Shown here one piece after another: positions 1 through 64,000 of a stretch of DNA of 64,000 nt. The number at the start of each line of letters is the position of its first letter. The first letter of the stretch is position 1. The stretch lies in NCBI GenBank assembly GCA_965201135.1, contig OZ241751.1, positions 1,460,248 to 1,524,247 of the forward strand. Reading direction: 5' to 3'. Source of the DNA: Dehalococcoidia bacterium (GTDB lineage: Bacteria > Chloroflexota > Dehalococcoidia > Lucifugimonadales > Australimonadaceae). A model generated the notes under the pieces. It saw only the letters and a program-made list of their open reading frames with translations, was not told where the DNA came from and did not search any database. A program made the position numbers and the translations under genes.

Positions 1-1
1 G

Positions 2-136
2 CAGGCCGTCGCATTCGCCGCCCCGCTCATAGGCTCCGGCGTCCTGAAGGCCGCCTACGTCCTCTCCCTCTGGGCGCTGTTCCGCACCGTCCGCCCGCCT
101 GAGGAGGGGGGCAGGTTCCCGCCTACGCGGGAATAA
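2..136 (+). CDS. 3' end of a window-truncated CDS with a hydrophobic C-terminus (probably a membrane/transport protein)
   Basis: Frame 2 is open from the window edge and reads QAVAFAAPLIGSGVLKAAYVLSLWALFRTVRPPEEGG... The stop TAA at 134-136 lies inside a hairpin repeat. It has no start in the window, so it is absent from the ORF track. Confidence 0.3.
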   Translation, partial: QAVAFAAPLIGSGVLKAAYVLSLWALFRTVRPPEEGGRFPPTRE

Positions 137-202
137 CGCGATGGGGTAGATTGCCGCTTTCGGCGGCAAGGCGCCTCCAGTAGGTTCCCGCTTTCGCGGG
201 AA
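116..202. repeat. two family-A hairpin repeats (consensus GTCATTCCCGC-N4-GCGGGAATGAC)
   Basis: ttcccgcctacgcgggaa at 116-133 and ttcccgctttcgcgggaa at 185-202. The same palindrome recurs 25 or more times in the window. Confidence 0.85.
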
Positions 203-249
203 TGACGGCGCAGGGGTAGGTTCTTGCCGCTTGCAGATGCGATTGCGCG

Positions 250-1107
250 TTATTTTCGGCTAGCGTCGCCGAATTCGCGGATGAGGTCGCACGCCCAGCG
301 TTTCGCTTCGGGGTAGTAGTCGCAGTCCAAGACGAACTCTTGGCCGCGCCCCACGCTCTGGAGGTAGACATGCTCAGGGTCGTCTTTCTTGGTCGTCCAG
401 CGATTGAACTTTGTGCGTTTGGGATCGTGATACGTCAGGGCGGACTTCCTGCCAGCAGGGTAAAACCACCGCGGCAACTTCCAGTGCGACTTGGACTGAC
501 CCGGCTCCGTGAGCAAGAGGCGATCATCGAAGCAAGGGAACACGCCCGCCCCTTTCACGCCCGTTCCCTTAAGGCCGCCGCATAGGTCCAGTTGGGCGGA
601 AGCCACGTAGCGCGTGTTGTTGTTGCAGCACATGCACCGCAACTTGTCCTCGCCTTCTTGCGGCCTGTGTTTTTCTCCGACTTGGAGCCAACCCCACAAG
701 ACGTGTTGCTCGGGGCACTGCGTATACCGCCAGCCGTCATTCGTCCGCGCAACGCGGCGGTAGAGGCCGAAGAACAGGAAGAGGTCGCCTTCCTTCACGC
801 CCTGGTTGTTGAGGTGCCCGACGGCGGCTTTCACTTGGTCAAACAACCTAGGGCAGCCGTCCGGTGGGTTGAGGTCAGGGCTCATGTGAACGGGGTGATT
901 GGCATTGATGCGACCCCGAGTGAGATTCTGCGCCAACTCCCCGATGTCCGCTTGGGGATGGCGCAGGTCTCCATAGGTGAGACGAGGGCGCCCGCTATCG
1001 GGTATCGGCAGCGAGAACATCGCGTCGTCATGGAAGATAGGGCTGGCGCAGCCCCCGGAATTCTCCCCGCTGTCAAAGCCCTTCCTGCTGAGGATGAGTT
1101 TCACCAT
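250..1107 (-). CDS. hypothetical protein, possibly Nmad3-like (nucleotide-modification-associated domain 3)
   Basis: Clean 285-aa ORF starting MVKLILSRKGFDSGENSGGCASPIF. From memory, this ILSRKGFDS..GG..SPI N-terminus resembles the Nmad3 family; this is recollection, not a search. The gene is somewhat AT-richer than its flanks and is bracketed by hairpin repeats at 185-202 and 1152-1176. Confidence 0.6.
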   Translation of the reverse strand: MVKLILSRKGFDSGENSGGCASPIFHDDAMFSLPIPDSGRPRLTYGDLRHPQADIGELAQNLTRGRINANHPVHMSPDLNPPDGCPRLFDQVKAAVGHLNNQGVKEGDLFLFFGLYRRVARTNDGWRYTQCPEQHVLWGWLQVGEKHRPQEGEDKLRCMCCNNNTRYVASAQLDLCGGLKGTGVKGAGVFPCFDDRLLLTEPGQSKSHWKLPRWFYPAGRKSALTYHDPKRTKFNRWTTKKDDPEHVYLQSVGRGQEFVLDCDYYPEAKRWACDLIREFGDASRK

Positions 1108-1151
1108 CGCCTCCTGCGCGTTGGGCGCATGATAGCAAGAAAGGGGGAGGG

Positions 1152-1176
1152 ATTCCCGCCTACGCCGGGAATGACG
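1152..1176. repeat. family-A hairpin repeat
   Basis: attcccgcctacgccgggaatgacg. Confidence 0.8.
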
Positions 1177-1218
1177 ATACTGGGGCGGGGACGGGACTAA
1201 GGGCGCAAGCAGGGCGGA

Positions 1219-1323
1219 TCAGAGGAAGCCGGTCCACGTGTCCGGGTCCGACGCGATGGCCGCGGCTATCTCAGCGTCCTCCTCCGGGGTGGGCCATATC
1301 GTTCCAGGCTTAAGGGGCGGCAT
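1219..1323 (-). pseudogene. brnA: truncated BrnA-type antitoxin (34 codons, RHH domain missing)
   Basis: My own translation gives [34 protein letters not shown]. This matches the N-terminal LKPGT..PT.EEDA.I.A.IA.DPD segment of BrnA-family antitoxins and stops before the DNA-binding part. The ATG at 1323-1321 overlaps the brnT stop. Too short for the ORF track. Confidence 0.55.
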
Positions 1324-1562
1324 AGCGTTCCATCTCCTTCCGCTCTGCCTTCCGCATGCTGATGATGCGGGCGTTCGCTCCCCAACCTATGTAGACGACG
1401 GCGTGCAAGCGGTCGCCGATGTAGCCCAGCGCAAGAACGCGCTCCTCGCCGTGCCGGACGCTGCGCTCGTAACGCGCGGTCGTCCAATCGAAGAGATGGA
1501 CGCTCTCGAAGTCTATGCCGTGCTTGGCGACGTTGCCGCCGCTCGTCCCGCTCGTAAGGCAT
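1310..1562 (-). pseudogene. brnT: BrnT-family (DUF497) toxin, frameshifted near the 5' end or lacking a canonical start
   Basis: One minus frame reads ..[76 protein letters not shown], which carries the KHG..F and RIIS.RKA hallmarks. The only ATG (1562, MPYERDER..) is in a different frame; 253 nt is not a multiple of 3. The ORF track shows only the out-of-frame Arg-rich read 1266..1562. Confidence 0.6.
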
Positions 1563-1631
1563 ACGTCTAGATTAGCCCCGCAAGCGCCGCGCCGTCAACC
1601 GGCCATTGTCCCTGACCGTCCCCTTACGACC

Positions 1632-1797
1632 GTCATTCCCGCGAAAGCGGGAACCTACCCCATAGGCCGCCGCCCCCCCATGCCCGTCATTCCGGCGTAG
1701 GCCGGAATCCATTCGGCGCGATAGCGCCATAGACGGGGTTGCGGCCCGTCTCCCCCGGTCCCCAGGCGCATCGTCATTCCCGCGAAAGCGGGAACCC
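1632..1797. repeat. three family-A hairpin repeats
   Basis: gtcattcccgcgaaagcgggaacc (1632-1655), gtcattccggcgtaggccggaatc (1685-1708) and gtcattcccgcgaaagcgggaacc (1773-1796). Confidence 0.85.
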
Positions 1798-1912
1798 ACC
1801 CCTGCCCAACTGCGACAAACACCCCTTGCGCGAACGCCCCCTATATCCCTACGATGAACCCGGTCGGTCGAGCAATGCGGGCGCGGATCGGCCGAGGCGG
1901 CTGGAGAGGGGC

Positions 1913-2012
1913 GCTCCATTCTGCCCCATTCCCGCCCCAAACGTCCCCATTTCCGCCCCAAAACAGCCCCGACGGCGCCCTAAAGCGAACCCGGCGCTAG
2001 GAGTAAATGGTG
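1913..2012 (+). repeat. family-D intergenic element; inverted partner at 5878-5985
   Basis: Shares the blocks ctccatt, gccccaaaac.gcccc and gcgc.aggagtaaatgg.gc with the reverse complement of 5878-5985. The 11-nt ggagtaaatgg at 2000-2010 matches ccatttactcc at 5881-5891. Confidence 0.5.
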
Positions 2013-2100
2013 CAAAATGGCGCAAAATGGCGCAGCCCTTAAAGGCGGGGCGCTCACGCAAGGCTGCTCAATAGGAACACGCCGCAAAGGAGGCGCGCTC

Positions 2101-2226
2101 GTGAAAGACATCATCTGGCCGTTCGCCAACGCCGAGGACATCGGCTACATCCTCTGGCCCGTCGCCGCCGGAGGCGTGATCAGCCTCGGCGCGCTGCTCA
2201 TCGTCCTCAGCTTCGTCTGGCCGTAG
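2101..2226 (+). CDS. possible small (41 aa) membrane protein
   Basis: A GTG at 2101 lies 7 nt after the aaaggagg Shine-Dalgarno (2086-2093). It reads VKDIIWPFANAEDIGYILWPVAAGGVISLGALLIVLSFVWP, with one clear TM helix. It ends 7 nt before the hydrolase gene. Confidence 0.35.
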   Translation: MKDIIWPFANAEDIGYILWPVAAGGVISLGALLIVLSFVWP

Positions 2227-2233
2227 GCGCGCC

Positions 2234-3202
2234 GTGGGCGAGACGCGCTTCGCAACCGTCAACGGCGTCCGCGCCGCATACGAGACGTCCGGCGACGGCT
2301 TCCCCTTGCTCTTGCTGCACGGATTCCCCCGAACGCGCAGGACGTGGGAGAAGGCCGCGCCCGCGCTCGCCGAGCGCTTCGCCGTCGTCGCGCCCGACCG
2401 CCGCGGCTACGGCGAGTCCGACGCTCCCGCCGACCCGGCGGCCTACGCGCTCGGCGATATGGCGGCGGACGCCGTCGCGCTGATGGACCATCTCGGCCAC
2501 GAGCGGTTCATCGTCGTCGGGCACGACAAGGGCGCGCCGACCGCCCGCCGCGTCGCCGCCGACCTGCCGGAGCGCGTCGCCGGGATGGTTCAGATCGACG
2601 CGGCGCCGCAGGGAGTGGGCGAGGAGCGGCGCGACCCCGGCGGGCGGCAGTGGTACTTCGATTTCTTCCGCCAGCGGAACGTCGCCGAGCCGATCGTCAA
2701 CGCCATTCCCGAACTCTTCTTCGGCCTCTTCCTCGACCGCAACCCGCACCTTACGCCGGAGGAGCGCGCGTTCTACGTCGCGTCGTACTCGCGCCCCGGC
2801 GTCGCGGACGCCGTAATCCAGGACTACCGCCTCGCCCTCGAGGAAGACCCCGCCTACTGGCGGGCGGAGTTGGGGGCGGGGCGCAAGGTTCGCGTCCCGA
2901 CGCTGTGCGTCTGGGGGGCGTCCGGCCCCTCGGCGGGCTTGGACATGCTGGGGCTATGGCGGCAAGCGGCGGACGACGTTCGCGGCTGGCCTATCGAAGG
3001 CAGCGCGCACTATGTGCAGGAGCAGCGTCCGGACGCCGTCGCCGCCGCCATCATCGCTTTCGCCGACGAGTTGGGCGTAGGGCAAGGCGGTCATTGCGAG
3101 CGGCTTGCGGCGCGTCGTTGGCCTCCTCGCGTTGGACGAATCGCGCTCGTTGCGCTTGCTCAGCAGGCAACGCAGACGAGCGGATCGGCAAGGGGCGTAT
3201 AA
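2234..3202 (+). CDS. alpha/beta-fold hydrolase (epoxide hydrolase / haloacetate dehalogenase-like)
   Basis: Motifs LLLLHGFPRTRRTW, RGYGESD, nucleophile elbow VVGHDKGA (Asp type) and C-terminal GSAHYVQEQ. GTG start. The last ~45 codons run through a repeat-like segment and may be a non-functional tail. Confidence 0.8.
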   Translation: MGETRFATVNGVRAAYETSGDGFPLLLLHGFPRTRRTWEKAAPALAERFAVVAPDRRGYGESDAPADPAAYALGDMAADAVALMDHLGHERFIVVGHDKGAPTARRVAADLPERVAGMVQIDAAPQGVGEERRDPGGRQWYFDFFRQRNVAEPIVNAIPELFFGLFLDRNPHLTPEERAFYVASYSRPGVADAVIQDYRLALEEDPAYWRAELGAGRKVRVPTLCVWGASGPSAGLDMLGLWRQAADDVRGWPIEGSAHYVQEQRPDAVAAAIIAFADELGVGQGGHCERLAARRWPPRVGRIALVALAQQATQTSGSARGV

Positions 3203-3203
3203 T
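3198..3203 (+). promoter_or_regulatory. candidate -10 box TATAAT, 7 nt upstream of the moaD-moaE ATG (possibly a leaderless mRNA)
   Basis: Sequence gcgTATAATcacgcctATG. There is no Shine-Dalgarno sequence between the box and the ATG. Confidence 0.35.
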
Positions 3204-3210
3204 CACGCCT

Positions 3211-3951
3211 ATGGATGTTCTGTTGCGGCTGTACGCTTCCTACCGCGAGAGCGCGGGGGTTGACCGCGTTGCGCTCGCGCTGCCCGCCGGCGCGACGGTC
3301 GCGGACGCCATCGCATCGCTGCTCGAGGCCGCGCCGTCGCTGCCGCGCGATTTCCGTCCGCATCTTATCGCGGTCAACGAGGAGTTCGCCAATCCCGCCT
3401 ATCCGCTGAGCGACGGCGACGACGTGGCTCTGTATCCGCCCGTGAGCGGCGGGGCGGCGGACGCGCTGGTGGGGACGGACGAAATCGACGCGCGGGAGGC
3501 CGCCGACGCGGTTCGCCGGGCGTTCAACGGCGCGGTGGTGACGTTCGAGGGGACGACGCGCGACAACACGGGAGGCCGCCCCGTGCTGCGCTTGGAGTAC
3601 GAGGCGGACGAGCGGGCGGCGGAGCGCGTGATCGGGCAGATACTCGTCGAGACGATGGCGCGGTTCGGCGTTCCGGCGATGACGGCGCGCCACCGGGTGG
3701 GGCGGCTCGATATCGGCGACGTGAGCCTCGTGGTGGCGGCGGGGGCGCCGCACCGGGCGGAGGCGTATTTGGCGGGGCTGTACGTCGTCGACCGGATCAA
3801 GCATATCGTTCCCGTTTGGAAGAAGGAGCATTTCGCGGACGGGGAGGTGTGGGTGGGGGCGGCGTGCGATCCGGAGACGCACGAGCTGCATCTCGCGGAG
3901 GCTCCTTACGCGGGCTTTCTCGCGGAGCGCGAGGGGGCAGTTCACGCTTAG
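3211..3951 (+). CDS. moaD-moaE: MoaD-MoaE fusion (molybdopterin synthase sulfur-carrier plus catalytic subunit)
   Basis: Internal ATG at 3211 of the 535-aa track ORF. The N-terminal ~80 aa end in ..VALYPPVSGG (the MoaD C-terminal Gly-Gly). This is followed by MoaE-like ..AVVTFEGTTRDN..SLVVAAGAPHRAEA..IKHIVPVWKKEHF... The upstream 290 codons of the track ORF are out-of-frame overlap with the hydrolase gene. Confidence 0.85.
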   Translation: MDVLLRLYASYRESAGVDRVALALPAGATVADAIASLLEAAPSLPRDFRPHLIAVNEEFANPAYPLSDGDDVALYPPVSGGAADALVGTDEIDAREAADAVRRAFNGAVVTFEGTTRDNTGGRPVLRLEYEADERAAERVIGQILVETMARFGVPAMTARHRVGRLDIGDVSLVVAAGAPHRAEAYLAGLYVVDRIKHIVPVWKKEHFADGEVWVGAACDPETHELHLAEAPYAGFLAEREGAVHA

Positions 3952-4006
3952 GCGCCTCGCGCAACCCCGCCTCCCCTTCTCGCAGCGCCTTTTTCCTGCC
4001 TCCACT

Positions 4007-4027
4007 GTCATTCCCGCCTACGCGGTC
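4007..4027. repeat. partial family-A hairpin
   Basis: gtcattcccgcctacgcggtc. Confidence 0.6.
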
Positions 4028-4075
4028 AGGGCAACTCCCCTAAATGCTCGCCGCCGCTTCGCGGATGAGGATTGC

Positions 4076-5794
4076 TCACTCTCCCTCTTTCCCCCGCGCG
4101 GCCGCCGCCAGCATCTCCCGCGCCGCTTGCTCGAGGCGGGCGCCGCCGCCCAGCATTCCGGCGATTTCGGCGACGCGCTCCTCTTCGTCCAGCGCCTCCG
4201 CGCCGGAGTACGCCCGCCCGCCGCGCACGGCCTTCCCCACGCGGTAGTGCGCGTCCGCCCACGCCGCTATCTGCGGAAGGTGCGTCACGCACAGCGTCTG
4301 CGCGCTCCGCCCCACCGTCCATAGTTTCCTGCCGACCGCCTCGCCGGCGCGCGCGCCTATCCCCGCGTCCACCTCGTCGAACACGAGCGAGGCCGCGCCG
4401 GACGCGGAGCGCAGCGCGCCGTTGAGCGCCAGCATCATCCGCGACGTCTCGCCGCCCGACGCGATCTTCGCCAACGGCCTCGCCGCCTCGCCGGGGTTCG
4501 TCCGCGCCGTGAACGTCACGCGGTCGACGCCGCCATGCTGGGGGACGAGCGTTCGCCCGTCCGGCGCGGGCAGGCCGTCCTCGTCCTCTTCCTGCTCCAC
4601 GAGGACGGCGATTTCGGCGCGCTCCATCCCCAACTCGCGCAACTCGACGGCGACGGCTTCGCGGAGCGCGTCCGCCGCGGCGCTCCGCGCCTGCGACAGT
4701 TCCCACGCGAGCGCGCCGGCCTCGCGGAGGGCGCTCCGCAGCGCCTGATCCAACGCGGCGCGGCGGGCGTCCGCGCTCTCGATGCTCTCCAAGCGGCGCC
4801 GCGCGTCCTCTCCGAACGCGACGACGGCGGCCTCGTCGCCGCCGTACTTGCGCTTGAGGCGGCGCAGCGTCTCAACGCGCTCCTCGATCTCCGCGAGGCG
4901 GGCCGGGTCGGGCTCGGCGGACTCCGCGACGGCGCGGATTTCGCGGGCCGCGTCGGCGATTTGCGCGGCGGCGGATTCGACGGCGTCGGCGGGGGCGCGC
5001 AGCAGGTCGCCGGCGCCGGGCGCGTGGCGGAGACGGCGCGCCGCCTCTCCGGCGAGGCCGGCGGCGTTCGCCTCGCCCTCGCTCAGCGCAAGCCACGCGG
5101 CCTCGCACGCCTCGCGGACGGACTCCGCGTTTCGCAGCAAGTCGCGCTCGCGGATAAGCGCGTCCTCCTCGCCCTCCGTCGGCGCGGCGGCTTCGATCTC
5201 GTTCGCCTGAAACTCCAGCAGGTCGCGCCGGTGCTCCGCCTCCTGCGCGGCGGCTTCGGCGTCGGCGGCTTCGCGCCTCTTGCGCCGCGCCTCCGCGACC
5301 GCGCTCTCGACGGCGGCCCGGCGCTCCGCGAGGCCGGCGAACGCGTCCAGCGCGCGCAGTTGGAAGCGCGGATCGAGCAGCGAGAGGCTTTCGCCTTGCC
5401 CGTGGATGTCCACGAGCGCGGCGCCGGCGCTTCGCAGAACGCTCGCGGGCGCGGCGCGGCCGTTCAGGCGGGAGACGGCGCGGCCTTCCCGATGCGTTTC
5501 GCGGTAGAGCGCCACGACGCCGTCATCGCCGTCGGTTTCGACGCCGAGTTCCGCGAGGCGCTCTCGCGCAAGGGGCGCGCCGCGCGCGTCGAACACGGCC
5601 TCGACGCTCATAGACGCCGCTCCGCTCCGCATCATTCCCTTGTCCGCCGGGCCGCCGAGCGCGAACGCGAGCGCGTCCACCAGCAGCGACTTTCCGGCGC
5701 CCGTCTCGCCCGTGATGACGTTGAGCCCGGGCCCGAACGCGAGGCGGGTCTCTTCAATAACGGCGAGGTTGCGGACGGCGAGTTCGACGAGCAT
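4076..5794 (-). CDS. recN: DNA repair protein RecN
   Basis: 572 aa. N-terminal MLVELAVRNLAVIEE..ITGETGAGKS (Walker A), a long coiled-coil middle, and C-terminal ASGGETSR signature plus LVFDEVDAG (Walker B). Confidence 0.95.
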   Translation of the reverse strand: MLVELAVRNLAVIEETRLAFGPGLNVITGETGAGKSLLVDALAFALGGPADKGMMRSGAASMSVEAVFDARGAPLARERLAELGVETDGDDGVVALYRETHREGRAVSRLNGRAAPASVLRSAGAALVDIHGQGESLSLLDPRFQLRALDAFAGLAERRAAVESAVAEARRKRREAADAEAAAQEAEHRRDLLEFQANEIEAAAPTEGEEDALIRERDLLRNAESVREACEAAWLALSEGEANAAGLAGEAARRLRHAPGAGDLLRAPADAVESAAAQIADAAREIRAVAESAEPDPARLAEIEERVETLRRLKRKYGGDEAAVVAFGEDARRRLESIESADARRAALDQALRSALREAGALAWELSQARSAAADALREAVAVELRELGMERAEIAVLVEQEEDEDGLPAPDGRTLVPQHGGVDRVTFTARTNPGEAARPLAKIASGGETSRMMLALNGALRSASGAASLVFDEVDAGIGARAGEAVGRKLWTVGRSAQTLCVTHLPQIAAWADAHYRVGKAVRGGRAYSGAEALDEEERVAEIAGMLGGGARLEQAAREMLAAAARGKEGE

Positions 5795-5877
5795 CGGCGC
5801 GCCGATTATACGTTGCGGCGGCTAGGCGAGAGCGAGGGATTGGTTCCCGCTCACGTGGACAGGGCGGCATCCAGTAG

Positions 5878-5985
5878 GCGCCATTTACTCCTGCGCTCCG
5901 GCGGGTGATGAGGCCAGATTGGGGCCGAAACGGGGCGTTTTGGGGCTGAATGAGGCCGAAATGAGGCCAAATGGAGCCACTGCCG
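5878..5985 (-). repeat. family-D intergenic element (inverted partner of 1913-2012)
   Basis: See 1913-2012. Also contains short internal repeats ggcc(t/c)cat(t). Confidence 0.5.
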
Positions 5986-6091
5986 TCGCGGGGGCGTCCA
6001 GGCCGCCGTTGGGTTCGGAGCGCGAGGTCATAGGGGCAGCGTAGGGGAGAGGGGGCGGACGGCGCAAGGGGCGAATGGCAGAGGGGAGGGA

Positions 6092-6634
6092 TCAGCGCGG
6101 GGGCGGCTCCAAGCCGAACAGGCCGAACATCTCCTCTCGGTTCAACTGCGCGGAGAGGTCGAGCGACACGTCGTCTATGAGTTGGTCGAACAGCCCCTGC
6201 TTGCGCTCCAGTATCCGGTCTATGCGCTCCTCAATGGTGTCGACGCAGGAGTATTTGATCACGTTCACCTTGACCGTTTGGCCGATGCGATGGCTGCGGT
6301 CCTCCGCTTGGCGCTCGACGGCGGGGTTCCACCACCTGTCGAGGTGAAACACGTAGGACGCCTCCTGCAGATTCAGCCCCAAGCCTCCGACGCGGAGGGA
6401 GAGGACGAGCGCCTTATGCTCGCCGCGGGATTTGAAGCGCTCGATGATGGGAGTTCGCTCTTCCTGCGGCGTGGCGCCGGTGATGGCGAGCGGGGCGAAC
6501 TCGCGCAGGCGGTTGACGACCGCCTCCACGCCCGCCTCGCGGGTTACGTATTGCGAGAACACCAACGCCTTGTGCCCTTGCGCCGAGAGGAGTTCAACAG
6601 TTAGGGCCGCGCGAGTGGCGGCGGGGCGGCCGGC
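6092..6634 (-). pseudogene. 3' fragment of an SNF2-family helicase gene (Helicase_C part only)
   Basis: The frame is open only from the TAG at 6635-6637. It reads ..RAALTVELLSAQGHKALVFSQY.. (motif IV), SLRVGGLGLNLQEA, DRWWNPAVERQAEDRSHRIGQ (motifs V-VI). The entire SNF2_N ATPase lobe is absent; the next sequence upstream is the divergent methyltransferase gene. Confidence 0.8.
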
Positions 6635-6753
6635 CTATGGACGAATAGACGCGCATTAGGATACGATTGCGCCTGTGGTGGACTTCAACCGGAATGCCCA
6701 ACTCCTTGCCAGCCGTTGGCCCTCACGGGCGGGGCGATAGGAGCGAGGGCGCG

Positions 6754-9700
6754 ATGGCGAACGCGGCGGACGCGCTCCGGCGCTACTTGGACGAGTTGCA
6801 GGCGAACATCGCCCAGGGCAACGCGACGGAGCACACGCACCGCCCCGCGCTCAAGGCGCTGCTCGAATCGCTCGGCGGGGATGTCGTCGCCACCAACGAG
6901 CCCGCGCATATCGCCGTCGGCGCGCCCGACTTCGTCGTCTCTCGAACCAGCGGGGCGCGCCTCACCGTCGGCTACGTCGAGGCCAAAGACGTCGGCGTCG
7001 ATCTGAACGCCATTGAGAAGGACGCCGCCCGCGCCCGGCCGTCCACGCCCAACGGCGAGCAACTCAAGCGCTACAAGGAGAACCTCCCCAACCTGCTGCT
7101 GACGAATTACACGGAGTTCCGTTGGTGCGTCGACGGCGAGCGGCGCATGACGGCGGTCCTCGCCGAGACGGACGAGCGCGGACGGCTCGCGGGGAGCGCG
7201 GCGGCGGCGGAATCGGCGGAGCAACTGCTCGACGCTTTCCTGCGCCACAGCCTCGTCAAGGTCGCCACGGCGATGGAACTCGCGCAGCGCATGGCGCAGA
7301 TCACGCGGCTAGTCCGTGACGCCGTCCGGCGCGGCTTCGAAAACAATTCGGTGTCGCAGCCCTTGCGCGACTTCTACGCGGCGTCCGAAAGCGTCCTGAC
7401 GCCCGGGCAGGAGCCGGCGGAGTTCGCCGATATGTTCGCGCAAACGCTCGCCTACGGACTCTTCGCCGCCCGCGTGAACGACCGCCCCGGCACATTCCGC
7501 CGCGAGGTCGCCGCTCACCGCATACCGGCGGCCAACCCCTTCCTCCAACAACTCTTCAACACCGTCGCAGGGCCGGACCTCAGCGCGGAGCCGTTCGTGA
7601 ACTTCGTGGACGACCTGACGCAACTCCTCGACCAGGCGGAGATGGACAAGGTTCTGGACGGCTTCGGGAACCGCGACGCGAAGGAAGACCCGATTCTCCA
7701 CTTCTACGAGACGTTCCTCGCTGTCTACGACCCAACCCAGCGTGAGCGCAGAGGCGTCTACTACACGCCGGAGCCCGTCGTCTCCTACATCGTCCGCTCC
7801 GTCGACCTCCTGCTGCGCGACCGCTTCGATCTCCGAGAAGGGCTCGGCGACCACTCCACGACTCAATATCAGCAGGACGACGGCGACGGCGGCGCGGTCA
7901 AGAAAAAGGCGCACCGCGTCTTGATTCTCGACCCCGCCTGCGGAACGGGGACGTTCTTGTACGCGGTGATAGACCTCCTGCGCGAGAGGTTTTTCGCTAG
8001 CGGCAACGCCGGGATGTGGAATCCGTCGTACATACGAGAGGCGCTCCTGCCTCGCCTGTTCGGATTCGAGTTGCTGATGGCGCCCTACGCGATGGCGCAC
8101 CTCAAGTTGGGCATGCAACTCGCCGCGATGGATATGCCGAAAGCGCGCCGCGCCACGTGGGGATACAAGTTTCGGCAGGGGGAACGGCTCGGCGTCTACC
8201 TCACCAACGCGCTGGAGCAGGAGGAGCGGCAGGTTCAGGCCGCGTTCGGCCCGATGCGCGCCATCACCGACGAGGCCAACGCCGCATCAGGCATTAAGCG
8301 CGACCTCCCCATTATGGTCGTGCTCGGCAACCCGCCGTATTCCGGCCACTCCGCCAACGCCAGTTGGCGCAACGGCAAGCGAACGTGGATCGGCCGCGCC
8401 ATCGAGGACTACAAGCGCGTGGACGGCCAGCCGCTTGGCGAAAAGAATCCCAAGTGGCTGCAGGACGACTACGTCAAGTTCATCCGCTTTGGCCAGTGGC
8501 GCATTGAGCAGTCGGGCGGAGGCGTTCTCGCCTTCATCACCAACCACGCCTACCTCGACAACCCGACGTTCCGCGGTATGCGCCAGCAGTTGATGGAGAC
8601 GTTCACCGACGTCTACGCGCTCGATCTGCACGGCAACGCCCGCTCCAGAGAGTCCGCGCCGGACGGCGGCCCGGACCAGAACGTCTTCGACATTCAGCAG
8701 GGCGTCGCCATCGCGCTCTTCGTCAAAGAGCCGAACAGGAGCGGCCCCGCCGAAGTGCGCCACGCCGAAATTTGGGGGACGCGGCAGGCCAAGTATGAAA
8801 CGCTCGCCGCGTCCGACGTCGCGACGACCAATTGGACGCGCCTCGCGCCCGCCTCGCCCAACTACCTCTTCAAACCGTGGGACACGACGCTCGAGGAGGA
8901 ATACCGCCAATGGCCAAGCGTGACGGAGATAATGCCCCTCAACTCCGTCGGCGTGGTGACCGCCCGCGACGAATTGACCATCCGCTGGACGAGCGAGGAG
9001 GCTTTCGACGTCGCGCGGGACTTCGCCGCCTTGCCGCCCGACGCGGCGCGGGCGCGGTACCGGCTGCCTAAGGACACGCGGGATTGGCAAGTCCCCCTCG
9101 CTCAGGAGGACGTTAGGGACTCCGGGGTGAACAAAGATTTGATCGCGCCGATCCAGTACCGTCCGTTCGACGCGCGCTACACCTACTACACGGGGAATAG
9201 CCGAGGATTCCTCTGTATGCCGCGCCCCGAAGTGATGCGGCATATGCTGGCGAACGGGAGGCGCAACATTGCGCTGATCGCCTGCAGGCAGCAGTCCCGC
9301 GCAGGCGAGCCGTGGAACCTCTGCGGCGTCAGCGACACGATCATCGAGGCGTGCGCCATCTCCAACATTACGAGCGAGATCAATTCGCTCTTCCCGCTCT
9401 ACCTCTACCCTTCCGAGCAGGAGGCGGCGCAGGGGCTCTACGAGCCCGGTTCGCGGCGCGCCAACCTCTCCCCCGACTTCATCGCCTCCGTCGAGGAACG
9501 AACCGGCTTGCGGTTCATCGCGGACGGACGCGGCGACTTGCAAGCGGAATTCGGGCCGGAGGACATCCTGCATTACGTCTACGCCGTTTTCCACGCGCCG
9601 TCCTACCGCGAGCGTCACGGGCAGTTCCTCCGCGCCGATTTCCCCCGCGTTCCGCCGCCTGCCAACGCGCCCATCTTCCGCGCGCTCGCGGAGGTAGGAG

Positions 9701-10122
9701 CCGCGCTGACATCCGCGCATCTGCTGGACGCCGCCGCGCTGGACGTCTCCGACCTCCGCTTCCCCGTCGTCGGCGAGGGAACCATTGAGAAAGGCTTCCC
9801 CCGCTACTATCCGCCGGGGGAGACTCCGCCAGGCGGAGACAGCCCGCTCGAGCAGGGCAGGGTCTACGTCAACGACAGCGACCTTCTGCAGTACGGACAG
9901 TACTTCGAAGGGGTCGCGCCGGAGGTATGGGCGTTCCGCGTCGGCGGCAATCAGCCGATGGAGAAATGGCTGCGCGACCGCGTCGGGCGACCGCTCTCTT
10001 TCGATGACCAGCAGCGTTACATACAGATGGCCGCCGCCTTGCGCGACACCGTCCGGCTGATGGGCGAGGCGGACGCGGCCATCGCCGCGCACGGCGGCCT
10101 CTGGGGGGAGGGGGAGGGGTAG
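6754..10122 (+). CDS. fused PD-(D/E)xK nuclease-like / N6-adenine DNA methyltransferase / target-recognition protein (type IIG or helicase-less ISP-like)
   Basis: 1122 aa from ATG 6754 (aggag sits 12 nt upstream). N-terminus ..HTHRPALKALLE..GAPDFVV..GYVEAKDVG.. (HsdR-N-like PD..ExK). SAM motif LILDPACGTGTFL, catalytic VVLGNPPYSG, and a C-terminus ..FEGVAPEVWAFRVGGNQPMEKWLRDRVGRPLSFDD.. like the type-ISP/MmeI-family specificity-domain end. Confidence 0.85.
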   Translation: MANAADALRRYLDELQANIAQGNATEHTHRPALKALLESLGGDVVATNEPAHIAVGAPDFVVSRTSGARLTVGYVEAKDVGVDLNAIEKDAARARPSTPNGEQLKRYKENLPNLLLTNYTEFRWCVDGERRMTAVLAETDERGRLAGSAAAAESAEQLLDAFLRHSLVKVATAMELAQRMAQITRLVRDAVRRGFENNSVSQPLRDFYAASESVLTPGQEPAEFADMFAQTLAYGLFAARVNDRPGTFRREVAAHRIPAANPFLQQLFNTVAGPDLSAEPFVNFVDDLTQLLDQAEMDKVLDGFGNRDAKEDPILHFYETFLAVYDPTQRERRGVYYTPEPVVSYIVRSVDLLLRDRFDLREGLGDHSTTQYQQDDGDGGAVKKKAHRVLILDPACGTGTFLYAVIDLLRERFFASGNAGMWNPSYIREALLPRLFGFELLMAPYAMAHLKLGMQLAAMDMPKARRATWGYKFRQGERLGVYLTNALEQEERQVQAAFGPMRAITDEANAASGIKRDLPIMVVLGNPPYSGHSANASWRNGKRTWIGRAIEDYKRVDGQPLGEKNPKWLQDDYVKFIRFGQWRIEQSGGGVLAFITNHAYLDNPTFRGMRQQLMETFTDVYALDLHGNARSRESAPDGGPDQNVFDIQQGVAIALFVKEPNRSGPAEVRHAEIWGTRQAKYETLAASDVATTNWTRLAPASPNYLFKPWDTTLEEEYRQWPSVTEIMPLNSVGVVTARDELTIRWTSEEAFDVARDFAALPPDAARARYRLPKDTRDWQVPLAQEDVRDSGVNKDLIAPIQYRPFDARYTYYTGNSRGFLCMPRPEVMRHMLANGRRNIALIACRQQSRAGEPWNLCGVSDTIIEACAISNITSEINSLFPLYLYPSEQEAAQGLYEPGSRRANLSPDFIASVEERTGLRFIADGRGDLQAEFGPEDILHYVYAVFHAPSYRERHGQFLRADFPRVPPPANAPIFRALAEVGAALTSAHLLDAAALDVSDLRFPVVGEGTIEKGFPRYYPPGETPPGGDSPLEQGRVYVNDSDLLQYGQYFEGVAPEVWAFRVGGNQPMEKWLRDRVGRPLSFDDQQRYIQMAAALRDTVRLMGEADAAIAAHGGLWGEGEG

Positions 10123-10328
10123 GCGGCGGCGGACACATTCGCGTCCACGGCGCCGACCGAGTCGCCGAGCCGGCTTTGCAACCGTTTGATAGCGGCGATG
10201 TTCCCCTCTTTGGCGGCCTTCTGCAGGTCCTTCGCCAACTTCGTGAGGGCGGACGCCGACTTCAGCGCGGCGTCCGCCGCGTTCTCCACGTCGGCGAACG
10301 CTTGCTCCAATCCGCCTATTCTGCCCAT
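10017..10328 (-). CDS. small coiled-coil ORF, probably the 5' fragment of a disrupted gene
   Basis: ATG at 10328 with gggaga 9 nt upstream. The first 68 codons (MGRIGGLEQAFADVENAADAALKSASALTKLAKDLQKAAKEGNIAAIKRLQSRLGDSVG..) look protein-like. From 10122 downward the frame merely overlaps the converging methyltransferase 3' end and turns low-complexity. Confidence 0.3.
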   Translation of the reverse strand: MGRIGGLEQAFADVENAADAALKSASALTKLAKDLQKAAKEGNIAAIKRLQSRLGDSVGAVDANVSAAAYPSPSPQRPPCAAMAASASPISRTVSRKAAAICM

Positions 10329-10417
10329 ATCTTCGCGTCTCCCGCTAATGCGCCTCGCGGAATATAGCACACGCGGCGCGGGGAACGCAACGGCCGGGCG
10401 GCCGGGCGCCTAGTCCC

Positions 10418-11161
10418 CTACCTGCGACGCGCGCGCCATAGGAAGGCGGCCCCCGCCGCGCCGAGCGCGACCGCAGCGGCGACCGCCGCCCACGCGATGG
10501 CCGCGCCTGAGCCGCCCGCATCGGGCGCGTCGGGCGTCGCCGTGGGAACGGCGGCGGCCGTGGGAGGCGGCGCGAGCGTCGAGGCCGGGGCAAGCGCGGT
10601 CGCGGCGGCGGTAGGCGTCGGAGGATGAGTCGCCGTCGGCGTGGGCGTTGGGGCGGGCGTCGCCGTTGGCGTTGGAATCGGCGTAGGCGTCGGGGTGGGC
10701 ACGACGCTCTCCGGGCACGGCGCGGCGACGGGCGGAGCGGCGCCCTCGCCGAAGCGCAGCGTGACCGGCTCGCTCACGAGGCACGGCGTTCCCAGCAGAG
10801 GGAAGGCGTAGGTCAGATCGGCCTGCAGGTCCCCGTTCAGGAGAAAAACGACCGGCTCTCCCGCGTAGTCGAATCCGGGAGGGCCCACGAGCAGGCAGAG
10901 AGCGCCGCATCCGAACCCTCCGTCGCGCACGGGAATCGCCGTCGGACGCTCCCAGTCGCCCACGCGGACGATCAACTCGCCCTCCGCGATAGGCTCGCCG
11001 TCGAGCAGCGCTATGCCGCCCTCCCCGTAGACGATTGGAAACGGCGGAAAGCCGCCGGGGGGAGCGTCTCCGTCCTGCGCGAGAAGAGCGGGCGCGAGCG
11101 CGAACGCCGCAGCGAGCAGCGCCGCGGCGGCGATGACGAGCGGGCGGGAGAGACGAACCAT
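10418..11161 (-). CDS. secreted/cell-surface protein with a Pro/Thr-rich linker and a C-terminal anchor
   Basis: Signal-peptide-like MVRLSRPLVIAAAALLAAAFALAPALLAQ, a globular ~130 aa, the linker PTPTPTPIPTPTATPAPTPTPTAT.., then GGSG plus a hydrophobic helix plus WRARRR. Confidence 0.7.
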   Translation of the reverse strand: MVRLSRPLVIAAAALLAAAFALAPALLAQDGDAPPGGFPPFPIVYGEGGIALLDGEPIAEGELIVRVGDWERPTAIPVRDGGFGCGALCLLVGPPGFDYAGEPVVFLLNGDLQADLTYAFPLLGTPCLVSEPVTLRFGEGAAPPVAAPCPESVVPTPTPTPIPTPTATPAPTPTPTATHPPTPTAAATALAPASTLAPPPTAAAVPTATPDAPDAGGSGAAIAWAAVAAAVALGAAGAAFLWRARRR

Positions 11162-11170
11162 GGGGAGTGG

Positions 11171-11176
11171 ATTGTA
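11171..11176 (-). promoter_or_regulatory. candidate -10 box TACAAT, 9 nt upstream of the ATG at 11161
   Basis: The minus strand reads cgccgcctagcgcTACAATccactccccATG. Confidence 0.3.
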
Positions 11177-11338
11177 GCGCTAGGCGGCGCGGGCGGCGGG
11201 CGCGGGGGATTCCGCCTGCGCGGGCAGGATGGCGCGCCTCCCTTCGCGCCTTCTCCGCCTTCCCGCCCCCCTTGCCCGCGCGCCTGATTCGCGGTTAGTA
11301 TCATTAGCCTTGCATTCCCGCCGCCCGGAGTTCTCCCT

Positions 11339-14038
11339 ATGATCGCCAACCCGCCCCGCGAGCCCCTTCCCAAAGCCTACGACCACGCCCAGGTCGAGCG
11401 CAGGCTCTACGAGTGGTGGGAGCGCTCCGGCTACTTCAGGGCGGTCCCGGACCCGGACAAGCAGCCCTTCGCCATCATTATGCCGCCCCCGAACGTGACG
11501 GGCGAACTGCACCTCGGCCACGCAATGACCGCCGCCATTGAGGACGCGCTCATCCGCCATCGCAGAATGAAGGGCGACGCCGCGCTCTACCTCCCCGGAA
11601 CCGACCACGCCGGCATCGCCACGCAAGTCGTCGTCGAGCGCCAACTCGCAGCCGAGGAGACGACGCGCCACGACATCGGCCGCGAGGCGTTCCTCGAGCG
11701 CGTGTGGGAGTGGGTCGGCAAGACCGGCGACACGATAGACAACCAGCACCGCCGGCTCGGCGCGTCGTGCGACTGGGAGCGCAAGACGTTCACGCTCGAC
11801 CCGGGGCCCGTCCGCGCCGTCCGAACGACGTTCAAAAACCTCTACGACGAAGGGCTGATCTACCGCGGCGAGCGCATCATCAACTGGTGCGTCAGTTGCC
11901 GCACCGCCCTCTCCGACCTGGAGGTGGAGCACGCGGAGGAGCAGGGCAGCCTCTACTACATCCGCTACCCCTACGAGGACGGCTCCGGCCACCTCGCGGT
12001 CGCCACGACGCGCCCCGAAACGCTGCTCGGCGACGTCGCCGTCGCGGTCAATCCCGGCGACGCGCGATACGCCGGCGCGGTCGGCAAGCGCGTCCGCCTG
12101 CCCGTGCTGGGGCGCCTCATTCCCGTCATCGCCGACGAGGCCGTCTCCGCCGAGTTCGGCGCCGGCGCGCTCAAGATAACGCCCGGACACGACCCCAACG
12201 ACTTCGCCATCGGCGAGCGGCACGGCCTCCCCGTCGTCAACGTCCTCAACGAGGACGGAACGCTCAGCGATGCGGCCGGCCCATACGCCGGCATGGAGCG
12301 ATTCGCGGCCCGCGAGGCCGTCGCCGCCCAACTGGAGCGCGAGGGGCTGCTGGAGAAGATCGAGCCGCGCGTCCACTCCGTCGGCCACTGCCAGCGCAGC
12401 GGCGACGTCGTCGAGCCCATCGTCTCGCTCCAATGGTTCGTGAGGATCGCCCCCATCGCCGACCCCGCCCTCGCCGCCGTCCGCGACGGACGCATCCGCA
12501 TCGTGCCGGAGCGCTTCGTCCGCGTCTACGAGAACTGGATGGAGAACATCCGCGACTGGTGCGTCTCCCGCCAACTCTGGTGGGGGCACCGCATCCCCGT
12601 CTGGTATTGCGCCGCCTGCGCCCATCCCACCGTCGCCGCGGACGACCCGTCGCAGTGCGAGTCGTGCGGCGGGCGAGACCTCGCGCAGGACGAGGACGTC
12701 CTCGACACGTGGTTCTCCTCCGCTCTCTGGACGCACTCCACGCTCGGCTGGCCCGACGCCAACCCCGACCTCGACTACTTCTATCCCACCTCCGTGATGG
12801 AGACGGGCTACGACATCCTCTTCTTTTGGGTCGCCCGGATGATTATGATGGGGATGAAGAATATGGGCGACGTTCCCTTCCGAACCGTCTACCTGCACGG
12901 CCTCGTCCGCGACGAGCGCGGGCAGAAGATGAGCAAGACGAAGGGGAACGTCCGCGACCCGATAGACGCCATCGAGCGCTACGGCGCCGACGCCCTCCGC
13001 TTCGCGCTCACCACGGGCAGCGCGCCGGGCAACGATCTGCGCTTCGGCGACGACCGCCTCGAGGCCGCCCGCAACTTCGCCAACAAACTCTGGAACGTCG
13101 GGCGCTTCGTCATCGCGCAGGTCGAAGGCCGGGACGACCTCGACGGCTGGAACGACCCCGCGCGCCTGCGCGACCACCGGCAAGACCGCTGGATCCTCTC
13201 CAAAGCGCAGCAGACCGCCGTCCGCGTCAACGACCTCATCGCCGAATTCCAACTCGGCGAGGCCGAGCGCGTTCTCCACGACTTCCTCTGGAGCGACTTC
13301 GCCGACTGGCACATCGAACTCGCCAAAATCCGCCTGCGGAACGGCGACGACCGCCCCCGCCGCGTCCTCGCCCACGTGCTGGAGCGCTCCCTCCGCCTCC
13401 TCCATCCCTTTATGCCCTTCGTAACGGAGGAGATCTGGCGCCGCCTGACCGCCATCCTCCCCAACGAGGCCAACCTCCCCGAATCCATAATGATCGCCCC
13501 CTATCCCGACCCGAAGGCGCGCCTCTCCGCCGAGCAACTGAACGCCCGCCGCGAGGAGGACGCCCCCGCCTCGGACGAGGTCGAACTGCTCATCGACGTC
13601 GTTCGCGCCATACGCAACGTCCGCGCCGAGTTCAAGGTCGACCCCCGCGTTTCGCTCGACGCCGCCGTCGCCGCGCCGCCCGCGGCGGCCGCCGCGCTGG
13701 AGGACGAGCGCGACGCGATACGCGCCCTCGCCCGCGTCGGCGATATTCGCTTCGGAGAGGCGGACGCCGGGCCCGACAAGGTCCGCCTCGTCGCGCGCAA
13801 CGCCGCCATCGCGCTCGACGTCGTCGGCGCGGTCGACTTGCGCGCCGAGCGCGAGCGGCTGGAGGGCGAGGCGGAGCAGGAGCGGACGCGCCTCGCCGGG
13901 CTCGAGGGGCGCCTCGCCAACTCGCAGTTCGTCGAGAAGGCGCCCCCCGACGTCGTGGAGCGCGAGCGCGCCAGGCTGCGGGACGGGCGTGAGCGCTTGG
14001 AGCGCATCGCGCAACTCCTGCGCGAGATAGGCGCGTAG
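11339..14038 (+). CDS. valS: valine--tRNA ligase
   Basis: 899 aa. Class I signatures GELHLGHAMT (HIGH) and QKMSKTKGN (KMSKS), an editing-domain region, and a C-terminal coiled coil. Confidence 0.97.
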   Translation: MIANPPREPLPKAYDHAQVERRLYEWWERSGYFRAVPDPDKQPFAIIMPPPNVTGELHLGHAMTAAIEDALIRHRRMKGDAALYLPGTDHAGIATQVVVERQLAAEETTRHDIGREAFLERVWEWVGKTGDTIDNQHRRLGASCDWERKTFTLDPGPVRAVRTTFKNLYDEGLIYRGERIINWCVSCRTALSDLEVEHAEEQGSLYYIRYPYEDGSGHLAVATTRPETLLGDVAVAVNPGDARYAGAVGKRVRLPVLGRLIPVIADEAVSAEFGAGALKITPGHDPNDFAIGERHGLPVVNVLNEDGTLSDAAGPYAGMERFAAREAVAAQLEREGLLEKIEPRVHSVGHCQRSGDVVEPIVSLQWFVRIAPIADPALAAVRDGRIRIVPERFVRVYENWMENIRDWCVSRQLWWGHRIPVWYCAACAHPTVAADDPSQCESCGGRDLAQDEDVLDTWFSSALWTHSTLGWPDANPDLDYFYPTSVMETGYDILFFWVARMIMMGMKNMGDVPFRTVYLHGLVRDERGQKMSKTKGNVRDPIDAIERYGADALRFALTTGSAPGNDLRFGDDRLEAARNFANKLWNVGRFVIAQVEGRDDLDGWNDPARLRDHRQDRWILSKAQQTAVRVNDLIAEFQLGEAERVLHDFLWSDFADWHIELAKIRLRNGDDRPRRVLAHVLERSLRLLHPFMPFVTEEIWRRLTAILPNEANLPESIMIAPYPDPKARLSAEQLNARREEDAPASDEVELLIDVVRAIRNVRAEFKVDPRVSLDAAVAAPPAAAAALEDERDAIRALARVGDIRFGEADAGPDKVRLVARNAAIALDVVGAVDLRAERERLEGEAEQERTRLAGLEGRLANSQFVEKAPPDVVERERARLRDGRERLERIAQLLREIGA

Positions 14039-14074
14039 CGGGGCGCGGGAGAGGGAACCTCGCCCTTATTTTGA

Positions 14075-14301
14075 GGCGCGCAAGCGCCGAAATCCCCCTC
14101 TCCCTATAAGGGGAGAGGACGCCGCGAACGCGGCGGGAGAGGGTACTGCGGACGGGGCGCGACGCGCCCCGTCTCCCTCGTCCCCCAGGCGCCTCGTCAT
14201 TCCCGCGAAGCGGGGACCTACCCCGCCCCCCCATGACCGTCATTCCCGCCCTTCTCCGTCATTCTCGCCCCTTCTCCGTCATTCCCGCGTAGGCGGGAAT
14301 C
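14075..14301. repeat. composite hairpin mosaic in inverted order: GC hairpin, family C, family B, then family-A copies
   Basis: ggcgcgcaagcgcc; ccccctctccctataaggggagaggacgccgcgaacgcggcgggagagggtactgcg (C, inverted); gacggggcgcgacgcgccccgtc (B); gtcattcccgcgaagcgggg..; two partial cttctccgtcattc units; gtcattcccgcgtaggcgggaatc. Confidence 0.85.
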
Positions 14302-14330
14302 TCGTATCCGTCGCATCGCATTGCCATCGC

Positions 14331-16190
14331 CTAGAACCTGATGAAGAACCTGTCGAGGGGGACGTCGCCCGGGTTTGGGGGCGCGGGCGCGTCGCCCGCG
14401 CCTTCTGGATTCCGGCCTACGCCGGAATGACGGTTTATGTCGCCATCGTCGGGCGCGTCCGTAGGCGGGGCGCCGCCAGTACCCTCTCCCGCCGCTTCGC
14501 GGCCTCCTCTCCCCTTATAGGGAGAGGGGGATCCGGCGCCCGCGTTCGCGGGCGCGGCGGCGGCGGCGTTGCGCTCCGCGCCGTTGGGGGCGGGATTCCC
14601 GCCTTCGCGGGAATGACGGTCATTATGGGCGGCGCCATTGCCGTCCGCGCCATACCCGGCGCCAACGCCGTCCGTCGCGCGCCTTTTGCCGTCCGGCGCA
14701 TGCCCATCGCCATCGTAGGCGCCGTTGCGCTCCGCGCCGGTGGGGGCGGGGCGCTGGGGGACGGGCACGCCTATGCCGTTCACGCCGGCGGCGCCGTTGC
14801 GCGCGGCGCGGAGGAAGGGCTCGTTGCCCGTCCAGATTTGCAAGGACGGCGGGCGCATAAACGCCATCGCGAGCGCGTCGGCCAGGTCGGGCGAGGGCAG
14901 GCCCTTCGTCCGCATCGCCTTCTTGCTCTCCAACTTCACTTGGCCGGAACTCGACACGTCGTAGCGCAAGGTCAGCAACTGCCCGGCGAGGGCGTCGTCG
15001 TTCGGCAGCGCGATCAGGCGCTCCTCCAGCAGGCGCCGCAACTCCCAGAAGATCTCCGAGCGCAGGTTGCCGAACTGCACCGGATGCGGAGCGCGACCGC
15101 CGAACTGCACGCCGTAGACGGGCGCGCCCAACTCGCGCAACCGGTCAACGACGCCCCCGCCGACGCCCGTCTCGTCGACGAACACCGCCTCGGCGCCCAA
15201 CTCGCGCGCCATCGAAGACGCCTCCCATGACAGCCTCATCGTGTCCATGCCGACGAACGCCTTCATGGCGATCACGCGCTGCCCGCGACGGGCGATCAGC
15301 GCCGACTTGTCGTAGCCGAACCGCGCCACGTCAACCCCGATGTAGACCGGCTGGAGCGCGTCCTCCTCCGCCGTGGGGGCGCCCTCGCCGCTTGGGGCGT
15401 CGTCCGCCATCGCCGCGTCCACCGCCTTCCGCCCCGTGAGCGAGTCGTCCTGCGCGTCCGGGAACTCCGCCAGCACGCCCGCCATAAACAAAGGATGGTC
15501 GCGCCCCGTGTCCGCCTCCCTGTCCGCGATGTCCTCCTCGTTCATCAGCCCGTATATCTCGATGGGCTCGCCCGTGAAAGCCGGCGTGTCGTAGGCGGAT
15601 ATCTTGACGCGCTTGTAGCGGCTGCGGAGCGCGCGGTGCGACTCGTAGAACTCCCCGCTCGTGGAGAGCGCGTTGCCGACCAGCAGCACTTTGGACGGGT
15701 TGAGGCGTTTCAGCGCTTCCTCGAACGCGGGCTTCATGCCGTGCGCCTCGGTGACGACGACCATCATATTGGGCGAGTGGAAGCCCTGCAGGTTCTCCGG
15801 CCTGTTGGTCGAGAAGCCGATGGCGAAGCGGTCGTCGTCGATTTCATACCGGTTGCGGAGCATCTTGCCGGACAACGGGACGCTCGCCGATTTGTAGGCG
15901 ATCCGCATTTCGCGCCAGACGATCTCCTCGATCTGCCGCTGCGTCGGCCCCGTCACCACCACTTTGGCGTGGGGGCGGGTTTCGAGCCACCAGAGGATGG
16001 CGCGGGCGGCTGTCCAGTCTTTGCCGGAGGCGTAGCAGCCGACGACGGAGGTCTTGCGTTCCTGCGCGAGGAGTTCGAGCGTCTCGCGCTGCTTTTCGTA
16101 GGGCTCGCCGGAGTCTGGGAGGACGTCGCGGACGAAGGCGACGGGGTCGTCGCGGTATCGGGCGAGGGGGATGTGGGGCTCTGGGGGCAT
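14331..16190 (-). CDS. phage terminase large subunit-like protein (ATPase plus RNase H-like nuclease) with a repeat-derived C-terminal tail
   Basis: 619 aa. Contains KTSVVGCYASGKDW (Walker A-like), MMVVVTEAHG (Walker B-like) and nuclease-type acidic motifs YIGVDVARFG, VFVDETGVGG, SPDLADALAMAF. Residues after ~450 are Gly/Ala/Pro low complexity translated from hairpin repeats at 14409-14621. Confidence 0.75.
   Translation of the reverse strand: MPPEPHIPLARYRDDPVAFVRDVLPDSGEPYEKQRETLELLAQERKTSVVGCYASGKDWTAARAILWWLETRPHAKVVVTGPTQRQIEEIVWREMRIAYKSASVPLSGKMLRNRYEIDDDRFAIGFSTNRPENLQGFHSPNMMVVVTEAHGMKPAFEEALKRLNPSKVLLVGNALSTSGEFYESHRALRSRYKRVKISAYDTPAFTGEPIEIYGLMNEEDIADREADTGRDHPLFMAGVLAEFPDAQDDSLTGRKAVDAAMADDAPSGEGAPTAEEDALQPVYIGVDVARFGYDKSALIARRGQRVIAMKAFVGMDTMRLSWEASSMARELGAEAVFVDETGVGGGVVDRLRELGAPVYGVQFGGRAPHPVQFGNLRSEIFWELRRLLEERLIALPNDDALAGQLLTLRYDVSSSGQVKLESKKAMRTKGLPSPDLADALAMAFMRPPSLQIWTGNEPFLRAARNGAAGVNGIGVPVPQRPAPTGAERNGAYDGDGHAPDGKRRATDGVGAGYGADGNGAAHNDRHSREGGNPAPNGAERNAAAAAPANAGAGSPSPYKGRGGREAAGEGTGGAPPTDAPDDGDINRHSGVGRNPEGAGDAPAPPNPGDVPLDRFFIRF
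14409..14621. repeat. family A - family C - linker - family A mosaic inside the 3' end of the terminase-like ORF
   Basis: attccggcctacgccggaatgacgg (14409-14433); ccagtaccctctcccgccgcttcgcggcctcctctccccttatagggagagggggatccgg (14477-14536); gattcccgccttcgcgggaatgacggtc (14594-14621). Confidence 0.85.
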
Positions 16191-16225
16191 GGCGTCCTCC
16201 TTTCGTTTGTGGGTTGCGGGGGCGG

Positions 16226-16347
16226 GGTTCCCGCTTTCGCGGGAATGACGGTGAGGGTGGGGAATGACGGGGCGCTTGCGCGCCCCGACTGCAGTACCCT
16301 CTCCCGCCGCGTTCGCGGCGTCCTCTCCCCTTATAGGGAGAGGGGGA
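16226..16347. repeat. A-B-C composite hairpin mosaic
   Basis: gttcccgctttcgcgggaatgacgg; gacggggcgcttgcgcgccccgac; gcagtaccctctcccgccgcgttcgcggcgtcctctccccttatagggagaggggg. Confidence 0.85.
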
Positions 16348-16378
16348 CAGGGCGGCGTTGCGTTGTGTCATTGATATG

Positions 16379-16407
16379 ACTATACGCTTAGGCGGCGCGA
16401 ATTGCAA
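16379..16407 (-). promoter_or_regulatory. near-consensus sigma70-type promoter (TTGCAA-N17-TATAGT) facing the terminase-like gene
   Basis: The minus strand reads ccaTTGCAAttcgcgccgcctaagcgTATAGTcat. The spacer is exactly 17 nt. A transcript would carry the A-B-C mosaic in a ~190-nt 5' UTR before the ATG at 16190. Confidence 0.45.
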
Positions 16408-16461
16408 TGGGGCGCTGTCATATTGGGGACGATTAGGGGGGGATTGAGGGCGAGGCGCCCA

Positions 16462-16533
16462 AGACGGGGCGCCGTGCGCCCGTCTCCCTATTCTCCCCGG
16501 GGCCTCGTCATTCCCGCGAAAGCGGGAACCTAC
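16462..16533. repeat. family B plus family A hairpins
   Basis: agacggggcgccgtgcgcccgtct and gtcattcccgcgaaagcgggaacctac. Confidence 0.8.
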
Positions 16534-16595
16534 TGGAGGGCCGCCCGCCTACGTGTAGCGGGAACCTACCCCATTCGCCCGACTATGGATACGGG

Positions 16596-16876
16596 ATTCC
16601 CGCCTACGCGGGAATGACGGTCGTGGGGCGCTATCGCGGCGAATGGATTCCCGCCTACGCGGGAATGACAGTCATGGGGCGCTATCGCGGCGAATGGATT
16701 CCCGCCTACGCGGGAATGACGGTCATGGGGCGCTATCGCGGCGAATGGGTTCCCGCCTACGCGGGAATGACGGTCATGGGGCGCTATCGCGGCGAATGGG
16801 TTCCCGCCTACGCGGGAATGACGGTCATGGGGCGCTATCGCGGCGAATGGATTCCCGCCTACGCGGGAATGACGGT
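16596..16876. repeat. tandem array: 5.5 copies of a 51-bp unit (24-bp family-A hairpin plus 27-bp linker)
   Basis: Hairpins start at 16596, 16647, 16698, 16749, 16800 and 16851, an exact 51-bp period. The unit is attcccgcctacgcgggaatgacggtcatggggcgctatcgcggcgaatgg, with 1-3 substitutions between copies. Confidence 0.95.
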
Positions 16877-16888
16877 AAGGGTAAGGAA

Positions 16889-16996
16889 TGACGGAACGCT
16901 ACGCGCCCCGTCTCCACTACTCCACCGGGGCCGCGTCATTCCCGCGAAAGCGGGAACCTACCCTCTGTCCCCGTCATTCCCGCGTAGGCGGGAATC
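16889..16996. repeat. family B plus two family-A hairpins
   Basis: gacggaacgctacgcgccccgtc; gtcattcccgcgaaagcgggaacc; gtcattcccgcgtaggcgggaatc. Confidence 0.8.
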
Positions 16997-17139
16997 TCGC
17001 CACCTGCGACAAAACGCCCCTTGCGCGGACGCCCCCTCTCTCCCTTACGATGGCTCCCGTCGCGCGCAGGCGGAGCGGACGAGAGGCAAGAGCGGCGCCT
17101 CCGCCAACCTCCTCTTCCCTAAAATCGCGCTCGTTCGCG

Positions 17140-17145
17140 TAGAAT
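17140..17145 (+). promoter_or_regulatory. candidate -10 box TAGAAT upstream of the MFS gene
   Basis: Sequence gcgTAGAATcgcggatagattATG; 12 nt separate the box from the ATG at 17158. Confidence 0.3.
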
Positions 17146-17157
17146 CGCGGATAGATT

Positions 17158-18411
17158 ATGCGAAGGGCTCCCTCAAAGAACGCCGCCGCCGGAAGGCTCC
17201 GACCCGAACTCATCATCATCGTCGGCGGGCTGGTCTCCGCCGCGCACGCCTCGATGATGATCGTGACCCCGGTGATGCCGGAGTTCATCCACCTCATCGG
17301 CGGAAGCGTCTTCACGCTCGGGCTCGCCTTCTCGTTCTACGGCGTCGGCAGGTTCATCACCAACATTCCGGCGGGCGCGCTCTCCGAAAAAGTCGGGCGC
17401 AAGTGGATCATCACCATCGGCGGACTCGGCGTCGCGGTGTTCGCCACGCTCAGCGGCGTCGCCGAGAATATCCCCACCTTCCTCGCGTTCCGCTTCTTCT
17501 GCGGCGTCGCCAGTTCTATGACCATCGTCATGGCGAATGTCGTGGCCGCCGATCTGAGCACCGTTGAGAACCGGGGCCGCGTGCTCGGCCTGATGCACGG
17601 CATGCAACTGGTGGTCGGCACGGGCAGCCCGGCGCTGGGGGGGCTCGTCGGCGAACTGTTCGGGGCGCGGGCGCCCTTCTACGTGTGCGGCGTCGCCGTG
17701 CTGCTGTTCGCGCTCTGGGGCATCGTCCGCCTCCCGGAGACGCGCCCGGCGCCCGGAAGCGAAGGCTCCGGCGAGCGCCCGCGGCATGGCAACTCCCCGC
17801 GGGGCGCCCTCTTCCTGCTGCGCGACGCCAGTTTCTTCATCGTCTGCGTAACCGGCTTCACGACGTTCTTCCTGCGCGGCGGCATGGCGACCACCCTGAT
17901 CCCCGAGTTCGCCTACGACGTCCTCGACCTCGGACCGGGCGCCATCGGTCTGCTCTTCACCTTCTCCTCGCTGCTGCACGGCTCGCTGATCTATCCGGCG
18001 GGCGCGATTGCGGACAAGCACGGGCGCAAGATCATCATCGTCCCGGCGGGGATCCTCGCCGGCGTCGCCATCGTCGCGCTGCCGTTCGCGGAGACGCTGA
18101 CTCCGTTCGTGGGCGCGTTCATTCTGCTGCACGTCGCGCAGGGATGGGGCGGGCAGGCGCCCGTCGCCTACGTCGCCGACCTCGCGCCGCCGGGGATGCG
18201 CGGCATGGCCATCGGCCTCTACCGGACGTTCGGCGACGCGGCGGGATTCATCGGCCCCGTGATCTCGACGAGCCTCGTCGCGTTCTCGTATCACGCGGCG
18301 TTCGGATTCAACGCGGCGATATGGACGCTCTCCATCGTCGCGTTCGCCTACGTCGCGGCGGAGACGGCGGGCAAGCGCCGCAAGCGCGGCCCCATCGCCG
18401 CCCCGGCGTAA
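17158..18411 (+). CDS. MFS transporter
   Basis: 417 aa with ~12 hydrophobic segments. MFS motif A-like GALSEKVGRKW, with a second copy GAIADKHGRK in the C-terminal half. Confidence 0.9.
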   Translation: MRRAPSKNAAAGRLRPELIIIVGGLVSAAHASMMIVTPVMPEFIHLIGGSVFTLGLAFSFYGVGRFITNIPAGALSEKVGRKWIITIGGLGVAVFATLSGVAENIPTFLAFRFFCGVASSMTIVMANVVAADLSTVENRGRVLGLMHGMQLVVGTGSPALGGLVGELFGARAPFYVCGVAVLLFALWGIVRLPETRPAPGSEGSGERPRHGNSPRGALFLLRDASFFIVCVTGFTTFFLRGGMATTLIPEFAYDVLDLGPGAIGLLFTFSSLLHGSLIYPAGAIADKHGRKIIIVPAGILAGVAIVALPFAETLTPFVGAFILLHVAQGWGGQAPVAYVADLAPPGMRGMAIGLYRTFGDAAGFIGPVISTSLVAFSYHAAFGFNAAIWTLSIVAFAYVAAETAGKRRKRGPIAAPA

Positions 18412-18680
18412 GGGGGGGCGGCGCCCAACGAATCTAGGGCCCCGATGAGGCGCCCGCCCAGATTGCCGCTGAATTCCCTAGCCGGGGGTTGCGCCCTGTC
18501 CAACCGCGCCGAGTCGTTCACGTCGCCTGTCCGGGGCATCGGCGGAGGCTCCTCGAACGCCTCCCCGCAGCCCGCGCCGCCAGCGTACGCTCCAGCCAAG
18601 CGTCCCACCCCGCGTCCCCGAGTCGCGCTCCCATCCGCGAGGCCCGTCAAGCGGCCTCCCATGGGGCCATCCCGCCGCCT

Positions 18681-20690
18681 TTACGCATTGCCGAACGTCG
18701 CTTCCCATAATTCGCCTTCGCCGGGGGTGAATTGTCCTGTCCTAATCCCGGCGATTGGGTAATCGGGCAGCGGAACGCGCGCCGCGCACATGCCGTCAAC
18801 GGAGGCGTCCCACCAAGCGAGGTGGAAATCCATGTTGTCAAAGCCATGCTCCTTGCGCCGTGCAGGCAAGTCGTCCGCCCGTTCGGGGAAAATGTGCAGG
18901 AAGAACCTCGGCTCGAGATCGGGGTCGCACCTCTCCTCTTTCACATAGACCAACGCTTCCTCGCCGATGTAGACGTCGTAGGCCCCGCGGGCGGCGGGCG
19001 TTCCTGAAGAGACGACGGAGTTGAGCCACGCGCGCTGAACGTCCGATGGATGCGCTCCTTTTTCGTAGAGGAACACGAATTCGTTTTCCGGCGTGGCGAG
19101 AGGAGACACGGCGTCGCGGGCATGAGGGATGAGCGCGAAGTCGTATCGAGCGGGCAATCCATCCTCTAAGTAGCGGATGCGGCTTCCCGCGAGAAGAAGG
19201 TATAACGCGCTGTGCTCTCCGTAGAGATCGAAATTCTTCCTCCTTGGATGAGCAATGAGCACGTTCTTCCCTTGAGTCGCTTTGCGAACGCTCGCCAGGT
19301 CGGAGAAGGCCGCTTCTCTGCGATCCGCCGTCCTTTCGTCAACACTCAACGCCATTAATTGGCCCGCGGAGAGCGCGAAAGCCGCCAGGGCAACGGCGGC
19401 GGCGACCGGCAGGAGGGGCGCGGCTCTCGACCGGCTCGCCCGCAAGAGAAGCAGGGTCACCAGCGTCAGCGGAACGCCGACGTAGAAGATCGCCATATAT
19501 TCGTGGGGCGGGTAGGAGACATAGTTGCGCGCCAGCAGCGCCCAAATGAAGCCGGACAGCGCGAGAGACGTCAGCAACATTCGGTTGCGGCGGCAACGCA
19601 ACAGCAAGGCTGCGCATAAGCCGGTCAGGAGAACGCCGACGGCTGCGTACAGGAGCGCTCGGCCGTCCGTGGACGCCCCCTCGACGGCTGGCCGCCGCGT
19701 CAGGGCGTAAGGGAGGGAGGCCGAGGCGATCCTCTGGAACTGCTGCGAAAGGAAGGGCGTCCACGCGGAGCCGCCGCCGGGAATCAACTCTTGCTCTCCG
19801 CCCAGTTTCCTCAGCATAGACTGGACGGATGGCAGTTCGGCGAAGGGCGTTTCGGCGTTCAGCGCTTGGCGCTCGCCGACGAAGTTGAACGCGAGCAGCG
19901 CGGCGCCGAACAACAAGGCGACGGCGCCCAGCAGCGAGTAGCGGCTTCTCAAGGCGGCCGCCGCGGCCCTCTTCGCCGTTTGACCGGAAGGAGCGGGGGC
20001 TCTCAATTGTTGGATGATTTCGCTTGCCAGACCCAAGACAACGAAAGGCGCCAGCAAAACATAGACTTTCCACCCTATGAGCAGAGCTACGCACGTTTTG
20101 ATCAATAGTTGCCGGAACCGCCCTTCTTGCGCGAAAATGACCATGCCGTGGAACGTCAGCATTACGGCGAACAAGTCCATCATAAACTCGACTGAAACCC
20201 AATTGCCGTAGCGCAGAATATAATACGATGAGAACGCGAACAACACGGCGGTTAGAGCGATCCATCCATTGGAGGCTATCCGCGCTATGGAGCGGTACGC
20301 CAAGAAAGCGGATAGCGCGAGAAACGCCAGCATCAGCATCCGCGCCGCGAAGACTTTCGCCAGCATGTTCTCGCCGAACGGGAGCGCGGCTAATTTAATC
20401 AACGCGAAGCCGCCGACGGGGAATCGGTTGTACGCCTCGTAGGAAGGCTCCCCGTTGTCGTCGAACGATTGGTATATGAACATTCCTGAGTAATTCCGCG
20501 GCGAGAGGTTCTCGGCGATGGCCATGTTCTTCACGGTCTCCCAATCGAGGGGCGCGTAGTAATGGGCGCGGTCGGCGTTGAGCAGAAGCGTCCACGCGAG
20601 CGCAAGCCCCAAAAGGAGCGGCGGCAAGCGAGTCGACGCGAGAACGCGCGCGGCGCGAGCAGGCGTCTTCGCGGCAAGAGCGTTGGTCAT
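18681..20690 (-). CDS. polytopic ArnT/PMT-like (GT-C) glycosyltransferase with an extracytoplasmic C-terminal domain
   Basis: 669 aa. Many TM helices over ~450 aa are followed by a soluble ~200 aa. The last ~100 aa are homologous to two repeats in the 60964-63282 protein. Several 60-nt lines are markedly AT-richer than the window average. Confidence 0.65.
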   Translation of the reverse strand: MTNALAAKTPARAARVLASTRLPPLLLGLALAWTLLLNADRAHYYAPLDWETVKNMAIAENLSPRNYSGMFIYQSFDDNGEPSYEAYNRFPVGGFALIKLAALPFGENMLAKVFAARMLMLAFLALSAFLAYRSIARIASNGWIALTAVLFAFSSYYILRYGNWVSVEFMMDLFAVMLTFHGMVIFAQEGRFRQLLIKTCVALLIGWKVYVLLAPFVVLGLASEIIQQLRAPAPSGQTAKRAAAAALRSRYSLLGAVALLFGAALLAFNFVGERQALNAETPFAELPSVQSMLRKLGGEQELIPGGGSAWTPFLSQQFQRIASASLPYALTRRPAVEGASTDGRALLYAAVGVLLTGLCAALLLRCRRNRMLLTSLALSGFIWALLARNYVSYPPHEYMAIFYVGVPLTLVTLLLLRASRSRAAPLLPVAAAVALAAFALSAGQLMALSVDERTADRREAAFSDLASVRKATQGKNVLIAHPRRKNFDLYGEHSALYLLLAGSRIRYLEDGLPARYDFALIPHARDAVSPLATPENEFVFLYEKGAHPSDVQRAWLNSVVSSGTPAARGAYDVYIGEEALVYVKEERCDPDLEPRFFLHIFPERADDLPARRKEHGFDNMDFHLAWWDASVDGMCAARVPLPDYPIAGIRTGQFTPGEGELWEATFGNA

Positions 20691-20796
20691 AATCCCGTCG
20701 CGCCCTCCTCGCAGCGCGGCGAGTTTATTCTACGCTACGCGCCCTCCTGCAGGCAGGCGGGATTGGGGGTAGGGATGATGGGGCGGACAGGGAGTA

Positions 20797-21075
20797 GGTT
20801 CCCGCCTACGCGGGAATGACGGTAAGAGGGAGAATGACGGCAAGGGGGCGCGGGCGCGGCGCCTGGGGGTAGGTTCCCGCTTTAGCGGGAATGACGCAGC
20901 GCCTGGGGATTAGGGGAGACGGGGCGCGTTGCGCCCCGTCCGCAGTACCCTCTCCCGCCGCTTTGCGGCGTCCTCTCCCCTCATAGGGAGAGGGGATTCG
21001 GCGCCCGCGTTGGCCGTCCGCGCCGTCCAGCGCGGCGTTGGGGGCGAGATTCCCCCCTGCGCGGGAATGACGGTC
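20797..21075. repeat. hairpin mosaic A, A-B-C-linker-A
   Basis: ggttcccgcctacgcgggaatgac; ggttcccgctttagcgggaatgac; gacggggcgcgttgcgccccgtc; cgcagtaccctctcccgccgctttgcggcgtcctctcccctcatagggagagggg; gattcccccctgcgcgggaatgacggtc. Confidence 0.85.
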
Positions 21076-21196
21076 ATTATGAGGTCGCGCCGGCATAGGT
21101 AGGTTCCCTCCTATTCCCATATGGCGAACGAGTACTCTTCCATTGACGCCCGGCGGAGTATATGGTTAGGGCGACAACTCCATAGGAGGAACGCCG

Positions 21197-21985
21197 ATGT
21201 CGCGCGAGATAGACGAGATCAAGCACGAGGTGGCCATGGCCACCCGCATCCTCTCCCATATGGGCCTCGCCACGGGCGTCACCGCCGCGCTGGGCCACGT
21301 GAGCATGCGCGTCCCCAACCAGCCCGACAAGTTCGTGGTCAAAGGCCGCGGCTACGCCATAGACGCCCTCGAGGAGATGCAGTACTACGACATGATCGTC
21401 TGCGACCTCGAGGGCTACAAGATCGACGGCCCCGCCCGCTCGACCCAGTGCTCCGAGGTCAAGATCCACTCCTGCATCTACAAAACGCGCCCCGACGTCC
21501 AGTCCGTCGTGCACGTCCACCCCCGCAACGTCGTGCTGATGACCGTGCTGGGCGAGCCGATCAAGCCGATGGCGCAGGAGGGCGCGCCGATGGTGCAGGC
21601 GCAGCCCCACGCCCTCTATCCCCACACCAAGACGGTGTGGAGCGACGAGGAGGGCATGGAACTCGCCAACACGCTCGGCTCCCGCAAGTTCGTGCTGATG
21701 CAAGGACACGGCGCGTCAATGACCGGCAAGTCCCCGGAGGACGCGGTCGTGAGCATGCTCCAATTGGAGGAGCAGGCGCGAATGAACTACTGGGCGCTCG
21801 TGGCGAAGGGCCCGGACCACCCCTTTATCCCCGACGCGCTCGTCAACGAAATCACCGACAGGCCGCCGCAAGACTCGCACCCCCACTTCAAGGAGTTGAT
21901 GCGCAGCATCGGAGGCAACCCCCCGCGCGACGGCGTGTGGAACTCCTACAAGAAGAAGGTGTCCGGCAATATGGTCGCCCCGTAG
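21197..21985 (+). CDS. class II aldolase/adducin-domain protein
   Basis: 262 aa. Contains ..ATRILSHMGL..GHVSMRV.. and the His cluster SVVHVHPRNVV typical of the zinc site. An aggagg Shine-Dalgarno lies upstream. Confidence 0.85.
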   Translation: MSREIDEIKHEVAMATRILSHMGLATGVTAALGHVSMRVPNQPDKFVVKGRGYAIDALEEMQYYDMIVCDLEGYKIDGPARSTQCSEVKIHSCIYKTRPDVQSVVHVHPRNVVLMTVLGEPIKPMAQEGAPMVQAQPHALYPHTKTVWSDEEGMELANTLGSRKFVLMQGHGASMTGKSPEDAVVSMLQLEEQARMNYWALVAKGPDHPFIPDALVNEITDRPPQDSHPHFKELMRSIGGNPPRDGVWNSYKKKVSGNMVAP

Positions 21986-21987
21986 CC

Positions 21988-22911
21988 ATGGGAGACCTGC
22001 TGAAAGGCAAAGTCGCCGTCGTCACCGGCGCGGGGCGCGGCATCGGGCGGGCGCACGCAATCGCGCTCGCCGAGGAGGGCGCGAGCGTCGTCGTCAACGA
22101 CCTCGGCGTCGAGCGCGACGGCTCCGGGGGCGGACGCGCTCCCGCCGACGAGGCCGTCGCCTTCATCCGCGAGAACGGCGGCGAGGCCGTCGCCAACTAC
22201 GCCGATATCTCGGACTACGAGTCGGCGGGCGGTCTGATCCGCGCCGCGACGGACGCCTACGGGCGGCTGGACATCCTCGTCAACAACGCCGGCACGTTCC
22301 AATACCGCCTCTTCCACCAACTCACGGAGGCGGAGTGGGACGGGCTGATGGGCGTCCACCTGTTCGGAACGTTCAACACGTGCCATCACGCCGTCCCCCT
22401 GATGATGGCGCAGCGCTGGGGGCGCGTCATCAACACCGCGTCCAGCCAGTGGCGCAACCCGGAGGGGCGCGCGAACTACGGCGCGGCGAAGGGCGCGGTC
22501 GTCTCGCTCACGTGGGGCCTCGCCTTCGAGTTGCGGAACCACGGGATCACGGCGAACGCGATAGCGCCGATGGCCGCGACGCGCAGTTTCGGCGACGATA
22601 CCTACCGCAATATGCTGGCGGAGGCGGGGCTCGACCGCAAGAAGAATCCGGCGGAGCAGGGAGACAACCGCGCCGGCCCCGAGTTCGTCTCGCCGCTGGT
22701 GGTCTGGCTCGCGTCGGACCAAGCGGCGGACGTCAACGGCGTCGTCTTCCGCGCCGGGTCGGGAAAGATCGGGCGCTACAGCCATCCGACGGAGGCGCGG
22801 ACGCTCTACCGCGAGGCGGGGAACGGCGCGCCGTGGACGCTCGACGAACTCGACGCCGCGCTCCCGTCGTCCGTGATGGGCGGCGAGACGAAAGCGCCGT
22901 TCATCCCCTAG
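21988..22911 (+). CDS. short-chain dehydrogenase/reductase (SDR)
   Basis: Internal ATG at 21988, 3 nt after the aldolase stop. Motifs KVAVVTGAGRGIG, ILVNNAG and catalytic YGAAKGAV. Confidence 0.9.
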   Translation: MGDLLKGKVAVVTGAGRGIGRAHAIALAEEGASVVVNDLGVERDGSGGGRAPADEAVAFIRENGGEAVANYADISDYESAGGLIRAATDAYGRLDILVNNAGTFQYRLFHQLTEAEWDGLMGVHLFGTFNTCHHAVPLMMAQRWGRVINTASSQWRNPEGRANYGAAKGAVVSLTWGLAFELRNHGITANAIAPMAATRSFGDDTYRNMLAEAGLDRKKNPAEQGDNRAGPEFVSPLVVWLASDQAADVNGVVFRAGSGKIGRYSHPTEARTLYREAGNGAPWTLDELDAALPSSVMGGETKAPFIP

Positions 22912-23123
22912 CGGCGGAGAATGGACTGCAGCCTGCGCCTCAGGGAGATGCGGCGGCATCCTCAAAGCCGACCGCTCGATCTGCCTGCGCTGCGGACTAC
23001 GACGTCGCCGCGTTTCGGCAGACACTAGTCGGCGCCGTTGACGGCGACTACGCGGACTACATCGAAGCGACGTTCAGGCCCGGAGTTGCCGCAAGGCTAG
23101 GGCGGGGCGTCGCCCGCCGCTCC

Positions 23124-24044
23124 TCACGCGGGGCGGCGCGCGGTGGAGTCCGGCCCCATATAGACGCCGCGCTCCCACACGCGCTTGAGCGGGTCGGCCA
23201 CGTGCACGGCCATCTTGCCGATGCGCTCGATCTCGATCTCCGCCGTCTCCCCGTCCTGCAAAGGACCGAGCCCCTCGTGATTCGTGCCGCAACTGAGCAC
23301 GTCTCCTGACCGCAGCGTCATAATGCTGGAGGCGAACGCGATCAGTTCCGGAACGCGGTGCTCCATATCGTCCGTGTTGTAGTCGTGGCGCAGTTGGCCG
23401 TCGTTCCACAAACGGACGCGCAGATTGTTGGGGTCGGGAATCTCGTCGGCGGTGACGATGACCGGGCCGAGCGGCGCGAACGTGTCGAACGACTTGCCCA
23501 TCCAACTCCCGGCGCGCCACGTCCTGCGCCCCTCGCCCCGCGCCGACACGTCGATCAGCGCCGTATAGCCGAAAACGGCGTCGGCGTAGTTCTCCTCCCG
23601 CACGTCCTTCGCCGGCCCCTTGATGACCACCGCCAACTCCGCCTCGTGCTGAAACACCCACGGCTCGGTCGTCGCCGGCAGCGTCACCGTGTCGCCCGGG
23701 CCGATCACCGCGTCGGGGTTCTTGAGGAACATATTGATCGGGCGCGGCTCCCGCTCCGCGTGCTCCCAGTAGTTGCCGATGCAGCAGAGCATCTTGCCGG
23801 GCTTCGGATGCGGCGACAGCAGACGGAACTCGCCGTCCGGCAAGGTCGGCTCCCCGGCCGCGACGCGCTCGATGTCCTCCCGCGCTTCCTCGAAGTCGCG
23901 GATGATCGACGCCATCCGCGTCTCGTCCCCAAGCATCCACTTGAGGCCCAACGCGGGGGCGAGGTCCGCCACGCCCCCTTCGACGAGGACTCCCGTCCGC
24001 GTGTCCCACGGAAAGTTCAATTGCTTGTACAGGCACAGTTTCAT
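23124..24044 (-). CDS. fumarylacetoacetate hydrolase (FAH) family protein
   Basis: MKLCLYKQ.. start at 24044, preceded by ggaaggag. Contains ..CIGNYWEHA.., HEAELAVVIG-like QHEAELAVVIKG, and ..GDVLSCGTNHEG... The track start at 24062 is 6 codons further upstream. Confidence 0.85.
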   Translation of the reverse strand: MKLCLYKQLNFPWDTRTGVLVEGGVADLAPALGLKWMLGDETRMASIIRDFEEAREDIERVAAGEPTLPDGEFRLLSPHPKPGKMLCCIGNYWEHAEREPRPINMFLKNPDAVIGPGDTVTLPATTEPWVFQHEAELAVVIKGPAKDVREENYADAVFGYTALIDVSARGEGRRTWRAGSWMGKSFDTFAPLGPVIVTADEIPDPNNLRVRLWNDGQLRHDYNTDDMEHRVPELIAFASSIMTLRSGDVLSCGTNHEGLGPLQDGETAEIEIERIGKMAVHVADPLKRVWERGVYMGPDSTARRPA

Positions 24045-24090
24045 CGGCGGCTCCTTCCTCATCGGTCGAGGCTTGGAGATAGTGTACGCT

Positions 24091-24158
24091 CATTCGCGCC
24101 GCCCCCGCCCGATGACAGACACCCCCTTACGCGGTAGGCGGCGCGAATGCTAGCATTC
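24091..24158. promoter_or_regulatory. 13-bp perfect inverted repeat plus a 14-bp perfect palindrome in the divergent FAH/methyltransferase intergenic region
   Basis: cattcgcgccgcc (24091-24103) and ggcggcgcgaatg (24137-24149) are exact reverse complements. GAATGCTAGCATTC (24145-24158) is a perfect palindrome ending 4 nt before the ATG at 24163 and includes a -10-like TAGCAT. Confidence 0.5.
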
Positions 24159-24162
24159 CCCT

Positions 24163-25797
24163 ATGGCCGACTGGCGCAACAAACTCTACTTTGGGGACAA
24201 CCTCCCCATCCTGCGCGAGCGCGTCGCGGACGAGAGCGTCGATCTGATCTACCTCGATCCGCCGTTCAACTCCAACGCGACCTACAACGTGCTCTTCCGG
24301 GAGGCGGCCGGCGAACTCTCGACGGCGCAGATCCAGGCGTTCGACGACACGTGGCATTGGACCATCGAGGCAGAACTCGCCTACGAGGAGATCGTCGCCG
24401 ACGCTCCGCAAGACGTCGTGAACCTCATCGGCGCGATGCGCGGCTTCCTGGGCCGGAACGATATGATGGCCTACCTTACGATGATGACGCCCCGCATCAT
24501 CGAACTGCGCCGCGCGCTCAAGCCGGGGGGCAGCGTCTATCTCCACTGCGACCCCACGGCCAGCCACTACCTCAAACTGCTGATGGACGCCGTGTTCGGC
24601 AAGACGCGATTCCGCAACGAAATTACGTGGAAGCGCACGAGCGCCCACAGCGACGCGCGTCGCTTCGGGCGCGTGCACGACGTCATTCTGTACTACGCGC
24701 GGGACTCGCGTCCGCTTTGGAACGCTCCGCGCCAGCCCTATGACGAAGAGTACATGAGGGACTACTACCGCCGCTCCGATGACGACGGCAGGCGATGGAT
24801 GTCCGACAACCTCAGCGCGGCCGGGCTTACGGGCGGCGGGTACGAATACGAATGGAACGGCGTGAGCCGCGTCTGGCGCGTCCCGAAAGAAACAATGGAG
24901 CGGCTCAGCAGCGAAGGCCGCCTCTTCCACACGGCCAGCGGAATGCCCCGCAGGAAGCGCTACCTCGACGAAATGCCCGGCGTTCCCCTGCAGGACGTCT
25001 GGACGGACATTCCGCCCATCGGATCCCGCGCCCGCGAGCGGCTCGGTTATCCGACGCAGAAGCCGGAGGCGCTGCTGGAGCGCGTCATTCTCTCGTCCAG
25101 CAATGAGGGCGACGTCGTCCTCGACCCCTTCTGCGGATGCGGAACCGCCATCGCCGTCGCAGAGCGCCTCAACCGCCGCTGGATCGGCGTGGACATCACC
25201 CACCTCGCCGTCTCTCTGATGAAGCACCGCCTCGCCGACTCGTTCGGCGAGCGCCTCTCGCCCTACGACGTCGTCGGCGCTCCGCAAGACGTCGCGTCCG
25301 CCCGCGCCCTAGCGTTGGCGAGCGAGCACGACGGGCGCTATCAGTTCGAGTACTGGGCGCTCGGTCTCGTGGAGGCGCGCCCCGCCCACGACCGCCGCAG
25401 AGGAGCGGACGCCGGGGTTGACGGCTACGTCAACTTTCTCGACGACGATTCGGGCAAGATCAAGCGCGTCATCGTGCAAGTGAAGAGCGGGAGGGTCGGG
25501 CGCGCCCACATTGCGACGCTGCGCGGAGATATGGAGCGGCAAGAGGCGGAGATGGGCTTGTTCATCACGCTGGAGCGTCCGACGGAGCCGATGGTCCGCG
25601 ACGCGCTCGCCGCGGGATTCTACGAGCCGCGCCACTTCCCGGGTCGCCGCTTCCCCCGCGTTCAGATACGGACGGTGGAGGAGTTGCTCGCGGGGAACGC
25701 GCCCGAAATCCCCCGGCTTGGCCTTGCCGGCGACCCCACCTTCCGCCGAGCCCCGCGCCGCGCAAGCGCTCCCGGCCCCGTCGAACCCATGCTGTGA
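24163..25797 (+). CDS. beta-class N4/N6 DNA methyltransferase fused to a C-terminal Mrr-like restriction endonuclease domain
   Basis: 544 aa. Catalytic LIYLDPPFNS precedes the SAM motif VLDPFCGCGTA, which is the beta-class order. The C-terminal ~150 aa read ..GADAGVDGYVNF..RVIVQVKSGRV..GLFITLE.., matching an Mrr/PD-QxK-type core. Confidence 0.85.
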   Translation: MADWRNKLYFGDNLPILRERVADESVDLIYLDPPFNSNATYNVLFREAAGELSTAQIQAFDDTWHWTIEAELAYEEIVADAPQDVVNLIGAMRGFLGRNDMMAYLTMMTPRIIELRRALKPGGSVYLHCDPTASHYLKLLMDAVFGKTRFRNEITWKRTSAHSDARRFGRVHDVILYYARDSRPLWNAPRQPYDEEYMRDYYRRSDDDGRRWMSDNLSAAGLTGGGYEYEWNGVSRVWRVPKETMERLSSEGRLFHTASGMPRRKRYLDEMPGVPLQDVWTDIPPIGSRARERLGYPTQKPEALLERVILSSSNEGDVVLDPFCGCGTAIAVAERLNRRWIGVDITHLAVSLMKHRLADSFGERLSPYDVVGAPQDVASARALALASEHDGRYQFEYWALGLVEARPAHDRRRGADAGVDGYVNFLDDDSGKIKRVIVQVKSGRVGRAHIATLRGDMERQEAEMGLFITLERPTEPMVRDALAAGFYEPRHFPGRRFPRVQIRTVEELLAGNAPEIPRLGLAGDPTFRRAPRRASAPGPVEPML

Positions 25798-25812
25798 TGG
25801 GGCGACGCGCTC

Positions 25813-27231
25813 CTACCCATCCTCCGCGAGGGGAGGCCAGCGATGCGACCACGGGCGGGCGCGCTCTATCGCGGCGGCGGCGCGCAGGACGCCCACGTCG
25901 TCATGCAGCTGCCCGACGATCTGGACGGCGAGAGGCAGTCCGTTCGAGTGAAATCCCACGGGGACGGCGGCGGCGGGGTTGTAGGCGTGGTTGAACGGCG
26001 TGTTGAAACTTTGCGGCGGGCGCGACCTGTCCGGCAGGCGGACGTCCTCTATCCGCTGCGCGGGGCCCGACTGCGGGCTGAGCAGCAGGTCGTAGTCGCG
26101 GAACCACTCCTGAACGCGGAGGGAGTAGGCGCGGTTGCGGCGGACGACGCGCCGATATTGCCACGCTTTGGCGCGCGGCCCCGCCTCGTAGACCGGACGG
26201 GCGACCTCGCTCAGGTCGTCCAGATGCTTTTCGAGGAAGCCGGGAATCATCGCCTCGGCGGCGGCGTAGTGGTCGCCGGAGTAGGCCCAAACGCCGGGCT
26301 CCAGTTCCTCCGGCTCTTCGATGGTCGGCGGATCGGCCTCCGTAACGACGCAGCCGGCGTCCTCGAAGAATCGCGCCGTCTCCCGCGTGAAGGCGACCGC
26401 CTCGGCGTCCATTGCGAAGCCGCGTCCGAAGTCGTAACTCACGGCGACGCGGAGGCCGCGCAGGTCGCCCGAGGCGAACGCGAAGTAATCGGCGACGGGC
26501 GGCAGGTTGGAGTCGGCGTCGCGGGGGTCCGCGCCGGCGAGCGCATTGAGGACGAGGGCGGCGTCGCGGACGGTTCGCGTGAGCGGGCCGTTGTGGGAGC
26601 GGCCGGGAGCGGCGCGCCACGTTTGGACGGACGGCATGCGCTGGTAGGTCGGCTTGAGGCCAAACACTCCGTTGATCGCGGCGGGCATCCGCACGGAGCC
26701 GCCGGAGTCCGTTCCGATTGCGAGGGGGCCAAGTCCAGCGGCGACCTGCGCTCCGGCGCCCCCGCTGGAGCCGCCGCAGGTATGCTCCGGGCTCCACGGG
26801 TTGCGCCCCGGCGGGCTGAGGCGGTTGTCGACCGCGCCGTGCAGGGCGAACTCCGGCAGGTTCGTTTTGCCGATGAGAACGCCGCCCTCGCGCCGGACGC
26901 GCCGCGCGATTTCGGAGTCCGGCTGGCGGTTGTCCGCGAACGGCAGCGAGCCGTAGGTGGTGGGGAGCCCCGCCATCTCGATGCTGTCTTTCAGCGAGAT
27001 CGGGACGCCGCAGAGCAGGCCGCGCTCGCCGGATCCGAGCCACGCGGCTTCCGCCGCCTGCGCCGCCCGCTCCGCGCCGTCCGGGTTGAGCGCGAGGAAC
27101 GCGCTCAACGTCGGATCGAGGCGCTCGACGCGCTCGAAGACCTCTCGAACGACCTCTACGGGCGAGAAGTCGCGCCGCCGATAGCCGTCCAGCAGTTCGA
27201 CGGCGGAGAGCCGCCAGAAGCCGCCGCTCAC
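25813..27231 (-). CDS. amidase (amidase-signature family)
   Basis: GTG at 27231 overlaps the upstream TGA (GTGA). The AS signature GGSSGGAGAQVAAGLGPLAIGTDSGGSVRMPAA and ..PISLKDS.. are present. The N-terminal 140 codons of the 615-aa track ORF are out-of-frame overlap. Confidence 0.9.
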   Translation of the reverse strand: MSGGFWRLSAVELLDGYRRRDFSPVEVVREVFERVERLDPTLSAFLALNPDGAERAAQAAEAAWLGSGERGLLCGVPISLKDSIEMAGLPTTYGSLPFADNRQPDSEIARRVRREGGVLIGKTNLPEFALHGAVDNRLSPPGRNPWSPEHTCGGSSGGAGAQVAAGLGPLAIGTDSGGSVRMPAAINGVFGLKPTYQRMPSVQTWRAAPGRSHNGPLTRTVRDAALVLNALAGADPRDADSNLPPVADYFAFASGDLRGLRVAVSYDFGRGFAMDAEAVAFTRETARFFEDAGCVVTEADPPTIEEPEELEPGVWAYSGDHYAAAEAMIPGFLEKHLDDLSEVARPVYEAGPRAKAWQYRRVVRRNRAYSLRVQEWFRDYDLLLSPQSGPAQRIEDVRLPDRSRPPQSFNTPFNHAYNPAAAVPVGFHSNGLPLAVQIVGQLHDDVGVLRAAAAIERARPWSHRWPPLAEDG

Positions 27232-27791
27232 GACGCCGCCAGTTGCTCTTTGAGGAGCGCGGTCTGCTTCGCCATCGGCACGCCCGCCCAGAGCGGCTCG
27301 CGGTCTTCGCGCTCGATGACGAGTTCGATGAGCGTCGGCCCAGGCGCCGCCCATATCTCCGGAAGGCGCTCGATGAGGTCTTCCGCCTTCTCGACGCGGA
27401 GCGCGTTCGCGTAGCCCGCCGCTTTGGCGAGCGCGACCCAGTCGAACCGCCCCGCCGCGGGCAGTTGCTGGTTGCCGGTGCTCTGATGCAGGCCGTTGGC
27501 GAACACGAAGTGCCGGAAGTTCTCCGGCGCCTGTCCGGCGATGGTGACGAGCGAGCCGAGTTGCATCAGCAAACTGCCGTCGCCGTCCAGAACCATCACG
27601 TTTTTGTCGGGGCGCGCCAGCGCGAGCCCGAGCCCGATGGACGACGCGCTGCCCATGCACTGCGAGGCGTCAATGTGCAGCGTCTCGCCCTGCCCGGCCT
27701 GGTGCCACGGATGCACCGATTGCATCGTGACGACGGACACGGCGCCGCCGCGCCCCTCCGCGAGAATTGCTATGGCTTCGTTGCGCTGCAT
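27228..27791 (-). CDS. TPP-dependent decarboxylase, beta (pyrophosphate-binding) subunit; sulfopyruvate/phosphonopyruvate decarboxylase-like
   Basis: 187 aa. TPP motif VLDGDGSLLMQLGSL..FANGLHQSTG (GDG-X-N). Confidence 0.8.
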   Translation of the reverse strand: MQRNEAIAILAEGRGGAVSVVTMQSVHPWHQAGQGETLHIDASQCMGSASSIGLGLALARPDKNVMVLDGDGSLLMQLGSLVTIAGQAPENFRHFVFANGLHQSTGNQQLPAAGRFDWVALAKAAGYANALRVEKAEDLIERLPEIWAAPGPTLIELVIEREDREPLWAGVPMAKQTALLKEQLAAS

Positions 27792-27794
27792 TGG

Positions 27795-28820
27795 CTAGCC
27801 TGCCCTCTGGAGCTCTTGTCCGTTAGCCTTGGCGGGCGGCAACGCGGACTCAGGGAAGTCCTGGTCTATCCGCTCGACCAAAGCCAACGCCCTCTCCGCC
27901 ACCCGCCTAGCGGCGTCACGCACGCGGAACTGGTAACTTGCGGCAGCGGAAATGTCGTGCACCAGCCCTGTGTGCACTACGACCTCCCAACCCTGCTCCC
28001 ACTTTACGCAAGCGGACAAAAACTCTTCAACGCGCTCGTCCAGCGGAGGTTCGTGTCCTTTCTGGTAAGGAGTCCGAGTGTACTGTCGCCACCCTCCTAC
28101 TCTGGCGTGCTCGAAAGCCTGAGCAAGGCTTGCCTCTTGATGCTCGAGGAGATAGGGCACCATCTCGGTGGAGAAGAAACGCCCATTTATCTTGTTGGCC
28201 ACAATGAATTCGGCTGCGGGGGCTTGGAGGTCAGCCGGCAACCGCCCAACCGATTGAGCAATCGTGAAATTAATCGCGCCCGATTCCAACATAACCCGCA
28301 CTGTCGGTTTGAGTTGCAACACGCGAACCAACTGCGGCCACTCTTGCCCCCCCCCAAGCCTTTCCCGGTAGTCATCCCACAACTCGGGGCGCTCTATGAG
28401 GCCGAGTTGGCCGAGAGCCTTCTCTAGCCCCGCTATCTTCGTGTTTGGGCTCAGCGACCTCGTCTGCATGACCCTGCTGACTTTCTTGTACAGCAGGTCT
28501 TCGTCCGACGGGCGAGAGATAACCTTAGCCCTGAGCGCAGGGATCCCGACCAACTGGGCCGCGCGCCAGCGCCGCTCTCCATCGTGGAGATCGAAGAAGC
28601 CTGCCCAGCCGCCATCGTCTCTCAGCAACGGGAAGACCGTTATCTCGTCGAACTGTCCCAACAGTTCGATGTTTTTGCCCAGGTCCATCAAGTCCGCCTC
28701 GTCGAACTCCTGGCGAAGGTTCTCCGGGTCAGGCTTGATGAGCTGAACGGGCATGTCAACGACGAGCCCGTACCAGGAAGATACGGGCGCCAACGCCAAG
28801 TGGTCCATGGTCGTAGTCAT
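27795..28820 (-). CDS. ParB/Srx-domain protein with a canonical arginine patch and a unique C-terminus
   Basis: 341 aa. Reads ..VQLIKPDPENLRQEFDEADLMDLGKNIELLGQFDEITVF..DLHDGERRWRAAQLVGIPALRAKVI.., then QTRSLSPNTKIAGLEKAL and an HTH-like INFTIAQSVGRL. The ATG overlaps the upstream stop (ATGA at 28817-28820). The stop lies 3 nt before the ATG of the beta subunit. Confidence 0.8.
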   Translation of the reverse strand: MTTTMDHLALAPVSSWYGLVVDMPVQLIKPDPENLRQEFDEADLMDLGKNIELLGQFDEITVFPLLRDDGGWAGFFDLHDGERRWRAAQLVGIPALRAKVISRPSDEDLLYKKVSRVMQTRSLSPNTKIAGLEKALGQLGLIERPELWDDYRERLGGGQEWPQLVRVLQLKPTVRVMLESGAINFTIAQSVGRLPADLQAPAAEFIVANKINGRFFSTEMVPYLLEHQEASLAQAFEHARVGGWRQYTRTPYQKGHEPPLDERVEEFLSACVKWEQGWEVVVHTGLVHDISAAASYQFRVRDAARRVAERALALVERIDQDFPESALPPAKANGQELQRAG

Positions 28821-29608
28821 GGCCTTCTCCCCATACTGCCAAGCCTGTCCGCGGCATCTTGCAACGCTAGTTCCTGGTAATTGCGCGGTAAGCCTGTCTG
28901 GAGCATAACCCAGTTCATCAGCTCACGGCTCACACGCGCCTGAGCTTGGCGCAAACGCCTCTGGTACCGCCTGATCTCTCTTGCGGTTTGCTGGAAGCTC
29001 AGCGTGAGGTTTCCGAACGTTTGCTCGGGCAATTGCGGCAGTATCTCTTGGATGTCGGCATATGGGATTCCGTGAAGACCCGTCAGGGTCTCTCCGAGGG
29101 ACTCATCCTCGGCCATACTGTCATGGATTGCCTGAAGCGTTCGGTAGTCGCCTCTTTGGAGCGCTTGGCGTTGCTCTTCGATGTTTGAGGCAGCCCGGAT
29201 GGACCTAGCGGTATTCCTCCGCGTAGACAGGTCCTTGTCCCTAGCGCGCTGCATAGGCGCCAAGTCGCCTGCGAGCAGGGGAACGGTCTGAGCCTCGCCA
29301 GTCTGAGGGTTGGTCCAGACGTACCACAGCGCCTTGTAGAGGAATATCCGGCCAAACGGCACAGCGTTGAAGGTGAAGTAGCCAGGCGCCCTGGCCTTGA
29401 GTTTGTCTCTCCCGATGGCCTGAGCCCTCCTGAAGCGGCGCTCATAGGACTCGTAGGGATACGCCGGGGCGCCGACATCATAGCCCAACGCCACTTCGAT
29501 CACTCGCTCAATCCGAACGCCGTAGGTGTTCGCGGCAAGGTATATGCCGATCTGGAGGTTGTCGCGCTGTTCTTCGACGCTTGGGGTTCTCGCAACCATA
29601 CTAACCAC
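28817..29608 (-). CDS. hypothetical protein with no recognisable motif; partner of the ParB-like gene
   Basis: Clean 263-aa ORF with protein-like composition, an alpha/beta-looking N-terminal half and a helical, Arg/Gln-rich C-terminal half (..REIRRYQRRLRQAQARVSRE..). It starts 13 nt after the alpha-subunit stop. Confidence 0.7.
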   Translation of the reverse strand: MVSMVARTPSVEEQRDNLQIGIYLAANTYGVRIERVIEVALGYDVGAPAYPYESYERRFRRAQAIGRDKLKARAPGYFTFNAVPFGRIFLYKALWYVWTNPQTGEAQTVPLLAGDLAPMQRARDKDLSTRRNTARSIRAASNIEEQRQALQRGDYRTLQAIHDSMAEDESLGETLTGLHGIPYADIQEILPQLPEQTFGNLTLSFQQTAREIRRYQRRLRQAQARVSRELMNWVMLQTGLPRNYQELALQDAADRLGSMGRRP

Positions 29609-29621
29609 CCTGCTCCATATC

Positions 29622-30170
29622 TTACAATGTCGGGGCGCCGACGATCAAGGCGGCGGGGCCCATCGTCTCGTGGGCGCGGTCGTAGGCGGCCCGGATATTG
29701 CCGACGTCCTCCGGGCCCTCCAGCCGGTAGTGGGGAACGCCCCAGACGTCCAGCGTCGGCTCCACCATACGCACGGCGCGCGACTTGCTCTCCTCTATGG
29801 GAAGCATGGGGTCACGCTGGTACTGTCCCACGAAGATGAGCGTCGGCACGCGGGCGTCCAGCGGAATCGCCTTGATCGTGTTGATGGAGGCGAATATCCC
29901 GTTGTTCTGGATGAGGAGCATCGGGTTCTTGCCGCCGACGTAGAGGCCCGCGTTGATCCCCATCGCCTCGTCCTCCGTGCACGCCGTGACGAAGCGGATC
30001 GCGGGGTCGTCCTGCAGGAGGGCGATGAGCGTCTTCTGATACGAGTCGGGGATGCAGACGACGTGGTCGATTCCCAACGCGCGCAACTCCGCCGCGATGA
30101 CGGACGCCTCAACGCCCCGCGCGACCGGCTCGGCCGGAGCCGCTTCCGCCGGAGTCGTTCCCGTAGTCAT
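29622..30170 (-). CDS. TPP-dependent decarboxylase, alpha (pyrimidine-binding) subunit; sulfopyruvate/phosphonopyruvate decarboxylase-like
   Basis: ATG at 30170 (MTTGTTPAEA..). Reads ..LGIDHVVCIPDSYQKTL..ACTEDEAMGINAGLYVGG..LLIQNNG.., the PYR domain with the catalytic Glu. The rest of the 596-aa track ORF is out-of-frame overlap with the RidA-like gene. Confidence 0.8.
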   Translation of the reverse strand: MTTGTTPAEAAPAEPVARGVEASVIAAELRALGIDHVVCIPDSYQKTLIALLQDDPAIRFVTACTEDEAMGINAGLYVGGKNPMLLIQNNGIFASINTIKAIPLDARVPTLIFVGQYQRDPMLPIEESKSRAVRMVEPTLDVWGVPHYRLEGPEDVGNIRAAYDRAHETMGPAALIVGAPTL

Positions 30171-30172
30171 CG

Positions 30173-31348
30173 CTACGCTCCCGCGATGCAGGAGAGTTCG
30201 ACCTCGGCGTTGCCCGCCAAGTCCACGCCCACGATATTCATCGTCGGCGGGTCGGCGCCGAAGAATTCGCCCGCGATCTCGACGAACTCGTCCTCGAAGT
30301 AGATGTCGTCGAGGAAGACGTCGAGGCGCAGGACGCTCTCCAACGACGAGTCGAACCGGTTGAGCGCGGCGTCCAAGCGGCGGAGCGCCTGCCGCGCCTG
30401 CCCCTGCCGGTCGCCGTGCAAATCTTGCCGGACGGCGCCGGAGCGCTCGTCGGCGAGCCCGGACGCGCCGGACGCGAACACGAGGCCGTTGGCGCGGACG
30501 GCCTGCGCCCGGTTGGGGTCTTCGGAAAGCCAAGCGGTCTCTTTCGCCGCGCCGGGATTGACGGCGACCCCGCCGATCTCCATCAGGCCGCGCCCGCCGA
30601 GGAGCGTTCCGACGGAGTAGGCGGCGAACGGAACGCTCCCGCCGAACCGCCGCTTGAGGGAGGCGTAGTAGGGGGCGGCGTCGCCGACGCGCTTGAGCGC
30701 GCAGTCCGTCCGAACGAGGTCGTCCAAACTCCCGCCGCCCTTCTCCAAGTGCGAGCGCAGCCACTCGTATGTGTAGAGCAACTCCGTCTCGAACTGCTCC
30801 GGGACTTCCTCTTGCGCCTCCTCGTCGGTGAACGGGTTGGAGCGTCCGCGCACGCCGATGACGTAGGTGAAGTCGCCGCAGCGGGTGATGCGCGAGGCGC
30901 GGCCCCGGTGGGGCTGATGCACGAAGACATGGCGCTCGAGGTCGGGCGTCATCGCCATCACGACGGCAGTGAGCATATTGACGCCGGCCATCTTGCACTG
31001 CGCGCCGAAACTCACCGCGAGTTTGTGCCCCTCCTCGCCGAAGTGGTCGGGCCAGGTCGCCATGCGCTCCAGCCGCCACGACTGCCCGGACGTGAAGTTC
31101 TCGATCCAAACCGCCGCGTCGCCGCCGTAGCCGACCTGCTCGAGGCGGCGCGCCTGCCTCCCGTAGGCGTTGTTGCATTGCGGAACGGCCTGCCCGTCCA
31201 GTTCCGGATCGACGCGCTGCGTGACCAGGTCGCGGTGGCCGTCGGAGGAGGAGAGGAACACGTAGGGGCCGTACCGGAGGACGGCGGCCATGTTGCGGTT
31301 GCGCTCGTCGGCGAGCAGCGTCTCTTTCTTGTAGCGGTTCTCGGCCAC
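30173..31348 (-). CDS. multi-domain RidA/YjgF-like protein
   Basis: 391 aa with a GTG start. The C-terminal domain ..NGLVFASGASG..GQARQALRRLDAALNRFDSSLESVLRLDVFLDD..VELSCIA fits the RidA pattern, and two further similar-length segments lie upstream. Confidence 0.6.
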   Translation of the reverse strand: MAENRYKKETLLADERNRNMAAVLRYGPYVFLSSSDGHRDLVTQRVDPELDGQAVPQCNNAYGRQARRLEQVGYGGDAAVWIENFTSGQSWRLERMATWPDHFGEEGHKLAVSFGAQCKMAGVNMLTAVVMAMTPDLERHVFVHQPHRGRASRITRCGDFTYVIGVRGRSNPFTDEEAQEEVPEQFETELLYTYEWLRSHLEKGGGSLDDLVRTDCALKRVGDAAPYYASLKRRFGGSVPFAAYSVGTLLGGRGLMEIGGVAVNPGAAKETAWLSEDPNRAQAVRANGLVFASGASGLADERSGAVRQDLHGDRQGQARQALRRLDAALNRFDSSLESVLRLDVFLDDIYFEDEFVEIAGEFFGADPPTMNIVGVDLAGNAEVELSCIAGA

Positions 31349-31350
31349 GT

Positions 31351-32559
31351 CTACGCTCCGTTCGGGCCGCGGATCCCGAATATCCGCTGCGCGCGCGCCC
31401 AGACGACCTCATGCACCAGGTCGGGGTCGGTTCCGGTGAACATGCGCTCCATCGCGGGCGTCGCGTCCGGCCACGTCTGCCCCTGCTCGTGGGGGTAGTC
31501 GCAGCCCCATATCACGCTGTCCCGGATGAGGAACTCGGGGTCGGGGATCATCTTCGCGCCGATGTAGTCCTCCTCGAAGGTGAAGGACATATTGCGCTGC
31601 AGGTAGACCAGCGGATCCTCCTTGAGCGGGTGGATGGAGTCCGGCATGCGGTCGTTGTGGCAGCGCCGCATCCACTGGAAGAGGAACGGCAGCCATCCGA
31701 TGCGGCACTCCGCGACGGAGACGTGCAGGCTGGGATGGCGGTCGAATATCCCGCTGAACACGAACTGGGCGATGTGCTTGCCCGCCGGATTGAACGGCAC
31801 TTGCGAGAAGTGCGCGAGCGACTGCCCGCGCTCGTTCGGGGGGTAGGGCGTTCCCGCCGCGTCCCCGATGTGCGTGCAGACCGTCGTTCCCGTCTCCACC
31901 GCCGCCTCCCAAACGGGCTCCCAAACGGGCGACCAGACGCCCTCCGCCATGTCGTTCGGGCTCAGTTCGACGGCGCGGACGCCCTGATCGGCGAGGCGGC
32001 GCAGTTCGGCGGCGCAGGTCTCGGGGAACGCCGCGTGCAGCCAGGGGAGGACGAACAGGCGGTCGGGCGCGCGCGCGCAAGTCTCCATCGCCCAGTCGTT
32101 GAACGCGCGGTAGACCGCCTTCTCCAACTCCTTGTCCTTGAACGTCCACTTCCGCGTGTTGCCGTAGAACACGCCGGCGTACAACTCGCCGATGTCCATG
32201 TGCTGCAGAAGCACGTCGGGGTCCGAGGGCGGCAACTTGCCCTCCTCGACCTCAACGGGATCGAACCGCTTGGCGTACTTCGGCCAGTCCTTCCCGTCCG
32301 CCGCGAAGGCGTGGATGTCGCCCTCCCACTGCCACGCCGTGCCCTTGTCGGACTCGACGACTTTGGGCGCGGCGTCCTTGAACTTCGCGGGAATGCGCGA
32401 CTGGATGACGTCGCGGGGGTACCACACCAGGTCGATGTGGTTGTCCGCCGATATGTACTTGTAGGCGGCCTCGTCCCCGGCGCGCGTCTCGCGGACGCTG
32501 TCGTTGCGCCTGCGGGCCGTGCCGCCGAGTTTGTCGGCGCGGACGTTCTCTTCCGGCAT
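31351..32559 (-). CDS. amidohydrolase-2 (PF04909/ACMSD-like) family protein
   Basis: 402 aa. N-terminal metal-site-like YISADNHIDL, ..LSPNDM.., and C-terminal ..WGCDYPHEQG... Confidence 0.8.
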   Translation of the reverse strand: MPEENVRADKLGGTARRRNDSVRETRAGDEAAYKYISADNHIDLVWYPRDVIQSRIPAKFKDAAPKVVESDKGTAWQWEGDIHAFAADGKDWPKYAKRFDPVEVEEGKLPPSDPDVLLQHMDIGELYAGVFYGNTRKWTFKDKELEKAVYRAFNDWAMETCARAPDRLFVLPWLHAAFPETCAAELRRLADQGVRAVELSPNDMAEGVWSPVWEPVWEAAVETGTTVCTHIGDAAGTPYPPNERGQSLAHFSQVPFNPAGKHIAQFVFSGIFDRHPSLHVSVAECRIGWLPFLFQWMRRCHNDRMPDSIHPLKEDPLVYLQRNMSFTFEEDYIGAKMIPDPEFLIRDSVIWGCDYPHEQGQTWPDATPAMERMFTGTDPDLVHEVVWARAQRIFGIRGPNGA

Positions 32560-32632
32560 AATGGCTTCCTTCCCCCCGCGCGCCGCTAGCCCGCGCGGGA
32601 CATGGGAATCGTAGGATTGATTCGCCTCAGTG

Positions 32633-33619
32633 TCAAGGACGGGGCAGGCGCTCGGCCGACCGCGCGTCGTCCTCGCTTCGGCGGCGCGCCTCTTGCGGGG
32701 ACGGATGGCGCAGATAGGCCATCCGCTTCAACTCGCGCCTCCCCCGATTCACGCTGTCGAGGATGACGCCCGAGAGAAAACTCCCCAGCGCGGCGAGCCC
32801 TAGCCCTACGCATAAGACGGCGGTGGGAAGGCGGGGGACCAAGCCCGTTTCCCAAAACGTCGAGAGAAGGGGGATGCCCAAGCCCACTGCGGCCAAACCC
32901 AGCAGCGCGCTCGTGAACGTGAAGAAGCGAAACGGGTGGAACTCCTTGAGCAGCAACCCGATGGTGAAGAGAGCGCGCGCGCCGTCGTGGAACGTCCTGA
33001 GTTTGCTGAGGCTTCCCTCCGGCCTCTCGACGTACTTCGTCGGCGTCTCGCCGGCGGGCAAGCGCAGATGGGCGCAATGCGCCGCCAATTCGGGCTCGAT
33101 CTCGAAATGCTGCGACGTTGCGGGGAACGACTTGACGAACCGCCGCGACATGACGCGGTAGCCGGAACTGATGTCCGTGAAATTCCCGCCGAACTGCGCG
33201 TTGATCAACCAGTTCAGCAACGCGTTGCCGAGCCGGTGCCCCCGCCTGTAGGCGTTCCGCCCGTCCGCGACGCGCGCTCCGACGACCATATCGAGGTTCT
33301 CGGAGACGAGCTGCTCGACCATAGCGGGGGCCGCCTCCGCCTCGTAAGTGCCGTCGCCGTCCACGAGCACGTAGACGTCCGCCTCGACGTCGGCGAACAT
33401 TCGGCGGACGACGTTGCCTTTGCCTGCGGCGGGCTCGGACCGGACTATCGCGCCGGCGGCGCGGGCTTCGTCCGCGGTGCGGTCGGTGGACGCGTTGTCG
33501 TAGACGTAGAAGAGCGCGTCCGGGAGCGCGTTCCGAAAAGACTCGACGACTCCCGCAATCGTCTTCTCCTCGTTCCGGCAGGGCGCGAGCACGGCGATGG
33601 CCAACGGATTGGTCGTCAT
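32633..33619 (-). CDS. family 2 glycosyltransferase (polyprenyl-phosphate sugar synthase-like, with C-terminal TM helices)
   Basis: MTTNPLAIAVLAPCRNEE..YVYDNASTDRT..VLVDGDGTY (DXD), then two hydrophobic helices. The ATG at 33619 overlaps the upstream TGA (ATGA). The track start at 33640 is 7 codons upstream. Confidence 0.85.
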   Translation of the reverse strand: MTTNPLAIAVLAPCRNEEKTIAGVVESFRNALPDALFYVYDNASTDRTADEARAAGAIVRSEPAAGKGNVVRRMFADVEADVYVLVDGDGTYEAEAAPAMVEQLVSENLDMVVGARVADGRNAYRRGHRLGNALLNWLINAQFGGNFTDISSGYRVMSRRFVKSFPATSQHFEIEPELAAHCAHLRLPAGETPTKYVERPEGSLSKLRTFHDGARALFTIGLLLKEFHPFRFFTFTSALLGLAAVGLGIPLLSTFWETGLVPRLPTAVLCVGLGLAALGSFLSGVILDSVNRGRRELKRMAYLRHPSPQEARRRSEDDARSAERLPRP

Positions 33620-35382
33620 TCGGATTTCCATGCCTCGCATTGTCTACGATAAGCCTGCTGGTTTTCCATCCGGCTCCAAGCCTGCTCCATCGCCCAATTA
33701 ATCAGCAGGAATCCGCAGAGCGCGAGCGCGGGCAGCATAACGAGCGCGTAGCGCGGCGTGGCCACGCCGGTCAGCCCGATCAAGAGAAAGTGCCCGTGAA
33801 CGGCGAGCCCTGAGAGGGCGGCGGCGGCCAGCCGCCCGTCGGCGGCCCGCGCGCTCCCTCGAAGCCGACGCCCCGCGGCGAGCGCGGTCGCGGCTAATGA
33901 GACCGCCAAGCCCGCAAGCATCATTAGACGGACTCTGCGCCCCGCTTGCGGCAGGGGCTGGAACACGCGGGCATCGGCGAAGAGGTCGGTCTTCTCCAAA
34001 TCTTCCGTGTACGCTTTGTAGGATGCGATGAAATCCGGGCGGTAGGCCCAGTAGGCCGTCCAAAGCCCCCAGTAGTGCGTAAGGGCGTTCAGCGCCCAAG
34101 CGCCCGGCGCTCCCCGCATCGCGGCCCAGCCGGCCTGGCCGAGGAAGTCGCCTTCTTCGATCCCGCGCTCGTCCCAAATTGGCCATAGGGTCGGCGCCAA
34201 CTCGCGGAAGTACGTGGGATATTGAGCCGCCACCTCGAAGTTTCGCAACAGAAGCGCGCGCGTTTGCAAGTTAGGCGCGCCCGCGATCAACTCCCGCCCC
34301 GGCTCCATCGCCGCTCTCCCGTAATCGAGCGCAGCCGCGAGTTCGGGGTCGTCCAAGCGCGGATCCGGCGCGATGAGCAACGCTTTGGCGAACATATGCC
34401 GGTTCACGAGCCCGTCCGGCGCGCCCGCCCCGTGCCGCGTTTGCCATATCGCGCTCTCGGCCCCGATGCACAGCGCAACCGGGATGACCGCCGCCGCCGT
34501 CAAACGCATCCGCTGACCGGCGGTCCGGGGCCAGATTAGCCATAACGCGATTGGGAAGAGGGGCAAGAGGCTTATTGCGGCGGGCCGAACCGTTATCGCC
34601 AGCCCGCAAGCGAGAGCGGCGGCGGCGGTCGTTCGCCAATCGGGGCGTCTCGCCGTCAGCGCGAGGCAGCCGAGCGTGACGCACAGCAACGAAACGAACA
34701 CGGACTCCGTCATAACCTGAGCGTTCAACTCCGTCAGATCGGGAATAGTCATCAGCAAAGCGGCCAGAGCGACCCCGGCGAGGAGCGACCCGAAAGCGCG
34801 GCGGACGCTCCATCCGAGAAAGGCGAACGCCGCCGCCGCGAGGAGAACCTGAGCGTTCGGAACCGCCGCGTCTCCGTCTGAAATGGAGCGGACGGCCTCT
34901 AGGAAAATGGGATATCCGGACGTCCGCGCGTTGTGAAATTCGAGATAGCCGCGGCTGTCCGGCGTCAGGACTGCGGGAGTTGACCACGCGGCCGCCGCGT
35001 AGCCGGCGGCCATGAGAACGAAGATCCCCGGCGCTATGGAACGGGCCCGCCCTGAACGCCGCTGAAGGGCGCCGCGGATCCGGTCTCGATGCCGCGCGAA
35101 TCTCTTCGGCGTAACGGATTCCGAAATAGGAGCGGGCGCGAGGAGAACGGCGCCCAAGAACGTCGCGGCGAAAATCCCCGCGCCCGCCAAGAACGACCAG
35201 CCGAGAGACCCGGTGAGCGCTCCAAATGCGAAAGCGGCGGTAACGCCGGCGGCCAATAATGAGAGAAACAGACGTTGCAGGATTGGCGGCCCTGAGCGAA
35301 TGAGGGCGGCGTAGAGAGAAGCGGCGAGCGTTCCAAGCATAACGGCGGCGGACGCAACCGCGACGAGAAAGGGGAAGGCCAT
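33616..35382 (-). CDS. polytopic membrane protein, ArnT/PMT-like (GT-C) glycosyltransferase candidate
   Basis: 588 aa with more than 10 hydrophobic segments. It is translationally coupled to the GT2 gene, the usual donor-synthase plus GT-C pairing. Confidence 0.6.
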   Translation of the reverse strand: MAFPFLVAVASAAVMLGTLAASLYAALIRSGPPILQRLFLSLLAAGVTAAFAFGALTGSLGWSFLAGAGIFAATFLGAVLLAPAPISESVTPKRFARHRDRIRGALQRRSGRARSIAPGIFVLMAAGYAAAAWSTPAVLTPDSRGYLEFHNARTSGYPIFLEAVRSISDGDAAVPNAQVLLAAAAFAFLGWSVRRAFGSLLAGVALAALLMTIPDLTELNAQVMTESVFVSLLCVTLGCLALTARRPDWRTTAAAALACGLAITVRPAAISLLPLFPIALWLIWPRTAGQRMRLTAAAVIPVALCIGAESAIWQTRHGAGAPDGLVNRHMFAKALLIAPDPRLDDPELAAALDYGRAAMEPGRELIAGAPNLQTRALLLRNFEVAAQYPTYFRELAPTLWPIWDERGIEEGDFLGQAGWAAMRGAPGAWALNALTHYWGLWTAYWAYRPDFIASYKAYTEDLEKTDLFADARVFQPLPQAGRRVRLMMLAGLAVSLAATALAAGRRLRGSARAADGRLAAAALSGLAVHGHFLLIGLTGVATPRYALVMLPALALCGFLLINWAMEQAWSRMENQQAYRRQCEAWKSE

Positions 35383-35416
35383 AGGCGCAGGATACCATAG
35401 CCTCGTCCATCCCCCG

Positions 35417-36670
35417 TCACCGCAGCGAGCGGAGCGTCCTCGACGCGAGCATCTCCCACGCGCCGTAGAGCACGATGATGCCGCCCGCCGTCCCCAGCGC
35501 CGCGCGCCCGCCGAAGACCTCCGCGAGGCCGGTCACGCCCAGCGCCGCGATCGGGATCAGCCCGCCCATCATCGCGTTCAACGCCTGCACGCGCCCGCGC
35601 ATCTCGTCCTCGGAGTGCGCCTGCAGCGCCGTGAGGTGCGCCACCGTCCGCCCGGAGTGCCCGACGCCGACGGGGAGCATCAGCAAAAGCGAAAGCCAGT
35701 ACCAACTCGACGCGGCGAACGCGGCGACGCCCAGCCCGAACAGCGTGAAGAACCCCATGAGCAGCAGACCCTTCCGCTGAAAGTCGCCGAGCGACGCCGC
35801 AGTCGTCGAGCCGAGCAGCGACCCTAGCCCGAAGAAGGTGAAGAGCAGGCCGACGCCGTCCGCCTCTATGTTGAGGAACTCCTGCGCGAGCGGCAGCAAG
35901 TGCTGAAACGGCTGTCCGAACACGGTCGCGACGAGGCCGACGAGCAGGAGGTTGCGGATGATCGGCGACTGCCGCGCGTAGCGGAATCCCTCCCACGGCG
36001 AGCCGCTGCGCCGCCGCTTCCGCGCCGCGCCCGTCCCCCGCGCCGGCGTGAGGAAGAGGAGCGACAGCGCGACGACGTAGAGCGCGATGATCAGTAGGTA
36101 CGCCCACTCCGGTCCGACGCGGGCGAACAGCGCGCCCGCCGCGAGGGGCATCAGCATGCGGTTCACGTTCTGCGACATCGTGTGCAGGCCGGTGGCGTTG
36201 AGCAGCCTCCCCTCGTCCACGAGACTGGGAATGATGGCGCGCCGCGTCGGGGTGATGAAGACCATCACGGAGCCCTGGAGCGCGCCGATGATCGTGACGT
36301 GGATCCACGTGAGCGCGCCCGCGGCGACGCCGACTGCGGTTACGGCGGCGAAGAGCGTCATCAGCGCCGCCGCGCCGATGAGGATGTTCCGCATCGGGGC
36401 GCGGTCGGCCAGCGCGCCCGCGAACGGCGAGAGCGCGAGCGACGGGGCGTTGTTCGCCGCTATGGCGACGCCGAGCGCGATGGGGGCGCGGTCGGCCAGT
36501 TCGAACGCGAGGATGGGGCGGACGAGGACGGTCGCCTGCATCGCGCCAAAGTAGAAGAGCATCGCGATGAAATAGTTGCGGTAGGCGGGCGCGCCGAGCG
36601 CGTCGAACGTCCGCAGCCAGCGTCGGCGGCGCGGCGGGGGCTGCTCGGTCGCGGGGGATGCGTCGGCCAT
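35417..36670 (-). CDS. MFS transporter
   Basis: Likely start MADASPATEQPPPRRRRWLRTFDALGAPAYRNYF.. at 36670, with 12 TM-like segments. The track ORF extends 88 codons further upstream through an AT-rich patch. Confidence 0.85.
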   Translation of the reverse strand: MADASPATEQPPPRRRRWLRTFDALGAPAYRNYFIAMLFYFGAMQATVLVRPILAFELADRAPIALGVAIAANNAPSLALSPFAGALADRAPMRNILIGAAALMTLFAAVTAVGVAAGALTWIHVTIIGALQGSVMVFITPTRRAIIPSLVDEGRLLNATGLHTMSQNVNRMLMPLAAGALFARVGPEWAYLLIIALYVVALSLLFLTPARGTGAARKRRRSGSPWEGFRYARQSPIIRNLLLVGLVATVFGQPFQHLLPLAQEFLNIEADGVGLLFTFFGLGSLLGSTTAASLGDFQRKGLLLMGFFTLFGLGVAAFAASSWYWLSLLLMLPVGVGHSGRTVAHLTALQAHSEDEMRGRVQALNAMMGGLIPIAALGVTGLAEVFGGRAALGTAGGIIVLYGAWEMLASRTLRSLR

Positions 36671-37179
36671 GCCGCCGATGCTACGCGTCCGCGCGCTCCG
36701 CCGCCAGCGCCGCGATTGCGGGGCGATGGCGTTGAACGCGCTCCAAAGGACTACCGGTCTTCTCCGATCCTGGCTACGAGCAGTATGTGTGGACTGGAAA
36801 AAAGAGAGCGATGTCGGATGGACTCTTGCATTAGGCATAGGATTCGCAGACATAGTAAGGAAGGTCTGCACGGCCTCCTGCAAGGCGCGAGGCTCGATGC
36901 CCGCAAGGATGCCGGAGGCGAAGGCAGGACTCAATGGCCGCCCTCAACGCCCTCATTGCGTCGGCTCCATAGCCAAGCGTTGCCTGCCTCAGCGCAAGTA
37001 TTGTCGCCATGTCTCGTCTCTCTGCTCTGGTTGCAGTCTCGCCCTCCTCGCCCCGCGTCCCCACGCCCCACGCCCCCCACGCGACACGCGCCTATTGACT
37101 ATCTCCGCCGCTTTGGATAAGAGTTAGCGGCTCCCGCGCAGGCGAGTTTAGGCGGGCGCGGACTGCGAGGCTTTGAGCA

Positions 37180-39063
37180 GTGACTTCGCATCGGAACGAG
37201 CAGACGCGGACGGACGGCCTGCGCGCGCTCCTCAAAGAGCATTTCGGCTACGACGAGTTTCGTCCGCAGCAAGAGCGCGTCATCGCCAACGCTCTCGCTG
37301 GACGGCACAGTCTCGTGATTATGCCCACGGGCGGCGGCAAGTCGCTCTGCTATCAACTTCCGGCGCTGGCGTTGGACGGACTGACGCTCGTCGTGTCGCC
37401 GCTGATCGCCCTGATGAAAGATCAGGTGGACGGCCTGCGGGCCAATGGCGTTCCCGCCGCTTGCATCCACGGCGGCCTGCCGCTCGCCGAGCAGTCGGAG
37501 GCGCGGCGCGGCGCGCTGTCCGGGCGGCTCAAACTCCTCTACGCCGCTCCCGAGCGCGTGAACGCGCCGGACTTCCTGCAATTCCTGGGCCGCCTGCGCC
37601 TCGGCCTCATCGCCATAGACGAGGCGCACTGCATCAGCGAGTGGGGGCACGACTTCCGCCCCGACTACCGCAAGTTGGCCGGCCTGCGGAGCCGCTTCCC
37701 CGACGTTCCCGTTATGGCGCTCACCGCGACCGCCGCCGAGCGCGCGCGGGAGGACATCGTCCGCCAGTTGCGGCTTGACGGCTGCGAGCGGTTCGTCTCC
37801 AGTTTCGACCGCCCCAATCTCACGTACTCCGTCAAGTCGAAGAGCCGGGCGTGGGAAGACCTATTGGAGGCGCTCGACGCCCGAAAGGGAGAATCCGCCA
37901 TCGTCTATTGCTTCTCCCGGCGCGAGACGGAGGAACTGGCCGAGCGGCTAACGCGGAGCGGACACCGGGCGTTGGCCTATCACGCCGGGCTCGACGCCGA
38001 AGCCAGGCGGACCGCGCAGGAGCGGTTCATAGACGGCGAGGTTCCCATCGCGACGGCCACCATCGCGTTCGGAATGGGCATAGACAAGCCCGACGTCCGC
38101 CTCGTCGTTCACGATACGCTGCCGAAATCCATAGAGGGCTACTACCAGGAAACAGGCCGCGCGGGGCGGGACGGGCAGCCGAGCGATTGCGTCCTGTTCT
38201 TCTCGGAGGGCGACTCCCGCAAGCATCTCTATTTCATCAGGCGAATAGAGGATGAGGACGCTCGGGGCGCGGCGGAGCGGCAGTTGCGGGAAATGGCGGA
38301 CTACGCCCGTCTGCGCTCCTGCCGCCGCAAGCGTCTGCTGGCCTACTTCGGCGAGGCGATGGAGGGAGCGGCCTGCGGGCGCTGCGACGTCTGCCTAACG
38401 GAACGCCATGCGACGGACATCACCGTGGTCGCCCAGAAGATGCTCTCCGCCGCGATCCGCACCGGCGAGCAGTACGGAGTCGCCTACCTCAGCAACGTGC
38501 TCCTCGGCGGGGCGGACAAACGCATACGAGAGCGAGGCCACGACCGATTGAGCGTCTACGGCATCGTCGGCGACTACGACCGGAAAGGACTGCGCGCCGT
38601 CGCCGGGGAGATGGAGAGCAGCGGACTGCTCGAGCGCGGGGAATACGCCGAGATCAAGGCGACGTCGGCGGGGCGCGAGTGGCTGCGCGAACGCCGCAGT
38701 TTGATCGCGCATGCGCCCGCCGGAGCGTTCGCGCCTATGCGGACGGGGCGCAGCCGGGGCGGGAGCGCTCAGGCTGCGCTGGACCGGAGCGAATCGGGCG
38801 CACCGGAGTCCGAGCGCGACGAGGCGCTCTTCGCGTCGCTGCGGGCGCTGCGCCGACGATTGGCGGACGAGGAAGGCGTCCCCGCGTTCGTCGTGTTCAA
38901 CGACGCGACGCTCCGGGCTCTCGCCGCCCGCAAGCCCTCGACGCCCGATGCGATGCTGCGCGTGAGCGGCGTGGGGCCGGCGAAACTAGCCCGCTACGCC
39001 GACCCGTTCCTGCAAGCCGTCGCCGCCCATCAGGCGCGCGACGCCCCGCCCCCGTCCCCTTAG
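37180..39063 (+). CDS. recQ: ATP-dependent DNA helicase RecQ
   Basis: 627 aa with a GTG start. Reads FGYDEFRPQQ, MPTGGGKSLCYQLPA, DEAHCISEWGHDFRPDY, a zinc-binding CRRK..C..CDVC, and a C-terminal HRDC (..VPAFVVFNDATLRALA..). Confidence 0.95.
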   Translation: MTSHRNEQTRTDGLRALLKEHFGYDEFRPQQERVIANALAGRHSLVIMPTGGGKSLCYQLPALALDGLTLVVSPLIALMKDQVDGLRANGVPAACIHGGLPLAEQSEARRGALSGRLKLLYAAPERVNAPDFLQFLGRLRLGLIAIDEAHCISEWGHDFRPDYRKLAGLRSRFPDVPVMALTATAAERAREDIVRQLRLDGCERFVSSFDRPNLTYSVKSKSRAWEDLLEALDARKGESAIVYCFSRRETEELAERLTRSGHRALAYHAGLDAEARRTAQERFIDGEVPIATATIAFGMGIDKPDVRLVVHDTLPKSIEGYYQETGRAGRDGQPSDCVLFFSEGDSRKHLYFIRRIEDEDARGAAERQLREMADYARLRSCRRKRLLAYFGEAMEGAACGRCDVCLTERHATDITVVAQKMLSAAIRTGEQYGVAYLSNVLLGGADKRIRERGHDRLSVYGIVGDYDRKGLRAVAGEMESSGLLERGEYAEIKATSAGREWLRERRSLIAHAPAGAFAPMRTGRSRGGSAQAALDRSESGAPESERDEALFASLRALRRRLADEEGVPAFVVFNDATLRALAARKPSTPDAMLRVSGVGPAKLARYADPFLQAVAAHQARDAPPPSP

Positions 39064-39074
39064 CCCGCCGCCCC

Positions 39075-39083
39075 TGCTATACT
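39075..39083 (+). promoter_or_regulatory. candidate extended -10 (TGcTATACT)
   Basis: ccccTGCTATACTcccgcc, 60 nt upstream of the ATG at 39143. Confidence 0.3.
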
Positions 39084-39142
39084 CCCGCCGACCAGGCGGG
39101 AGCCCGCGTTGCCATGGCGTCCTGCGGAAGGAGCGTTGCGCG

Positions 39143-39835
39143 ATGAAGGACGAGGAACTCCAGGGAACGGAGAAGAAGTCGAACCTGTTCAAGCGCGCCG
39201 AAGGGCACGTGCAAGGGCGGACGATCGACGGCCTCATGGAGTTGGTGCCGTTCATCCTCACCATCGTGGTCGTCGGGTTCATCGTCGGCTGGGCCGACGG
39301 CGCCATCAGGCCGGTCCTCCCGGACGGGCCGTGGGACTTCCCCGGGGTGGGGGTCATTATCTCCGCCATCATCTTCTACCTGACGGGGCTGCTCATCAAG
39401 ACGAGCGCGGGGCGCGGGCTGATGATCGTCAAAGACCGCGCGCTGCGGATCATTCCGGTCGTCCGCTCGATCTTCGGCGTGGCGGAGCAGATCACGAGTT
39501 CGCTCTCGACCCAGTACAACTTCAGCCGGGTCGTGTTCTTGGAGTGGCCGCGCGAGGGGATGCTCGCGATGGGCTTCGTCACGGGGCGCGCCGTCTCCTC
39601 CGACCGCTCCATCGTGATGGTCTACATCCCGACGGTGCCGAACCCGACCTCCGGCAACCTCGCGTTCGTGGACGAGGACGACGTGATGGAGACGGACATG
39701 GACGTGGAGAAGGCGATGAAGGTCGTGTTCTCCGGCGGCATCGTGCTGCCGGACGCGATTTCGCTCGCCCGCGTGCCCATCGAGAAGAGCCCGGAGGACA
39801 TCGGCATCGTCGGCCAGTTCACGACCGGGAAGTGA
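39143..39835 (+). CDS. DUF502-family membrane protein
   Basis: 230 aa. ggaaggag Shine-Dalgarno, two N-terminal TM helices, and ..SIFGVAEQ..VVFLEWPREGM..GFVTG..VYIPTVPNPTSGNL.., which is typical of DUF502. Confidence 0.75.
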   Translation: MKDEELQGTEKKSNLFKRAEGHVQGRTIDGLMELVPFILTIVVVGFIVGWADGAIRPVLPDGPWDFPGVGVIISAIIFYLTGLLIKTSAGRGLMIVKDRALRIIPVVRSIFGVAEQITSSLSTQYNFSRVVFLEWPREGMLAMGFVTGRAVSSDRSIVMVYIPTVPNPTSGNLAFVDEDDVMETDMDVEKAMKVVFSGGIVLPDAISLARVPIEKSPEDIGIVGQFTTGK

Positions 39836-39922
39836 CAGGGCGGTCGATTGATACTCCCCGCGCAGGGAAATCCGAGCGCGCCTACGCTCGCAGGCAGGAT
39901 GAGCAGGCTGTGACGACAGCGT

Positions 39923-41671
39923 ATGACCGATAGCCCGACGCCGCTCATCGCTCCCTATGGCGGAGCGCTCGTGAACCTTCTCGTCCCCCCGGAGGAGCGC
40001 GAGGAGTTGCGCGCCTACGCCGGACGCCTTCCCTCCGCGCAACTCTCCGACAGGGCGGTCTGCGATCTGGAGGCGATGGCCGTCGGCGGCTTCTCCCCGC
40101 TCGACAGGTTCCTCGGCGAGGAGGACTACGCCCGCGTCTTGGAGGAGATGCGCCTCGCGGACGGGCGCCTGTGGCCGATTCCGATAACGCTGCCCCTCGA
40201 TCCGTCCGACGTCCGGTTGGACGGAGAGATCGCGCTGCGCGACGCAAAGAACAACATCCTCGCGACCCTGACGATAGAGGAAGCCTACGATTGGGACAAG
40301 GCGGAGGCGGCGCAGCGGATTTGCGGAACGCAAGACGCCCGTCACCCGCTGGTCGCGGAGATGGCGCGCTGGGGCGGCGTGAACGTATCGGGGCGCCTGC
40401 GCGTCATTGACCTCCCGCTGCATTACGACTTCCGCGACCTGCGGCTCACGCCCGCGCAGTGCCGCGAGCGGCTCGAGGCGATGGGCGCCGGGAACGTCGT
40501 CGCCTTTCAGACGCGCAACCCTATGCACCGCGCCCACGAGGAACTCACCAAACGCGCCGCCTCCGCCGTCAACGGCGTCCTTCTCCTCCATCCGGTGGTC
40601 GGGCTCACGAAACCCGGCGACGTGGACTACTACACCCGCGTCCGCGCCTACCGCGCGCTGACGGAGCGCCATTACGACCCTAGGAGCGTTCTGCTGTCGC
40701 TGCTTCCGCTTGCGATGCGGATGGCCGGCCCGCGCGAGGCGTTGTGGCACGCGCTGATCCGACGAAACTACGGCGCGAATCACCTCATCGTCGGGCGCGA
40801 CCACGCGGGGCCGGGGAACGATTCGACAGGCAAGCCGTTCTACGGACCCTACGACGCGCAGGAAATGGTCGAGGCGTTCGCGGACGAGACGGGCGTAGGA
40901 GCCGCGCGCTTTCAGGAACTCGTCTACTTGCCCGACGAAGACCGCTACGAAGAGGCGGGGCGCGTCCCTCCGGGCGCGGCGACGGCCTCTTTGTCGGGGA
41001 CGCAAGCGCGGGACGAGTATCTCAACAAAGGCGTCCGTCTCCCGTCGTGGTTCACCCGCCCGGAAGTCGCGGAGATCCTGGCGGAGAGTTATCCGCCCCG
41101 TCACGCGCAGGGAGTCTGCGTATGGTTCACCGGCCTCAGCGGATCCGGGAAGTCCACTACGGCGGAGGCGCTCATCGCGCTGCTGATGGAGGAAGGGCGC
41201 CGCGTCACCGCGCTGGACGGCGACGTCGTCCGGACGCACCTCTCGAAAGGTCTGGGGTTCAGCAAGGAAGACCGCGACGCGAACATCCTGCGGATCGGAT
41301 TCGTCGCGTCGGAGGTCGTCCGCGCGGGCGGGGTCGCCGTCTGCGCCGCCGTTAGCCCCTACGCCGCCGCCCGCGCCGCCGTTCGCGGAATGGTGGAGTC
41401 GGACGCGAGCGGGGACAATTTCGTCGAGGCGTACGTGAACACGCCGCTCGAGGTGTGCGAGGCGCGGGACTCCAAGGGAATGTACGCGAAAGCGCGGCGG
41501 GGCGAGATCACGGGCTTCACGGGCATAGACGACCCCTACGAGGCGCCCGCCGCGCCGGAGTTGGAGTTGGAGACGACGGCCTCCTCGCCGGAGGAGAACG
41601 CGCGCCGCATCATCGGCGAATTGCGCCGCCGAGGGTTCCTGCGCGGCGAGGGAAGGGCGGCAGGCGCTTGA
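39923..41671 (+). CDS. sat/cysC: bifunctional sulfate adenylyltransferase / adenylylsulfate kinase
   Basis: 582 aa. ATP sulfurylase motifs FQTRNPMHRAHEEL and LIVGRDHAGPG, and a C-terminal APS kinase with P-loop WFTGLSGSGKST. Confidence 0.92.
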   Translation: MTDSPTPLIAPYGGALVNLLVPPEEREELRAYAGRLPSAQLSDRAVCDLEAMAVGGFSPLDRFLGEEDYARVLEEMRLADGRLWPIPITLPLDPSDVRLDGEIALRDAKNNILATLTIEEAYDWDKAEAAQRICGTQDARHPLVAEMARWGGVNVSGRLRVIDLPLHYDFRDLRLTPAQCRERLEAMGAGNVVAFQTRNPMHRAHEELTKRAASAVNGVLLLHPVVGLTKPGDVDYYTRVRAYRALTERHYDPRSVLLSLLPLAMRMAGPREALWHALIRRNYGANHLIVGRDHAGPGNDSTGKPFYGPYDAQEMVEAFADETGVGAARFQELVYLPDEDRYEEAGRVPPGAATASLSGTQARDEYLNKGVRLPSWFTRPEVAEILAESYPPRHAQGVCVWFTGLSGSGKSTTAEALIALLMEEGRRVTALDGDVVRTHLSKGLGFSKEDRDANILRIGFVASEVVRAGGVAVCAAVSPYAAARAAVRGMVESDASGDNFVEAYVNTPLEVCEARDSKGMYAKARRGEITGFTGIDDPYEAPAAPELELETTASSPEENARRIIGELRRRGFLRGEGRAAGA

Positions 41672-41792
41672 CGACGCCTCCCCGACCGCCTCTCTCTCCT
41701 GTGTCCTCCGCCTCAGTGACGCATCGAGAAGGCCCCGGACGTCCCAATTTCCCTTGTAGAGCGCCGCGCCGACGCGCAGTTGCCGCGCCCGC

Positions 41793-42809
41793 CTAAGCGT
41801 CGAGACCCAGCGCGGCCATCAGTTCGCGCCATTCGCGAGGGGACATGCCGAGGGCGTCGGGGTCCGGCTCTTCGCCGGCGAGCATTCGTTTGACGGCGGC
41901 GAGCCCCTCCGCGCTGAGGCGGACGCCGCCGAGCCTGTGCCGACGGAAGGCTTTCGCGGCGAGCGGAACCCATAGGTCGACGATGTCGAGAATGACGCGG
42001 GCGTACTCCCGAATCTCCCACTGGGCGTGCTCGTCGATGCGGAGCGTGATGAAGCGGAGGAGGTTGTGGAGGTCGGTCTTCCAGTACCACTGCGTGTAGG
42101 CACTGAGGGGCAGGCCGATGCGGGCTGTCTCGCGGGCGAAGCCGGCGGAATGGAGGTTTTCGTAGAGGTCGAAGGAGCGCTCCGCGTCCGCTTGGATGGA
42201 CTCGCGCGCCCGCTGCGTTTCAACGCGCCGCGCCGCGATACTCTGCTCTTCAGCCTCTCGTTCCTTTTTCGTTTTCTTGCGGCGGCCGCCCGAAGGCGGC
42301 GGCGGCGCCTCGACGGCGAGTTGGTGCGCGAGTTGCTGTCCCACGCTCGCCTCGCCCCGCCCCTGCGCGTTCGCGCTCGATTGGATCCTTAGTTGGCTCT
42401 CCGGCGGAACGTAGAACTCGCGGTCGAGGATGGAGTAGCGGGCAGAGTATTCGTTGACGCTGGCAGTGCGGTGGCGAATCCACTGGCGCGCGACGAAGAT
42501 CGGCAGTTTGACGTGCAGTTTGATCTCGCACATTTCGAACGGCGAGGTGTGGTCGTTCCGCATCAGATAGTTGATGAGGCCCTGGTCGTCGCGGGAGCGC
42601 TTGGTTCCGCGTCCGTAGGAGACGCGGGCGGCCTGCACAATGGCCGCGTCGTCGCCCATATAGTCCACGACGCGGACGAAGCCGTGGTCGAGCACGGGGA
42701 GAGGCTGATAGAGGATGTCCTCGACGGCGGGGACGGTCGCCCTTCGGGTTTCGGCGCGCTCGGCGCGGAGCGCGTCTATCTCGGCTTGCTGCTGCGGGGT
42801 GACATGCAT
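41793..42809 (-). CDS. thyX: FAD-dependent thymidylate synthase ThyX (long form)
   Basis: ATG at 42809 (MHVTPQQQ..). ThyX motif QWIRHRTASVNEYSARYS. 338 aa, with a charged insert and a C-terminal extension. The upstream 290 codons of the track ORF overlap korB out of frame. Confidence 0.9.
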   Translation of the reverse strand: MHVTPQQQAEIDALRAERAETRRATVPAVEDILYQPLPVLDHGFVRVVDYMGDDAAIVQAARVSYGRGTKRSRDDQGLINYLMRNDHTSPFEMCEIKLHVKLPIFVARQWIRHRTASVNEYSARYSILDREFYVPPESQLRIQSSANAQGRGEASVGQQLAHQLAVEAPPPPSGGRRKKTKKEREAEEQSIAARRVETQRARESIQADAERSFDLYENLHSAGFARETARIGLPLSAYTQWYWKTDLHNLLRFITLRIDEHAQWEIREYARVILDIVDLWVPLAAKAFRRHRLGGVRLSAEGLAAVKRMLAGEEPDPDALGMSPREWRELMAALGLDA

Positions 42810-42856
42810 CGCGGGTTTTCGCGGAGGCGGGCGAATCGCCCGCCTCCGCGAAGGCG

Positions 42857-43744
42857 CTACATCATCCGCTGGAGGATGCGGTCGGCCTGCTCTTCGGTGA
42901 GGCCGCCCTCGCGCTTTGCGACGGGGCCGTCGCGGAGGACGGGCTCGAGGTCGGTGAGGGACTCCTTGTCGTTCTCGAGGTGGTAGAACTTGCCGATGTA
43001 GATCTCGTCGCCCCAGGCCATCGCCCTCTCGCAGGCCGTAGCCCAGTCGGAGGGATCGTGGCCTTCGTCCTCCAACTTGCGGATGCGGGCTTTGAAGAAG
43101 TTGTGCGAGTTGTCGAGGTTGAACGTCACGCAGGGGCTGAAGACGTCGATGAGGGCGAAGCCCTTGTGCTGGACGCCGCCCTTGATGAGGTCGGTCATGT
43201 GCCTGATCTCGCCGGAGTAGGCGCGGGCGACGTAGGTCGCGCCGTTCATAATGGCGGAGGTGATGGGGTTGATGGGGTACTCGACGCTGCCGAACGGCGT
43301 GCTCTTGGTCTTTTGGCCCACCCTGCTGGTGGGGGAGACCTGGCCGGTGGTGAGGCCGTAGATCTGGTTGTTCATCACCACGTACGTGAGGTCGACGTTG
43401 CGGCGGGCGGTGTGCGTGAAGTGGTTGCCGCCGATGCCGTAGCCGTCCCCGTCGCCGCCGGTCGCGATGACGGCGAGGTCGTGGTTGGCCATCTTGACGC
43501 CGGTCGCGAAGGCGAGGGAGCGCCCGTGCAGCGTGTGCGCGCCGTAGGTGTTGATGTAGCCGGGGAGGTTGGACGAGCAGCCGATGCCGGAGACGGTGAC
43601 GATCTCGTGCGGATGGAGGCCGAGTTCGGCGGCGGCGCGCTGGAGCGCGCTGAGGACGCCGAAGTCGCCGCAGCCGGGGCACCAATCGGGGTCGACCTTG
43701 CCCTTGAAGTCCTTCGGGGTGAGTTCGATGGTCGTGGTGGTCAT
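42857..43744 (-). CDS. korB: 2-oxoacid:ferredoxin oxidoreductase, beta subunit
   Basis: 295 aa. Reads WCPGCGDFGVL and the TPP motif ATGGDGDGYGIGGNHF..MNNQIYGLT. Confidence 0.92.
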   Translation of the reverse strand: MTTTTIELTPKDFKGKVDPDWCPGCGDFGVLSALQRAAAELGLHPHEIVTVSGIGCSSNLPGYINTYGAHTLHGRSLAFATGVKMANHDLAVIATGGDGDGYGIGGNHFTHTARRNVDLTYVVMNNQIYGLTTGQVSPTSRVGQKTKSTPFGSVEYPINPITSAIMNGATYVARAYSGEIRHMTDLIKGGVQHKGFALIDVFSPCVTFNLDNSHNFFKARIRKLEDEGHDPSDWATACERAMAWGDEIYIGKFYHLENDKESLTDLEPVLRDGPVAKREGGLTEEQADRILQRMM

Positions 43745-43765
43745 TGCGCGCTCCTTACGGTACGG

Positions 43766-45547
43766 CTAAACGATGATTTCCTGGCTGGGGACGAAGACGC
43801 CGCCCTCGCCGCCGAGCAGGTCCGCGACGCCGTCGGCGACGTGATGGGGCGCGAACGGCTCGCCGTCGTACTTGCGGACGTGCCCGTAGGCGCTGAGGCC
43901 GGTCTCGCTCCGCAAGTAGCGGGCGAACTGGCCGGAGTAGTTGTTCTCGACGATGACGAACTTGCGCCCGCCCAGGGCGGCGGCGACCTCGTCGGCGTGG
44001 AAGGGGATAAGCCACTTGACGGCGAGGCGGTTGGCGGTCACGCCGCGCTCGGCGAGGAGTTCGATGGACTCCGCGATGACCCCGGCCGTGGAGCCCCACC
44101 CGACGAGCGTGACGTCGGCGTCGGCGGGGCCTTCGATTTCGGGCGGGGCGATCAGGCCGACGGCGTCTTGGAACTTGCGCGCGCGCTTCTCGACGGAGGC
44201 GCGCCTGCGGTGGGGGTTGGTGAACTCGTCGGAGAGGAGCATAGAGTCTTCGTCGTGCTCGTCGGTGGCGACGGTGTGGACGCGCCCGGGCGTACCGGGG
44301 AGCGCGCGCGGGGAGATTCCGCTGGGGGTGTCCTTGTAGCGCAGGTACTCTTCGCCGTTGGCCCCGTCCTCCGACGCCAGCGCGCCGCGGTCGATGGCGG
44401 GGTGGAAGTCGATGTCGCGCGGGTTGATGGTGTACCTGCCCTCGGAGATGAGGAGGTCGGAGAGGATGATGCCCGGGCACTGGAGTTTGTCGGCGAGGTT
44501 GAAGAGTTCCGGGACGGTGTTGTAGGCGTCGCGGGCGTCGATGGGGCTGACGACGAAGCGCTCGAAGTCGCCCTGGCTGGCGCCCAGCGCTTGCCAAAGG
44601 TCGCCCTGCTCGGTCTTCGTCGGAACGCCGGTGGAGGGGCCCGCGCGCTGGACGTTGATGAAAACGCAGGGGATCTCCATCATCGAGGCGGCGCCGACGG
44701 CCTCCGTCATCAGAGCGAAGCCGCCGCCGGAGGTGGCGCACATCGCCCGCGCCCCCGCGTAGGCCGCGCCGACCACCATATTCGCGACGCCGATCTCGTC
44801 CTCGACTTGGCGCACCATAATGCCGAGGCTTCGGGCGTTTTGGGCGAACCAGTGGAGGACGCCAGTCGAGGGGCTCATCGGATAGGCGGCGTAGAACTTG
44901 ACGCCCGCCGCCGCGCCCCCCATCGCAAGCGCCTCGTTGCCCGACCAAACCGCGAGGGGCTCGCCGCCCTCCGGCATCGGGTCGGGGAAGGGAACGAAGT
45001 TCTCCTGCGCGTGAGCGTATCCGGCGAGGGCGACGCGGACGTTTTCGTTGACGATGTCCTCGCCTTTGCGGGCGAACTGCTCCGTGATGCTCGTCTCCAG
45101 CAAGGAGAAGTCCATGCCGAGGAGGTGCATCATCGCGCCGAGCGCGACGGTGTTCTGGTTGAGGCCGACGCGCTGGAGCCCGGTGATCTCCTTGACGGGA
45201 AGAGGGCAGAGTTGGACGCCGTCGGCGGCGTCGCCCGGGGAAACGTCGTCGCTGTTGTAGAGGGCCGCCGCGCCGGAGCCCAGGAGCCGGAGGTGCCTGT
45301 CCATCGTGTCCTGGTTGAGGGCGAGCAGCATATCCAGTTTGTCGCCGTGGCTGTGAACTTCCTTCTCCGCGATGCGGACAGTGAGGAAGATGTGGCCGCC
45401 CCTGATGATGGACTGGTAGGCGTTGTAGGTGGACAGGTGAAGCCCCCGCCTTGCGACGATGCGGGCGAGCGTGTCGCCCGGGGTGGCGATGCCCTGCCCC
45501 GCCGAGCCCCCTATCGCAAGCGCGAAGTCGAAACTGCCGTTGGTCAT
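43766..45547 (-). CDS. korA: 2-oxoacid:ferredoxin oxidoreductase, alpha subunit
   Basis: 593 aa. Reads IGGSAGQGI.., ..AAYPMSPST.., and lies directly upstream of korB. Confidence 0.9.
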   Translation of the reverse strand: MTNGSFDFALAIGGSAGQGIATPGDTLARIVARRGLHLSTYNAYQSIIRGGHIFLTVRIAEKEVHSHGDKLDMLLALNQDTMDRHLRLLGSGAAALYNSDDVSPGDAADGVQLCPLPVKEITGLQRVGLNQNTVALGAMMHLLGMDFSLLETSITEQFARKGEDIVNENVRVALAGYAHAQENFVPFPDPMPEGGEPLAVWSGNEALAMGGAAAGVKFYAAYPMSPSTGVLHWFAQNARSLGIMVRQVEDEIGVANMVVGAAYAGARAMCATSGGGFALMTEAVGAASMMEIPCVFINVQRAGPSTGVPTKTEQGDLWQALGASQGDFERFVVSPIDARDAYNTVPELFNLADKLQCPGIILSDLLISEGRYTINPRDIDFHPAIDRGALASEDGANGEEYLRYKDTPSGISPRALPGTPGRVHTVATDEHDEDSMLLSDEFTNPHRRRASVEKRARKFQDAVGLIAPPEIEGPADADVTLVGWGSTAGVIAESIELLAERGVTANRLAVKWLIPFHADEVAAALGGRKFVIVENNYSGQFARYLRSETGLSAYGHVRKYDGEPFAPHHVADGVADLLGGEGGVFVPSQEIIV

Positions 45548-45586
45548 TCGTTCCCTCCCGAACCCGTTATGGAGCGCCCTGCCGCC

Positions 45587-46948
45587 CTAGCGTTGAGCGG
45601 CGAGCGCGGCTTCTTTCACCGCTTCGGACATGCTGGGATGGACGTTGACCATACGCCCGACCTCATAGTCCGTTCCGTCGAGCAGCCGCGTCATGCTGAG
45701 TTCCCCCAGCAACTCGGCTACCTCGTGGCCGACGAGATGCGCGCCAAGCAGTTCGCCCGTATCCGCGTCGGCGACAATTTTAGCGAATCCTTCCTTATGG
45801 CCCGCGGCGAGCGCTTTGCCGTTGGCGATAAAGGGGAATTTGCCCACTCTCACGGCGCCGCCCCGCTCTCGCGCCTCGGCCTCCGTGAGGCCCATCCCGG
45901 CCGCCTGCGGGTCGCAGTAGGCTACGCGAGGCATCGCCTGATAGTCGAGAGGCTGCGGGTCGAGCCCGGCGGCGCGCTCCGCCGCGTAGACGCCCTCGGC
46001 CTGCGCGACGTGCGCCAGAGGAAGGCGTCCATTGACGTCGCCGACGGCGTAGACGTTCGCGCCGTTGGCGCGGAGCCGTGCGTCCACCCTGATGAACCCG
46101 CGCTCGAGCGTCGCGCCGGCGTTCTCCGCGCCGAGTCCGTCAGTGTTGGGAATGACGCCGGCGGCGATGAGCGCGCGGTCCGCGTCAAGGACGACCTCGC
46201 CCTCCGGCGCGTCTATCGTGATCCGCGCCTCGCCGCCCTGCGCGTCTAGGCGGGCGACGGTCGCGTTCACGAGGATGCGAACGCCTTGGCTCTCCAGCGC
46301 CCGCGTGAGCGACTGCGTGACCTCAGCGTCCTCTTTCGGAAGAATGCGGGGCATGCTCTCGACGAGCGTCGTCTCCGCGCCGTAGGCGTTGTAGAGATAA
46401 GCGAACTCGACGCCGGTCGCCCCGGCGCCGACGATGACCACGCGGTCGGGGACGCTCTCGTCCAGGATGGCCTCGCGGTAGGTCATCACGACCTCGCCGT
46501 CGGCCTCAATGGGGGCGGGGACGGCGGGGCGGGCGCCGGTTGCGATGACGAGCGCGCCGCAGCCGATGCGCTCGCCGTTCACGGCGACCGCCTCCGCGCC
46601 CTCTATAAAGGCGTCGCCCTCAATATAAGCGACGTCGTGCTGGCGGAAGAGATGCGCGACGCCCTTCCGCAAGCGATCCACGACGCCCCGGCTTCGGGCG
46701 ACGCCGGCGGCGTAGTCGGCCTCGACGCCGCTCACGCGGATCCCGTACTCGCCGGCGCCTCTGACGGCGCGCAGCGCCTCGGCGTTCCGCAGCAGCGCCT
46801 TCGAGGGAATGCACCCCAGATTGAGGCAGACGCCCCCTAGCGTCTCGCGCTCGACGCAGACGGCGCGCAGCCCCAGTTGGGCGGCGCGAACGGCGGCGGA
46901 GTAGCCGCCGGGGCCTGAGCCGATTACCGCAACGTCGTAGTCCGCCAT
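45587..46948 (-). CDS. lpd: dihydrolipoyl dehydrogenase
   Basis: ATG at 46948 (MADYDVAVIGSGPGGY). Redox-active GGVCLNLGCIPSKALL, NAD site VIVGAGATGVE, and a C-terminal HPSMSE interface motif. Confidence 0.92.
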   Translation of the reverse strand: MADYDVAVIGSGPGGYSAAVRAAQLGLRAVCVERETLGGVCLNLGCIPSKALLRNAEALRAVRGAGEYGIRVSGVEADYAAGVARSRGVVDRLRKGVAHLFRQHDVAYIEGDAFIEGAEAVAVNGERIGCGALVIATGARPAVPAPIEADGEVVMTYREAILDESVPDRVVIVGAGATGVEFAYLYNAYGAETTLVESMPRILPKEDAEVTQSLTRALESQGVRILVNATVARLDAQGGEARITIDAPEGEVVLDADRALIAAGVIPNTDGLGAENAGATLERGFIRVDARLRANGANVYAVGDVNGRLPLAHVAQAEGVYAAERAAGLDPQPLDYQAMPRVAYCDPQAAGMGLTEAEARERGGAVRVGKFPFIANGKALAAGHKEGFAKIVADADTGELLGAHLVGHEVAELLGELSMTRLLDGTDYEVGRMVNVHPSMSEAVKEAALAAQR

Positions 46949-47118
46949 CGCCTGATTCTTACTCGCAGCCGCGCCGCCCGCCCGGATTGGAGCGAGGCCG
47001 CGGCATAGGGGAATGCCATGCGCCGCGAAAGCGCAGCGGGGAGTATACCTCGTCCCGCCGGCTTCGGCAAACGCAGGGGCTCGTCCCCTAAACGCGGGAG
47101 AAGAGCGGAGCGCTAGGG

Positions 47119-47508
47119 TTACTCCTGCGCGCGGACATAGGGGCGTATCCGCTCGTATGTCGCCGGCCCGATGCCGGACACGGCCATCACCTGATCGATG
47201 CGGGCGAACGGGCCGTTCTTCTCGCGCCACGCGATGATGCGCCCCGCCAGAACCTCGCCGATGCCGGGCAGTTCCGCTAGTTCGTCGGCGGAGGCGGCGT
47301 TGAGGTTCACGGAGAGCAGCGAGGCGTCCTGGTCGAGGGAGGCCCCGGCGGACGCGGAGGCGGCAGGCGCAAGGTCTGCGACTTCGGTGGGGGGGATGAT
47401 CTCGATGCCGGGGCTTGGTTGCGGCGCGACGATCAGCCACAGAGCCCCAGCGAACGCGATGAGCGCAATAACGCTGAGGGAGATTTGGTAACCGCCGCGC
47501 CAATCCAT
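47119..47508 (-). CDS. comEA: ComEA-family helix-hairpin-helix DNA-binding protein
   Basis: 129 aa. An N-terminal TM helix, then VNLNAASADELAELPGIGEVLAGRIIAWRE..VSGIGPATYERI. Confidence 0.8.
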   Translation of the reverse strand: MDWRGGYQISLSVIALIAFAGALWLIVAPQPSPGIEIIPPTEVADLAPAASASAGASLDQDASLLSVNLNAASADELAELPGIGEVLAGRIIAWREKNGPFARIDQVMAVSGIGPATYERIRPYVRAQE

Positions 47509-48097
47509 CCGGCGGAATTTAGCACAAGCGGAAGCGCGCCGTCGGAAGGCGACGTCCCCATTATATGTGTATGAGCGCGTACACTCATTCCCCTTCTCTT
47601 CTCGCCCTTGCCTTACCCCAATTCCCCTCCCTCTCCCTCCTACCCTCGCAACCGGACAGCCGCCCCTTGCGCGGCGCGCCCCTAGCCGAGCTATCGTATC
47701 CCCACGCGCCAGGAGGTTTGCCTCTAGTGACGATGCTCGCCCCGCCGCCCGCCGAGTCCCCCGTGAGGAGCGAATCCTCTTGGGAGACGGCGCCGTCGCC
47801 CATCATCAGCATAGGGTCGGAGCGCGTCTGGCGTTCAATGGCCTGATGAAAGACCTAGGCGACAAGACGTTCGCGCTCGTCGGCGGGAGGGAGTACCTAG
47901 CGCGCTTGAACCGGATGGCGAGCGCGGAACGCTCATTGTCACGGAAGATTCCGCTGACGGCGGAATTGATTCCGAGGCGGTCGCGCGGCTGATCGGCGAT
48001 CTGTTCGGGGTTTAGCCTAGTAACGCCCTGAATTGGCCGCGCCACGCCATTCGCGCAGCCGCCGGCCACCCCGTTCCCCTTGCCGCCCCGCCCCTGA

Positions 48098-48103
48098 TAG
48101 AAT
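48098..48103 (+). promoter_or_regulatory. candidate -10 box TAGAAT upstream of the GYD gene
   Basis: cccctgaTAGAATcgcagg, followed by ataggagg and the ATG at 48145. Confidence 0.3.
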
Positions 48104-48144
48104 CGCAGGGCGCGGCGAGGATCTCCGCGCGATAGGAGGCGGCG

Positions 48145-48489
48145 ATGGCGAACTACATCCTCCTGATGACGCTCACCCCCGACGGGCAGCGGGCAGTGCT
48201 CGAGAATCCGGGCTCCGTCGCCGAGGCCGCCGCCCAAGCGCAGGTCGCCGACGTCACGGGGCTCGGCCTCTACGGCGTGCTCGGCCCCTACGACTTCGTC
48301 GGCATCGTTCAGGCGCCCGACAACGAGGCGGCGGCCCGCTACTCCGTCCAACTGGGCGTGCGGGTCGGAGCGCACATCACCACGCTCCCCGCCGTTCCCA
48401 TATCCCTGCTCAGCGAGCCGAACGAGCCCGACATAGACGCGCTGCTCGCCGGAACGAGCCTGCCCAGGCCCGAGGGCGCCTTGCGCTAG
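48145..48489 (+). CDS. GYD-domain protein
   Basis: 114 aa. Reads MANYILLMTLTPDG.. and GPYDFVGIVQAPDNEAA. Confidence 0.75.
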   Translation: MANYILLMTLTPDGQRAVLENPGSVAEAAAQAQVADVTGLGLYGVLGPYDFVGIVQAPDNEAAARYSVQLGVRVGAHITTLPAVPISLLSEPNEPDIDALLAGTSLPRPEGALR

Positions 48490-48496
48490 CCGCGCC

Positions 48497-48598
48497 GAGG
48501 GCGCGCAAGCGCCAAATTCCCCCTCTCCCTATAAGGGGGGAGGACGCCGCGAAGCAGCGGGAGAGGGTACTGCGGACGGAGGCGCAATCGCGCCCCGT
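48497..48598. repeat. inverted mosaic: GC hairpin - family C - family B
   Basis: gagggcgcgcaagcgcc; aattccccctctccctataaggggggaggacgccgcgaagcagcgggagagggtactgcg; gacggaggcgcaatcgcgccccgt. Confidence 0.8.
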
Positions 48599-48620
48599 TT
48601 CCCATCCCCGGGGCCGCGTC

Positions 48621-48629
48621 TGCTAGAAT
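48621..48629 (+). promoter_or_regulatory. candidate extended -10 (TGcTAGAAT)
   Basis: gtcTGCTAGAATcgg, 53 nt upstream of the ATG at 48682, which has an aaggagg Shine-Dalgarno. Confidence 0.35.
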
Positions 48630-48681
48630 CGGCGCCGACGACGCGGCGGGCGCGCGACACGCAACGCAAGGAGGCGGCGCT

Positions 48682-49791
48682 ATGACGACGGCCACGGCCA
48701 ACCTGGAAATCATCGTTGACGGCGACGGGCACATCATGGAGGACATCAAGGCGATGGCCGAGTTCCTTCCGCCCAAGTTCCGCGACAACCCCGCGCGCGG
48801 GCTCAACGCCTCGCTCTTCCCGCCCCTCGACCACCTCCACGCCGGCCACTTCGTCGAAACCCCGGGACGCCGCGACCGCAAGGGCGCGTTCGTCGGGCCC
48901 GACGGCTGGGAGGTCTTCCTCAGCGAAGTCGGCATAGACGCCACCGTCCTCTACCCGACGCAGGCCCTCTCCTACGGCAAGATCGTCAGCCGCGACTGGG
49001 CCATCGCCGCCGCCCAGGCCTACAACAACTGGCTCTCCGAAACGTACTGCAAGCGCGACGCCCGATTCCACGGCGTCGGCCTCATCCCTATGCAGGAGCC
49101 CGCCGAGGCCGTCGTCGAACTGCGCCGCTGCGTCGAAGACCTCGGCTTCGTCGGCGCGATGCTCCCTTCCTTCGGCCTGCCCGACCACCTCGGCTCCAAA
49201 CTCTACTGGCCGGTCTACGAGGAGGCCGACCGGCTCGGGTGCGCCATCGCCGTGCACGGGGGCGCGCACAGCGGCATCGGCCTCGACCATATGAACGTCT
49301 ACGCGCCGATTCACGCGCTCGGCCACCCTGCGGGCCAGGCCATCGCGCTCGCGGGCATGGTCTTCAACGGGGTGTTCGAGCGCTTTCCCAACGCCCGGTT
49401 CGGATTCCTCGAGGGCGGCATCGGCTGGTTCGTTATGTGCCTCGAGCGCTTCGACCGCTCCCACAGCACCCATATGGAGTACCAGTTGCGCGACGACGAT
49501 ATGCCCGGCCCGAAGATCGGCGACAGCGTGGCCGAATACATCCAGCGCCAGATCGACAACGACCGCCTCTTCATCGGCTGCGAGGGCGAAGAGCCCGCGC
49601 TCGCGTTCGCCGTCAGCCAGGTCGGCGCCAAGCCCTTCTTCTTCTCCACCGACTTCCCCCACGAGGTCACGACCGACTCCTGCCGCGAGGAGTTGCAGGA
49701 ACTGCTCGACAACGACGCTCTCTCCGCCGAGGACAAAGAGGCCATCCTGCACAAGAACGCACGCCGCTTCTACCGCCTGGGCGGAGCGTAG
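48682..49791 (+). CDS. amidohydrolase-2 (PF04909-like) family protein
   Basis: 369 aa. Reads IIVDGDGHIME.., ..AIAVHGG.., ..FSTDFPHE... Confidence 0.8.
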   Translation: MTTATANLEIIVDGDGHIMEDIKAMAEFLPPKFRDNPARGLNASLFPPLDHLHAGHFVETPGRRDRKGAFVGPDGWEVFLSEVGIDATVLYPTQALSYGKIVSRDWAIAAAQAYNNWLSETYCKRDARFHGVGLIPMQEPAEAVVELRRCVEDLGFVGAMLPSFGLPDHLGSKLYWPVYEEADRLGCAIAVHGGAHSGIGLDHMNVYAPIHALGHPAGQAIALAGMVFNGVFERFPNARFGFLEGGIGWFVMCLERFDRSHSTHMEYQLRDDDMPGPKIGDSVAEYIQRQIDNDRLFIGCEGEEPALAFAVSQVGAKPFFFSTDFPHEVTTDSCREELQELLDNDALSAEDKEAILHKNARRFYRLGGA

Positions 49792-49814
49792 GCCGGGCGG
49801 AGCGTAGGCCGCCG

Positions 49815-50831
49815 GTGGCGAGCGAAGCGTCCAAAGCCGAGACGTTGGCCTTCGTTCTGCGCGAGGGGTTCCGGCAGGCCGCGCCCAGATGGAGAGGCAA
49901 CATCCTCAACGAAGCGGGGACGCTCTCGTTGCTGATCCTCCCCGTCCTGACGGAACTCGGCTACCCGCCGTCCCACCGCATCCCGCAGCACGGAGCGGGG
50001 CGCAACTTCATCGACGAGGCGTGCTTTCTGCGCGAGGTGGGCAGCAGCGCGGGGCAAGCCGCGCTCATCGTCGAGGCCAAAGAGTACAAAACCGACTTCG
50101 ACTCCGGGCAAGGGCGCTCCGACTCCCCCGACCGCCAACTCCAGCGCTATCTCAAGCAGCACGACGCCAGCGGGCCGGGCACGCTAGGGGTCTTGACCGA
50201 CGGCGTCAAGTGGCGCGTCTACCGCCGGACGAGCAACCCGGCCAACCCCGACCTCGAATTCATCGTCGAGCGCGACTTCAGCGCCGTCGCCCAAGAGGGC
50301 AAGGCCGCCCTCGAGTCGGAGGAAGTCCGCGAACTGCTGGCCGGCTTCTACGCCTTGCTCGCTCGGGAGCGCATCGAGGCGAGGCTCAAGCCGGCGGCCG
50401 CGGCGAAGGCGGCCAACCCCGCCGACTCGCTGTTCGCGGACATCGCCCAGAACAGGCTCCCCGAATACCTCGCTTGCGCGATGCTGAACGACCCCGCCGC
50501 CCTCGTCCAATCCGACCTGACGGAGGACGTGACGCTGTTGGGCGTTCGCAAAGACGCCCACGACACCGATTGGGAAGCCTACGCCTACGCCCACGGGCCC
50601 GCGCTGCGCTCCTCCAGCCCCAGTTTGGCCGGCAAGCGCGTCGTCGTCGCGGCGGTGAACTTCCGCCACGACCCCGCCTACGGACTTCCCCGGTGGGACA
50701 CGGCGGTCTGCGCCCGAACATTCGCAAGCGTCAACGAATCCGGCGCGGCGGTCGTGCTGGCCCGCTGCGCGGCGCCCGACGGCGGCATCGAAGCGCGCCT
50801 CGCCGTCGCCGCAGGCGGGCAGGTCATATGA
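49815..50831 (+). CDS. PD-(D/E)xK nuclease-like protein (HsdR N-terminal-like domain), stand-alone
   Basis: In frame with track ORF 49239..50831, but that frame only leaves the amidohydrolase gene at 49791. First start is GTG 49815 (or TTG 49845). Reads ..LILPVLTELGYPP..NFIDEACFL..AALIVEAKEY..LQRYL..GVLTDGVKWRVYRR, then ~200 aa with no recognisable motif. The stop overlaps the next ATG (ATGA at 50828-50831). Confidence 0.7.
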   Translation: MASEASKAETLAFVLREGFRQAAPRWRGNILNEAGTLSLLILPVLTELGYPPSHRIPQHGAGRNFIDEACFLREVGSSAGQAALIVEAKEYKTDFDSGQGRSDSPDRQLQRYLKQHDASGPGTLGVLTDGVKWRVYRRTSNPANPDLEFIVERDFSAVAQEGKAALESEEVRELLAGFYALLARERIEARLKPAAAAKAANPADSLFADIAQNRLPEYLACAMLNDPAALVQSDLTEDVTLLGVRKDAHDTDWEAYAYAHGPALRSSSPSLAGKRVVVAAVNFRHDPAYGLPRWDTAVCARTFASVNESGAAVVLARCAAPDGGIEARLAVAAGGQVI

Positions 50832-53485
50832 CCGCCGCGTTCGATCCGACGCTGCCCTCCCCGTCCGCCCGCGCCGCCGTCGCCAAACTCCTGCTCCTTC
50901 TCCGCGCCGGCGACGGCGCGCTCACCGCCGACGGCTTGCTGTCTCCTCTGGAGGCCGCTCCGCTCCGCCAGCAGTTCTACAAGGACGTCGCGGAATGGAC
51001 GGGGCGGATGCAGGCGGGGAAGGACTTGCGGGAGCGGCAAACCGTCTTGCGGCACTTGGTGCGCGTGATGTTCGCGTGGATCCTCAAAGAGGAGAGCATC
51101 ATCCCGCAGGAACTGTTCGAGCGCGCCTTCGCCGAAGGCAACCTGCCCGACCTCGACCGCTACCACGAGGACACGCTGGGCTTCCTCTTCCATCGCCGCC
51201 TGAACGTCGAGCCGGACAAGCGCGAGCCTCATCCGATTCGCGCCCTAGACCAGGCGCTGGGGCAGGCGCCGTTCCTCAACGGGTCGCTCTTCGCCGAGCA
51301 CATAGACGACCACGCCCTCGACCTCTCCTCCGCCGCGTACTGGAGCGCGGACGAGCACGAGCCCGGCCTCTTCACGATCCTCTCCCGCTACCACTGGACG
51401 ATGGACGAGCACCGCCCCGGCGAAAGCGAGCAGACGCTCGACCCGGAGTTGCTCAGCAACCTCTTCGAGCGGCTCATCGCGCCCACCGAGAAGGGCGAAG
51501 CCCCCCTCCGCCAGCCGCAGGGAACCTACTACACGCCCGCCGACGTCGCCGACGAAATGGTGAAGGACGCGCTGGCCGCCGCCGTCAAGAACGCCGCGCC
51601 CCCGAATATGAGCGAGGCGCAATTGCTCGCCCTGTTCGACGGCGTCGACGCTCCGCCGCCGGAGTTGACGGACGCCCAGAGGGACGCGCTCGCCGACCGC
51701 GTCGCGGAACTGCGGATCTTCGACCCCGCCGTCGGCTCCGGCGAGTTCCTCTTCAGCGCGCTCCTCGCGCTCCAACGCGCCCTCCGCAACCTCGGGCGGG
51801 ACGCGGACGCATCCCCCGGGCGCGTTATCAAGGAGCAACTCCTCGGGCAGGACATTCACCCGCTCGCCGTCCAAATCGCCAGGCTCCGCCTCTTCATCGC
51901 CATAACCGCCGCCCGCGCGACGGACGAGCCTCTCCCCAACTTGGAGGCGCGCATCGTCTGCGCCGACACCCTCGAGACGGTCGCCAACCACGAGTGGCGC
52001 CCGGACCGGCCCCGGCGGCTCGACGCCGCCGACCCGGAACTGATCGCCGCGCTGACCGCCGTCGCCGAGAACCGCGCCCGCTGGTTCGACGCCTACACGG
52101 AGGACGAGAAGCAGCGCCTTCTGGGGCGCGACGCCGAACTCCGCAACGCTTTGCGATTCCTCCTCCAACGCAAGGGCGAAATCGCAAGCCCCGAACTCGA
52201 ACGGTTCGCGGAGTCCGAGATCTTCGCCGCCACGCCCGACCCGGCCCGCGCCGACGCCCGCCTCCTCTTCTACGAAAACCCCTGGCGCGGCTTCGACGTC
52301 GTCATCGGCAACCCGCCCTACGAGGCGTTGAGCAAGTCAATGACCCCCGAGCGGATCAAAACGCTCGGAGTCGAAACGCTCAAACCGGACGAGCAGTACA
52401 AAGCGTGGATCAAAACGCTCGAAGAGGACAAGCGCTACCAAACCACGAAGATCAAAGACCTGTACCCGCTCTTCTGCGAGGCCGCGCTCGCCCTAGCCAA
52501 CCCGGACGGAGGCGTCGTCACGCTCGTCACGCCGCTCTCCATCGCCTTCGGACAATCGGAAATCGCGATCAGGAAAGTCATAAAGGAGCGGTGCCGCGAG
52601 ATCAGCCTCCGGCACTACAACATCATACCCGACGCGATCTTCAACGGCGCGCCGACGCTCAAGGGTTGGAAGAACCGGCAGCGGGCGACCATCATTTGCG
52701 CCGTCTTAGGGGACGGCGAGACCGCGGTCACGTCAACCGGACTGCAGACGTGGCCAACGGCGGAGCGGGAAGGCGTTTTGGCCCAAAGGCCGGCGACGCG
52801 CCTCGTTCGGCTAGGCGAAAGCGTGGACAAGCGGGTCAGCAAGCAGTGGCTCCGAACGCCCACGGAAGAAGTCGCCCGCCTGTCGCTCGCCATCGCCGAG
52901 CAATCTCGAACCGTCGAAAGTTACCGGCTGAAACCCAACGGCGACGAACCTAAAAATCCCCAGCGGCTCGCTCTTCCCCAAACTGCGGCGTACTTCCTCG
53001 GCTGCATTCCCGAGGGAGCGGTCTCTCCCAGGAGAGAGAACGCCTTCAGCGTCGAGGACGGCGACGCGCTGCGCCTGCTGATGGCGGTTCTGAACGGACA
53101 CGTGGGCTACGCCTGGTGGTCCCAGGTCGGAGACGGATTTCACATCAAATCCGTCTCCGACCTGGGACAGCTCACCGTCCCTGACGCGTGGGTTGCGAAC
53201 CCGGAGCCCGCCGTCGCGCTGGGGGAGCGGCTGATCCAGGCTATGCCGGACTGCGTGACGGAGAAGAAGAACAGCGGCAAGGTCTGGCGGAACGTGAACT
53301 TCCACCTCAAGCCGGACTTGATCGAGGAGTTGGACAAACTCCACATCGCCGCGTTGGGGCTGGCGGAGGAGCCGTTGCTGACGCACCTGCGAATAATGCG
53401 CTCCAGCAGCAGTTGGGACTTCAGCCGCGCCTGGTCGCCGGATAGCGATGGCGGCGAGCCTGACGATGGCGGCGGCGAGGTTTAG
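50828..53485 (+). CDS. Eco57I/type IIG-like gamma-class N6-adenine DNA methyltransferase with a C-terminal target-recognition region
   Basis: 885 aa from ATG 50828. Reads ..APFLNGSLF.., SAM motif RIFDPAVGSGEFLF, catalytic VVIGNPPYEA, and a ~400-aa C-terminal TRD-like half. Confidence 0.85.
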   Translation: MTAAFDPTLPSPSARAAVAKLLLLLRAGDGALTADGLLSPLEAAPLRQQFYKDVAEWTGRMQAGKDLRERQTVLRHLVRVMFAWILKEESIIPQELFERAFAEGNLPDLDRYHEDTLGFLFHRRLNVEPDKREPHPIRALDQALGQAPFLNGSLFAEHIDDHALDLSSAAYWSADEHEPGLFTILSRYHWTMDEHRPGESEQTLDPELLSNLFERLIAPTEKGEAPLRQPQGTYYTPADVADEMVKDALAAAVKNAAPPNMSEAQLLALFDGVDAPPPELTDAQRDALADRVAELRIFDPAVGSGEFLFSALLALQRALRNLGRDADASPGRVIKEQLLGQDIHPLAVQIARLRLFIAITAARATDEPLPNLEARIVCADTLETVANHEWRPDRPRRLDAADPELIAALTAVAENRARWFDAYTEDEKQRLLGRDAELRNALRFLLQRKGEIASPELERFAESEIFAATPDPARADARLLFYENPWRGFDVVIGNPPYEALSKSMTPERIKTLGVETLKPDEQYKAWIKTLEEDKRYQTTKIKDLYPLFCEAALALANPDGGVVTLVTPLSIAFGQSEIAIRKVIKERCREISLRHYNIIPDAIFNGAPTLKGWKNRQRATIICAVLGDGETAVTSTGLQTWPTAEREGVLAQRPATRLVRLGESVDKRVSKQWLRTPTEEVARLSLAIAEQSRTVESYRLKPNGDEPKNPQRLALPQTAAYFLGCIPEGAVSPRRENAFSVEDGDALRLLMAVLNGHVGYAWWSQVGDGFHIKSVSDLGQLTVPDAWVANPEPAVALGERLIQAMPDCVTEKKNSGKVWRNVNFHLKPDLIEELDKLHIAALGLAEEPLLTHLRIMRSSSSWDFSRAWSPDSDGGEPDDGGGEV

Positions 53486-53555
53486 GGGCGGCGGCGAGGC
53501 TTAGGAGGTTCGCGGCGGCGGCAAGGGCCGCCGCTACCGCGTTTAGGGGCGGGGT

Positions 53556-53580
53556 TCCTGCCTACGCGGGAATGACGGTC
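53556..53580. repeat. family-A hairpin
   Basis: gttcctgcctacgcgggaatgacgg. Confidence 0.75.
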
Positions 53581-53668
53581 ACGGGGGCGGGAGCCGGAGG
53601 TGGGGCTGCGCCCGCCGCCCCCGCCCTCTCCCCTCACTCCAGCGAAAGCAAGCGTATACTCCGCCGCG

Positions 53669-54979
53669 CTACGCGTTCAGGGTGGCTTGCGCCTCCGCCC
53701 AGGGCTTCTCGCCCGCCCACGTGCTCAGCACGCGCTCAATCGTCGACACCAGTTCGGGCGGCTCTCCCTGCTGCAACGGCATATAGCGCGTCATCCACGA
53801 CACGTCCGAGAGCGCTTGCCACTTCTCCAGCGGCAGGTCTATCCGCTCGTTGACCGCCGGGTCGCGGACGACGCCCATCGGCTCGCCGCCGTCCTCCACG
53901 ATGCGCGCCTGCTCGCGCAGAACCTTGCGGTAGAGAATGACGCCGCGGTCGGACTCTCCCAACTTCTCCCGCTCGCGCTCCGCGTTCGGCCCCTGCGTGA
54001 TCCACGCGACGAAATCCTGATGGTTCACGAGATCGGGGATGAGGTCGCCCCGCTCGTCGTAGAGGTTCACGTTCCAGTACGGGACGCGCTCCTGCTTCGG
54101 CGGCTCCGAGCCCTCCGCGCCGCGATAGAAGAACCACGTGATGTGCATCGTATGCGTATCGTCCACCGGAACGCGGTACTGCAGGTTGCAGTTGACTACG
54201 CTGCCGACGAAGAGCACGTTGGGAAACAGCACGGGATGGCCGACCGCCCAGTCGTGGTCTTCCTCCGTCGTGCCCTCCACGACCCGGCGCTTGATCAGGC
54301 CGTAGTCGAACACGTCGAAGCCGATTTTTTGGTGCTTGCGCGGCACGGTGGGGAAGGTGTCCGCCTCCGCGAGCCCCATGCGGACGGCCTTGTCCTGCTG
54401 CTGGCGCACGCCCCAATAGCCGTGCAGCCACTCCAGGTGCACCGGGTCCATCGAGTTCTCCATGCACTGCAGCCAGTTGCACGGCAACTCGACGATGCCT
54501 ATGTCGCTCCAGCCGCCCTCCCACTCGAACGTTTCCCAATGGGGCAGCAGCGGCGCGGGCGCAGGGCCCAGGTACGCGAAGACCAAGCCGCCGTAGGACT
54601 GCACGGGATAGCCCGCGACCTTCACCTTCTCTTTGAACCGCCCGTCCGGATGGACCGTCTCCTCGAACGGCTGCTCGATGCACTGGCCCGTCTCGTCCAT
54701 CATCCAGCCGTGGTACATACAGCGCAGGCCGTTCTCCTCGGGGATGCCGTAGGAGAGGTCGACGCGGCGGTGGGGGCAGAAGCGCTCGATGAGGCCGAGC
54801 GTCCCCGACTTGTCCTTATAGAGGACGAGGTCTTCGCCGAGGATGCGGACGGCCTTCGTCGGATGGTCGTCGAGTTCGGCGGTCGCGGCGATGGGGTGCC
54901 AGTAGCGGCGGAAGAGTTCGCCCATCGGCGTCCCCGGCATCACGCTCGTGAGTTCCTTGTTCTCCTGCGCGGTCAGCAT
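53669..54979 (-). CDS. Rieske [2Fe-2S] aromatic-ring-hydroxylating oxygenase, alpha subunit
   Basis: 436 aa. Rieske motif CPHRRVDLSYG..LRCMYHGW and a mononuclear-iron region ..ENSMDPVHLEWLHG... Confidence 0.9.
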   Translation of the reverse strand: MLTAQENKELTSVMPGTPMGELFRRYWHPIAATAELDDHPTKAVRILGEDLVLYKDKSGTLGLIERFCPHRRVDLSYGIPEENGLRCMYHGWMMDETGQCIEQPFEETVHPDGRFKEKVKVAGYPVQSYGGLVFAYLGPAPAPLLPHWETFEWEGGWSDIGIVELPCNWLQCMENSMDPVHLEWLHGYWGVRQQQDKAVRMGLAEADTFPTVPRKHQKIGFDVFDYGLIKRRVVEGTTEEDHDWAVGHPVLFPNVLFVGSVVNCNLQYRVPVDDTHTMHITWFFYRGAEGSEPPKQERVPYWNVNLYDERGDLIPDLVNHQDFVAWITQGPNAEREREKLGESDRGVILYRKVLREQARIVEDGGEPMGVVRDPAVNERIDLPLEKWQALSDVSWMTRYMPLQQGEPPELVSTIERVLSTWAGEKPWAEAQATLNA

Positions 54980-55048
54980 CGCGCTCCTCCTTGCGACTCG
55001 CTCGCGGCTCGCTTGCGGACGAGCCGATTGTAGCGCCTGCGCGGCGCG

Positions 55049-56089
55049 TCAGGCGCGCTTGGCGGACGCGAACGCGTCGGCGAGGCGCTTCGCGGCGGCG
55101 CGGGGGTCGTCGGCGAGCGTCACGGCGGCGATAACGCATATGCCGTCCGCCCCGGCGCGGGCGACTTCCGGCGCGTTTTCCGGCGTGACGCCGCCTATCG
55201 CCAGCAGCGGAGGCCCGCCCTCCGGCAAGGCGCTCCGGACGGCGCGCAGCGTCTCCGGCCCGGCGGGGCGGGTGTCCGTCTTCGAGTTGGTGGGGAACAT
55301 TCGCCCGACGGCGACGTAGTCCGCGCCTTGCGCGGCGGAGGCGAGCGCCTCGTCCAGCAGCGCGTTGGACGTTCCGGCGATTTGCCAGGGGCGGAGGGCG
55401 GCGCGGGCGGCGGACAGGGGGAGGTCGCCTTGCCCCAGGTGAACGCCGTCCGCGTCCGCCGCCGCCGCGACGTCGGGGTGGTCGTTGACGATGAAGGCGG
55501 CGCCGGCGCCGGCGCAGAGGGCGCGGAAGTCGCGGGCGAGGGGAAGCCAGCGCCCTTTGGCGTCGTCTTTCACGCGCAGTTGGACGGCGGACGCGCCTCC
55601 GGCGACCGCCTGCTCCGCGACTTGGAGGGGGCTGCGCCCGCCCGTGAGCGCCGGGTCAACGATGACGTAGAGGCCGCGCAGGCGCTCCGCGGCGCGGCGT
55701 CGGGCGGCGGACGCGGCGGCAAGTTCGGCGCGCGCCATCGCGTCGGCGAGGTAGGCGAGATGGGGGCGGTCCGGCTCTTGCGGATTGAATGCCGCCGACG
55801 CATCGGCGAGGGCGCGGAGCGCGCCGATCAAGGCGGCGTAGCGCGCCTCCAGCCCGCCCGGCCACTCGAGGCGCGGGACTTCTTCGATGGCGCGGTCTAT
55901 CGCGGCGAGCGCGTCGGCGGCGAGGGCGTCCAGTCCGAGGCGCCGCGCCGCCTCCAGCCTTGCGAGGGCGCGGTCGCCGTCCGCCTCGCCGGAGCGCGCG
56001 GCCTCGAAGTCGCCACGGACGTAGCGTAGCGCGCTCATCAGCCATTCGCGGGTGAAGTGGGGCGCTTCGGTTGGGGTCGACATTCGCAT
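55049..56089 (-). CDS. thiE: thiamine-phosphate synthase with a ~150-aa N-terminal extension
   Basis: The C-terminal ~200 aa read LYVIVDP..VQLRVKD..FIVNDHPDVA..GVHLGQGD..GTSNA..ADYVAVG..FPT.SK..IGGV... Start ATG at 56089 or 56083. The track start at 56239 lies inside a hairpin mosaic. Confidence 0.8.
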   Translation of the reverse strand: MRMSTPTEAPHFTREWLMSALRYVRGDFEAARSGEADGDRALARLEAARRLGLDALAADALAAIDRAIEEVPRLEWPGGLEARYAALIGALRALADASAAFNPQEPDRPHLAYLADAMARAELAAASAARRRAAERLRGLYVIVDPALTGGRSPLQVAEQAVAGGASAVQLRVKDDAKGRWLPLARDFRALCAGAGAAFIVNDHPDVAAAADADGVHLGQGDLPLSAARAALRPWQIAGTSNALLDEALASAAQGADYVAVGRMFPTNSKTDTRPAGPETLRAVRSALPEGGPPLLAIGGVTPENAPEVARAGADGICVIAAVTLADDPRAAAKRLADAFASAKRA

Positions 56090-56106
56090 AACCTCTGGGC
56101 TTCCGT

Positions 56107-56203
56107 CCGCAGCACCCTCTCCCGTCGCGTTCGCGGCGTCCTCTTCCCTTCTAGGGAGAGGGGGATCCGGCGCTCGCGCGCTGGATTCCCGTCTGCGCGG
56201 GGG
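56107..56203. repeat. family C plus a degenerate family-A hairpin
   Basis: ccgcagcaccctctcccgtcgcgttcgcggcgtcctcttcccttctagggagagggggatccgg ... gattcccgtctgcgcggggg. Confidence 0.75.
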
Positions 56204-56221
56204 CCGGAATTTGGCGAAAAA

Positions 56222-56238
56222 GCGCTCATTCGCGCTCA
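56222..56238. promoter_or_regulatory. two inverted copies (GCGCTCA) of the TGAGCGC heptamer, 10 bp apart
   Basis: aGCGCTCAttcGCGCTCAttc. Confidence 0.5.
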
Positions 56239-56440
56239 TTCGCTTCCCTGCGGGGCGGGGCAGCGCCCTTGATTACGGTCCATCGTAGCAGGGCAGGCGC
56301 GTCCGCGCTACGGGCTCGTGTCATATAATTGGATAGGCGTTCGTTAGGAGAGCGCGGAGGCGAGATTTCCGCCTGCGCGGGAATGCCATTATGGGGCTCG
56401 GAGGTCAAGCGGCAAGGGGGGGAGGGCGGGGCAGGGGCAA

Positions 56441-56523
56441 TGAGCGCTCGTGAGCGCCAAATGAGCGCCGTTTGAGCGCTTTGTGAGCGCTGAATGAGCG
56501 CTTTTGAGCGCCGAATGAGCACG
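56441..56523. promoter_or_regulatory. array of eight direct TGAGCGC heptamers with 10-11 bp phasing (iteron-like)
   Basis: Heptamers start at 56441, 56451, 56462, 56473, 56484, 56495, 56506 and 56517 (the last is TGAGCAC). The 3-4 nt spacers all differ (tcg, caaa, cgtt, tttg, tgaa, tttt, cgaa). Confidence 0.6.
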
Positions 56524-56535
56524 GGTTGGGAGGTA

Positions 56536-56770
56536 GGTTCCCGCCTACGCGGGAATGACGAGGCGCCTGGGGTTAGGGGAGACGGGGCGCTACGCGCCCC
56601 GTCCGCAGCACCCTCTCCCGCCCCTTCGCGGCGTCCTCTCCCCTTATAGGAGACCTTTGCATAATTCCATATTCAGCCCGCAATTCCTCACGATGTTAGG
56701 AGTGAATTGAGGCGCCCCGGCTCTGTAGCGGGGGGTTATGCAAAGGACTCTATAGGGAGAGGGGGATGGC
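56536..56770. repeat. A-B-C mosaic whose family-C terminal hairpin is split by a 101-bp insertion
   Basis: ggttcccgcctacgcgggaatgac; gacggggcgctacgcgccccgtc; cgcagcaccctctcccgccccttcgcggcgtcctctccccttatag | insertion | tatagggagagggggatgg. Confidence 0.85.
56650..56750. mobile_element. 101-bp MITE-like element with 15-bp imperfect TIRs and a 5-bp target-site duplication
   Basis: TIRs are gagacctttgcataa (56650-56664) and ttatgcaaaggactc (56736-56750), a 14/15 match. They are flanked by tatag (56645-56649) and tatag (56751-56755). The interior is AT-rich relative to the host. Confidence 0.7.
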
Positions 56771-56796
56771 AGCGCTTGCGCGCCTCAATGGGGCGG

Positions 56797-57000
56797 GATT
56801 CCCGCCTACGCGGGAATGACGGAACGCTACGCGCCCCGTCCGCAGTACCCTCTCCCGCCGCTTCGCGGCGACCTCTCCCCTTATAGGAGACCTTTGCATA
56901 ATTCCATATTCAGCCCGCAATTCCTGAAAGGCCTCCTTAATGAGCGAATTGGGCGTCACGTCTCTGTATGGGGTTATGCAAGGGTTAGGAAGAGGCGGAT
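56797..57000. repeat. second A-B-C mosaic carrying a diverged copy of the same insertion (tandem segmental duplicate of 56536-56770)
   Basis: gattcccgcctacgcgggaatgac; gacggaacgctacgcgccccgtc; cgcagtaccctctcccgccgcttcgcggcgacctctccccttatag | insertion | degenerate right arm taggaagaggcggatc. Confidence 0.8.
56887..56982. mobile_element. diverged copy of the MITE-like element
   Basis: The first 39 nt are identical to 56650-56688 (gagacctttgcataattccatattcagcccgcaattcct). The right half is diverged but retains ctctgta..ggggttatgcaa. Confidence 0.6.
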
Positions 57001-57038
57001 CTGGCTGGGGGTTAGCCGTCCCCCCCGCCCTGCGTCCC

Positions 57039-58424
57039 CTATCCCCAAACCCCGCGCTTTCGCAGCCATCTGCGGGCGAAGGCGAACGCGGCCCAGGCGA
57101 GCGCCCACGCGAAGACGGAGCGCAGCCCCGCCTTGGACGCGGGCGGCTTGGGCGGCCTCGCGACGAGCATCATCGCCGCCGCCGCGAGAAAGAGCCCCGC
57201 GAACACCGTGAACGCGAGTTCGTAACTATCGCGCGCGTCACGAATCCATCCGGCGGCGAGCGGCCCCACCGGGTTGATGAAGGCGGTCATCAGCCCCATC
57301 TGCCCGCGTATCGCTCCCACCGAACTCCGCCCGAAGTAGTTCGGCACGACGAGCCGCTGGCAGAGCGTCCATCCCCCCTGCGCGACGCCGAACACGACGC
57401 CGAACGCCACCGCCCCGCCGAACGTGGACGCGTTGACGATGATGAGCATCGAGACGAAGTAGATCAGCGCGACGACGGCGATGACGTAGCGAACGTGAAC
57501 GCGGTCCATAACCCATCCCCAGGGAATGGTCGTCACGGCGGAGACCGACGCGAAGGTGAACACGACGAGCACGGAGTTTTCGAAGGCGACGCCTCGCGTT
57601 TGGAAGTGGGGCGCGGCGTGGAGATTCGTCGCCGTCTGCGCGAAGAACATCACCGACATCGTGAGGAGGATGAGCCAGAAGGCGAGCGTCCCCCGCGCCG
57701 CGCCGGAGGTCCAGGTCGACTCCTGGGGGGCGCTCGCCCTCGCGCCCCGGGCGCCGGGCGCCCCGGTCGGCGCGGGCGCGTCGCCGTCGGGAAGCAGGCC
57801 GTAGTCTTCGGGGCGTCGGCGCAGATAGACGAGCGCGGGCGCGGTGATGAGGAGCAGCGCGGAGACGGCGAGAAGCCCGTAGGCCCAGCGCCAACTGAAT
57901 AGAACGATGAGCGCCGCCGCCGCGAGCGGAACGGCCGCTTGTCCGGCGCGCAGGCCGAGCCCGGCGAGCGAGGTGGCGCGCCCGCGCTTGCGGATGAACC
58001 AGTTGGCGATGGCGACGGTGGTCCCGAGTTGCACGCCCGCGATGGCGAACGCCCGCCCCGTTCCGAAGAATATCCACATCTGCCACGGCGCCTGAATGAA
58101 CGCGAGGCCGAGCATGCAGCCGGCGAGGACCATCCCGGAGACCGCCATCAGCGTCCGCGCCCCGTAGCGGTCCATCGCCCTCCCGACGACCGCCGTGAGG
58201 ATGGAGCCCGCGAAACTGCCGATCGTGAACGACGCGGAGATTTCCCAGACTTTCCAGCCCGTCGCCTCGCGGATCGGCTCGACCCACACGCTGAGCACGG
58301 GGCCGTAGAAGACGGACGATGCGAAGGAGACGACGAGCGCGGTTCCGGCTATCGCCCAGCCGTAGTACGCGTCGAACGGCCAGAGCAAGCGCGCGGGCCG
58401 CCGGACGGGCGGATTGGCGGCCAC
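57039..58424 (-). CDS. MFS transporter
   Basis: 461 aa with 12 TM-like segments. Reads ..VVGRAMDRYGAR.. (motif A-like). Confidence 0.88.
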   Translation of the reverse strand: MAANPPVRRPARLLWPFDAYYGWAIAGTALVVSFASSVFYGPVLSVWVEPIREATGWKVWEISASFTIGSFAGSILTAVVGRAMDRYGARTLMAVSGMVLAGCMLGLAFIQAPWQMWIFFGTGRAFAIAGVQLGTTVAIANWFIRKRGRATSLAGLGLRAGQAAVPLAAAALIVLFSWRWAYGLLAVSALLLITAPALVYLRRRPEDYGLLPDGDAPAPTGAPGARGARASAPQESTWTSGAARGTLAFWLILLTMSVMFFAQTATNLHAAPHFQTRGVAFENSVLVVFTFASVSAVTTIPWGWVMDRVHVRYVIAVVALIYFVSMLIIVNASTFGGAVAFGVVFGVAQGGWTLCQRLVVPNYFGRSSVGAIRGQMGLMTAFINPVGPLAAGWIRDARDSYELAFTVFAGLFLAAAAMMLVARPPKPPASKAGLRSVFAWALAWAAFAFARRWLRKRGVWG

Positions 58425-58427
58425 GGG

Positions 58428-59591
58428 CTAGTTCCGCACGGGCAAGTGGAAGAAGTCCACGGCGTTTTGGACGATCATTTTGTAGACCTCGTCCTGCGGC
58501 ACGCCGGCGAAGTTGTGCTCCATCACCATATCGGAATGCGGCCAGTCGGACTCCTGATGCGGAAAGTCCGCGGCCCAGATGAGGCGGTCGACGTTCATCC
58601 GGTGGCGCAGTTCGACGCCGGAGCGGTCTTGCTGAAAGCCCCAGTAGAAGTATTCGTTGAGCAACTCGCTCGGCGGCGCCTTGAGCGGCTGGAAGCCGTT
58701 CATCGCCTGCGCCCAGTGGATATGGCGGTTGTAGCGGACGTCGGCGATTTCGAGGAAGAAGGGAACCCATCCGATGGAGGTTTCGGCGAGGCAGACGCGG
58801 AGGTCGGGGAAGCGGTCGAAGAGGCCGGAGAGAAGGAGTTGGACGGCGTTGGCGCCTCCGCCCCTGGCCGCGAACCGCTGCACCTGAAACGCGAGTTCCG
58901 TCGTGAGGCGCTCGTCCTCTTTGGGATAGTCGAGCAGTCTGCCGCCCCGCGCTCCGCTCCGCTCCAACTCCACGTGAATGGAGACGGGCATCCGCAGGTC
59001 GAGCGACGCCGCCCAGAAGCGGTCGTCCTCCGGCAGAGGCCGTCCGCCGCCGTTGGGGAACGTGAGGAGTTGGACGCCGGTCAGGCCGACGGCCTTGCAA
59101 TGCTCCAACTCCGCGACGGCGTCGTCGATCCCCGTGGCCGGAATCGCGCCGATGCCGAGGAGCCTGTCCGGAGCCTCCGCGCAGTACTCCTCGCCGAGCC
59201 AGGCGTTCCAGCCGTGAAAGATGGCCTTGTGCAGGCCGTCGTCCTTCGCCTGCATCCAGAGGCGCGGCCCGCAGACGACCGCCGGATAGAGGATCTCCGC
59301 GTCCAGCCCGTCCGTCTCCTGCTCGCGGACGCGCTGCTGAGGCGGGCCCGTGCCCGGGGTGGACTCGTAGGTCTGCCCGCCGGGATACCAGACGTCGCGC
59401 CCCTTGCCGCCGTAGAGGTCCATCGGGTTTTGGGCGGGCGCGAGGTCTTCGAGTTGCGTCGCGTCGGCGCCGGTGTCGAGTTTGACCGAGCGGGGGGCGC
59501 GGTCGCGGTAGGCGGGCTCGACGCGATGCGTCCAACGCTCGTTGGGGACTTCCAAGTGGGAGTCGCCGGAGATGCGCGTGTAAGGAGCCAT
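58428..59591 (-). CDS. amidohydrolase-2 (PF04909-like) family protein
   Basis: 387 aa. Reads ISGDSHLEVP.., ..PVSIHVE.., ..WAADFPHQESDWP... The stop lies 3 nt before the MFS ATG. Confidence 0.8.
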   Translation of the reverse strand: MAPYTRISGDSHLEVPNERWTHRVEPAYRDRAPRSVKLDTGADATQLEDLAPAQNPMDLYGGKGRDVWYPGGQTYESTPGTGPPQQRVREQETDGLDAEILYPAVVCGPRLWMQAKDDGLHKAIFHGWNAWLGEEYCAEAPDRLLGIGAIPATGIDDAVAELEHCKAVGLTGVQLLTFPNGGGRPLPEDDRFWAASLDLRMPVSIHVELERSGARGGRLLDYPKEDERLTTELAFQVQRFAARGGGANAVQLLLSGLFDRFPDLRVCLAETSIGWVPFFLEIADVRYNRHIHWAQAMNGFQPLKAPPSELLNEYFYWGFQQDRSGVELRHRMNVDRLIWAADFPHQESDWPHSDMVMEHNFAGVPQDEVYKMIVQNAVDFFHLPVRN

Positions 59592-59768
59592 AGCCGATGC
59601 GAGCCCTCCTCGCCCTTGCGCGGGCGGCGCCTAGTATAGCGGAGCGGCTAGCGGGCGGAGCGGCGGTTGGGCGCATGCCGGCTCTTTGGCCAGAGCGTCT
59701 CGAACGCCGCAGCGCTCCTATTTAGTCCCTGCGTCTCTTGGCGCGCGGCGCATGCGGCGCAATTCGGG

Positions 59769-59774
59769 TAGAAT
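59769..59774 (+). promoter_or_regulatory. candidate -10 box TAGAAT upstream of the bicupin gene
   Basis: cgggTAGAATagcccg, 30 nt before the ATG at 59805, with a ggagg in between. Confidence 0.3.
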
Positions 59775-59804
59775 AGCCCGCACATCACGGCGGAGGCGCG
59801 AAGC

Positions 59805-60962
59805 ATGGCGACGACGGCGGACCTGCGGGAAGCGGAAATCCCCGAAAAGATGGATATGTGGGAGGCGGGCGACCCCTACTTCGACTGGATCGAGCGCGAG
59901 GGGGTCAAGCGCATCGTCGAGTACAAGTTCGAGGACCTCGGCGACGTGGAACTGGGCGATTGGGAGCGCAAGGGCGGCAAGGGCGCCGTCATCAACATTC
60001 CGAATCCCCAACTCCCCAACGACGCGCACCTGGTCGAGATCAGGCCCGGCGGCAAGTCGGAGCCGGAGTCGCATATGTACGAGGAGGTGATGTACGTCGT
60101 CTCCGGGCGCGGCGCGACGAGCGTGTGGCTGGAGGAGGGGCAGAAGGCGACGTTCGAGTGGGCGGCGGGCAGCCTGCTGGTGATTCCGCTCAACGCCCGC
60201 TATCAGCACTTCAACGGGAGCGGGACGGAGCCCGCGCGGTACGTCTCGATGACGAACGCGCCGCCCGTGATGCGGCTGTTCCGCAGCGAGGAGTTCGTGT
60301 TCGGCAACGCGTTCCGCTTCACGGACCGGTTCTCCGGGGACGACGAGGACTTCTTCAGCGGGCAGGGGACGCTCTACCAGCGGAGGGGGACGAAGTTCGG
60401 GACGATCTGGAAGACGAACTTCGTGCCGAACGCGGACGTGATGCGGCTGTGGAAGTACCGCGACCGGGGCGCCGGGGGCATCAACACTCACTTCGACCTC
60501 GCGGGCAACGTGACGGGGGCGCACATCTCGGAGTTTCCCGTCGGCACCTACAAGAAGGGGCACCGGCACGGGCCCGGCGCGCATCTCGTGATTCTCGGCG
60601 GCGTCGGCTTCTCCGCGCTCTGGTGGGACAACGAGAAGAGGAACTACGAGATCGCGCCGTGGAAGAAGGGCGGGATGGTGATCGTTCCGGCGGACGCGAC
60701 GTTCCATCAGCACTTCAACACGGGGGCGGAGCCCGCGCGCTACCTCGCGCTTCGCAGCGGCGACGGCCAGCCGAGCCAGTGGGGCGAGTCGAACGTCAGC
60801 ATCAAGGAAGGCGGGATGCAGATCGAGTACGAGGACGAGGATCCGGAGATTCACCGCATCTTCGAGTCGGAACTCGCCAAGCACGGCGCGCCCTGCCGGA
60901 TGAAGGCGTTCATTCCCTACTGCTCCGGGGAGGTCGGCCCGACGAGCGAGCGCGACACATAG
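59805..60962 (+). CDS. bicupin protein (gentisate/ring-cleaving dioxygenase-like)
   Basis: 385 aa. Two cupin cores: ..ESHMYEEVMYVVSGRGAT.. and ..GHRHGPGAHLVILGGVGF..FHQHFN... Confidence 0.7.
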   Translation: MATTADLREAEIPEKMDMWEAGDPYFDWIEREGVKRIVEYKFEDLGDVELGDWERKGGKGAVINIPNPQLPNDAHLVEIRPGGKSEPESHMYEEVMYVVSGRGATSVWLEEGQKATFEWAAGSLLVIPLNARYQHFNGSGTEPARYVSMTNAPPVMRLFRSEEFVFGNAFRFTDRFSGDDEDFFSGQGTLYQRRGTKFGTIWKTNFVPNADVMRLWKYRDRGAGGINTHFDLAGNVTGAHISEFPVGTYKKGHRHGPGAHLVILGGVGFSALWWDNEKRNYEIAPWKKGGMVIVPADATFHQHFNTGAEPARYLALRSGDGQPSQWGESNVSIKEGGMQIEYEDEDPEIHRIFESELAKHGAPCRMKAFIPYCSGEVGPTSERDT

Positions 60963-60963
60963 G

Positions 60964-63282
60964 ATGCTCCTGCGCCCCATCGCGTTCCCAATGCTCCCGA
61001 TGAGCGGCGCCGCATTTTCGCGCTTGCGGGCGGCGCTCGCGCCGCATTGGGGGGCGCTGCTCGCGCTTGCGCTGTTTCTGGTCGCGGGGCTGGCCGTTCT
61101 TGACGACTACGGGCTTACGCTCGACGGGCCTTGGCAGAGAAGCGTCGTTCCCGGTCAGATTCGTTTCGTCCTCGGCGACTGGGACGCTCTCCCGATTGAC
61201 CACAATAGGTTCTACGGGGTCGCGTTCGAGGCGCCGCTCCTCTGGGCCGAGGGCGCGTTTGGGCTAACGGACAGCCGCAGCGTCTATCTGGCTCGACACC
61301 TGCTGATCCACCTCGCCTTTCTGTCCGGGGGACTCTTCGCCTATCTGCTGTCGAGGCGGCTGTTCGGCGCCGGGCTCCTCGGCCTATTCGCTGTGGCGCT
61401 TTTCTTGCTGCATCCCCGCCTTTACGCGCAGGCGTTTTTCAACAGCAAGGACATCCCGTTTCTCGCGGCGTTCATCATCGCTCTCTTCCTAACGCACCGG
61501 GCGTTGAGGAGAGACAAGATTTCGGCGTTCATCTTGCTTGGCGCGGCGGTCGGAATATTGATCAACCTCCGCATTATGGGGGTTGTCCTGCTCGCGGGGG
61601 TTCCGGCGCTGCGCGCGCTCGATTTCGCGCTGGCATCAGGATGGGAGGAGCGCAAGCGCGTTCTGCTGACGTCCGGTGGATTCGCGTTGTCCTGCGCCCT
61701 CGCGGTTTTCGCGGCTCTGCCGTACTTATGGGCCGACCCGTTCGGGCGCGCGGCGGAGTGGTGGGCAACCTTGTCTCAACACCCCGCCGCTCCCTTTGAA
61801 GTATTTCGCGGGACGCTTTACCGCACCTTGGACTTTCCGCCCGAGTACCTTCCGTTGTGGTTCTCGATCACGAGTCCGCCGTTCGCGTTGGCGTTGGGCG
61901 CGGCAGGAGGGGCGGCGGTTCTCGCGGGCTGCGCGCGGTCGTTTGGTCGAGCGCCGCGAAGCGTGGAGCCGCGGTTCGCTTGGCTGCTCGTTAGCTGCTT
62001 CGCGCTGCCCGTCTTCGCAGCGCTGCTGCTGGACGCGAATATGCAGAACGGCTGGCGGCAAATGTATTTTCTGTGGGCGCCATTCTCGCTCCTCGCCGTG
62101 TTCGGTTTGCATTGGGTCGCCTCGGCGTTCCGGCAAGCGCGTTGGCGAGTCGCGGTCTACGGGGCGACGGGCGCAGGCTTGGCGGCGACGGCCATTGCAA
62201 TGGCGCTCATTCATCCGAACGAGCAAGTCTATTTCAATTTCTTCGCAGACAGGGTCACGACGGAGCGCTTGCGGACGCAGTACGTTATGGACTACTCGGG
62301 CCACTCGGCGCGGCAAGCGCTGGAGCGGATTTTGGGCCAAAGCCGTTCCGCAGGCATCGCGGTGGGAACCGACCGTTCGGGCCTGCTTGAAAGCAACTTG
62401 CTCATAATGCCTCAAGCAGCGAGGGAGCGCGTATCTATTGATTCCGGCCCGGCGCCCTACCTTCAGTTCTATGCCGGAGAGCGGGGTGACGGCGCGCCGC
62501 AAGGGATTCGGGTCTACAACAATACGCTCGTGGATATCAGGGATTCGCCCCCGGAAGCGCCGGAGCCGTTGAGGGCGGCCTATGAGGCGGCCATCTTGCA
62601 AGAGCCGTACTTCCGGTCATCGTTCGATATCTTCCACGTAGACGGCGCGCTGGTTTATGTCAGAGAACCATGCGAACGGCGTACTTTCCCCGGCAGTTTC
62701 CAATTACTCGTCTACCCTGAGGACGCCGACGCGTTATTGAGAAGTGAGCGGGCTCTGGGGCGGGCTAACCTGAGTTTTCATTTCCCCCGATTCGGCGGGT
62801 TTTTCGACGGGAAGTGCGTCGCGGCGGTTCCTCTGCCCGAGTACGCCATCGCGGGGATATGGACAGGGCAGGACGAAGACGCTCCGTGGGAAGCCGCCTT
62901 TCCCTTGGCCGAACCGGGCGTCCACCGCGCTCTGCGCGGCGCCGTCGCATCCGAGGAGTCGCTTGCGCGCTCCGTATTCGATCTCTACGCAACCGGCGGG
63001 GAACTTGTATACGTCAAGGATCCTTGCGCGGAGTCGGACACCGAAGCGCGAGTCTTCCTGCACGTCGCGCCTGAGCGCCTAGACGATCTGCCGCAGGAGC
63101 GCCGCGGCGCGGGGTTCGACAACCTCGACTTCGATTTCTCTATCCGCGGGAGGCGTTTCGACGGCGCCTGCGTCGCCGCGGTTCCGCTGCCGGATTACCC
63201 CGTCGCGTCGATCCGAACGGGGCAATTCGTAAGCGGGGAAGGGGAGATTTGGAGCGCGGAGTTCGAGACCGGACGTAATTGA
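60964..63282 (+). CDS. polytopic ArnT/PMT-like (GT-C) glycosyltransferase with two copies of an uncharacterised ~100-aa Cys-containing C-terminal domain
   Basis: 772 aa. ~12 TM segments over ~480 aa, then a soluble region. The domain copies lie at nt 62617-62970 and 62971-63279. Confidence 0.65.
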   Translation: MLLRPIAFPMLPMSGAAFSRLRAALAPHWGALLALALFLVAGLAVLDDYGLTLDGPWQRSVVPGQIRFVLGDWDALPIDHNRFYGVAFEAPLLWAEGAFGLTDSRSVYLARHLLIHLAFLSGGLFAYLLSRRLFGAGLLGLFAVALFLLHPRLYAQAFFNSKDIPFLAAFIIALFLTHRALRRDKISAFILLGAAVGILINLRIMGVVLLAGVPALRALDFALASGWEERKRVLLTSGGFALSCALAVFAALPYLWADPFGRAAEWWATLSQHPAAPFEVFRGTLYRTLDFPPEYLPLWFSITSPPFALALGAAGGAAVLAGCARSFGRAPRSVEPRFAWLLVSCFALPVFAALLLDANMQNGWRQMYFLWAPFSLLAVFGLHWVASAFRQARWRVAVYGATGAGLAATAIAMALIHPNEQVYFNFFADRVTTERLRTQYVMDYSGHSARQALERILGQSRSAGIAVGTDRSGLLESNLLIMPQAARERVSIDSGPAPYLQFYAGERGDGAPQGIRVYNNTLVDIRDSPPEAPEPLRAAYEAAILQEPYFRSSFDIFHVDGALVYVREPCERRTFPGSFQLLVYPEDADALLRSERALGRANLSFHFPRFGGFFDGKCVAAVPLPEYAIAGIWTGQDEDAPWEAAFPLAEPGVHRALRGAVASEESLARSVFDLYATGGELVYVKDPCAESDTEARVFLHVAPERLDDLPQERRGAGFDNLDFDFSIRGRRFDGACVAAVPLPDYPVASIRTGQFVSGEGEIWSAEFETGRN

Positions 63283-63305
63283 GGGCGCGGCGCTTCGGCG
63301 CGGGG

Positions 63306-63491
63306 CTAGGCGGAGTAGTCCGGCGGAAGCAGGTTGGGAACGCCCCCGCGAATCGCGTAGGCCGCGTCGCAAGAGGCGCACGCGAGCGTTCCGGCGATGA
63401 CCTTGCCCTCCTCTCCCGCCTCCTCGACGGCGAGCGTCAGCGGAGCCTTGTCCGCCGGGCAAGCGAGCATATCCGCCAATTCGGGTTGCAT
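63306..63491 (-). CDS. Trm112-family small zinc-ribbon protein
   Basis: 61 aa. Reads LACPADKAPL...LACASCDAAYAIRGGVPNLLP. Confidence 0.7.
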   Translation of the reverse strand: MQPELADMLACPADKAPLTLAVEEAGEEGKVIAGTLACASCDAAYAIRGGVPNLLPPDYSA

Positions 63492-63501
63492 CGGAGTTCT
63501 C

Positions 63502-63966
63502 CTATTCGTCGAGCGCGGCGACGCGCAGAAGATCGGAGACGAGAAAGATGACGACGCCCAAGACGACGACCATATTGACGTGGCCGAGCGCGCGGACGAT
63601 TGCGCGAACGCGTCCGGCGGGCTTCGCCGCAGCCTCGACCAGCCTCTTCCGCCGGCTAATCACGATGAAGAACATCCACGCCGACAGCGCGACCTTGACG
63701 GCGATGAGCGCGACATAGCGGGGCGCGACGGACGGCTCGGAGACGCCGGCGAAGAAGAGCGCCGCGCCGCTTACGGCGATGACCCACATCGCGAAGACGG
63801 CGGCTCGCCCGAAGCGCTCGCCCACGGCGCGCGCGCTGTCAGCGGACAACGCGCCGGAGCGGACGCTGGGGCGGACGGCGACCCAGTAGAAGATTCCCCC
63901 GCCGACCCATGCGACGGCGGCGAGCGTGTGCGCCCAGCGAACAACGAGGAGAGCGGCGTCGGCCAT
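63502..63966 (-). CDS. four-TM membrane protein (CopD-like/unknown)
   Basis: 154 aa with four hydrophobic helices. The N-terminal ..VVRWAHTLAAVAWVGGGIFY.. resembles CopD/DUF-type membrane domains. Function not established. Confidence 0.45.
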   Translation of the reverse strand: MADAALLVVRWAHTLAAVAWVGGGIFYWVAVRPSVRSGALSADSARAVGERFGRAAVFAMWVIAVSGAALFFAGVSEPSVAPRYVALIAVKVALSAWMFFIVISRRKRLVEAAAKPAGRVRAIVRALGHVNMVVVLGVVIFLVSDLLRVAALDE

Positions 63967-64000
63967 AGGCCGTATGGTAGGCGAGCGCGAGGCGGTTCGG

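What the first reader, a model, noticed from the sequence alone, without database searches (positions are those of the whole stretch)
6092..10370. Fused nuclease-like/methyltransferase/TRD gene bracketed by two truncated gene fragments; possible replacement of the core of an SNF2 helicase gene or decay of a defence island
The 1122-aa protein (6754-10122) combines three parts: an N-terminal PD..ExK module (GAPDFVV..GYVEAKDVG), a gamma-class N6A methyltransferase (DPACGTGTFL, NPPY), and a type-ISP/MmeI-like specificity C-terminus (GGNQPMEKWLRDRVGRPLSFDD). It has no helicase. Both neighbours are fragments on the opposite strand. At its 5' side is only the Helicase_C third of an SNF2 ATPase (6634-6092, motifs IV-VI intact, frame closed by a TAG exactly where the SNF2_N lobe should begin). 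At its 3' side is only ~68 protein-like codons of a coiled-coil N-terminus (10328-10123), after which the frame merely runs into the methyltransferase 3' end. Read along the minus strand the order is N-terminal fragment, then the methyltransferase on the other strand, then the SNF2 C-terminal fragment. This would fit one ancestral helicase gene or operon whose middle was replaced by the 3.4-kb methyltransferase gene. An SNF2 helicase beside a large adenine methylase also recalls DISARM class 1 (DrmD plus DrmMI), but no DrmA/B/C are present.
Basis: partly seen in the sequence, partly recalled or inferred. Interest (0 to 1): 0.65.

Follow-up and report, generated by a model that had tools for sequence, protein, structure and literature searches.

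The report
Restriction enzyme gene replaced operon core
A complete single-protein restriction-modification gene sits where the middle of a four-gene helicase operon used to be, leaving only the operon's two ends as dead stubs; this is a well-resolved but ordinary case of defence-gene turnover.

Summary
The gene at 6754-10122 encodes an intact 1122-aa Type IIG enzyme: an N-terminal PD..ExK nuclease, a gamma-class N6-adenine methyltransferase and a Type_ISP_C specificity domain, with no ATPase. Both neighbours are gene stubs. 6092-6598(-) is the last 168 codons of an SNF2 helicase. 10123-10328(-) is the first 68 codons of an unnamed ~270-aa protein, called gene A here.

In relatives these two genes are the first and last genes of one operon: gene A, two BrxD-like ATPases, then SNF2. 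All four genes are colinear in 75 of 80 fetched genome loci. In the window about 4 kb of operon core is replaced by a 3.5-kb segment carrying the restriction-modification (RM) gene on the opposite strand, and both junctions are sharp.

The same RM gene (95-97% nt identity) lies in at least four other gene contexts in sister genomes, with nearly the same ends (about -44 to +9). It therefore moves as a gene-sized module without a recognisable mobility gene.

A contig of the same length as the window's source contig (2,943,307 bp) also carries an intact gene A and an intact SNF2. The gutted copy is therefore probably redundant.

The DISARM, Type ISP and MADS readings are rejected. This is a new member of known kinds, of modest interest.

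The parts
6092..6598 (-). 3' relic of an SNF2 helicase gene: the last 168 codons (helicase C-lobe plus tail) and the native stop codon. It has no usable N-terminus, so it is a pseudogene stub.
   Evidence: Pfam Helicase_C E 1.8e-21. blastn gives 95.3% identity to L001 5981-6487 and 92.9-93.2% to L089, L090 and L091, and every alignment ends at 6598. 166 of 168 aa are identical to the C-terminus of the intact SNF2 P0309, which lies on a contig of the same length as the window's source (read).
6599..6620 (.). Junction filler of unknown origin, 22 nt by blastn. Clear homology to the RM upstream region only starts at 6636, so the filler may be up to 37 nt. It supplies the 12 spurious codons that keep the SNF2 frame open up to the TAG at 6635-6637.
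   Evidence: No match in any fetched locus.
6621..6753 (+). Upstream region that came in with the RM gene; it is presumed to hold the promoter and the ribosome-binding site. The last ~44 nt (6710-6753, with AGGAG 12-16 nt before the ATG) are shared by every copy of the gene.
   Evidence: Window 6621-10132 aligns to L089 9161-5671 at 83.7%. 6710/6720 onward aligns to L004, L005, L173, L174 and L175. The simple sigma-70 scan found no site, so the promoter is inferred, not shown.
6754..10122 (+). Intact 1122-aa Type IIG restriction-modification enzyme. Nuclease motif D59..E76-A-K78 at nt 6925-6987. Methyltransferase motif I at nt 7930-7959. NPPY at nt 8329-8340. Type_ISP_C specificity domain at residues 725-1103, roughly nt 8926-10062.
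   Evidence: PADLOC REase_MTase_IIG 3.8e-254; Pfam Type_ISP_C 2.2e-70. Sequence matches to solved structures: DrdV 7lo5 at 7e-34, LlaBIII at 6e-30, LlaGI at 7e-27. dN/dS against four other copies is 0.17-0.33.
10123..10328 (-). 5' relic of gene A, the first gene of the ancestral operon: 68 codons plus 2 nt encoding the N-terminal helical hairpin. It is cut directly after the RM stop codon.
   Evidence: Homologues P0002-P0004, P0069 and P0070. blastn to L001, L006, L089, L090 and about 40 other loci starts at 10114-10123. The structure model of full-length gene A puts residues 7-69 in two long helices.
10329..10394 (-). Native upstream (5'-untranslated/promoter) region of the ancestral operon, still attached to the gene A relic.
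   Evidence: Homology to L001, L002, L003, L089, L090 and L091 runs to 10394 and stops there in all of them.
10017..10328 (-). Chimeric 103-aa ORF recorded as a called protein in the public collection (P0001). It is the gene A relic read on through 35 codons antisense to the RM 3' end. It is an annotation artefact, not a gene.
   Evidence: P0001 is 100% identical to the window ORF and is a singleton cluster. The tail has no homologue.
4076..5794 (-). Left flank: authentic recN, a housekeeping gene.
   Evidence: NCBIfam TIGR00634 recN, 466 bits against a cut-off of 408.
10418..14038 (.). Right flank: a conserved 247-aa protein (10418-11161, -) and valS (11339-14038, +). Synteny with a sister genome starts exactly at 10417.
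   Evidence: Pfam tRNA-synt_1 E 1.3e-138. L088 aligns to window 10417-14178 at 97.3% nt. The 247-aa protein has a 15-member cluster at 90% identity.

Best explanation
A four-gene operon once lay between recN and the 247-aa gene next to valS. Its gene order was gene A (~270 aa, fold with no match), a ~318-aa BrxD-like protein, a ~429-aa BrxD-like AAA+ ATPase, and a ~650-aa SNF2 helicase. One deletion-insertion event by illegitimate recombination removed about 4 kb, from gene A codon 69 to SNF2 codon ~479. It put in a 3.5-kb segment carrying a solitary Type IIG restriction-modification gene, its own ~130-nt upstream region and under 10 nt of 3' flank, on the opposite strand.

The event happened either at this site or in a donor whose cassette was then recombined in through the two operon arms.

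The RM gene is intact and under purifying selection. By homology to MmeI and DrdV it most likely works alone. Its C-terminal domain would read a short asymmetric site, the gamma-class methyltransferase would put m6A on the host's sites, and the N-terminal PD..ExK domain would cut unmodified DNA at a distance from the site.

The two operon ends are non-functional stubs. Their loss is probably tolerated because a contig of the same length as the source contig holds an intact gene A and an intact SNF2.

Shown: the homologies, the breakpoints, the other contexts of the RM gene, and the purifying selection. Inferred: the recombination mechanism, enzyme activity, where the event took place, and that the two intact genes lie together in the same genome.
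For: - Operon ends. Window 6081-6598 and 10123-10394 align to the 3' and 5' ends of the same operon in L001, L003, L006, L089, L090 and L091. Nothing between them aligns.
- Operon conservation. The four genes are colinear in 75 of 80 genome loci from several phyla. Gene content was read.
- Junctions. The right junction falls directly after the RM stop codon. The left junction is at 6598, followed by a 22-37-nt filler.
- Mobility of the RM gene. The same gene at 94.6-97.3% nt identity lies between other genes in L004, L005, L173, L174 and L175. The shared DNA always runs from about 6710/6720 to 10128/10131.
- No general linkage. None of 80 distant RM loci carries the operon genes, and none of 80 SNF2 genome loci carries this RM family.
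- RM integrity. All motifs are present, the HMM matches cover the full length, and dN/dS is 0.17-0.33.
- Rarity. The chimeric ORF P0001 is a singleton among about 15 billion proteins, so the arrangement is rare and lineage-specific, and possibly recent.
- Intact gene A (P0070) and intact SNF2 (P0309) on a contig of 2,943,307 bp, the length of the window's source contig.
- Literature. Insertion and substitution of RM genes without mobility genes, including into operon-like structures, is documented (PMC2853133).
Against: - No empty-site or pre-insertion allele was found at this exact recN/valS position. The sister genome L088 has other genes beyond 10417. Whether the replacement happened here is therefore not shown.
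- In L089 a more distant copy of the RM gene (84% nt) lies directly after the SNF2 gene of a variant operon and shares the -133 upstream segment with the window. The RM-operon proximity may therefore have an older common origin than a single fresh insertion.
- Enzyme activity and specificity are untested.
- No promoter was detected by the simple scan.
- That P0070 and P0309 lie on the window's own contig, and next to each other, is inferred from the contig length. Their DNA could not be fetched.
Confidence: 0.8

Rival explanations
1. Local rearrangement of an L089-like ancestor. The RM gene first landed just downstream of the SNF2 gene, convergent with it as in L089. It was later moved into the operon by duplication and deletion, or by excision and re-insertion, removing the core.
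For: L089 has the order gene A', SspD-like, GIY-YIG, DndB, SNF2, then the RM gene convergent with SNF2. Window 6621-10132 aligns to it, including 133 nt upstream of the RM start codon that L004 and the other close copies lack. Read on the minus strand, the window order equals L089 segments [750-972], [5671-9161], [5116-5618].
Against: - The window's SNF2 stub keeps the canonical stop codon and at least 11 nt of canonical downstream sequence, as in L090 and L001. In L089 the last codons and the spacer are altered by the RM insertion.
- The window's RM coding sequence is 97% identical to the L004 and L173 copies but only 84% to L089.
- Deriving the window from L089 needs at least three events.
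Confidence: 0.1
2. Imported cassette. The replacement happened once in another genome. The composite of gene A stub, RM gene and SNF2 stub then entered this genome by homologous recombination through the two arms (about 270 and 510 nt), replacing the core of a resident operon copy as an allelic substitution.
For: Both arms are ordinary homology to an operon that is common in this community. Allelic substitution of RM loci through conserved flanks is documented (PMC2853133). The two arms differ in their closest relatives: the SNF2 arm is 95% identical to L001, while the gene A arm is about 80% identical to L001 and closest to the P0069 allele.
Against: No second contig with the same composite exists in the collection. 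P0001 is a singleton. The unequal arm divergence is equally well explained by gene A being intrinsically variable.
Confidence: 0.2
3. Functional partnership. The RM enzyme works with the helicase remnant or the gene A remnant, or the locus is a reduced DISARM-like, MADS-like or split Type ISP system.
For: An SNF2 helicase beside a large adenine methylase recalls DISARM class 1. There is a weak PADLOC mad2 match for the RM protein (6e-8) and a mad3 match for the neighbouring ATPase (1e-28).
Against: - The SNF2 stub lacks the whole N-lobe (motifs I-III) and has no start codon at the homology boundary.
- The mad3-like neighbour is true recN.
- The RM protein has no DrmMI match, and no DrmA, DrmB or DrmC gene is present.
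- The same RM gene lies with no helicase nearby in five other contexts.
- 80 distant relatives also lack the operon genes.
Confidence: 0.03
4. Assembly artefact. A metagenome assembler joined strains at the repeated RM gene and so created false neighbours.
For: The source is a metagenome-derived 2.94-Mb contig. The RM gene is a multi-context repeat within the community.
Against: A strain switch inside the repeat would give flanks already seen beside the RM gene elsewhere. Here both junctions are unique and lie outside the shared repeat, at 6598-6620 and at 10122/10123. The two flanks also belong to the same operon in the correct order and orientation.
Confidence: 0.03

Closest known systems
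Type IIG / IIL single-chain restriction-modification enzymes (MmeI family; DrdV, PDB 7lo5)
   Same: One polypeptide with an N-terminal PD..ExK nuclease, a gamma-class N6A methyltransferase (motif I DPACGTGTFL, motif IV NPPY) and a C-terminal specificity domain, with no partner genes. It matches the PADLOC Type IIG model at 3.8e-254 and DrdV at 7e-34. The MmeI architecture is described in PMC2582602.
   Different: At 1122 aa it is longer than DrdV (1029 aa). The best sequence match to DrdV covers only residues 314-817. The recognition site, the cut position and whether one strand or both are methylated are all unknown.
Type ISP enzymes (LlaGI, LlaBIII)
   Same: They share the methyltransferase and the Type_ISP_C specificity domain. 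LlaBIII scores 6e-30 and LlaGI 7e-27, and Pfam Type_ISP_C scores 2e-70.
   Different: Type ISP enzymes carry a helicase-like ATPase between the nuclease and the methyltransferase in the same chain. This protein has none, and the only helicase sequence nearby is a dead stub of an unrelated SNF2 gene.
RM gene insertion and substitution without mobility genes (Furuta, Abe and Kobayashi 2010, PMC2853133)
   Same: An RM gene appears at different loci in close relatives with no transposase or integrase, replaces unrelated genes between conserved flanks, and can land inside operon-like structures.
   Different: No long target duplication is seen at the window's junctions. The replaced DNA here is the core of another helicase/ATPase operon, and both of its ends survive as recognisable arms.
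BrxD ATPase plus helicase pair of type 2 BREX (PMC12839542)
   Same: The ancestral operon pairs BrxD-like ORC/Cdc6-type ATPases (Pfam PF10923, E 5e-17) with an SF2 helicase.
   Different: The helicase here is SNF2-type, whereas BrxHI is Ski2-like according to the paper. There are two BrxD-like genes plus an unmatched gene A. The matches fall far below the NCBIfam BrxD cut-off (47 bits against 350). Whether other BREX genes lie near the canonical loci was not checked.
DISARM class 1 (DrmD plus DrmMI)
   Same: An SNF2-type helicase sequence next to a large adenine methyltransferase.
   Different: The RM protein does not match any DrmMI model. The SNF2 stub scores better against ZorD and DpdE (1e-32) than against DrmD (2e-16). 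DrmA, DrmB and DrmC are absent, and the helicase's true partners are BrxD-like genes.

Membership tests
Type IIG (IIL / MmeI-like) RM enzyme | Nuclease, methyltransferase and specificity domain in one polypeptide | tested here: met
   A single 1122-codon ORF. PADLOC PDLC03610 scores 3.8e-254 and PDLC03631 covers residues 6-738. Pfam N6_Mtase and Type_ISP_C both match.
Type IIG (IIL / MmeI-like) RM enzyme | N-terminal PD-(D/E)xK catalytic motif | tested here: met
   PDFVV at residues 58-62 and E76-A-K78 (D59-x16-ExK). This is a sequence motif only; catalysis was not tested.
Type IIG (IIL / MmeI-like) RM enzyme | Gamma-class N6-adenine methyltransferase motifs I and IV, in that order | tested here: met
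   DPACGTGTFL at 393-402, then NPPY at 526-529. Pfam N6_Mtase and MmeI_Mtase match.
Type IIG (IIL / MmeI-like) RM enzyme | No separate methyltransferase or specificity gene needed or adjacent | tested here: met
   Both neighbours are stubs of unrelated genes. Other copies of the gene sit alone between metabolic genes.
Type IIG (IIL / MmeI-like) RM enzyme | Site-specific m6A methylation and cleavage at a fixed distance from the site | not testable with these tools
   Needs a methylome or biochemistry. The only support is purifying selection (dN/dS 0.17-0.33).
Type ISP RM enzyme | Helicase-like ATPase domain within the same polypeptide | tested here: not met
   No ATPase or helicase family matches the 1122-aa protein. 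LlaGI and LlaBIII align only from the methyltransferase onward.
DISARM class 1 | DrmA, DrmB and DrmC genes together with DrmD and DrmMI | tested here: not met
   The RM protein has no DrmMI match. The flanking genes are recN, a 247-aa protein with no family match, and valS. The SNF2 stub's intact homologues sit in a BrxD-like operon.
MADS (methylation-associated defence system) | mad2 methyltransferase with mad3 and further mad genes | tested here: not met
   The mad2 match is only 6e-8, and NCBIfam MADS2 gives 18 bits against a cut-off of 720. The mad3-like neighbour passes the recN equivalog cut-off.
Gene A / BrxD-like / BrxD-like / SNF2 operon (unnamed; defined here from L006, L009, L090 and 75 of 80 loci) | Four colinear genes in the order A, B, C, SNF2 | tested here: not met
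   The window keeps only gene A codons 1-68 and SNF2 codons ~480-647. Genes B and C are absent from the whole 64-kb window. It is a relic of the operon, not a member.
Gene A / BrxD-like / BrxD-like / SNF2 operon (unnamed; defined here from L006, L009, L090 and 75 of 80 loci) | The stubs are homologous to the operon's first and last genes, in the right order and orientation | tested here: met
   The SNF2 stub is 94% aa identical to L090 and 166/168 identical to P0309. The gene A stub is 75% identical to P0070 and 56/68 identical to P0069. Both lie on the minus strand with gene A upstream.
Type 2 BREX | BrxC, PglX and PglZ core with BrxD and BrxHI | not tested
   Only the four operon genes were examined in the canonical loci. 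The BrxD-like matches fall far below the equivalog cut-off.

The most novel reading that the evidence does not exclude
The RM gene may be a discrete self-mobilising module with fixed ends (about -46 to +9 around the ORF, with a longer -133 form) that inserts without any recombinase, perhaps at breaks that it makes itself. The surviving operon arms could then act as built-in homology arms that let the cassette overwrite intact copies of a competing, still uncharacterised gene A/BrxD-like/SNF2 defence operon in other cells. That would be one defence gene spreading by gutting another.
Probability: 0.12. Interest if true: 0.6.

Novelty: new member of a known kind. Interest (0 to 1): 0.3.

Why it matters
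This is a clean natural example of how defence genes turn over. One gene-sized restriction-modification module overwrote the core of another helicase/ATPase operon, and both breakpoints are resolved to within a few bases.

It has three practical uses:
- It corrects annotation. The 103-aa ORF on record in the public collection and the Helicase_C ORF are stubs, not genes.
- It identifies a highly mobile Type IIG gene. That gene also marks rearrangement points in a group of closely related genomes, whose nearest named relatives are Dehalococcoidia MAGs.
- It points to a four-gene operon (gene A, two BrxD-like genes, SNF2) that is conserved across several phyla. Only weak BrxD and SngB matches were found for it in PADLOC, and gene A has no family match and no fold match in the PDB. 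It would be a reasonable candidate for experimental testing as a defence system.

None of this changes current understanding of restriction-modification biology.

Tried and rejected
- DISARM, Type ISP and MADS readings were all tested and rejected.
- I first took L001-L003 (gene A' of 143 aa, SspD-like, DndB, SNF2) to be the ancestral operon. tblastn against 80 genome loci showed that they are themselves core-replaced variants. The canonical middle genes are two BrxD-like genes.
- dN/dS of the stubs, as a clock for the truncation, was uninformative. The gene A N-terminus is variable even between intact copies (0.2-2.6). The SNF2 tail is nearly invariant everywhere.
- Flanking direct or inverted repeats and target-site duplications at the junctions: none convincing. 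The one 19-nt inverted match (6755-6773 with 10270-10288) is not at a junction, and its gene A arm encodes residues (ENAADA) that the intact allele P0069 also has.
- Promoter and terminator scan of 5700-10500: nothing useful.
- A structure model of full-length gene A was good (pLDDT 82), but a Foldseek search of the PDB found nothing with E below 1.
- The DNA around the intact gene A (P0070) could not be fetched.
- The literature search for DUF2791 with SNF2 returned nothing.

Full report
**Setting.** The window is high-GC DNA (about 0.60-0.76 in 1-kb windows). A third-position GC filter and family searches give the real genes around the finding:
- recN at 4076-5794(-), which passes the TIGR00634 equivalog cut-off (466 bits against 408).
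- A Helicase_C-only ORF at 6092-6634(-).
- A 1122-codon ORF at 6754-10122(+).
- A short ORF at 10017-10370(-).
- A conserved 247-aa gene at 10418-11161(-).
- valS at 11339-14038(+).

The feature is therefore a roughly 4.6-kb islet between housekeeping genes, not part of a large defence island.

**The large gene.** It is a complete Type IIG restriction-modification (RM) enzyme.
- PADLOC REase_MTase_IIG models match at 3.8e-254 (PDLC03610) and 1.8e-99 (PDLC03631, residues 6-738).
- Pfam gives Type_ISP_C at residues 725-1103 (2.2e-70) plus N6_Mtase and MmeI_Mtase.
- The nearest solved structures by sequence are DrdV (7lo5, 7e-34) and the Type ISP enzymes LlaBIII and LlaGI. The Type ISP enzymes align only from the methyltransferase onward.
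- No ATPase or helicase family matches the protein, so it is not Type ISP.
- It matches no DrmMI model, and the mad2 match is marginal.
- Against four other copies of the gene, dN/dS is 0.17-0.33, which indicates purifying selection.

**The two stubs.** The short ORF's first 68 codons have homologues that run on to 143 aa (P0002-P0004) and, in the full-length family, to 265-272 aa. I call this protein gene A.

In metagenome contigs L090 and L091 and in genome loci L006 and L009, gene A is the first gene of a colinear operon:
- gene A, about 269 aa, with no family match;
- a ~318-aa BrxD-like protein (PF10923);
- a ~429-aa BrxD-like AAA+ ATPase;
- a ~650-aa SNF2 helicase.

A genome scan with the SNF2 protein returned 80 loci. 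Most are Dehalococcoidia, with Binatia, Caldilineaceae, Latescibacterota, Vicinamibacterales, Acidimicrobiia and Proteobacteria as well. In 75 of the 80, all four genes are present and colinear. Two loci are cut by contig ends, and three are disrupted by transposases or rearrangement.

So the two stubs in the window are the first and last pieces of one operon, in the correct order and orientation on the minus strand.

**Breakpoints.**
- blastn places SNF2 homology at window 6081/6092-6598. Identity is 95.3% to L001 and 92.9-93.2% to L089, L090 and L091, and every alignment ends at 6598.
- Gene A homology, with its upstream region, lies at 10114/10123-10394.
- The right junction falls immediately after the RM stop codon (TAG at 10120-10122), with a few bases of GCGGCG microhomology.
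- On the left, 22-37 nt (6599-6620/6635) match nothing. The RM gene's own upstream region follows.
The last 12 "codons" of the open frame are therefore spurious.
- Synteny with a sister genome (L088, 97.3% nt over the 247-aa gene and valS) begins exactly at 10417, which fixes the islet's right border.

**The RM gene elsewhere.** Its cluster at 90% protein identity has 14 members. The contexts that could be fetched all differ:

| Locus | Left neighbour | Right neighbour | Calls |
|---|---|---|---|
| L004 | Zn-dependent alcohol dehydrogenase (ADH) | dienelactone hydrolase (DLH) | 20 |
| L005, L174 | ADH | DLH fragment, then glycosyltransferase | 21, 47 |
| L173 | aroC | 503-aa gene | 46 |
| L175 | aroC | DLH | 48 |
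| L089 | SNF2 of a variant operon (convergent) | amidase | 36 |
| Window | SNF2 stub | gene A stub | this finding |

- In all five close copies (94.6-97.3% nt), the DNA shared with the window runs from 6710/6720 to 10128/10131. That is the ORF plus about 34-44 nt upstream and 6-9 nt downstream.
- L089 is more distant (83.7%) but shares 133 nt upstream.
- No transposase or integrase accompanies the gene in any of these loci.
- The flank combinations (aroC or ADH on the left, DLH or other genes on the right) look like shuffling at or through the gene.
- More distant relatives are abundant: 583 candidate stretches encoded a relative, and the 80 loci kept are 42-55% aa identical. None of the 80 fetched has the operon genes within 7 kb.
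- None of the 80 SNF2 genome loci carries this RM family. The two are therefore not a conserved pair.

**Variant operons.** L001, L003 and L089 carry a different replacement of the same operon. Gene A is cut at residue 123. An SspD-like/PAPS-reductase-like gene and a DndB (DGQHR) gene, plus a GIY-YIG gene in L089, take the place of the BrxD-like pair. The SNF2 gene lacks its first ~70 codons. The operon core has therefore been overwritten at least twice, with different cargo.

**Intact genes on a contig of the same length.** The window's own proteins (P0001, the RM protein, ValRS and the 247-aa protein) are all recorded on a contig of 2,943,307 bp. A contig of that same length also carries a full-length gene A (P0070, 272 aa) and a full-length SNF2 (P0309, 653 aa), and neither lies within the window. 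I take this to be the same contig; the tools report only contig length.
- The SNF2 stub is 166/168 identical to the P0309 tail. That tail is also identical in P0307 and P0310, so this reflects conservation.
- The gene A stub is only 75% identical to P0070 and is closer to the P0069 allele, so it is not a fresh duplicate of the resident gene.
- I could not fetch the DNA around these intact genes.
- The chimeric ORF P0001 is a singleton in the 15-billion-protein collection, so this composite is lineage-specific.

**Explanation.** The simplest account is one deletion-insertion by illegitimate recombination. It swapped about 4 kb of operon core for the 3.5-kb RM segment, either at this site or in a donor from which the cassette was recombined in through its two arms.

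Deriving the window from an L089-like arrangement needs several steps. It also conflicts with the canonical SNF2 stop codon and downstream sequence that the window retains.

A functional partnership between the RM enzyme and the stubs is very unlikely, because the SNF2 stub lacks the whole ATP-binding lobe.

Misassembly is unlikely, because both junctions lie outside the repeated RM DNA and both flanks belong to one operon.

The enzyme's mode of action (one chain that recognises, methylates and cuts) is inferred from homology to MmeI-type and DrdV-type enzymes (PMC2582602). It was not tested.

**Comparison with what is known.** RM genes that move without mobility genes, substitute for unrelated genes between conserved flanks and land inside operon-like structures were described by Furuta and colleagues (PMC2853133). 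The enzyme is a new member of the Type IIG family.

The ancestral operon resembles the BrxD-helicase pair of type 2 BREX only loosely. Its helicase is SNF2-type rather than Ski2-type, and its BrxD matches are far below the equivalog cut-off. Gene A has a confident model (pLDDT 82) with no PDB match at E below 1.

**Verdict.** The finding is well resolved but ordinary. Its main side-products are the very mobile gene-sized RM module and an apparently uncharacterised, widely distributed four-gene operon.

Noticed in passing
L006, L009, L090, L091 and 75 of the 80 loci L006-L085 (e.g. L090 301-5330): A conserved four-gene operon: gene A (~269 aa), a BrxD-like protein (~318 aa), a BrxD-like AAA+ ATPase (~429 aa) and an SNF2 helicase (~650 aa). 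It is found in Dehalococcoidia, Binatia, Caldilineaceae, Latescibacterota, Vicinamibacterales, Acidimicrobiia and Proteobacteria MAGs. PADLOC gives only weak BrxD and SngB matches. Gene A has no family match and no PDB fold match. It is a possible uncharacterised defence system.
   Followed up: partly
L001 1690-6487; L003; L089 816-5628: A variant of the same operon in which the core is replaced by an SspD-like/PAPS-reductase-like gene and a DndB (DGQHR) gene, plus a GIY-YIG gene in L089. Gene A is cut at residue 123 and ends in a conserved 20-aa tail (AIGQPRCDAAGLTNPVHSLE). The SNF2 gene lacks about 70 N-terminal codons. This may be a new DndB/SNF2 combination or a second decay route.
   Followed up: partly
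window 9227-9387 compared with L005: The RM copy in L005 is about 95% identical overall, but identity drops to about 32% over a ~160-nt patch inside the specificity domain. L004 and L173 stay at 92-100% there. This suggests a swapped recognition patch and a changed target site.
   Followed up: no
L004, L005, L173, L174, L175 (the RM gene at about 8001-11369 in each): Near-identical RM genes have recombinant-looking flank combinations (ADH or aroC on the left; DLH, a glycosyltransferase or a 503-aa gene on the right). L005 also has a ~570-bp duplication of the ADH 5' region around a displaced DLH fragment. The gene seems to mark rearrangement breakpoints.
   Followed up: partly
window 1631-1807, 14040-14750, 16215-17004, 20796-21091, 48500-48620, 53508-53581, 56103-56887: A dispersed intergenic repeat family with palindromic GGGAGAGGG...CCCTCTCCC cores, including a ~51-nt tandem array at about 16592-16876. 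Copies also occur in the intergenic DNA of L001, L004, L173 and L174. The 317-aa ORF at 16614-17567 overlaps the array and is probably not a gene.
   Followed up: partly
window 250-1107 (-): An Nmad3 (nucleotide modification associated domain 3) protein (Pfam E 2e-59). The same Nmad3 / small HTH-type gene / alpha-beta hydrolase block lies a few kb from the RM gene in L175, in inverted orientation (the HTH Pfam match is for the L175 gene; the window's 110-aa ORF has no match).
   Followed up: no
window 24154-25797 (+): A 547-aa DNA methyltransferase (PADLOC MTase_II 2e-64, with Type III methyltransferase models also matching). It is a second methyltransferase in the window, and its partner genes were not examined.
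   Followed up: no
window 6755-6773 and 10270-10288: A 19-nt inverted match (18 of 19 bases) between the first codons of the RM gene (MANAADA) and codons 14-20 of the gene A stub (VENAADA). It is not at a junction, and the intact allele P0069 also encodes ENAADA at this position, so it is probably chance.
   Followed up: partly
L037 4823-6791; L038 10001-13494: L037 has a ~1.6-kb insertion splitting gene A. L038 has two SNF2 genes in tandem. These are further signs that this operon is often rearranged.
   Followed up: no

What the first reader, a model, noticed from the sequence alone, without database searches (positions are those of the whole stretch)
27795..29608. Two-gene ParB/Srx-like cassette inserted with gene-boundary precision between the alpha and beta subunit genes of a TPP decarboxylase
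A tightly packed minus-strand catabolic operon runs in this order: amidohydrolase (32559-31351), multi-RidA (31348-30173), decarboxylase alpha/PYR subunit (30170-29622), decarboxylase beta/PP subunit (27791-27228), then amidase (27231-25813, GTGA overlap). The two decarboxylase halves are normally adjacent or fused. Here exactly two extra genes separate them. The first is a 263-aa protein in which I recognise no motif. The second is a 341-aa ParB/Srx protein with the canonical arginine patch HDGERRWRAA (the GERRxRA box that binds CTP in ParB), an HTH-like segment and a unique ~130-aa C-terminus. The pair is translationally coupled (ATGA at 28817-28820). It starts 13 nt after the alpha stop and ends 3 nt before the beta ATG. 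It also looks AT-richer: my hand counts of single 60-nt lines gave 48-62% GC inside versus 62-70% in the flanks. I see no ParA, integrase, tRNA or flanking direct repeats. The layout resembles free-standing homing-endonuclease genes lodged between conserved genes, such as T4 mobE between nrdA and nrdB. ParB/Srx folds also include nucleases and NTPases. Possible roles are a selfish intergenic-homing element, an operon-hitchhiking defence or anti-defence pair, or a CTP-switch regulator. None of these is described for this architecture as far as I know.
Basis: partly seen in the sequence, partly recalled or inferred. Interest (0 to 1): 0.85.

Follow-up and report, generated by a model that had tools for sequence, protein, structure and literature searches.

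The report
Mobile ParB-like cassette splitting decarboxylase genes
Two small genes (a ParB-type nucleotide-switch DNA-binding protein and an orphan partner) form a tiny mobile DNA element that has repeatedly jumped into exactly the same spot between the two halves of a decarboxylase gene pair in Chloroflexota, although it encodes no recognisable transposase, integrase or homing nuclease.

Summary
Two translationally coupled minus-strand genes (p263, 28817-29599/29608; ParB-like, 27795-28820) sit between TPP_N and TPP_C. They are the lowest-GC 1.8 kb of the window (0.595 vs 0.677; GC3 0.70-0.73 vs 0.86-0.93).

Comparative data show an insertion, not a pathway component.
- Orthologous operons with TPP_N abutting TPP_C exist in three lineages. 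Each is 90-97% identical in flank proteins to an occupied sister.
- The pair occurs with no other conserved neighbour in about 60 loci, almost always 8-18 GC points below its flanks.
- All 8 distinct loci whose ParB-like protein is >=72% identical to the window's sit at the TPP junction.
- Each occupied lineage has, left of the pair, a copy of its own spacer plus the first 14-19 nt of TPP_C. This looks like a target duplication.
- Pair divergence does not track flank divergence, and there is no co-conversion tract.
- A second subfamily has 19-nt terminal inverted repeats abutted by about 20-nt duplications.
- Both proteins are under purifying selection (dN/dS 0.10-0.16).

The ParB-like protein has a ParB/Noc/KorB fold. 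p263 is an orphan with a winged-helix-like N-terminal domain and a helical C-terminal part.

Best reading: a new site-specific, transposon-like element. Its machinery is inferred, not shown. The window's copy looks old, because its duplication has decayed.

The parts
29622..30170 (-). TPP decarboxylase alpha half (TPP_enzyme_N; ComD / sulfopyruvate-decarboxylase-alpha-like). This is the left flank of the insertion. Homologues are 173-174 aa, so the real start may lie about 9-13 codons downstream of 30170.
   Evidence: Pfam PF02776 and TIGR03845 below cutoff. In empty-site relatives it directly abuts TPP_C.
29629..29642 (-). Near-palindrome GTCGGCGCCCCGAC in the last codons of TPP_N. It is a perfect 14-16-nt palindrome in L001, L046 and L075. 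It is a speculative recognition site, weakly conserved and poor in L002/L042.
   Evidence: Read from the junction alignments. Not tested statistically.
29601..29621 (-). Putative decayed left copy of the duplicated target (spacer plus TPP_C 5' end). It now forms the mini-ORF ATG GAG CAG GGT GGT TAG (29618-29601), which ends 1 nt before the p263 ATG. It also overlaps the element's own Shine-Dalgarno-like GGTGG.
   Evidence: Well preserved in clades B, C and D (22/23, 18/19 and 16/16 nt identical to that clade's own TPP_C start). It sits at the same position in WIN and L001 but only about half the bases match.
An orphan protein with a winged-helix-like N-terminal domain (residues about 11-110) and a long helical C-terminal part.
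   Evidence: No Pfam, NCBIfam, PHROGs or PADLOC hit. Only 29 clusters at 50% identity among 1.84 billion representatives. AF2 model pLDDT 80.8. No fold match in PDB or BFVD. dN/dS 0.16. Always immediately upstream of the ParB-like gene.
27795..28820 (-). Orphan ParB-family protein: ParB_N NTP-binding domain with GERRWRAA (Box II), a ParB-type HTH, extra helices and a C-terminal helical hairpin. There is no ParA partner and no ParA-binding motif.
   Evidence: PF02195 at 3.8e-7. HTH_ParB in 25 of 27 family members. The profile hits Spo0J/ParB/Noc over residues 6-215. Foldseek best matches are Noc, ParB, Spo0J and KorB at E 1e-10 to 1e-6. dN/dS 0.10.
27775..27794 (-). Right copy of the duplicated target: 3-nt spacer CCA plus the first 17 nt of TPP_C (the functional TPP_C start).
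   Evidence: Junction alignments of occupied and empty alleles.
27228..27791 (-). TPP decarboxylase beta half (TPP_enzyme_C; ComE / phosphonopyruvate-decarboxylase-like). This is the right flank of the insertion. It is intact and under purifying selection.
   Evidence: PF02775, TIGR03846 and TIGR03297 below cutoff. dN/dS 0.16-0.17.
32608..32636 (-). The only sigma-70-like promoter match in 25.5-33 kb, upstream of the amidohydrolase gene. It is the presumed source of the transcript that reads through the cassette.
   Evidence: Consensus scan. No minus-strand terminator-like site between it and the pair. This is inference, not expression data.

Best explanation
The p263 + ParB-like pair is a minimal, autonomous, horizontally mobile DNA element of about 1.8 kb. 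It consists of its own Shine-Dalgarno region, p263 and the ParB-like gene.

One subfamily of it is specific for the TPP_N|TPP_C intercistronic junction. It inserts at about nucleotide +14 to +19 of TPP_C by a transposition-like reaction. That reaction duplicates roughly 16-23 bp of the recipient: the end of the spacer plus the start of TPP_C.

The duplication regenerates an intact TPP_C start behind the ParB stop codon. It also leaves a relic TPP_C start in front of p263. The operon therefore stays functional. The promoter-less cassette is transcribed from the operon promoter and translated by coupling to the relic mini-ORF.

Shown: mobility, site specificity, target duplication, and purifying selection on both proteins.

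Inferred:
- The two proteins are the element's own machinery.
- The ParB-like protein (HTH plus CTP-type switch) chooses or clamps the target or the element ends. This would be analogous to the NTPase target selectors MuB, TnsC and IstB.
- p263 (winged-helix-like domain plus long helices) is its DNA-binding, possibly catalytic, partner.

The copy in this window appears to be an old, fixed insertion. Its left duplicate has decayed, its GC3 is partly ameliorated, and all sampled members of its clade are occupied.
For: 1. Empty sites. L042, L043-45 and L046 have TPP_N followed by TPP_C after 1-17 nt. In flank proteins they are 96%, 90% and 97% identical to the occupied sisters L002/3, L077 and L075/76.

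2. Autonomy. In all of about 60 loci where the contig allows, p263 and ParB are adjacent in the same order, and no other neighbour is conserved.

3. Site specificity by lineage. All 8 distinct loci whose ParB is >=72% identical to the window's lie at the TPP junction. None of about 50 loci at <=69% does.

4. Recipient-specific duplications:
- Clade B: AGCCATGGAACGCAACGA[G/A]GCGA
- Clade C: CATATGCACCGCGACGA[G/C]G
- Clade D: TGGAGCGCCAAGAAGC
Each matches that clade's own TPP_C start and its empty sister. In B and D, where a close (96-97%) empty sister exists, the left copy carries the empty-allele state.

5. Pair and flank histories disagree.
- ParB identity B-D is 81% where flanks are 68%. ParB identity A-B is 76% where flanks are 85%.
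- Pair dN is 0.16-0.22 for A-B and 0.17-0.20 for A-D. Flank dN is 0.07-0.10 for A-B and 0.18-0.29 for A-D.
- The flank tree puts D on a long branch, whereas the pair tree is star-like.

6. There is no drop in identity next to the junction between occupied and empty sisters. The element therefore did not arrive with donor flanks.

7. The pair is 8-18 GC points below its flanks in nearly every locus. GC3 is lowest where the duplication is best preserved (L002 and L075 at 0.51-0.59) and higher in clade A (0.65-0.73).

8. In a second subfamily, L053 and L054 carry a 19-nt terminal inverted repeat, GTGCAAGACTTATGTTAAC / GTTAACRTAAWTYCTGCAC. About 20-22-nt locus-specific direct repeats abut it directly. 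Elements 88-95% identical in DNA have unrelated flanks beyond -43..-55 and +15..+18.

9. dN/dS is 0.10-0.16 for both genes.

10. Decay is seen, as expected of a selfish element. There is a 1-nt frameshift in p263 in L004/L005 (two assemblies) and an IS66-like insertion in ParB in L034.
Against: - No catalytic domain (DDE, HUH, tyrosine or serine recombinase, or nuclease) is detectable in either protein by Pfam, PADLOC, PHROGs, PDB sequence search or fold search.
- The TPP-site subfamily has no terminal inverted repeats.
- The L054 inverted-repeat score (29) lies within the control range (maximum 31). Only L053 (34) exceeds it.
- The same 19-nt motif occurs in direct orientation downstream of ParB in L010/L011. 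It could be an operator rather than a transposon end.
- Direct repeats in other contexts are 39-704 nt long. That fits recombination-type insertion better than a fixed stagger.
- There is one copy per genome and no circular contigs. No copy is in plasmid, phage or viral collections, so the transfer vehicle is unknown.
- Bootstrap support for the incongruent topology is modest (63-80%). The argument rests mainly on distances.
- Pair synonymous sites are saturated between clades, so donors are unsampled.
- All data come from metagenome assemblies.
- The relic could be kept similar to TPP_C by selection for translational coupling. The relic-start-to-p263-ATG distance is 22, 22 and 25 nt, in the same frame, in B, D and C.
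Confidence: 0.5

Rival explanations
1. The pair is a selfish or defence-type 'addiction' gene complex, by analogy with restriction-modification units. It does not encode its own transposase. It spreads by DNA uptake and host repair or recombination, as in 'insertion with long, variable target duplication'. It is then retained because its loss or absence is costly, or because it protects against invaders. ParB-like plus p263 would act on DNA, for example by clamping, silencing or cleaving, and not in integration.
For: - R-M units with no mobility genes show this kind of anatomy: inserts flanked by long (>30 bp), variable target duplications, in some cases at the 3' ends of genes or with GC below the genome average, and some with imperfect inverted repeats plus short duplications (PMC2853133).
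- Here direct repeats range from 16 to 704 nt.
- The pair is AT-rich and single-copy.
- Neighbours are often toxin-antitoxin genes, GmrSD or methyltransferase-nuclease fusions.
- A DNA methyltransferase fusion lies next to the pair in L040 and 2 kb from it in the window.
- No catalytic recombinase is found in either protein.
Against: - Neither protein hits any PADLOC defence model.
- Three to four insertions at the same nucleotide position in operons only 68% identical are hard to obtain without a sequence-specific targeting activity.
- Target site correlates with element lineage.
- At the TPP site, and beside the inverted repeats in L053/L054, the duplication is a fairly constant ~20 bp.
Confidence: 0.22
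2. The pair is an integrative episome or cassette. It excises as a circle by recombination between the two repeat copies. It re-integrates by a single crossover, site-specific or RecA-dependent (Campbell type), between its one repeat copy and the homologous chromosomal sequence. The repeats are therefore att-like cores and not fill-in duplications.
For: - Repeat length is variable and sometimes very long: 704 nt at 96% identity in L016, 116 nt in L021 and 64-77 nt in L006/L007.
- The geometry at the TPP site is constant. The relic start to the p263 ATG is 22-25 nt, in the same frame, in three clades.
- Empty alleles are exactly what repeat-by-repeat excision would leave.
- Repeated excision and re-integration within a clade would keep both copies identical to the clade's own sequence.
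Against: - A cross-clade jump by crossover within a 16-19-nt core should leave hybrid repeats. Clade cores differ at about 4 of 16 positions, yet the two copies differ at only 0-1 positions.
- 16-23 nt is below efficient RecA homology length (from established knowledge).
- No circular contigs were seen.
- No recognisable recombinase or replication gene is present.
- The inverted repeats in L053/L054 are not explained.
Confidence: 0.18
3. A single ancient insertion in the ancestor of all four operon clades, inherited vertically and perhaps domesticated as a regulator of the operon. Three independent precise deletions would have produced the empty alleles.
For: - Within clade A the pair and the flanks co-diverge. 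WIN-L001: pair 83%, flanks 93%. WIN-L004: pair 99%, flanks 97.5%.
- Both genes are under purifying selection.
- The pair is co-oriented and translationally coupled within the operon.
Against: - The relic copy tracks clade-specific, amino-acid-changing differences of TPP_C in B, C and D.
- Pair distances are flat (19-27%) across flank distances of 14-32%.
- Pair dN is equal for A-B and A-D whereas flank dN differs 2-3-fold.
- GC3 remains 0.2-0.4 below the host although synonymous sites are saturated.
- The same pair sits in dozens of unrelated contexts.
Confidence: 0.05
4. The ParB/Srx-fold protein is a small-molecule kinase (as in SerK and SbnI) or another enzyme, and p263 is an accessory protein of the amidohydrolase-RidA-decarboxylase-amidase pathway.
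For: - ParB/Srx folds include ATP-dependent enzymes such as SerK and Srx (PMC12704722). Srx is also among the fold hits for the N-terminal domain.
- The pair is tightly packed in a catabolic operon.
Against: - Orthologous operons work without it.
- The protein has a full ParB/Noc-type N-terminal domain plus HTH architecture.
- The pair occurs in unrelated contexts.
- It has a foreign composition.
Confidence: 0.02

Closest known systems
Restriction-modification gene complexes inserted 'with long, variable target duplication' (Nobusato 2000; Furuta, Abe & Kobayashi 2010, PMC2853133)
   Same: A small selfish gene unit with no transposase or integrase. It is flanked by direct duplications of recipient sequence of variable length. 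In some R-M cases the duplicated sequence overlaps the 3' end of a gene, or the insert GC lies below the genome average. Occupied and empty alleles occur in close relatives. Some R-M units also carry imperfect inverted repeats plus a short duplication. The mechanism is unknown there too.
   Different: The gene content is unrelated, with no R or M gene. At the TPP site the duplication is short (about 16-23 bp), below that paper's 30-bp criterion. Here the same nucleotide position was hit repeatedly in diverged hosts, and the target correlates with the element lineage. That indicates sequence-specific targeting, which is not described for R-M units.
Free-standing homing endonuclease genes between conserved genes (e.g. 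T4 mobE between nrdA and nrdB). This comparison is from my own knowledge.
   Same: A selfish gene or genes lodged precisely between two conserved, functionally linked genes. There is a site-specific presence/absence polymorphism. The cycle of invasion, fixation and decay is seen (frameshift in L004/5).
   Different: No LAGLIDADG, GIY-YIG, HNH or PD-(D/E)XK domain is present. There is no co-conversion of flanks. A recipient-derived target duplication is present. The element contains two genes, one of them a ParB-type NTP switch.
IS1549 / IS1634 (IS1634 family of DDE transposons), which make 8-514-bp variable target duplications (PMC2266710)
   Same: A precedent for transposition that creates unusually long, variable-length direct repeats.
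   Different: Those elements encode a large DDE transposase, have inverted-repeat ends and are multicopy. None of this is found here, apart from the inverted repeats in one subfamily.
Two-component transposition systems with an NTP-dependent target selector (Mu MuA/MuB, IS21 IstA/IstB, Tn7 TnsABC+D). This comparison is from my own knowledge.
   Same: This is the proposed working analogy: one DNA-binding NTP switch that chooses or clamps the target, plus a partner. The single-copy, site-specific, gene-sparing insertion next to a conserved gene resembles Tn7 at attTn7.
   Different: The NTPases there are AAA+ ATPases, and a DDE transposase is always present. Their target duplications are 4-8 bp. 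No homology to either protein was found here.
ParB-CTPase-fold DNA clamps: chromosomal ParB/Spo0J, Noc, KorB (with KorA/TrbA), VirB, BisD
   Same: The fold and the domain order (ParB_N with GERRxRA, then the HTH) match. The best structural matches are Noc, ParB and KorB. Like KorB with KorA, it comes with a small DNA-binding-type partner. Orphan ParBs are reported to be frequent on mobile elements (PMC12704722).
   Different: There is no ParA and no ParA-binding motif. Box III is divergent (VMQTR instead of ENxQR), and the Box I Gln is replaced by an invariant Asn. The C-terminal domain is a family-specific helical hairpin. No parS-like conserved site was found. No role in transposition is described for any ParB-fold protein.

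Membership tests
Canonical ParABS partition ParB | ParB N-terminal NTP-binding domain with the GERRxRA arginine patch | tested here: met
   PF02195 at 3.8e-7. HDGERRWRAA is invariant in 27 homologues.
Canonical ParABS partition ParB | Central ParB-type HTH DNA-binding domain | tested here: met
   HTH_ParB in 25 of 27 members. The profile aligns to Spo0J/Noc through residue ~215. Foldseek matches Noc and ParB.
Canonical ParABS partition ParB | Adjacent ParA ATPase gene and an N-terminal ParA-binding motif (L/F/I)G(K/R)G(L/F/I) | tested here: not met
   No ParA gene is in the window operon or in any of the gene-called loci. No such motif is in the N-terminal 25 residues of the alignment. The motif definition is from PMC12704722.
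Canonical ParABS partition ParB | Cognate palindromic parS site in or near the gene | tested here: inconclusive
   No stretch of unusually conserved synonymous sites lies inside either gene. No DNA is conserved upstream beyond the SD. A 19-nt motif is conserved at the element ends in one subfamily only.
Canonical ParABS partition ParB | CTP binding and hydrolysis, and clamp closure | not testable with these tools
   Box II is intact. Box I has Asn in place of Gln, and Box III is divergent. Nucleotide specificity cannot be predicted from sequence (PMC12704722).
Free-standing homing endonuclease gene | Encodes a homing nuclease domain (LAGLIDADG, GIY-YIG, HNH, His-Cys or PD-(D/E)XK) | tested here: not met
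   No such domain was found by Pfam, PHROGs or PADLOC or by fold search.
Free-standing homing endonuclease gene | Site-specific presence/absence between conserved genes | tested here: met
   Occupied versus empty alleles are seen in three lineages at the same junction.
Free-standing homing endonuclease gene | Spread by double-strand-break repair, giving co-conversion of flanks and no target duplication | tested here: not met
   There is no identity dip next to the junction. A recipient-specific 16-23-nt duplication is present.
Classical DNA transposon / insertion sequence | Encodes a transposase (DDE, HUH/Y1, or serine or tyrosine recombinase) | tested here: not met
   No hit for either protein, even at E<5. 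The predicted folds are not RNase-H-like.
Classical DNA transposon / insertion sequence | Terminal inverted repeats | tested here: inconclusive
   A 19-nt inverted repeat lies at both ends in L053 and L054. None rises above controls in the window or in any TPP-site locus.
Classical DNA transposon / insertion sequence | Target-site duplication made from recipient sequence | tested here: met
   Clades B, C and D at the TPP site, and L053/L054. In the window only a decayed relic remains.
Classical DNA transposon / insertion sequence | Multiple copies per genome | tested here: not met
   The species-representative scan found one locus per genome.
R-M-type 'insertion with long target duplication' units | The insert contains R and M genes | tested here: not met
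   The insert holds only p263 and the ParB-like gene. A methyltransferase-nuclease fusion lies outside the insert at 24163-25797.
R-M-type 'insertion with long target duplication' units | Direct duplication of the target longer than 30 bp with no other mobility gene | tested here: inconclusive
   Repeats are 39-704 nt in L015, L006, L007, L021 and L016. They are only 16-23 nt at the TPP site.
Component of the amidohydrolase-RidA-TPP decarboxylase-amidase pathway | Conserved in orthologous operons | tested here: not met
   It is absent from L042, L043-45 and L046, which are otherwise syntenic.
Known anti-phage defence systems (PADLOC 2023) | Either protein matches a defence-system model | tested here: not met
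   0 families for both proteins.

The most novel reading that the evidence does not exclude
The two genes are a complete, previously unknown DNA-mobility machine. A ParB-type CTP (or other NTP) switch with an HTH recognises a specific ~20-bp target and brackets it. Together with the orphan winged-helix/coiled-coil protein p263, it cuts the two strands about 20 bp apart and inserts the element. Different element lineages have re-targeted to different sites: an intercistronic junction, terminator-like hairpins, and the 3' ends of genes. This would be a new class of transposase or integrase. It would also be the first ParB-fold protein with a role in transposition, and a naturally operon-friendly, site-programmable insertion system only 1.8 kb long.
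Probability: 0.3. Interest if true: 0.92.

Novelty: categorically new. Interest (0 to 1): 0.8.

Why it matters
If the two proteins move the element themselves, this is a new enzymology of DNA insertion. It would be built on the ParB CTP-switch fold, which has so far been tied only to segregation, nucleoid occlusion and transcriptional control.

It would show how a selfish element can live inside an essential-looking operon at no cost. It does so by duplicating the intercistronic junction, so that both its own genes and the downstream gene keep their native translational coupling. That design principle is useful for synthetic operon engineering.

The tight, lineage-dependent site specificity in a 1.8-kb, two-gene package would be of interest as a compact targeted-insertion tool.

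Even under the more conservative reading, a selfish pair moved by host processes, the finding has value. It extends the little-understood phenomenon of 'insertion with target duplication' beyond restriction-modification genes. It also gives the orphan ParB proteins of mobile elements a concrete, testable biology.

Tried and rejected
- **Metabolic role** (SerK/SbnI-like kinase in the pathway). Rejected because orthologous operons lack the pair.
- **Known defence system.** No PADLOC hit.
- **Phage, plasmid or viral carriage of p263.** No match in INPHARED, PLSDB or IMG/VR.
- **Remote homology of p263.** PDB profile search gave only noise. Foldseek against PDB and BFVD gave nothing significant. 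Pfam at E<5 across 49 members gave only scattered single hits. An exhaustive HMM search found only 29 clusters, all from the same family.
- **Embedded cis-site (parS or ori) inside the genes**, sought through synonymous-site conservation. No outlier was found: maximum 0.66 against a mean of 0.47-0.50.
- **Conserved non-coding ends across all loci.** None exists beyond the Shine-Dalgarno region.
- **Terminal inverted repeats in every locus.** Only L053/L054 stand out.
- **Free circular form among short contigs.** None found.
- **Import with donor flanks by homologous recombination.** No co-conversion tract.
- **Single ancient insertion with vertical descent.** Rejected on the clade-specific relics and on distances.
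- **Palindrome at the TPP_N 3' end as a recognition site.** Left as an untested idea, because it is poorly conserved in L002/L042, which were nevertheless invaded.
- **Conserved neighbours of the pair.** All-against-all ORF clustering found none.

Full report
**1. The observation**

The minus-strand gene order is exactly as reported:
- Amidohydro_2: 32559-31351
- a 391-aa RidA-family protein: 31348-30173
- TPP_enzyme_N: 30170-29622
- a 263-aa ORF: 29608-28817
- a 341-aa ParB_N protein: 28820-27795
- TPP_enzyme_C: 27791-27228
- Amidase: 27231-25813

Reading the junctions confirms the details. The TPP_N stop lies at 29624-29622. The p263/ParB overlap ATGA lies at 28820-28817. The ParB stop TAG lies at 27797-27795 and is followed by CCA and the TPP_C ATG.

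The composition break is real.
- The pair is 0.595 GC against a window mean of 0.677 (z = -3.3). It is the lowest 1.8-kb stretch in the 64 kb.
- GC3 is 0.70-0.73 in the pair against 0.86-0.93 in all neighbouring genes.

There is no tRNA in the window. The only promoter-like site in the region lies upstream of the amidohydrolase gene, and no minus-strand terminator-like site lies between it and the pair.

**2. The pair is an autonomous module, and the decarboxylase halves are normally contiguous**

The ParB-like protein has more than 600 homologues. The best 120 are all at least 59% identical over the full length, and the few that carry a source name are labelled Chloroflexota/Dehalococcoidia; nearly all the genome loci below are Dehalococcoidia MAGs. 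p263 has 80 homologues, on the same contigs.

I collected loci from three sources:
- a scan of species-representative genomes: 30 loci;
- a scan of JGI metagenomes: 28 loci;
- twelve context look-ups.

Wherever the contig allows, p263 lies immediately upstream of the ParB-like gene on the same strand. All-against-all clustering of flanking ORFs found no other conserved neighbour.

The TPP halves flank the pair only in the window, L001, L002/3, L004/5, L047, L075/76 and L077. That is every locus whose ParB is at least 72% identical to the window's, and none of the roughly 50 loci at 69% or below.

Orthologous operons found through the 391-aa RidA protein include three in which TPP_N is followed directly by TPP_C after 1-17 nt: L042, L043-45 and L046.

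**3. Repeated, independent, site-specific insertion**

Flank proteins define four operon clades.

| Clade | Occupied loci | Empty sister | Flank identity, occupied vs empty |
|---|---|---|---|
| A | WIN, L004, L001 | none sampled | - |
| B | L002/3 | L042 | 96% |
| C | L077 | L043 | 90% |
| D | L075/76 | L046 | 97% |

Clade D is only 68% identical to all the others.

Three lines of evidence argue against one ancient insertion followed by losses.

*(a) Each occupied clade carries a copy of its own target.* Immediately after the TPP_N stop there is a copy of that clade's own spacer and the first 14-19 nt of its own TPP_C. Then come 3-11 nt that look like the element's Shine-Dalgarno region, and then the p263 ATG:
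- B: TAG CC ATGGAACGCAACGAGGCGA | GTAATG
- C: TGA TCAT ATGCACCGCGACGAGG | AGGTGATCGATG
- D: TAG CAGGCATCGGAGGGACC TTGGAGCGCCAAGAAGC | TAGCAATG

These copies match the functional TPP_C start to the right of ParB at 22/23, 18/19 and 16/16 positions. They track amino-acid-changing differences between clades. In B and D, where a close empty sister exists, the left copy shows the empty-allele state.

*(b) Pair divergence does not follow flank divergence.*
- ParB is 81% identical between B and D, where flanks are 68%. It is 76% identical between A and B, where flanks are 85%.
- Pair dN is 0.16-0.22 for A-B and 0.17-0.20 for A-D. Flank dN is 0.07-0.10 for A-B and 0.18-0.29 for A-D.
- The flank tree places D on a long branch. 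The pair tree is star-like, with (B,D) at 63-80% support.

*(c) GC3 fits the age of the insertion.* It is lowest where the duplication is intact (0.51-0.59 in L002 and L075). It is higher in clade A (0.65-0.73), where the left copy has decayed and every member is occupied.

Occupied and empty sisters are equally similar right up to the junction. The element therefore did not arrive with donor flanks by homologous recombination.

In the window, the '13-nt spacer' (29621-29609) together with the next bases is best read as the decayed left copy. It forms a mini-ORF, ATG GAG CAG GGT GGT TAG, that stops 1 nt before ATG 29599. That ATG is the probable true p263 start.

**4. A second subfamily looks like a transposon**

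One group of lower-GC loci comprises L049, L050, L053, L054, L062 and others. Elements there are 88-95% identical in DNA, yet the similarity stops 43-55 nt upstream of p263 and 15-18 nt after the ParB stop.

L053 and L054 have a 19-nt terminal inverted repeat. The left arm is GTGCAAGACTTATGTTAAC. The right arm is GTTAACRTAAWTYCTGCAC, which overlaps the ParB stop. Locus-specific, hairpin-like direct repeats of about 20-22 nt abut both arms directly.

So about 20 ± 3 bp duplications accompany five apparently independent insertions in two subfamilies.

Other loci have longer bracketing repeats:
- 39 nt in L015
- 64 nt in L006
- 77 nt in L007
- 116 nt in L021
- 704 nt at 96% identity in L016

Most older-looking loci have none.

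**5. The proteins**

*The 341-aa protein.* It has the ParB N-terminal fold with an invariant HDGERRWRAA motif, a ParB-type HTH, extra helices and a C-terminal helical hairpin. A sequence profile hits Spo0J, ParB and Noc over residues 6-215. The best fold matches are Noc, ParB, Spo0J and KorB, with sulfiredoxin matching the N-terminal domain only. It lacks a ParA partner and a ParA-binding motif. It has Asn in place of the Box I Gln, and a divergent Box III.

*p263.* It is an orphan.
- It has no family hit in four libraries.
- Only 29 clusters were found in an exhaustive search of 1.84 billion representatives.
- It has no fold relative in PDB or BFVD.
- The model (pLDDT 80.8) shows a confident three-helix plus three-strand, winged-helix-like N-terminal domain and long C-terminal helices.

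Both genes are under purifying selection, with dN/dS 0.10-0.16.

Decay also occurs. A 1-nt deletion frameshifts p263 in L004 and L005, the window's closest relatives, in two independent assemblies. An IS66-like transposase gene interrupts ParB in L034.

**6. How it most likely works**

*Shown.* The pair is a horizontally mobile, lineage-specifically targeted insertion. It duplicates recipient sequence and leaves both flanking genes intact (flank dN/dS 0.05-0.17).

*Inferred from anatomy.*
- The cassette has no promoter of its own at this site, so it is transcribed from the operon promoter.
- The relic TPP_C start, with its native ribosome-binding context, drives a mini-ORF. In B, C and D this mini-ORF ends at a TAG 8-10 nt inside p263. 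In the window it ends 1 nt before the ATG. Either arrangement would couple p263 translation to the operon.
- ParB is coupled to p263 through the ATGA overlap.
- The ParB stop, a 3-5-nt spacer and the TPP_C start reproduce the native TPP_N/TPP_C coupling.

*Inferred, and the weakest step.* The two proteins perform integration themselves. The ParB-like HTH/NTP switch would act as target or end selector, and p263 as its partner. No catalytic domain has been identified.

*Rivals.*
- A selfish or defence pair moved by host processes, as described for restriction-modification units inserted with long, variable target duplication and no mobility gene (PMC2853133).
- An excising circle that integrates through the repeat as an att-like core.
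- A single ancient insertion with later losses.
- A metabolic role in the pathway.

The last two are disfavoured or refuted by the data above.

**7. Comparison with what is known**

The behaviour resembles three known systems:
- R-M 'insertion with target duplication' (PMC2853133);
- site-specific, gene-sparing transposons such as Tn7 (from my own knowledge);
- the long, variable duplications of IS1549/IS1634 (PMC2266710).

Membership in each of these families fails on the defining gene content.

It is not a homing-endonuclease gene. It has no nuclease domain, shows no co-conversion and carries a target duplication.

A recent survey reports that orphan ParB-CTPase-fold proteins are frequent on mobile elements. 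It describes no transposition-type role (PMC12704722). Searches for ParB-like proteins together with target-site duplication found nothing comparable.

**8. Verdict**

The finding is real and unusual. It is strengthened by the empty sites, the recipient-specific duplications and the discordant histories of pair and flanks.

The homing-endonuclease mechanism is not supported.

The window's copy is an old, probably immobilised member of the family. The enzymology of movement is unknown, and that is the main open question.

All evidence is comparative and comes from metagenome-assembled sequences.

Noticed in passing
window 24163-25797 (+): A 544-aa fusion of an N6_N4 DNA methyltransferase with a C-terminal Mrr_cat / inactive-REase-like domain lies just downstream of the amidase. 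Its GC is somewhat low (0.62-0.65 at its 5' end). The closest relative, L004, has different genes at this position. In L040/L021 a related methyltransferase (45% identity) fused to HNH lies immediately downstream of the p263-ParB pair. The link could be coincidence, a defence-island effect or a functional association.
   Followed up: partly
L004 9594 region and L005 (closest relatives of the window): A 1-nt deletion (a T in GACCTGTCTAC) frameshifts p263 into 171-aa and 99-aa ORFs. It is present in two independent assemblies, while ParB stays intact (99% identical). This looks like recent inactivation of one element gene.
   Followed up: yes
L034 8565-10060: The ParB-like gene is split by a ~1.5-kb insertion carrying a 485-aa IS66-like transposase ORF on the opposite strand. 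The IS66 call is from reading the sequence and was not confirmed by a domain search.
   Followed up: partly
L016 6495-7198 and 9230-9933: A 704-nt direct duplication at 96.3% identity brackets the pair. It covers the 3' part of a PspA-like gene plus a small downstream gene. p263 there also appears frameshifted. This repeat is much longer than those at the TPP site and suggests a recombination-type insertion, or a variable stagger.
   Followed up: partly
L053 5091-5109 / 7020-7038; L054 112-130 / 2098-2116; L010 9086-9104; L011 9087-9105: The 19-nt motif GTGCAAGACTTATGTTAAC forms terminal inverted repeats around the pair in L053 and L054. A close variant (GTGCAAGACCTATGGTAAC) lies in direct orientation 42 nt downstream of ParB in L010/L011, in front of a 94-aa ORF. 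It may be a transposon end, or an operator or ParB-binding site.
   Followed up: partly
window 29629-29642 (-) and the equivalent position in L001, L046, L075: The last codons of TPP_N (..VGAPT) form a GC-rich palindrome, GTCGGCGC(G/C)CCGAC. It is a perfect 14-16-nt palindrome in L001, L046 and L075, and lies about 10 nt left of the insertion point. It is a candidate recognition site, but it is poorly palindromic in L002/L042.
   Followed up: no
L039 (=L015) 6174-12500: In another genome the pair sits on the same strand between paralogous DHDPS-family genes (DHDPS - pair - DHDPS - DHDPS - RidA - RidA). It is bracketed by a 39-nt repeat that contains the palindrome GCCTTGAGTATAATTGCTCAAGGC. This is a second example of the pair lodged inside a same-strand gene cluster.
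   Followed up: partly
L075 3244-5629 versus L076: In L075 the RidA-like gene is called as only 249 aa, with an opposite-strand ORF between it and the amidohydrolase. In L076, which is otherwise identical, it is the full 391 aa. This is either an assembly problem or a local disruption.
   Followed up: no
window 18681-20690 (-): This is the second-lowest-GC stretch of the window (0.609). It encodes a 669-aa multi-pass membrane protein. It was not examined further.
   Followed up: no
flanks of the pair in L002, L004, L036-L040: Toxin-antitoxin genes (HicAB, PIN/Arc, HigB/HTH, ParD/PIN), a ThsB-like TIR protein and GmrSD lie within a few kb of the pair in several genomes. This suggests that variable or defence-island regions are frequent landing zones.
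   Followed up: no
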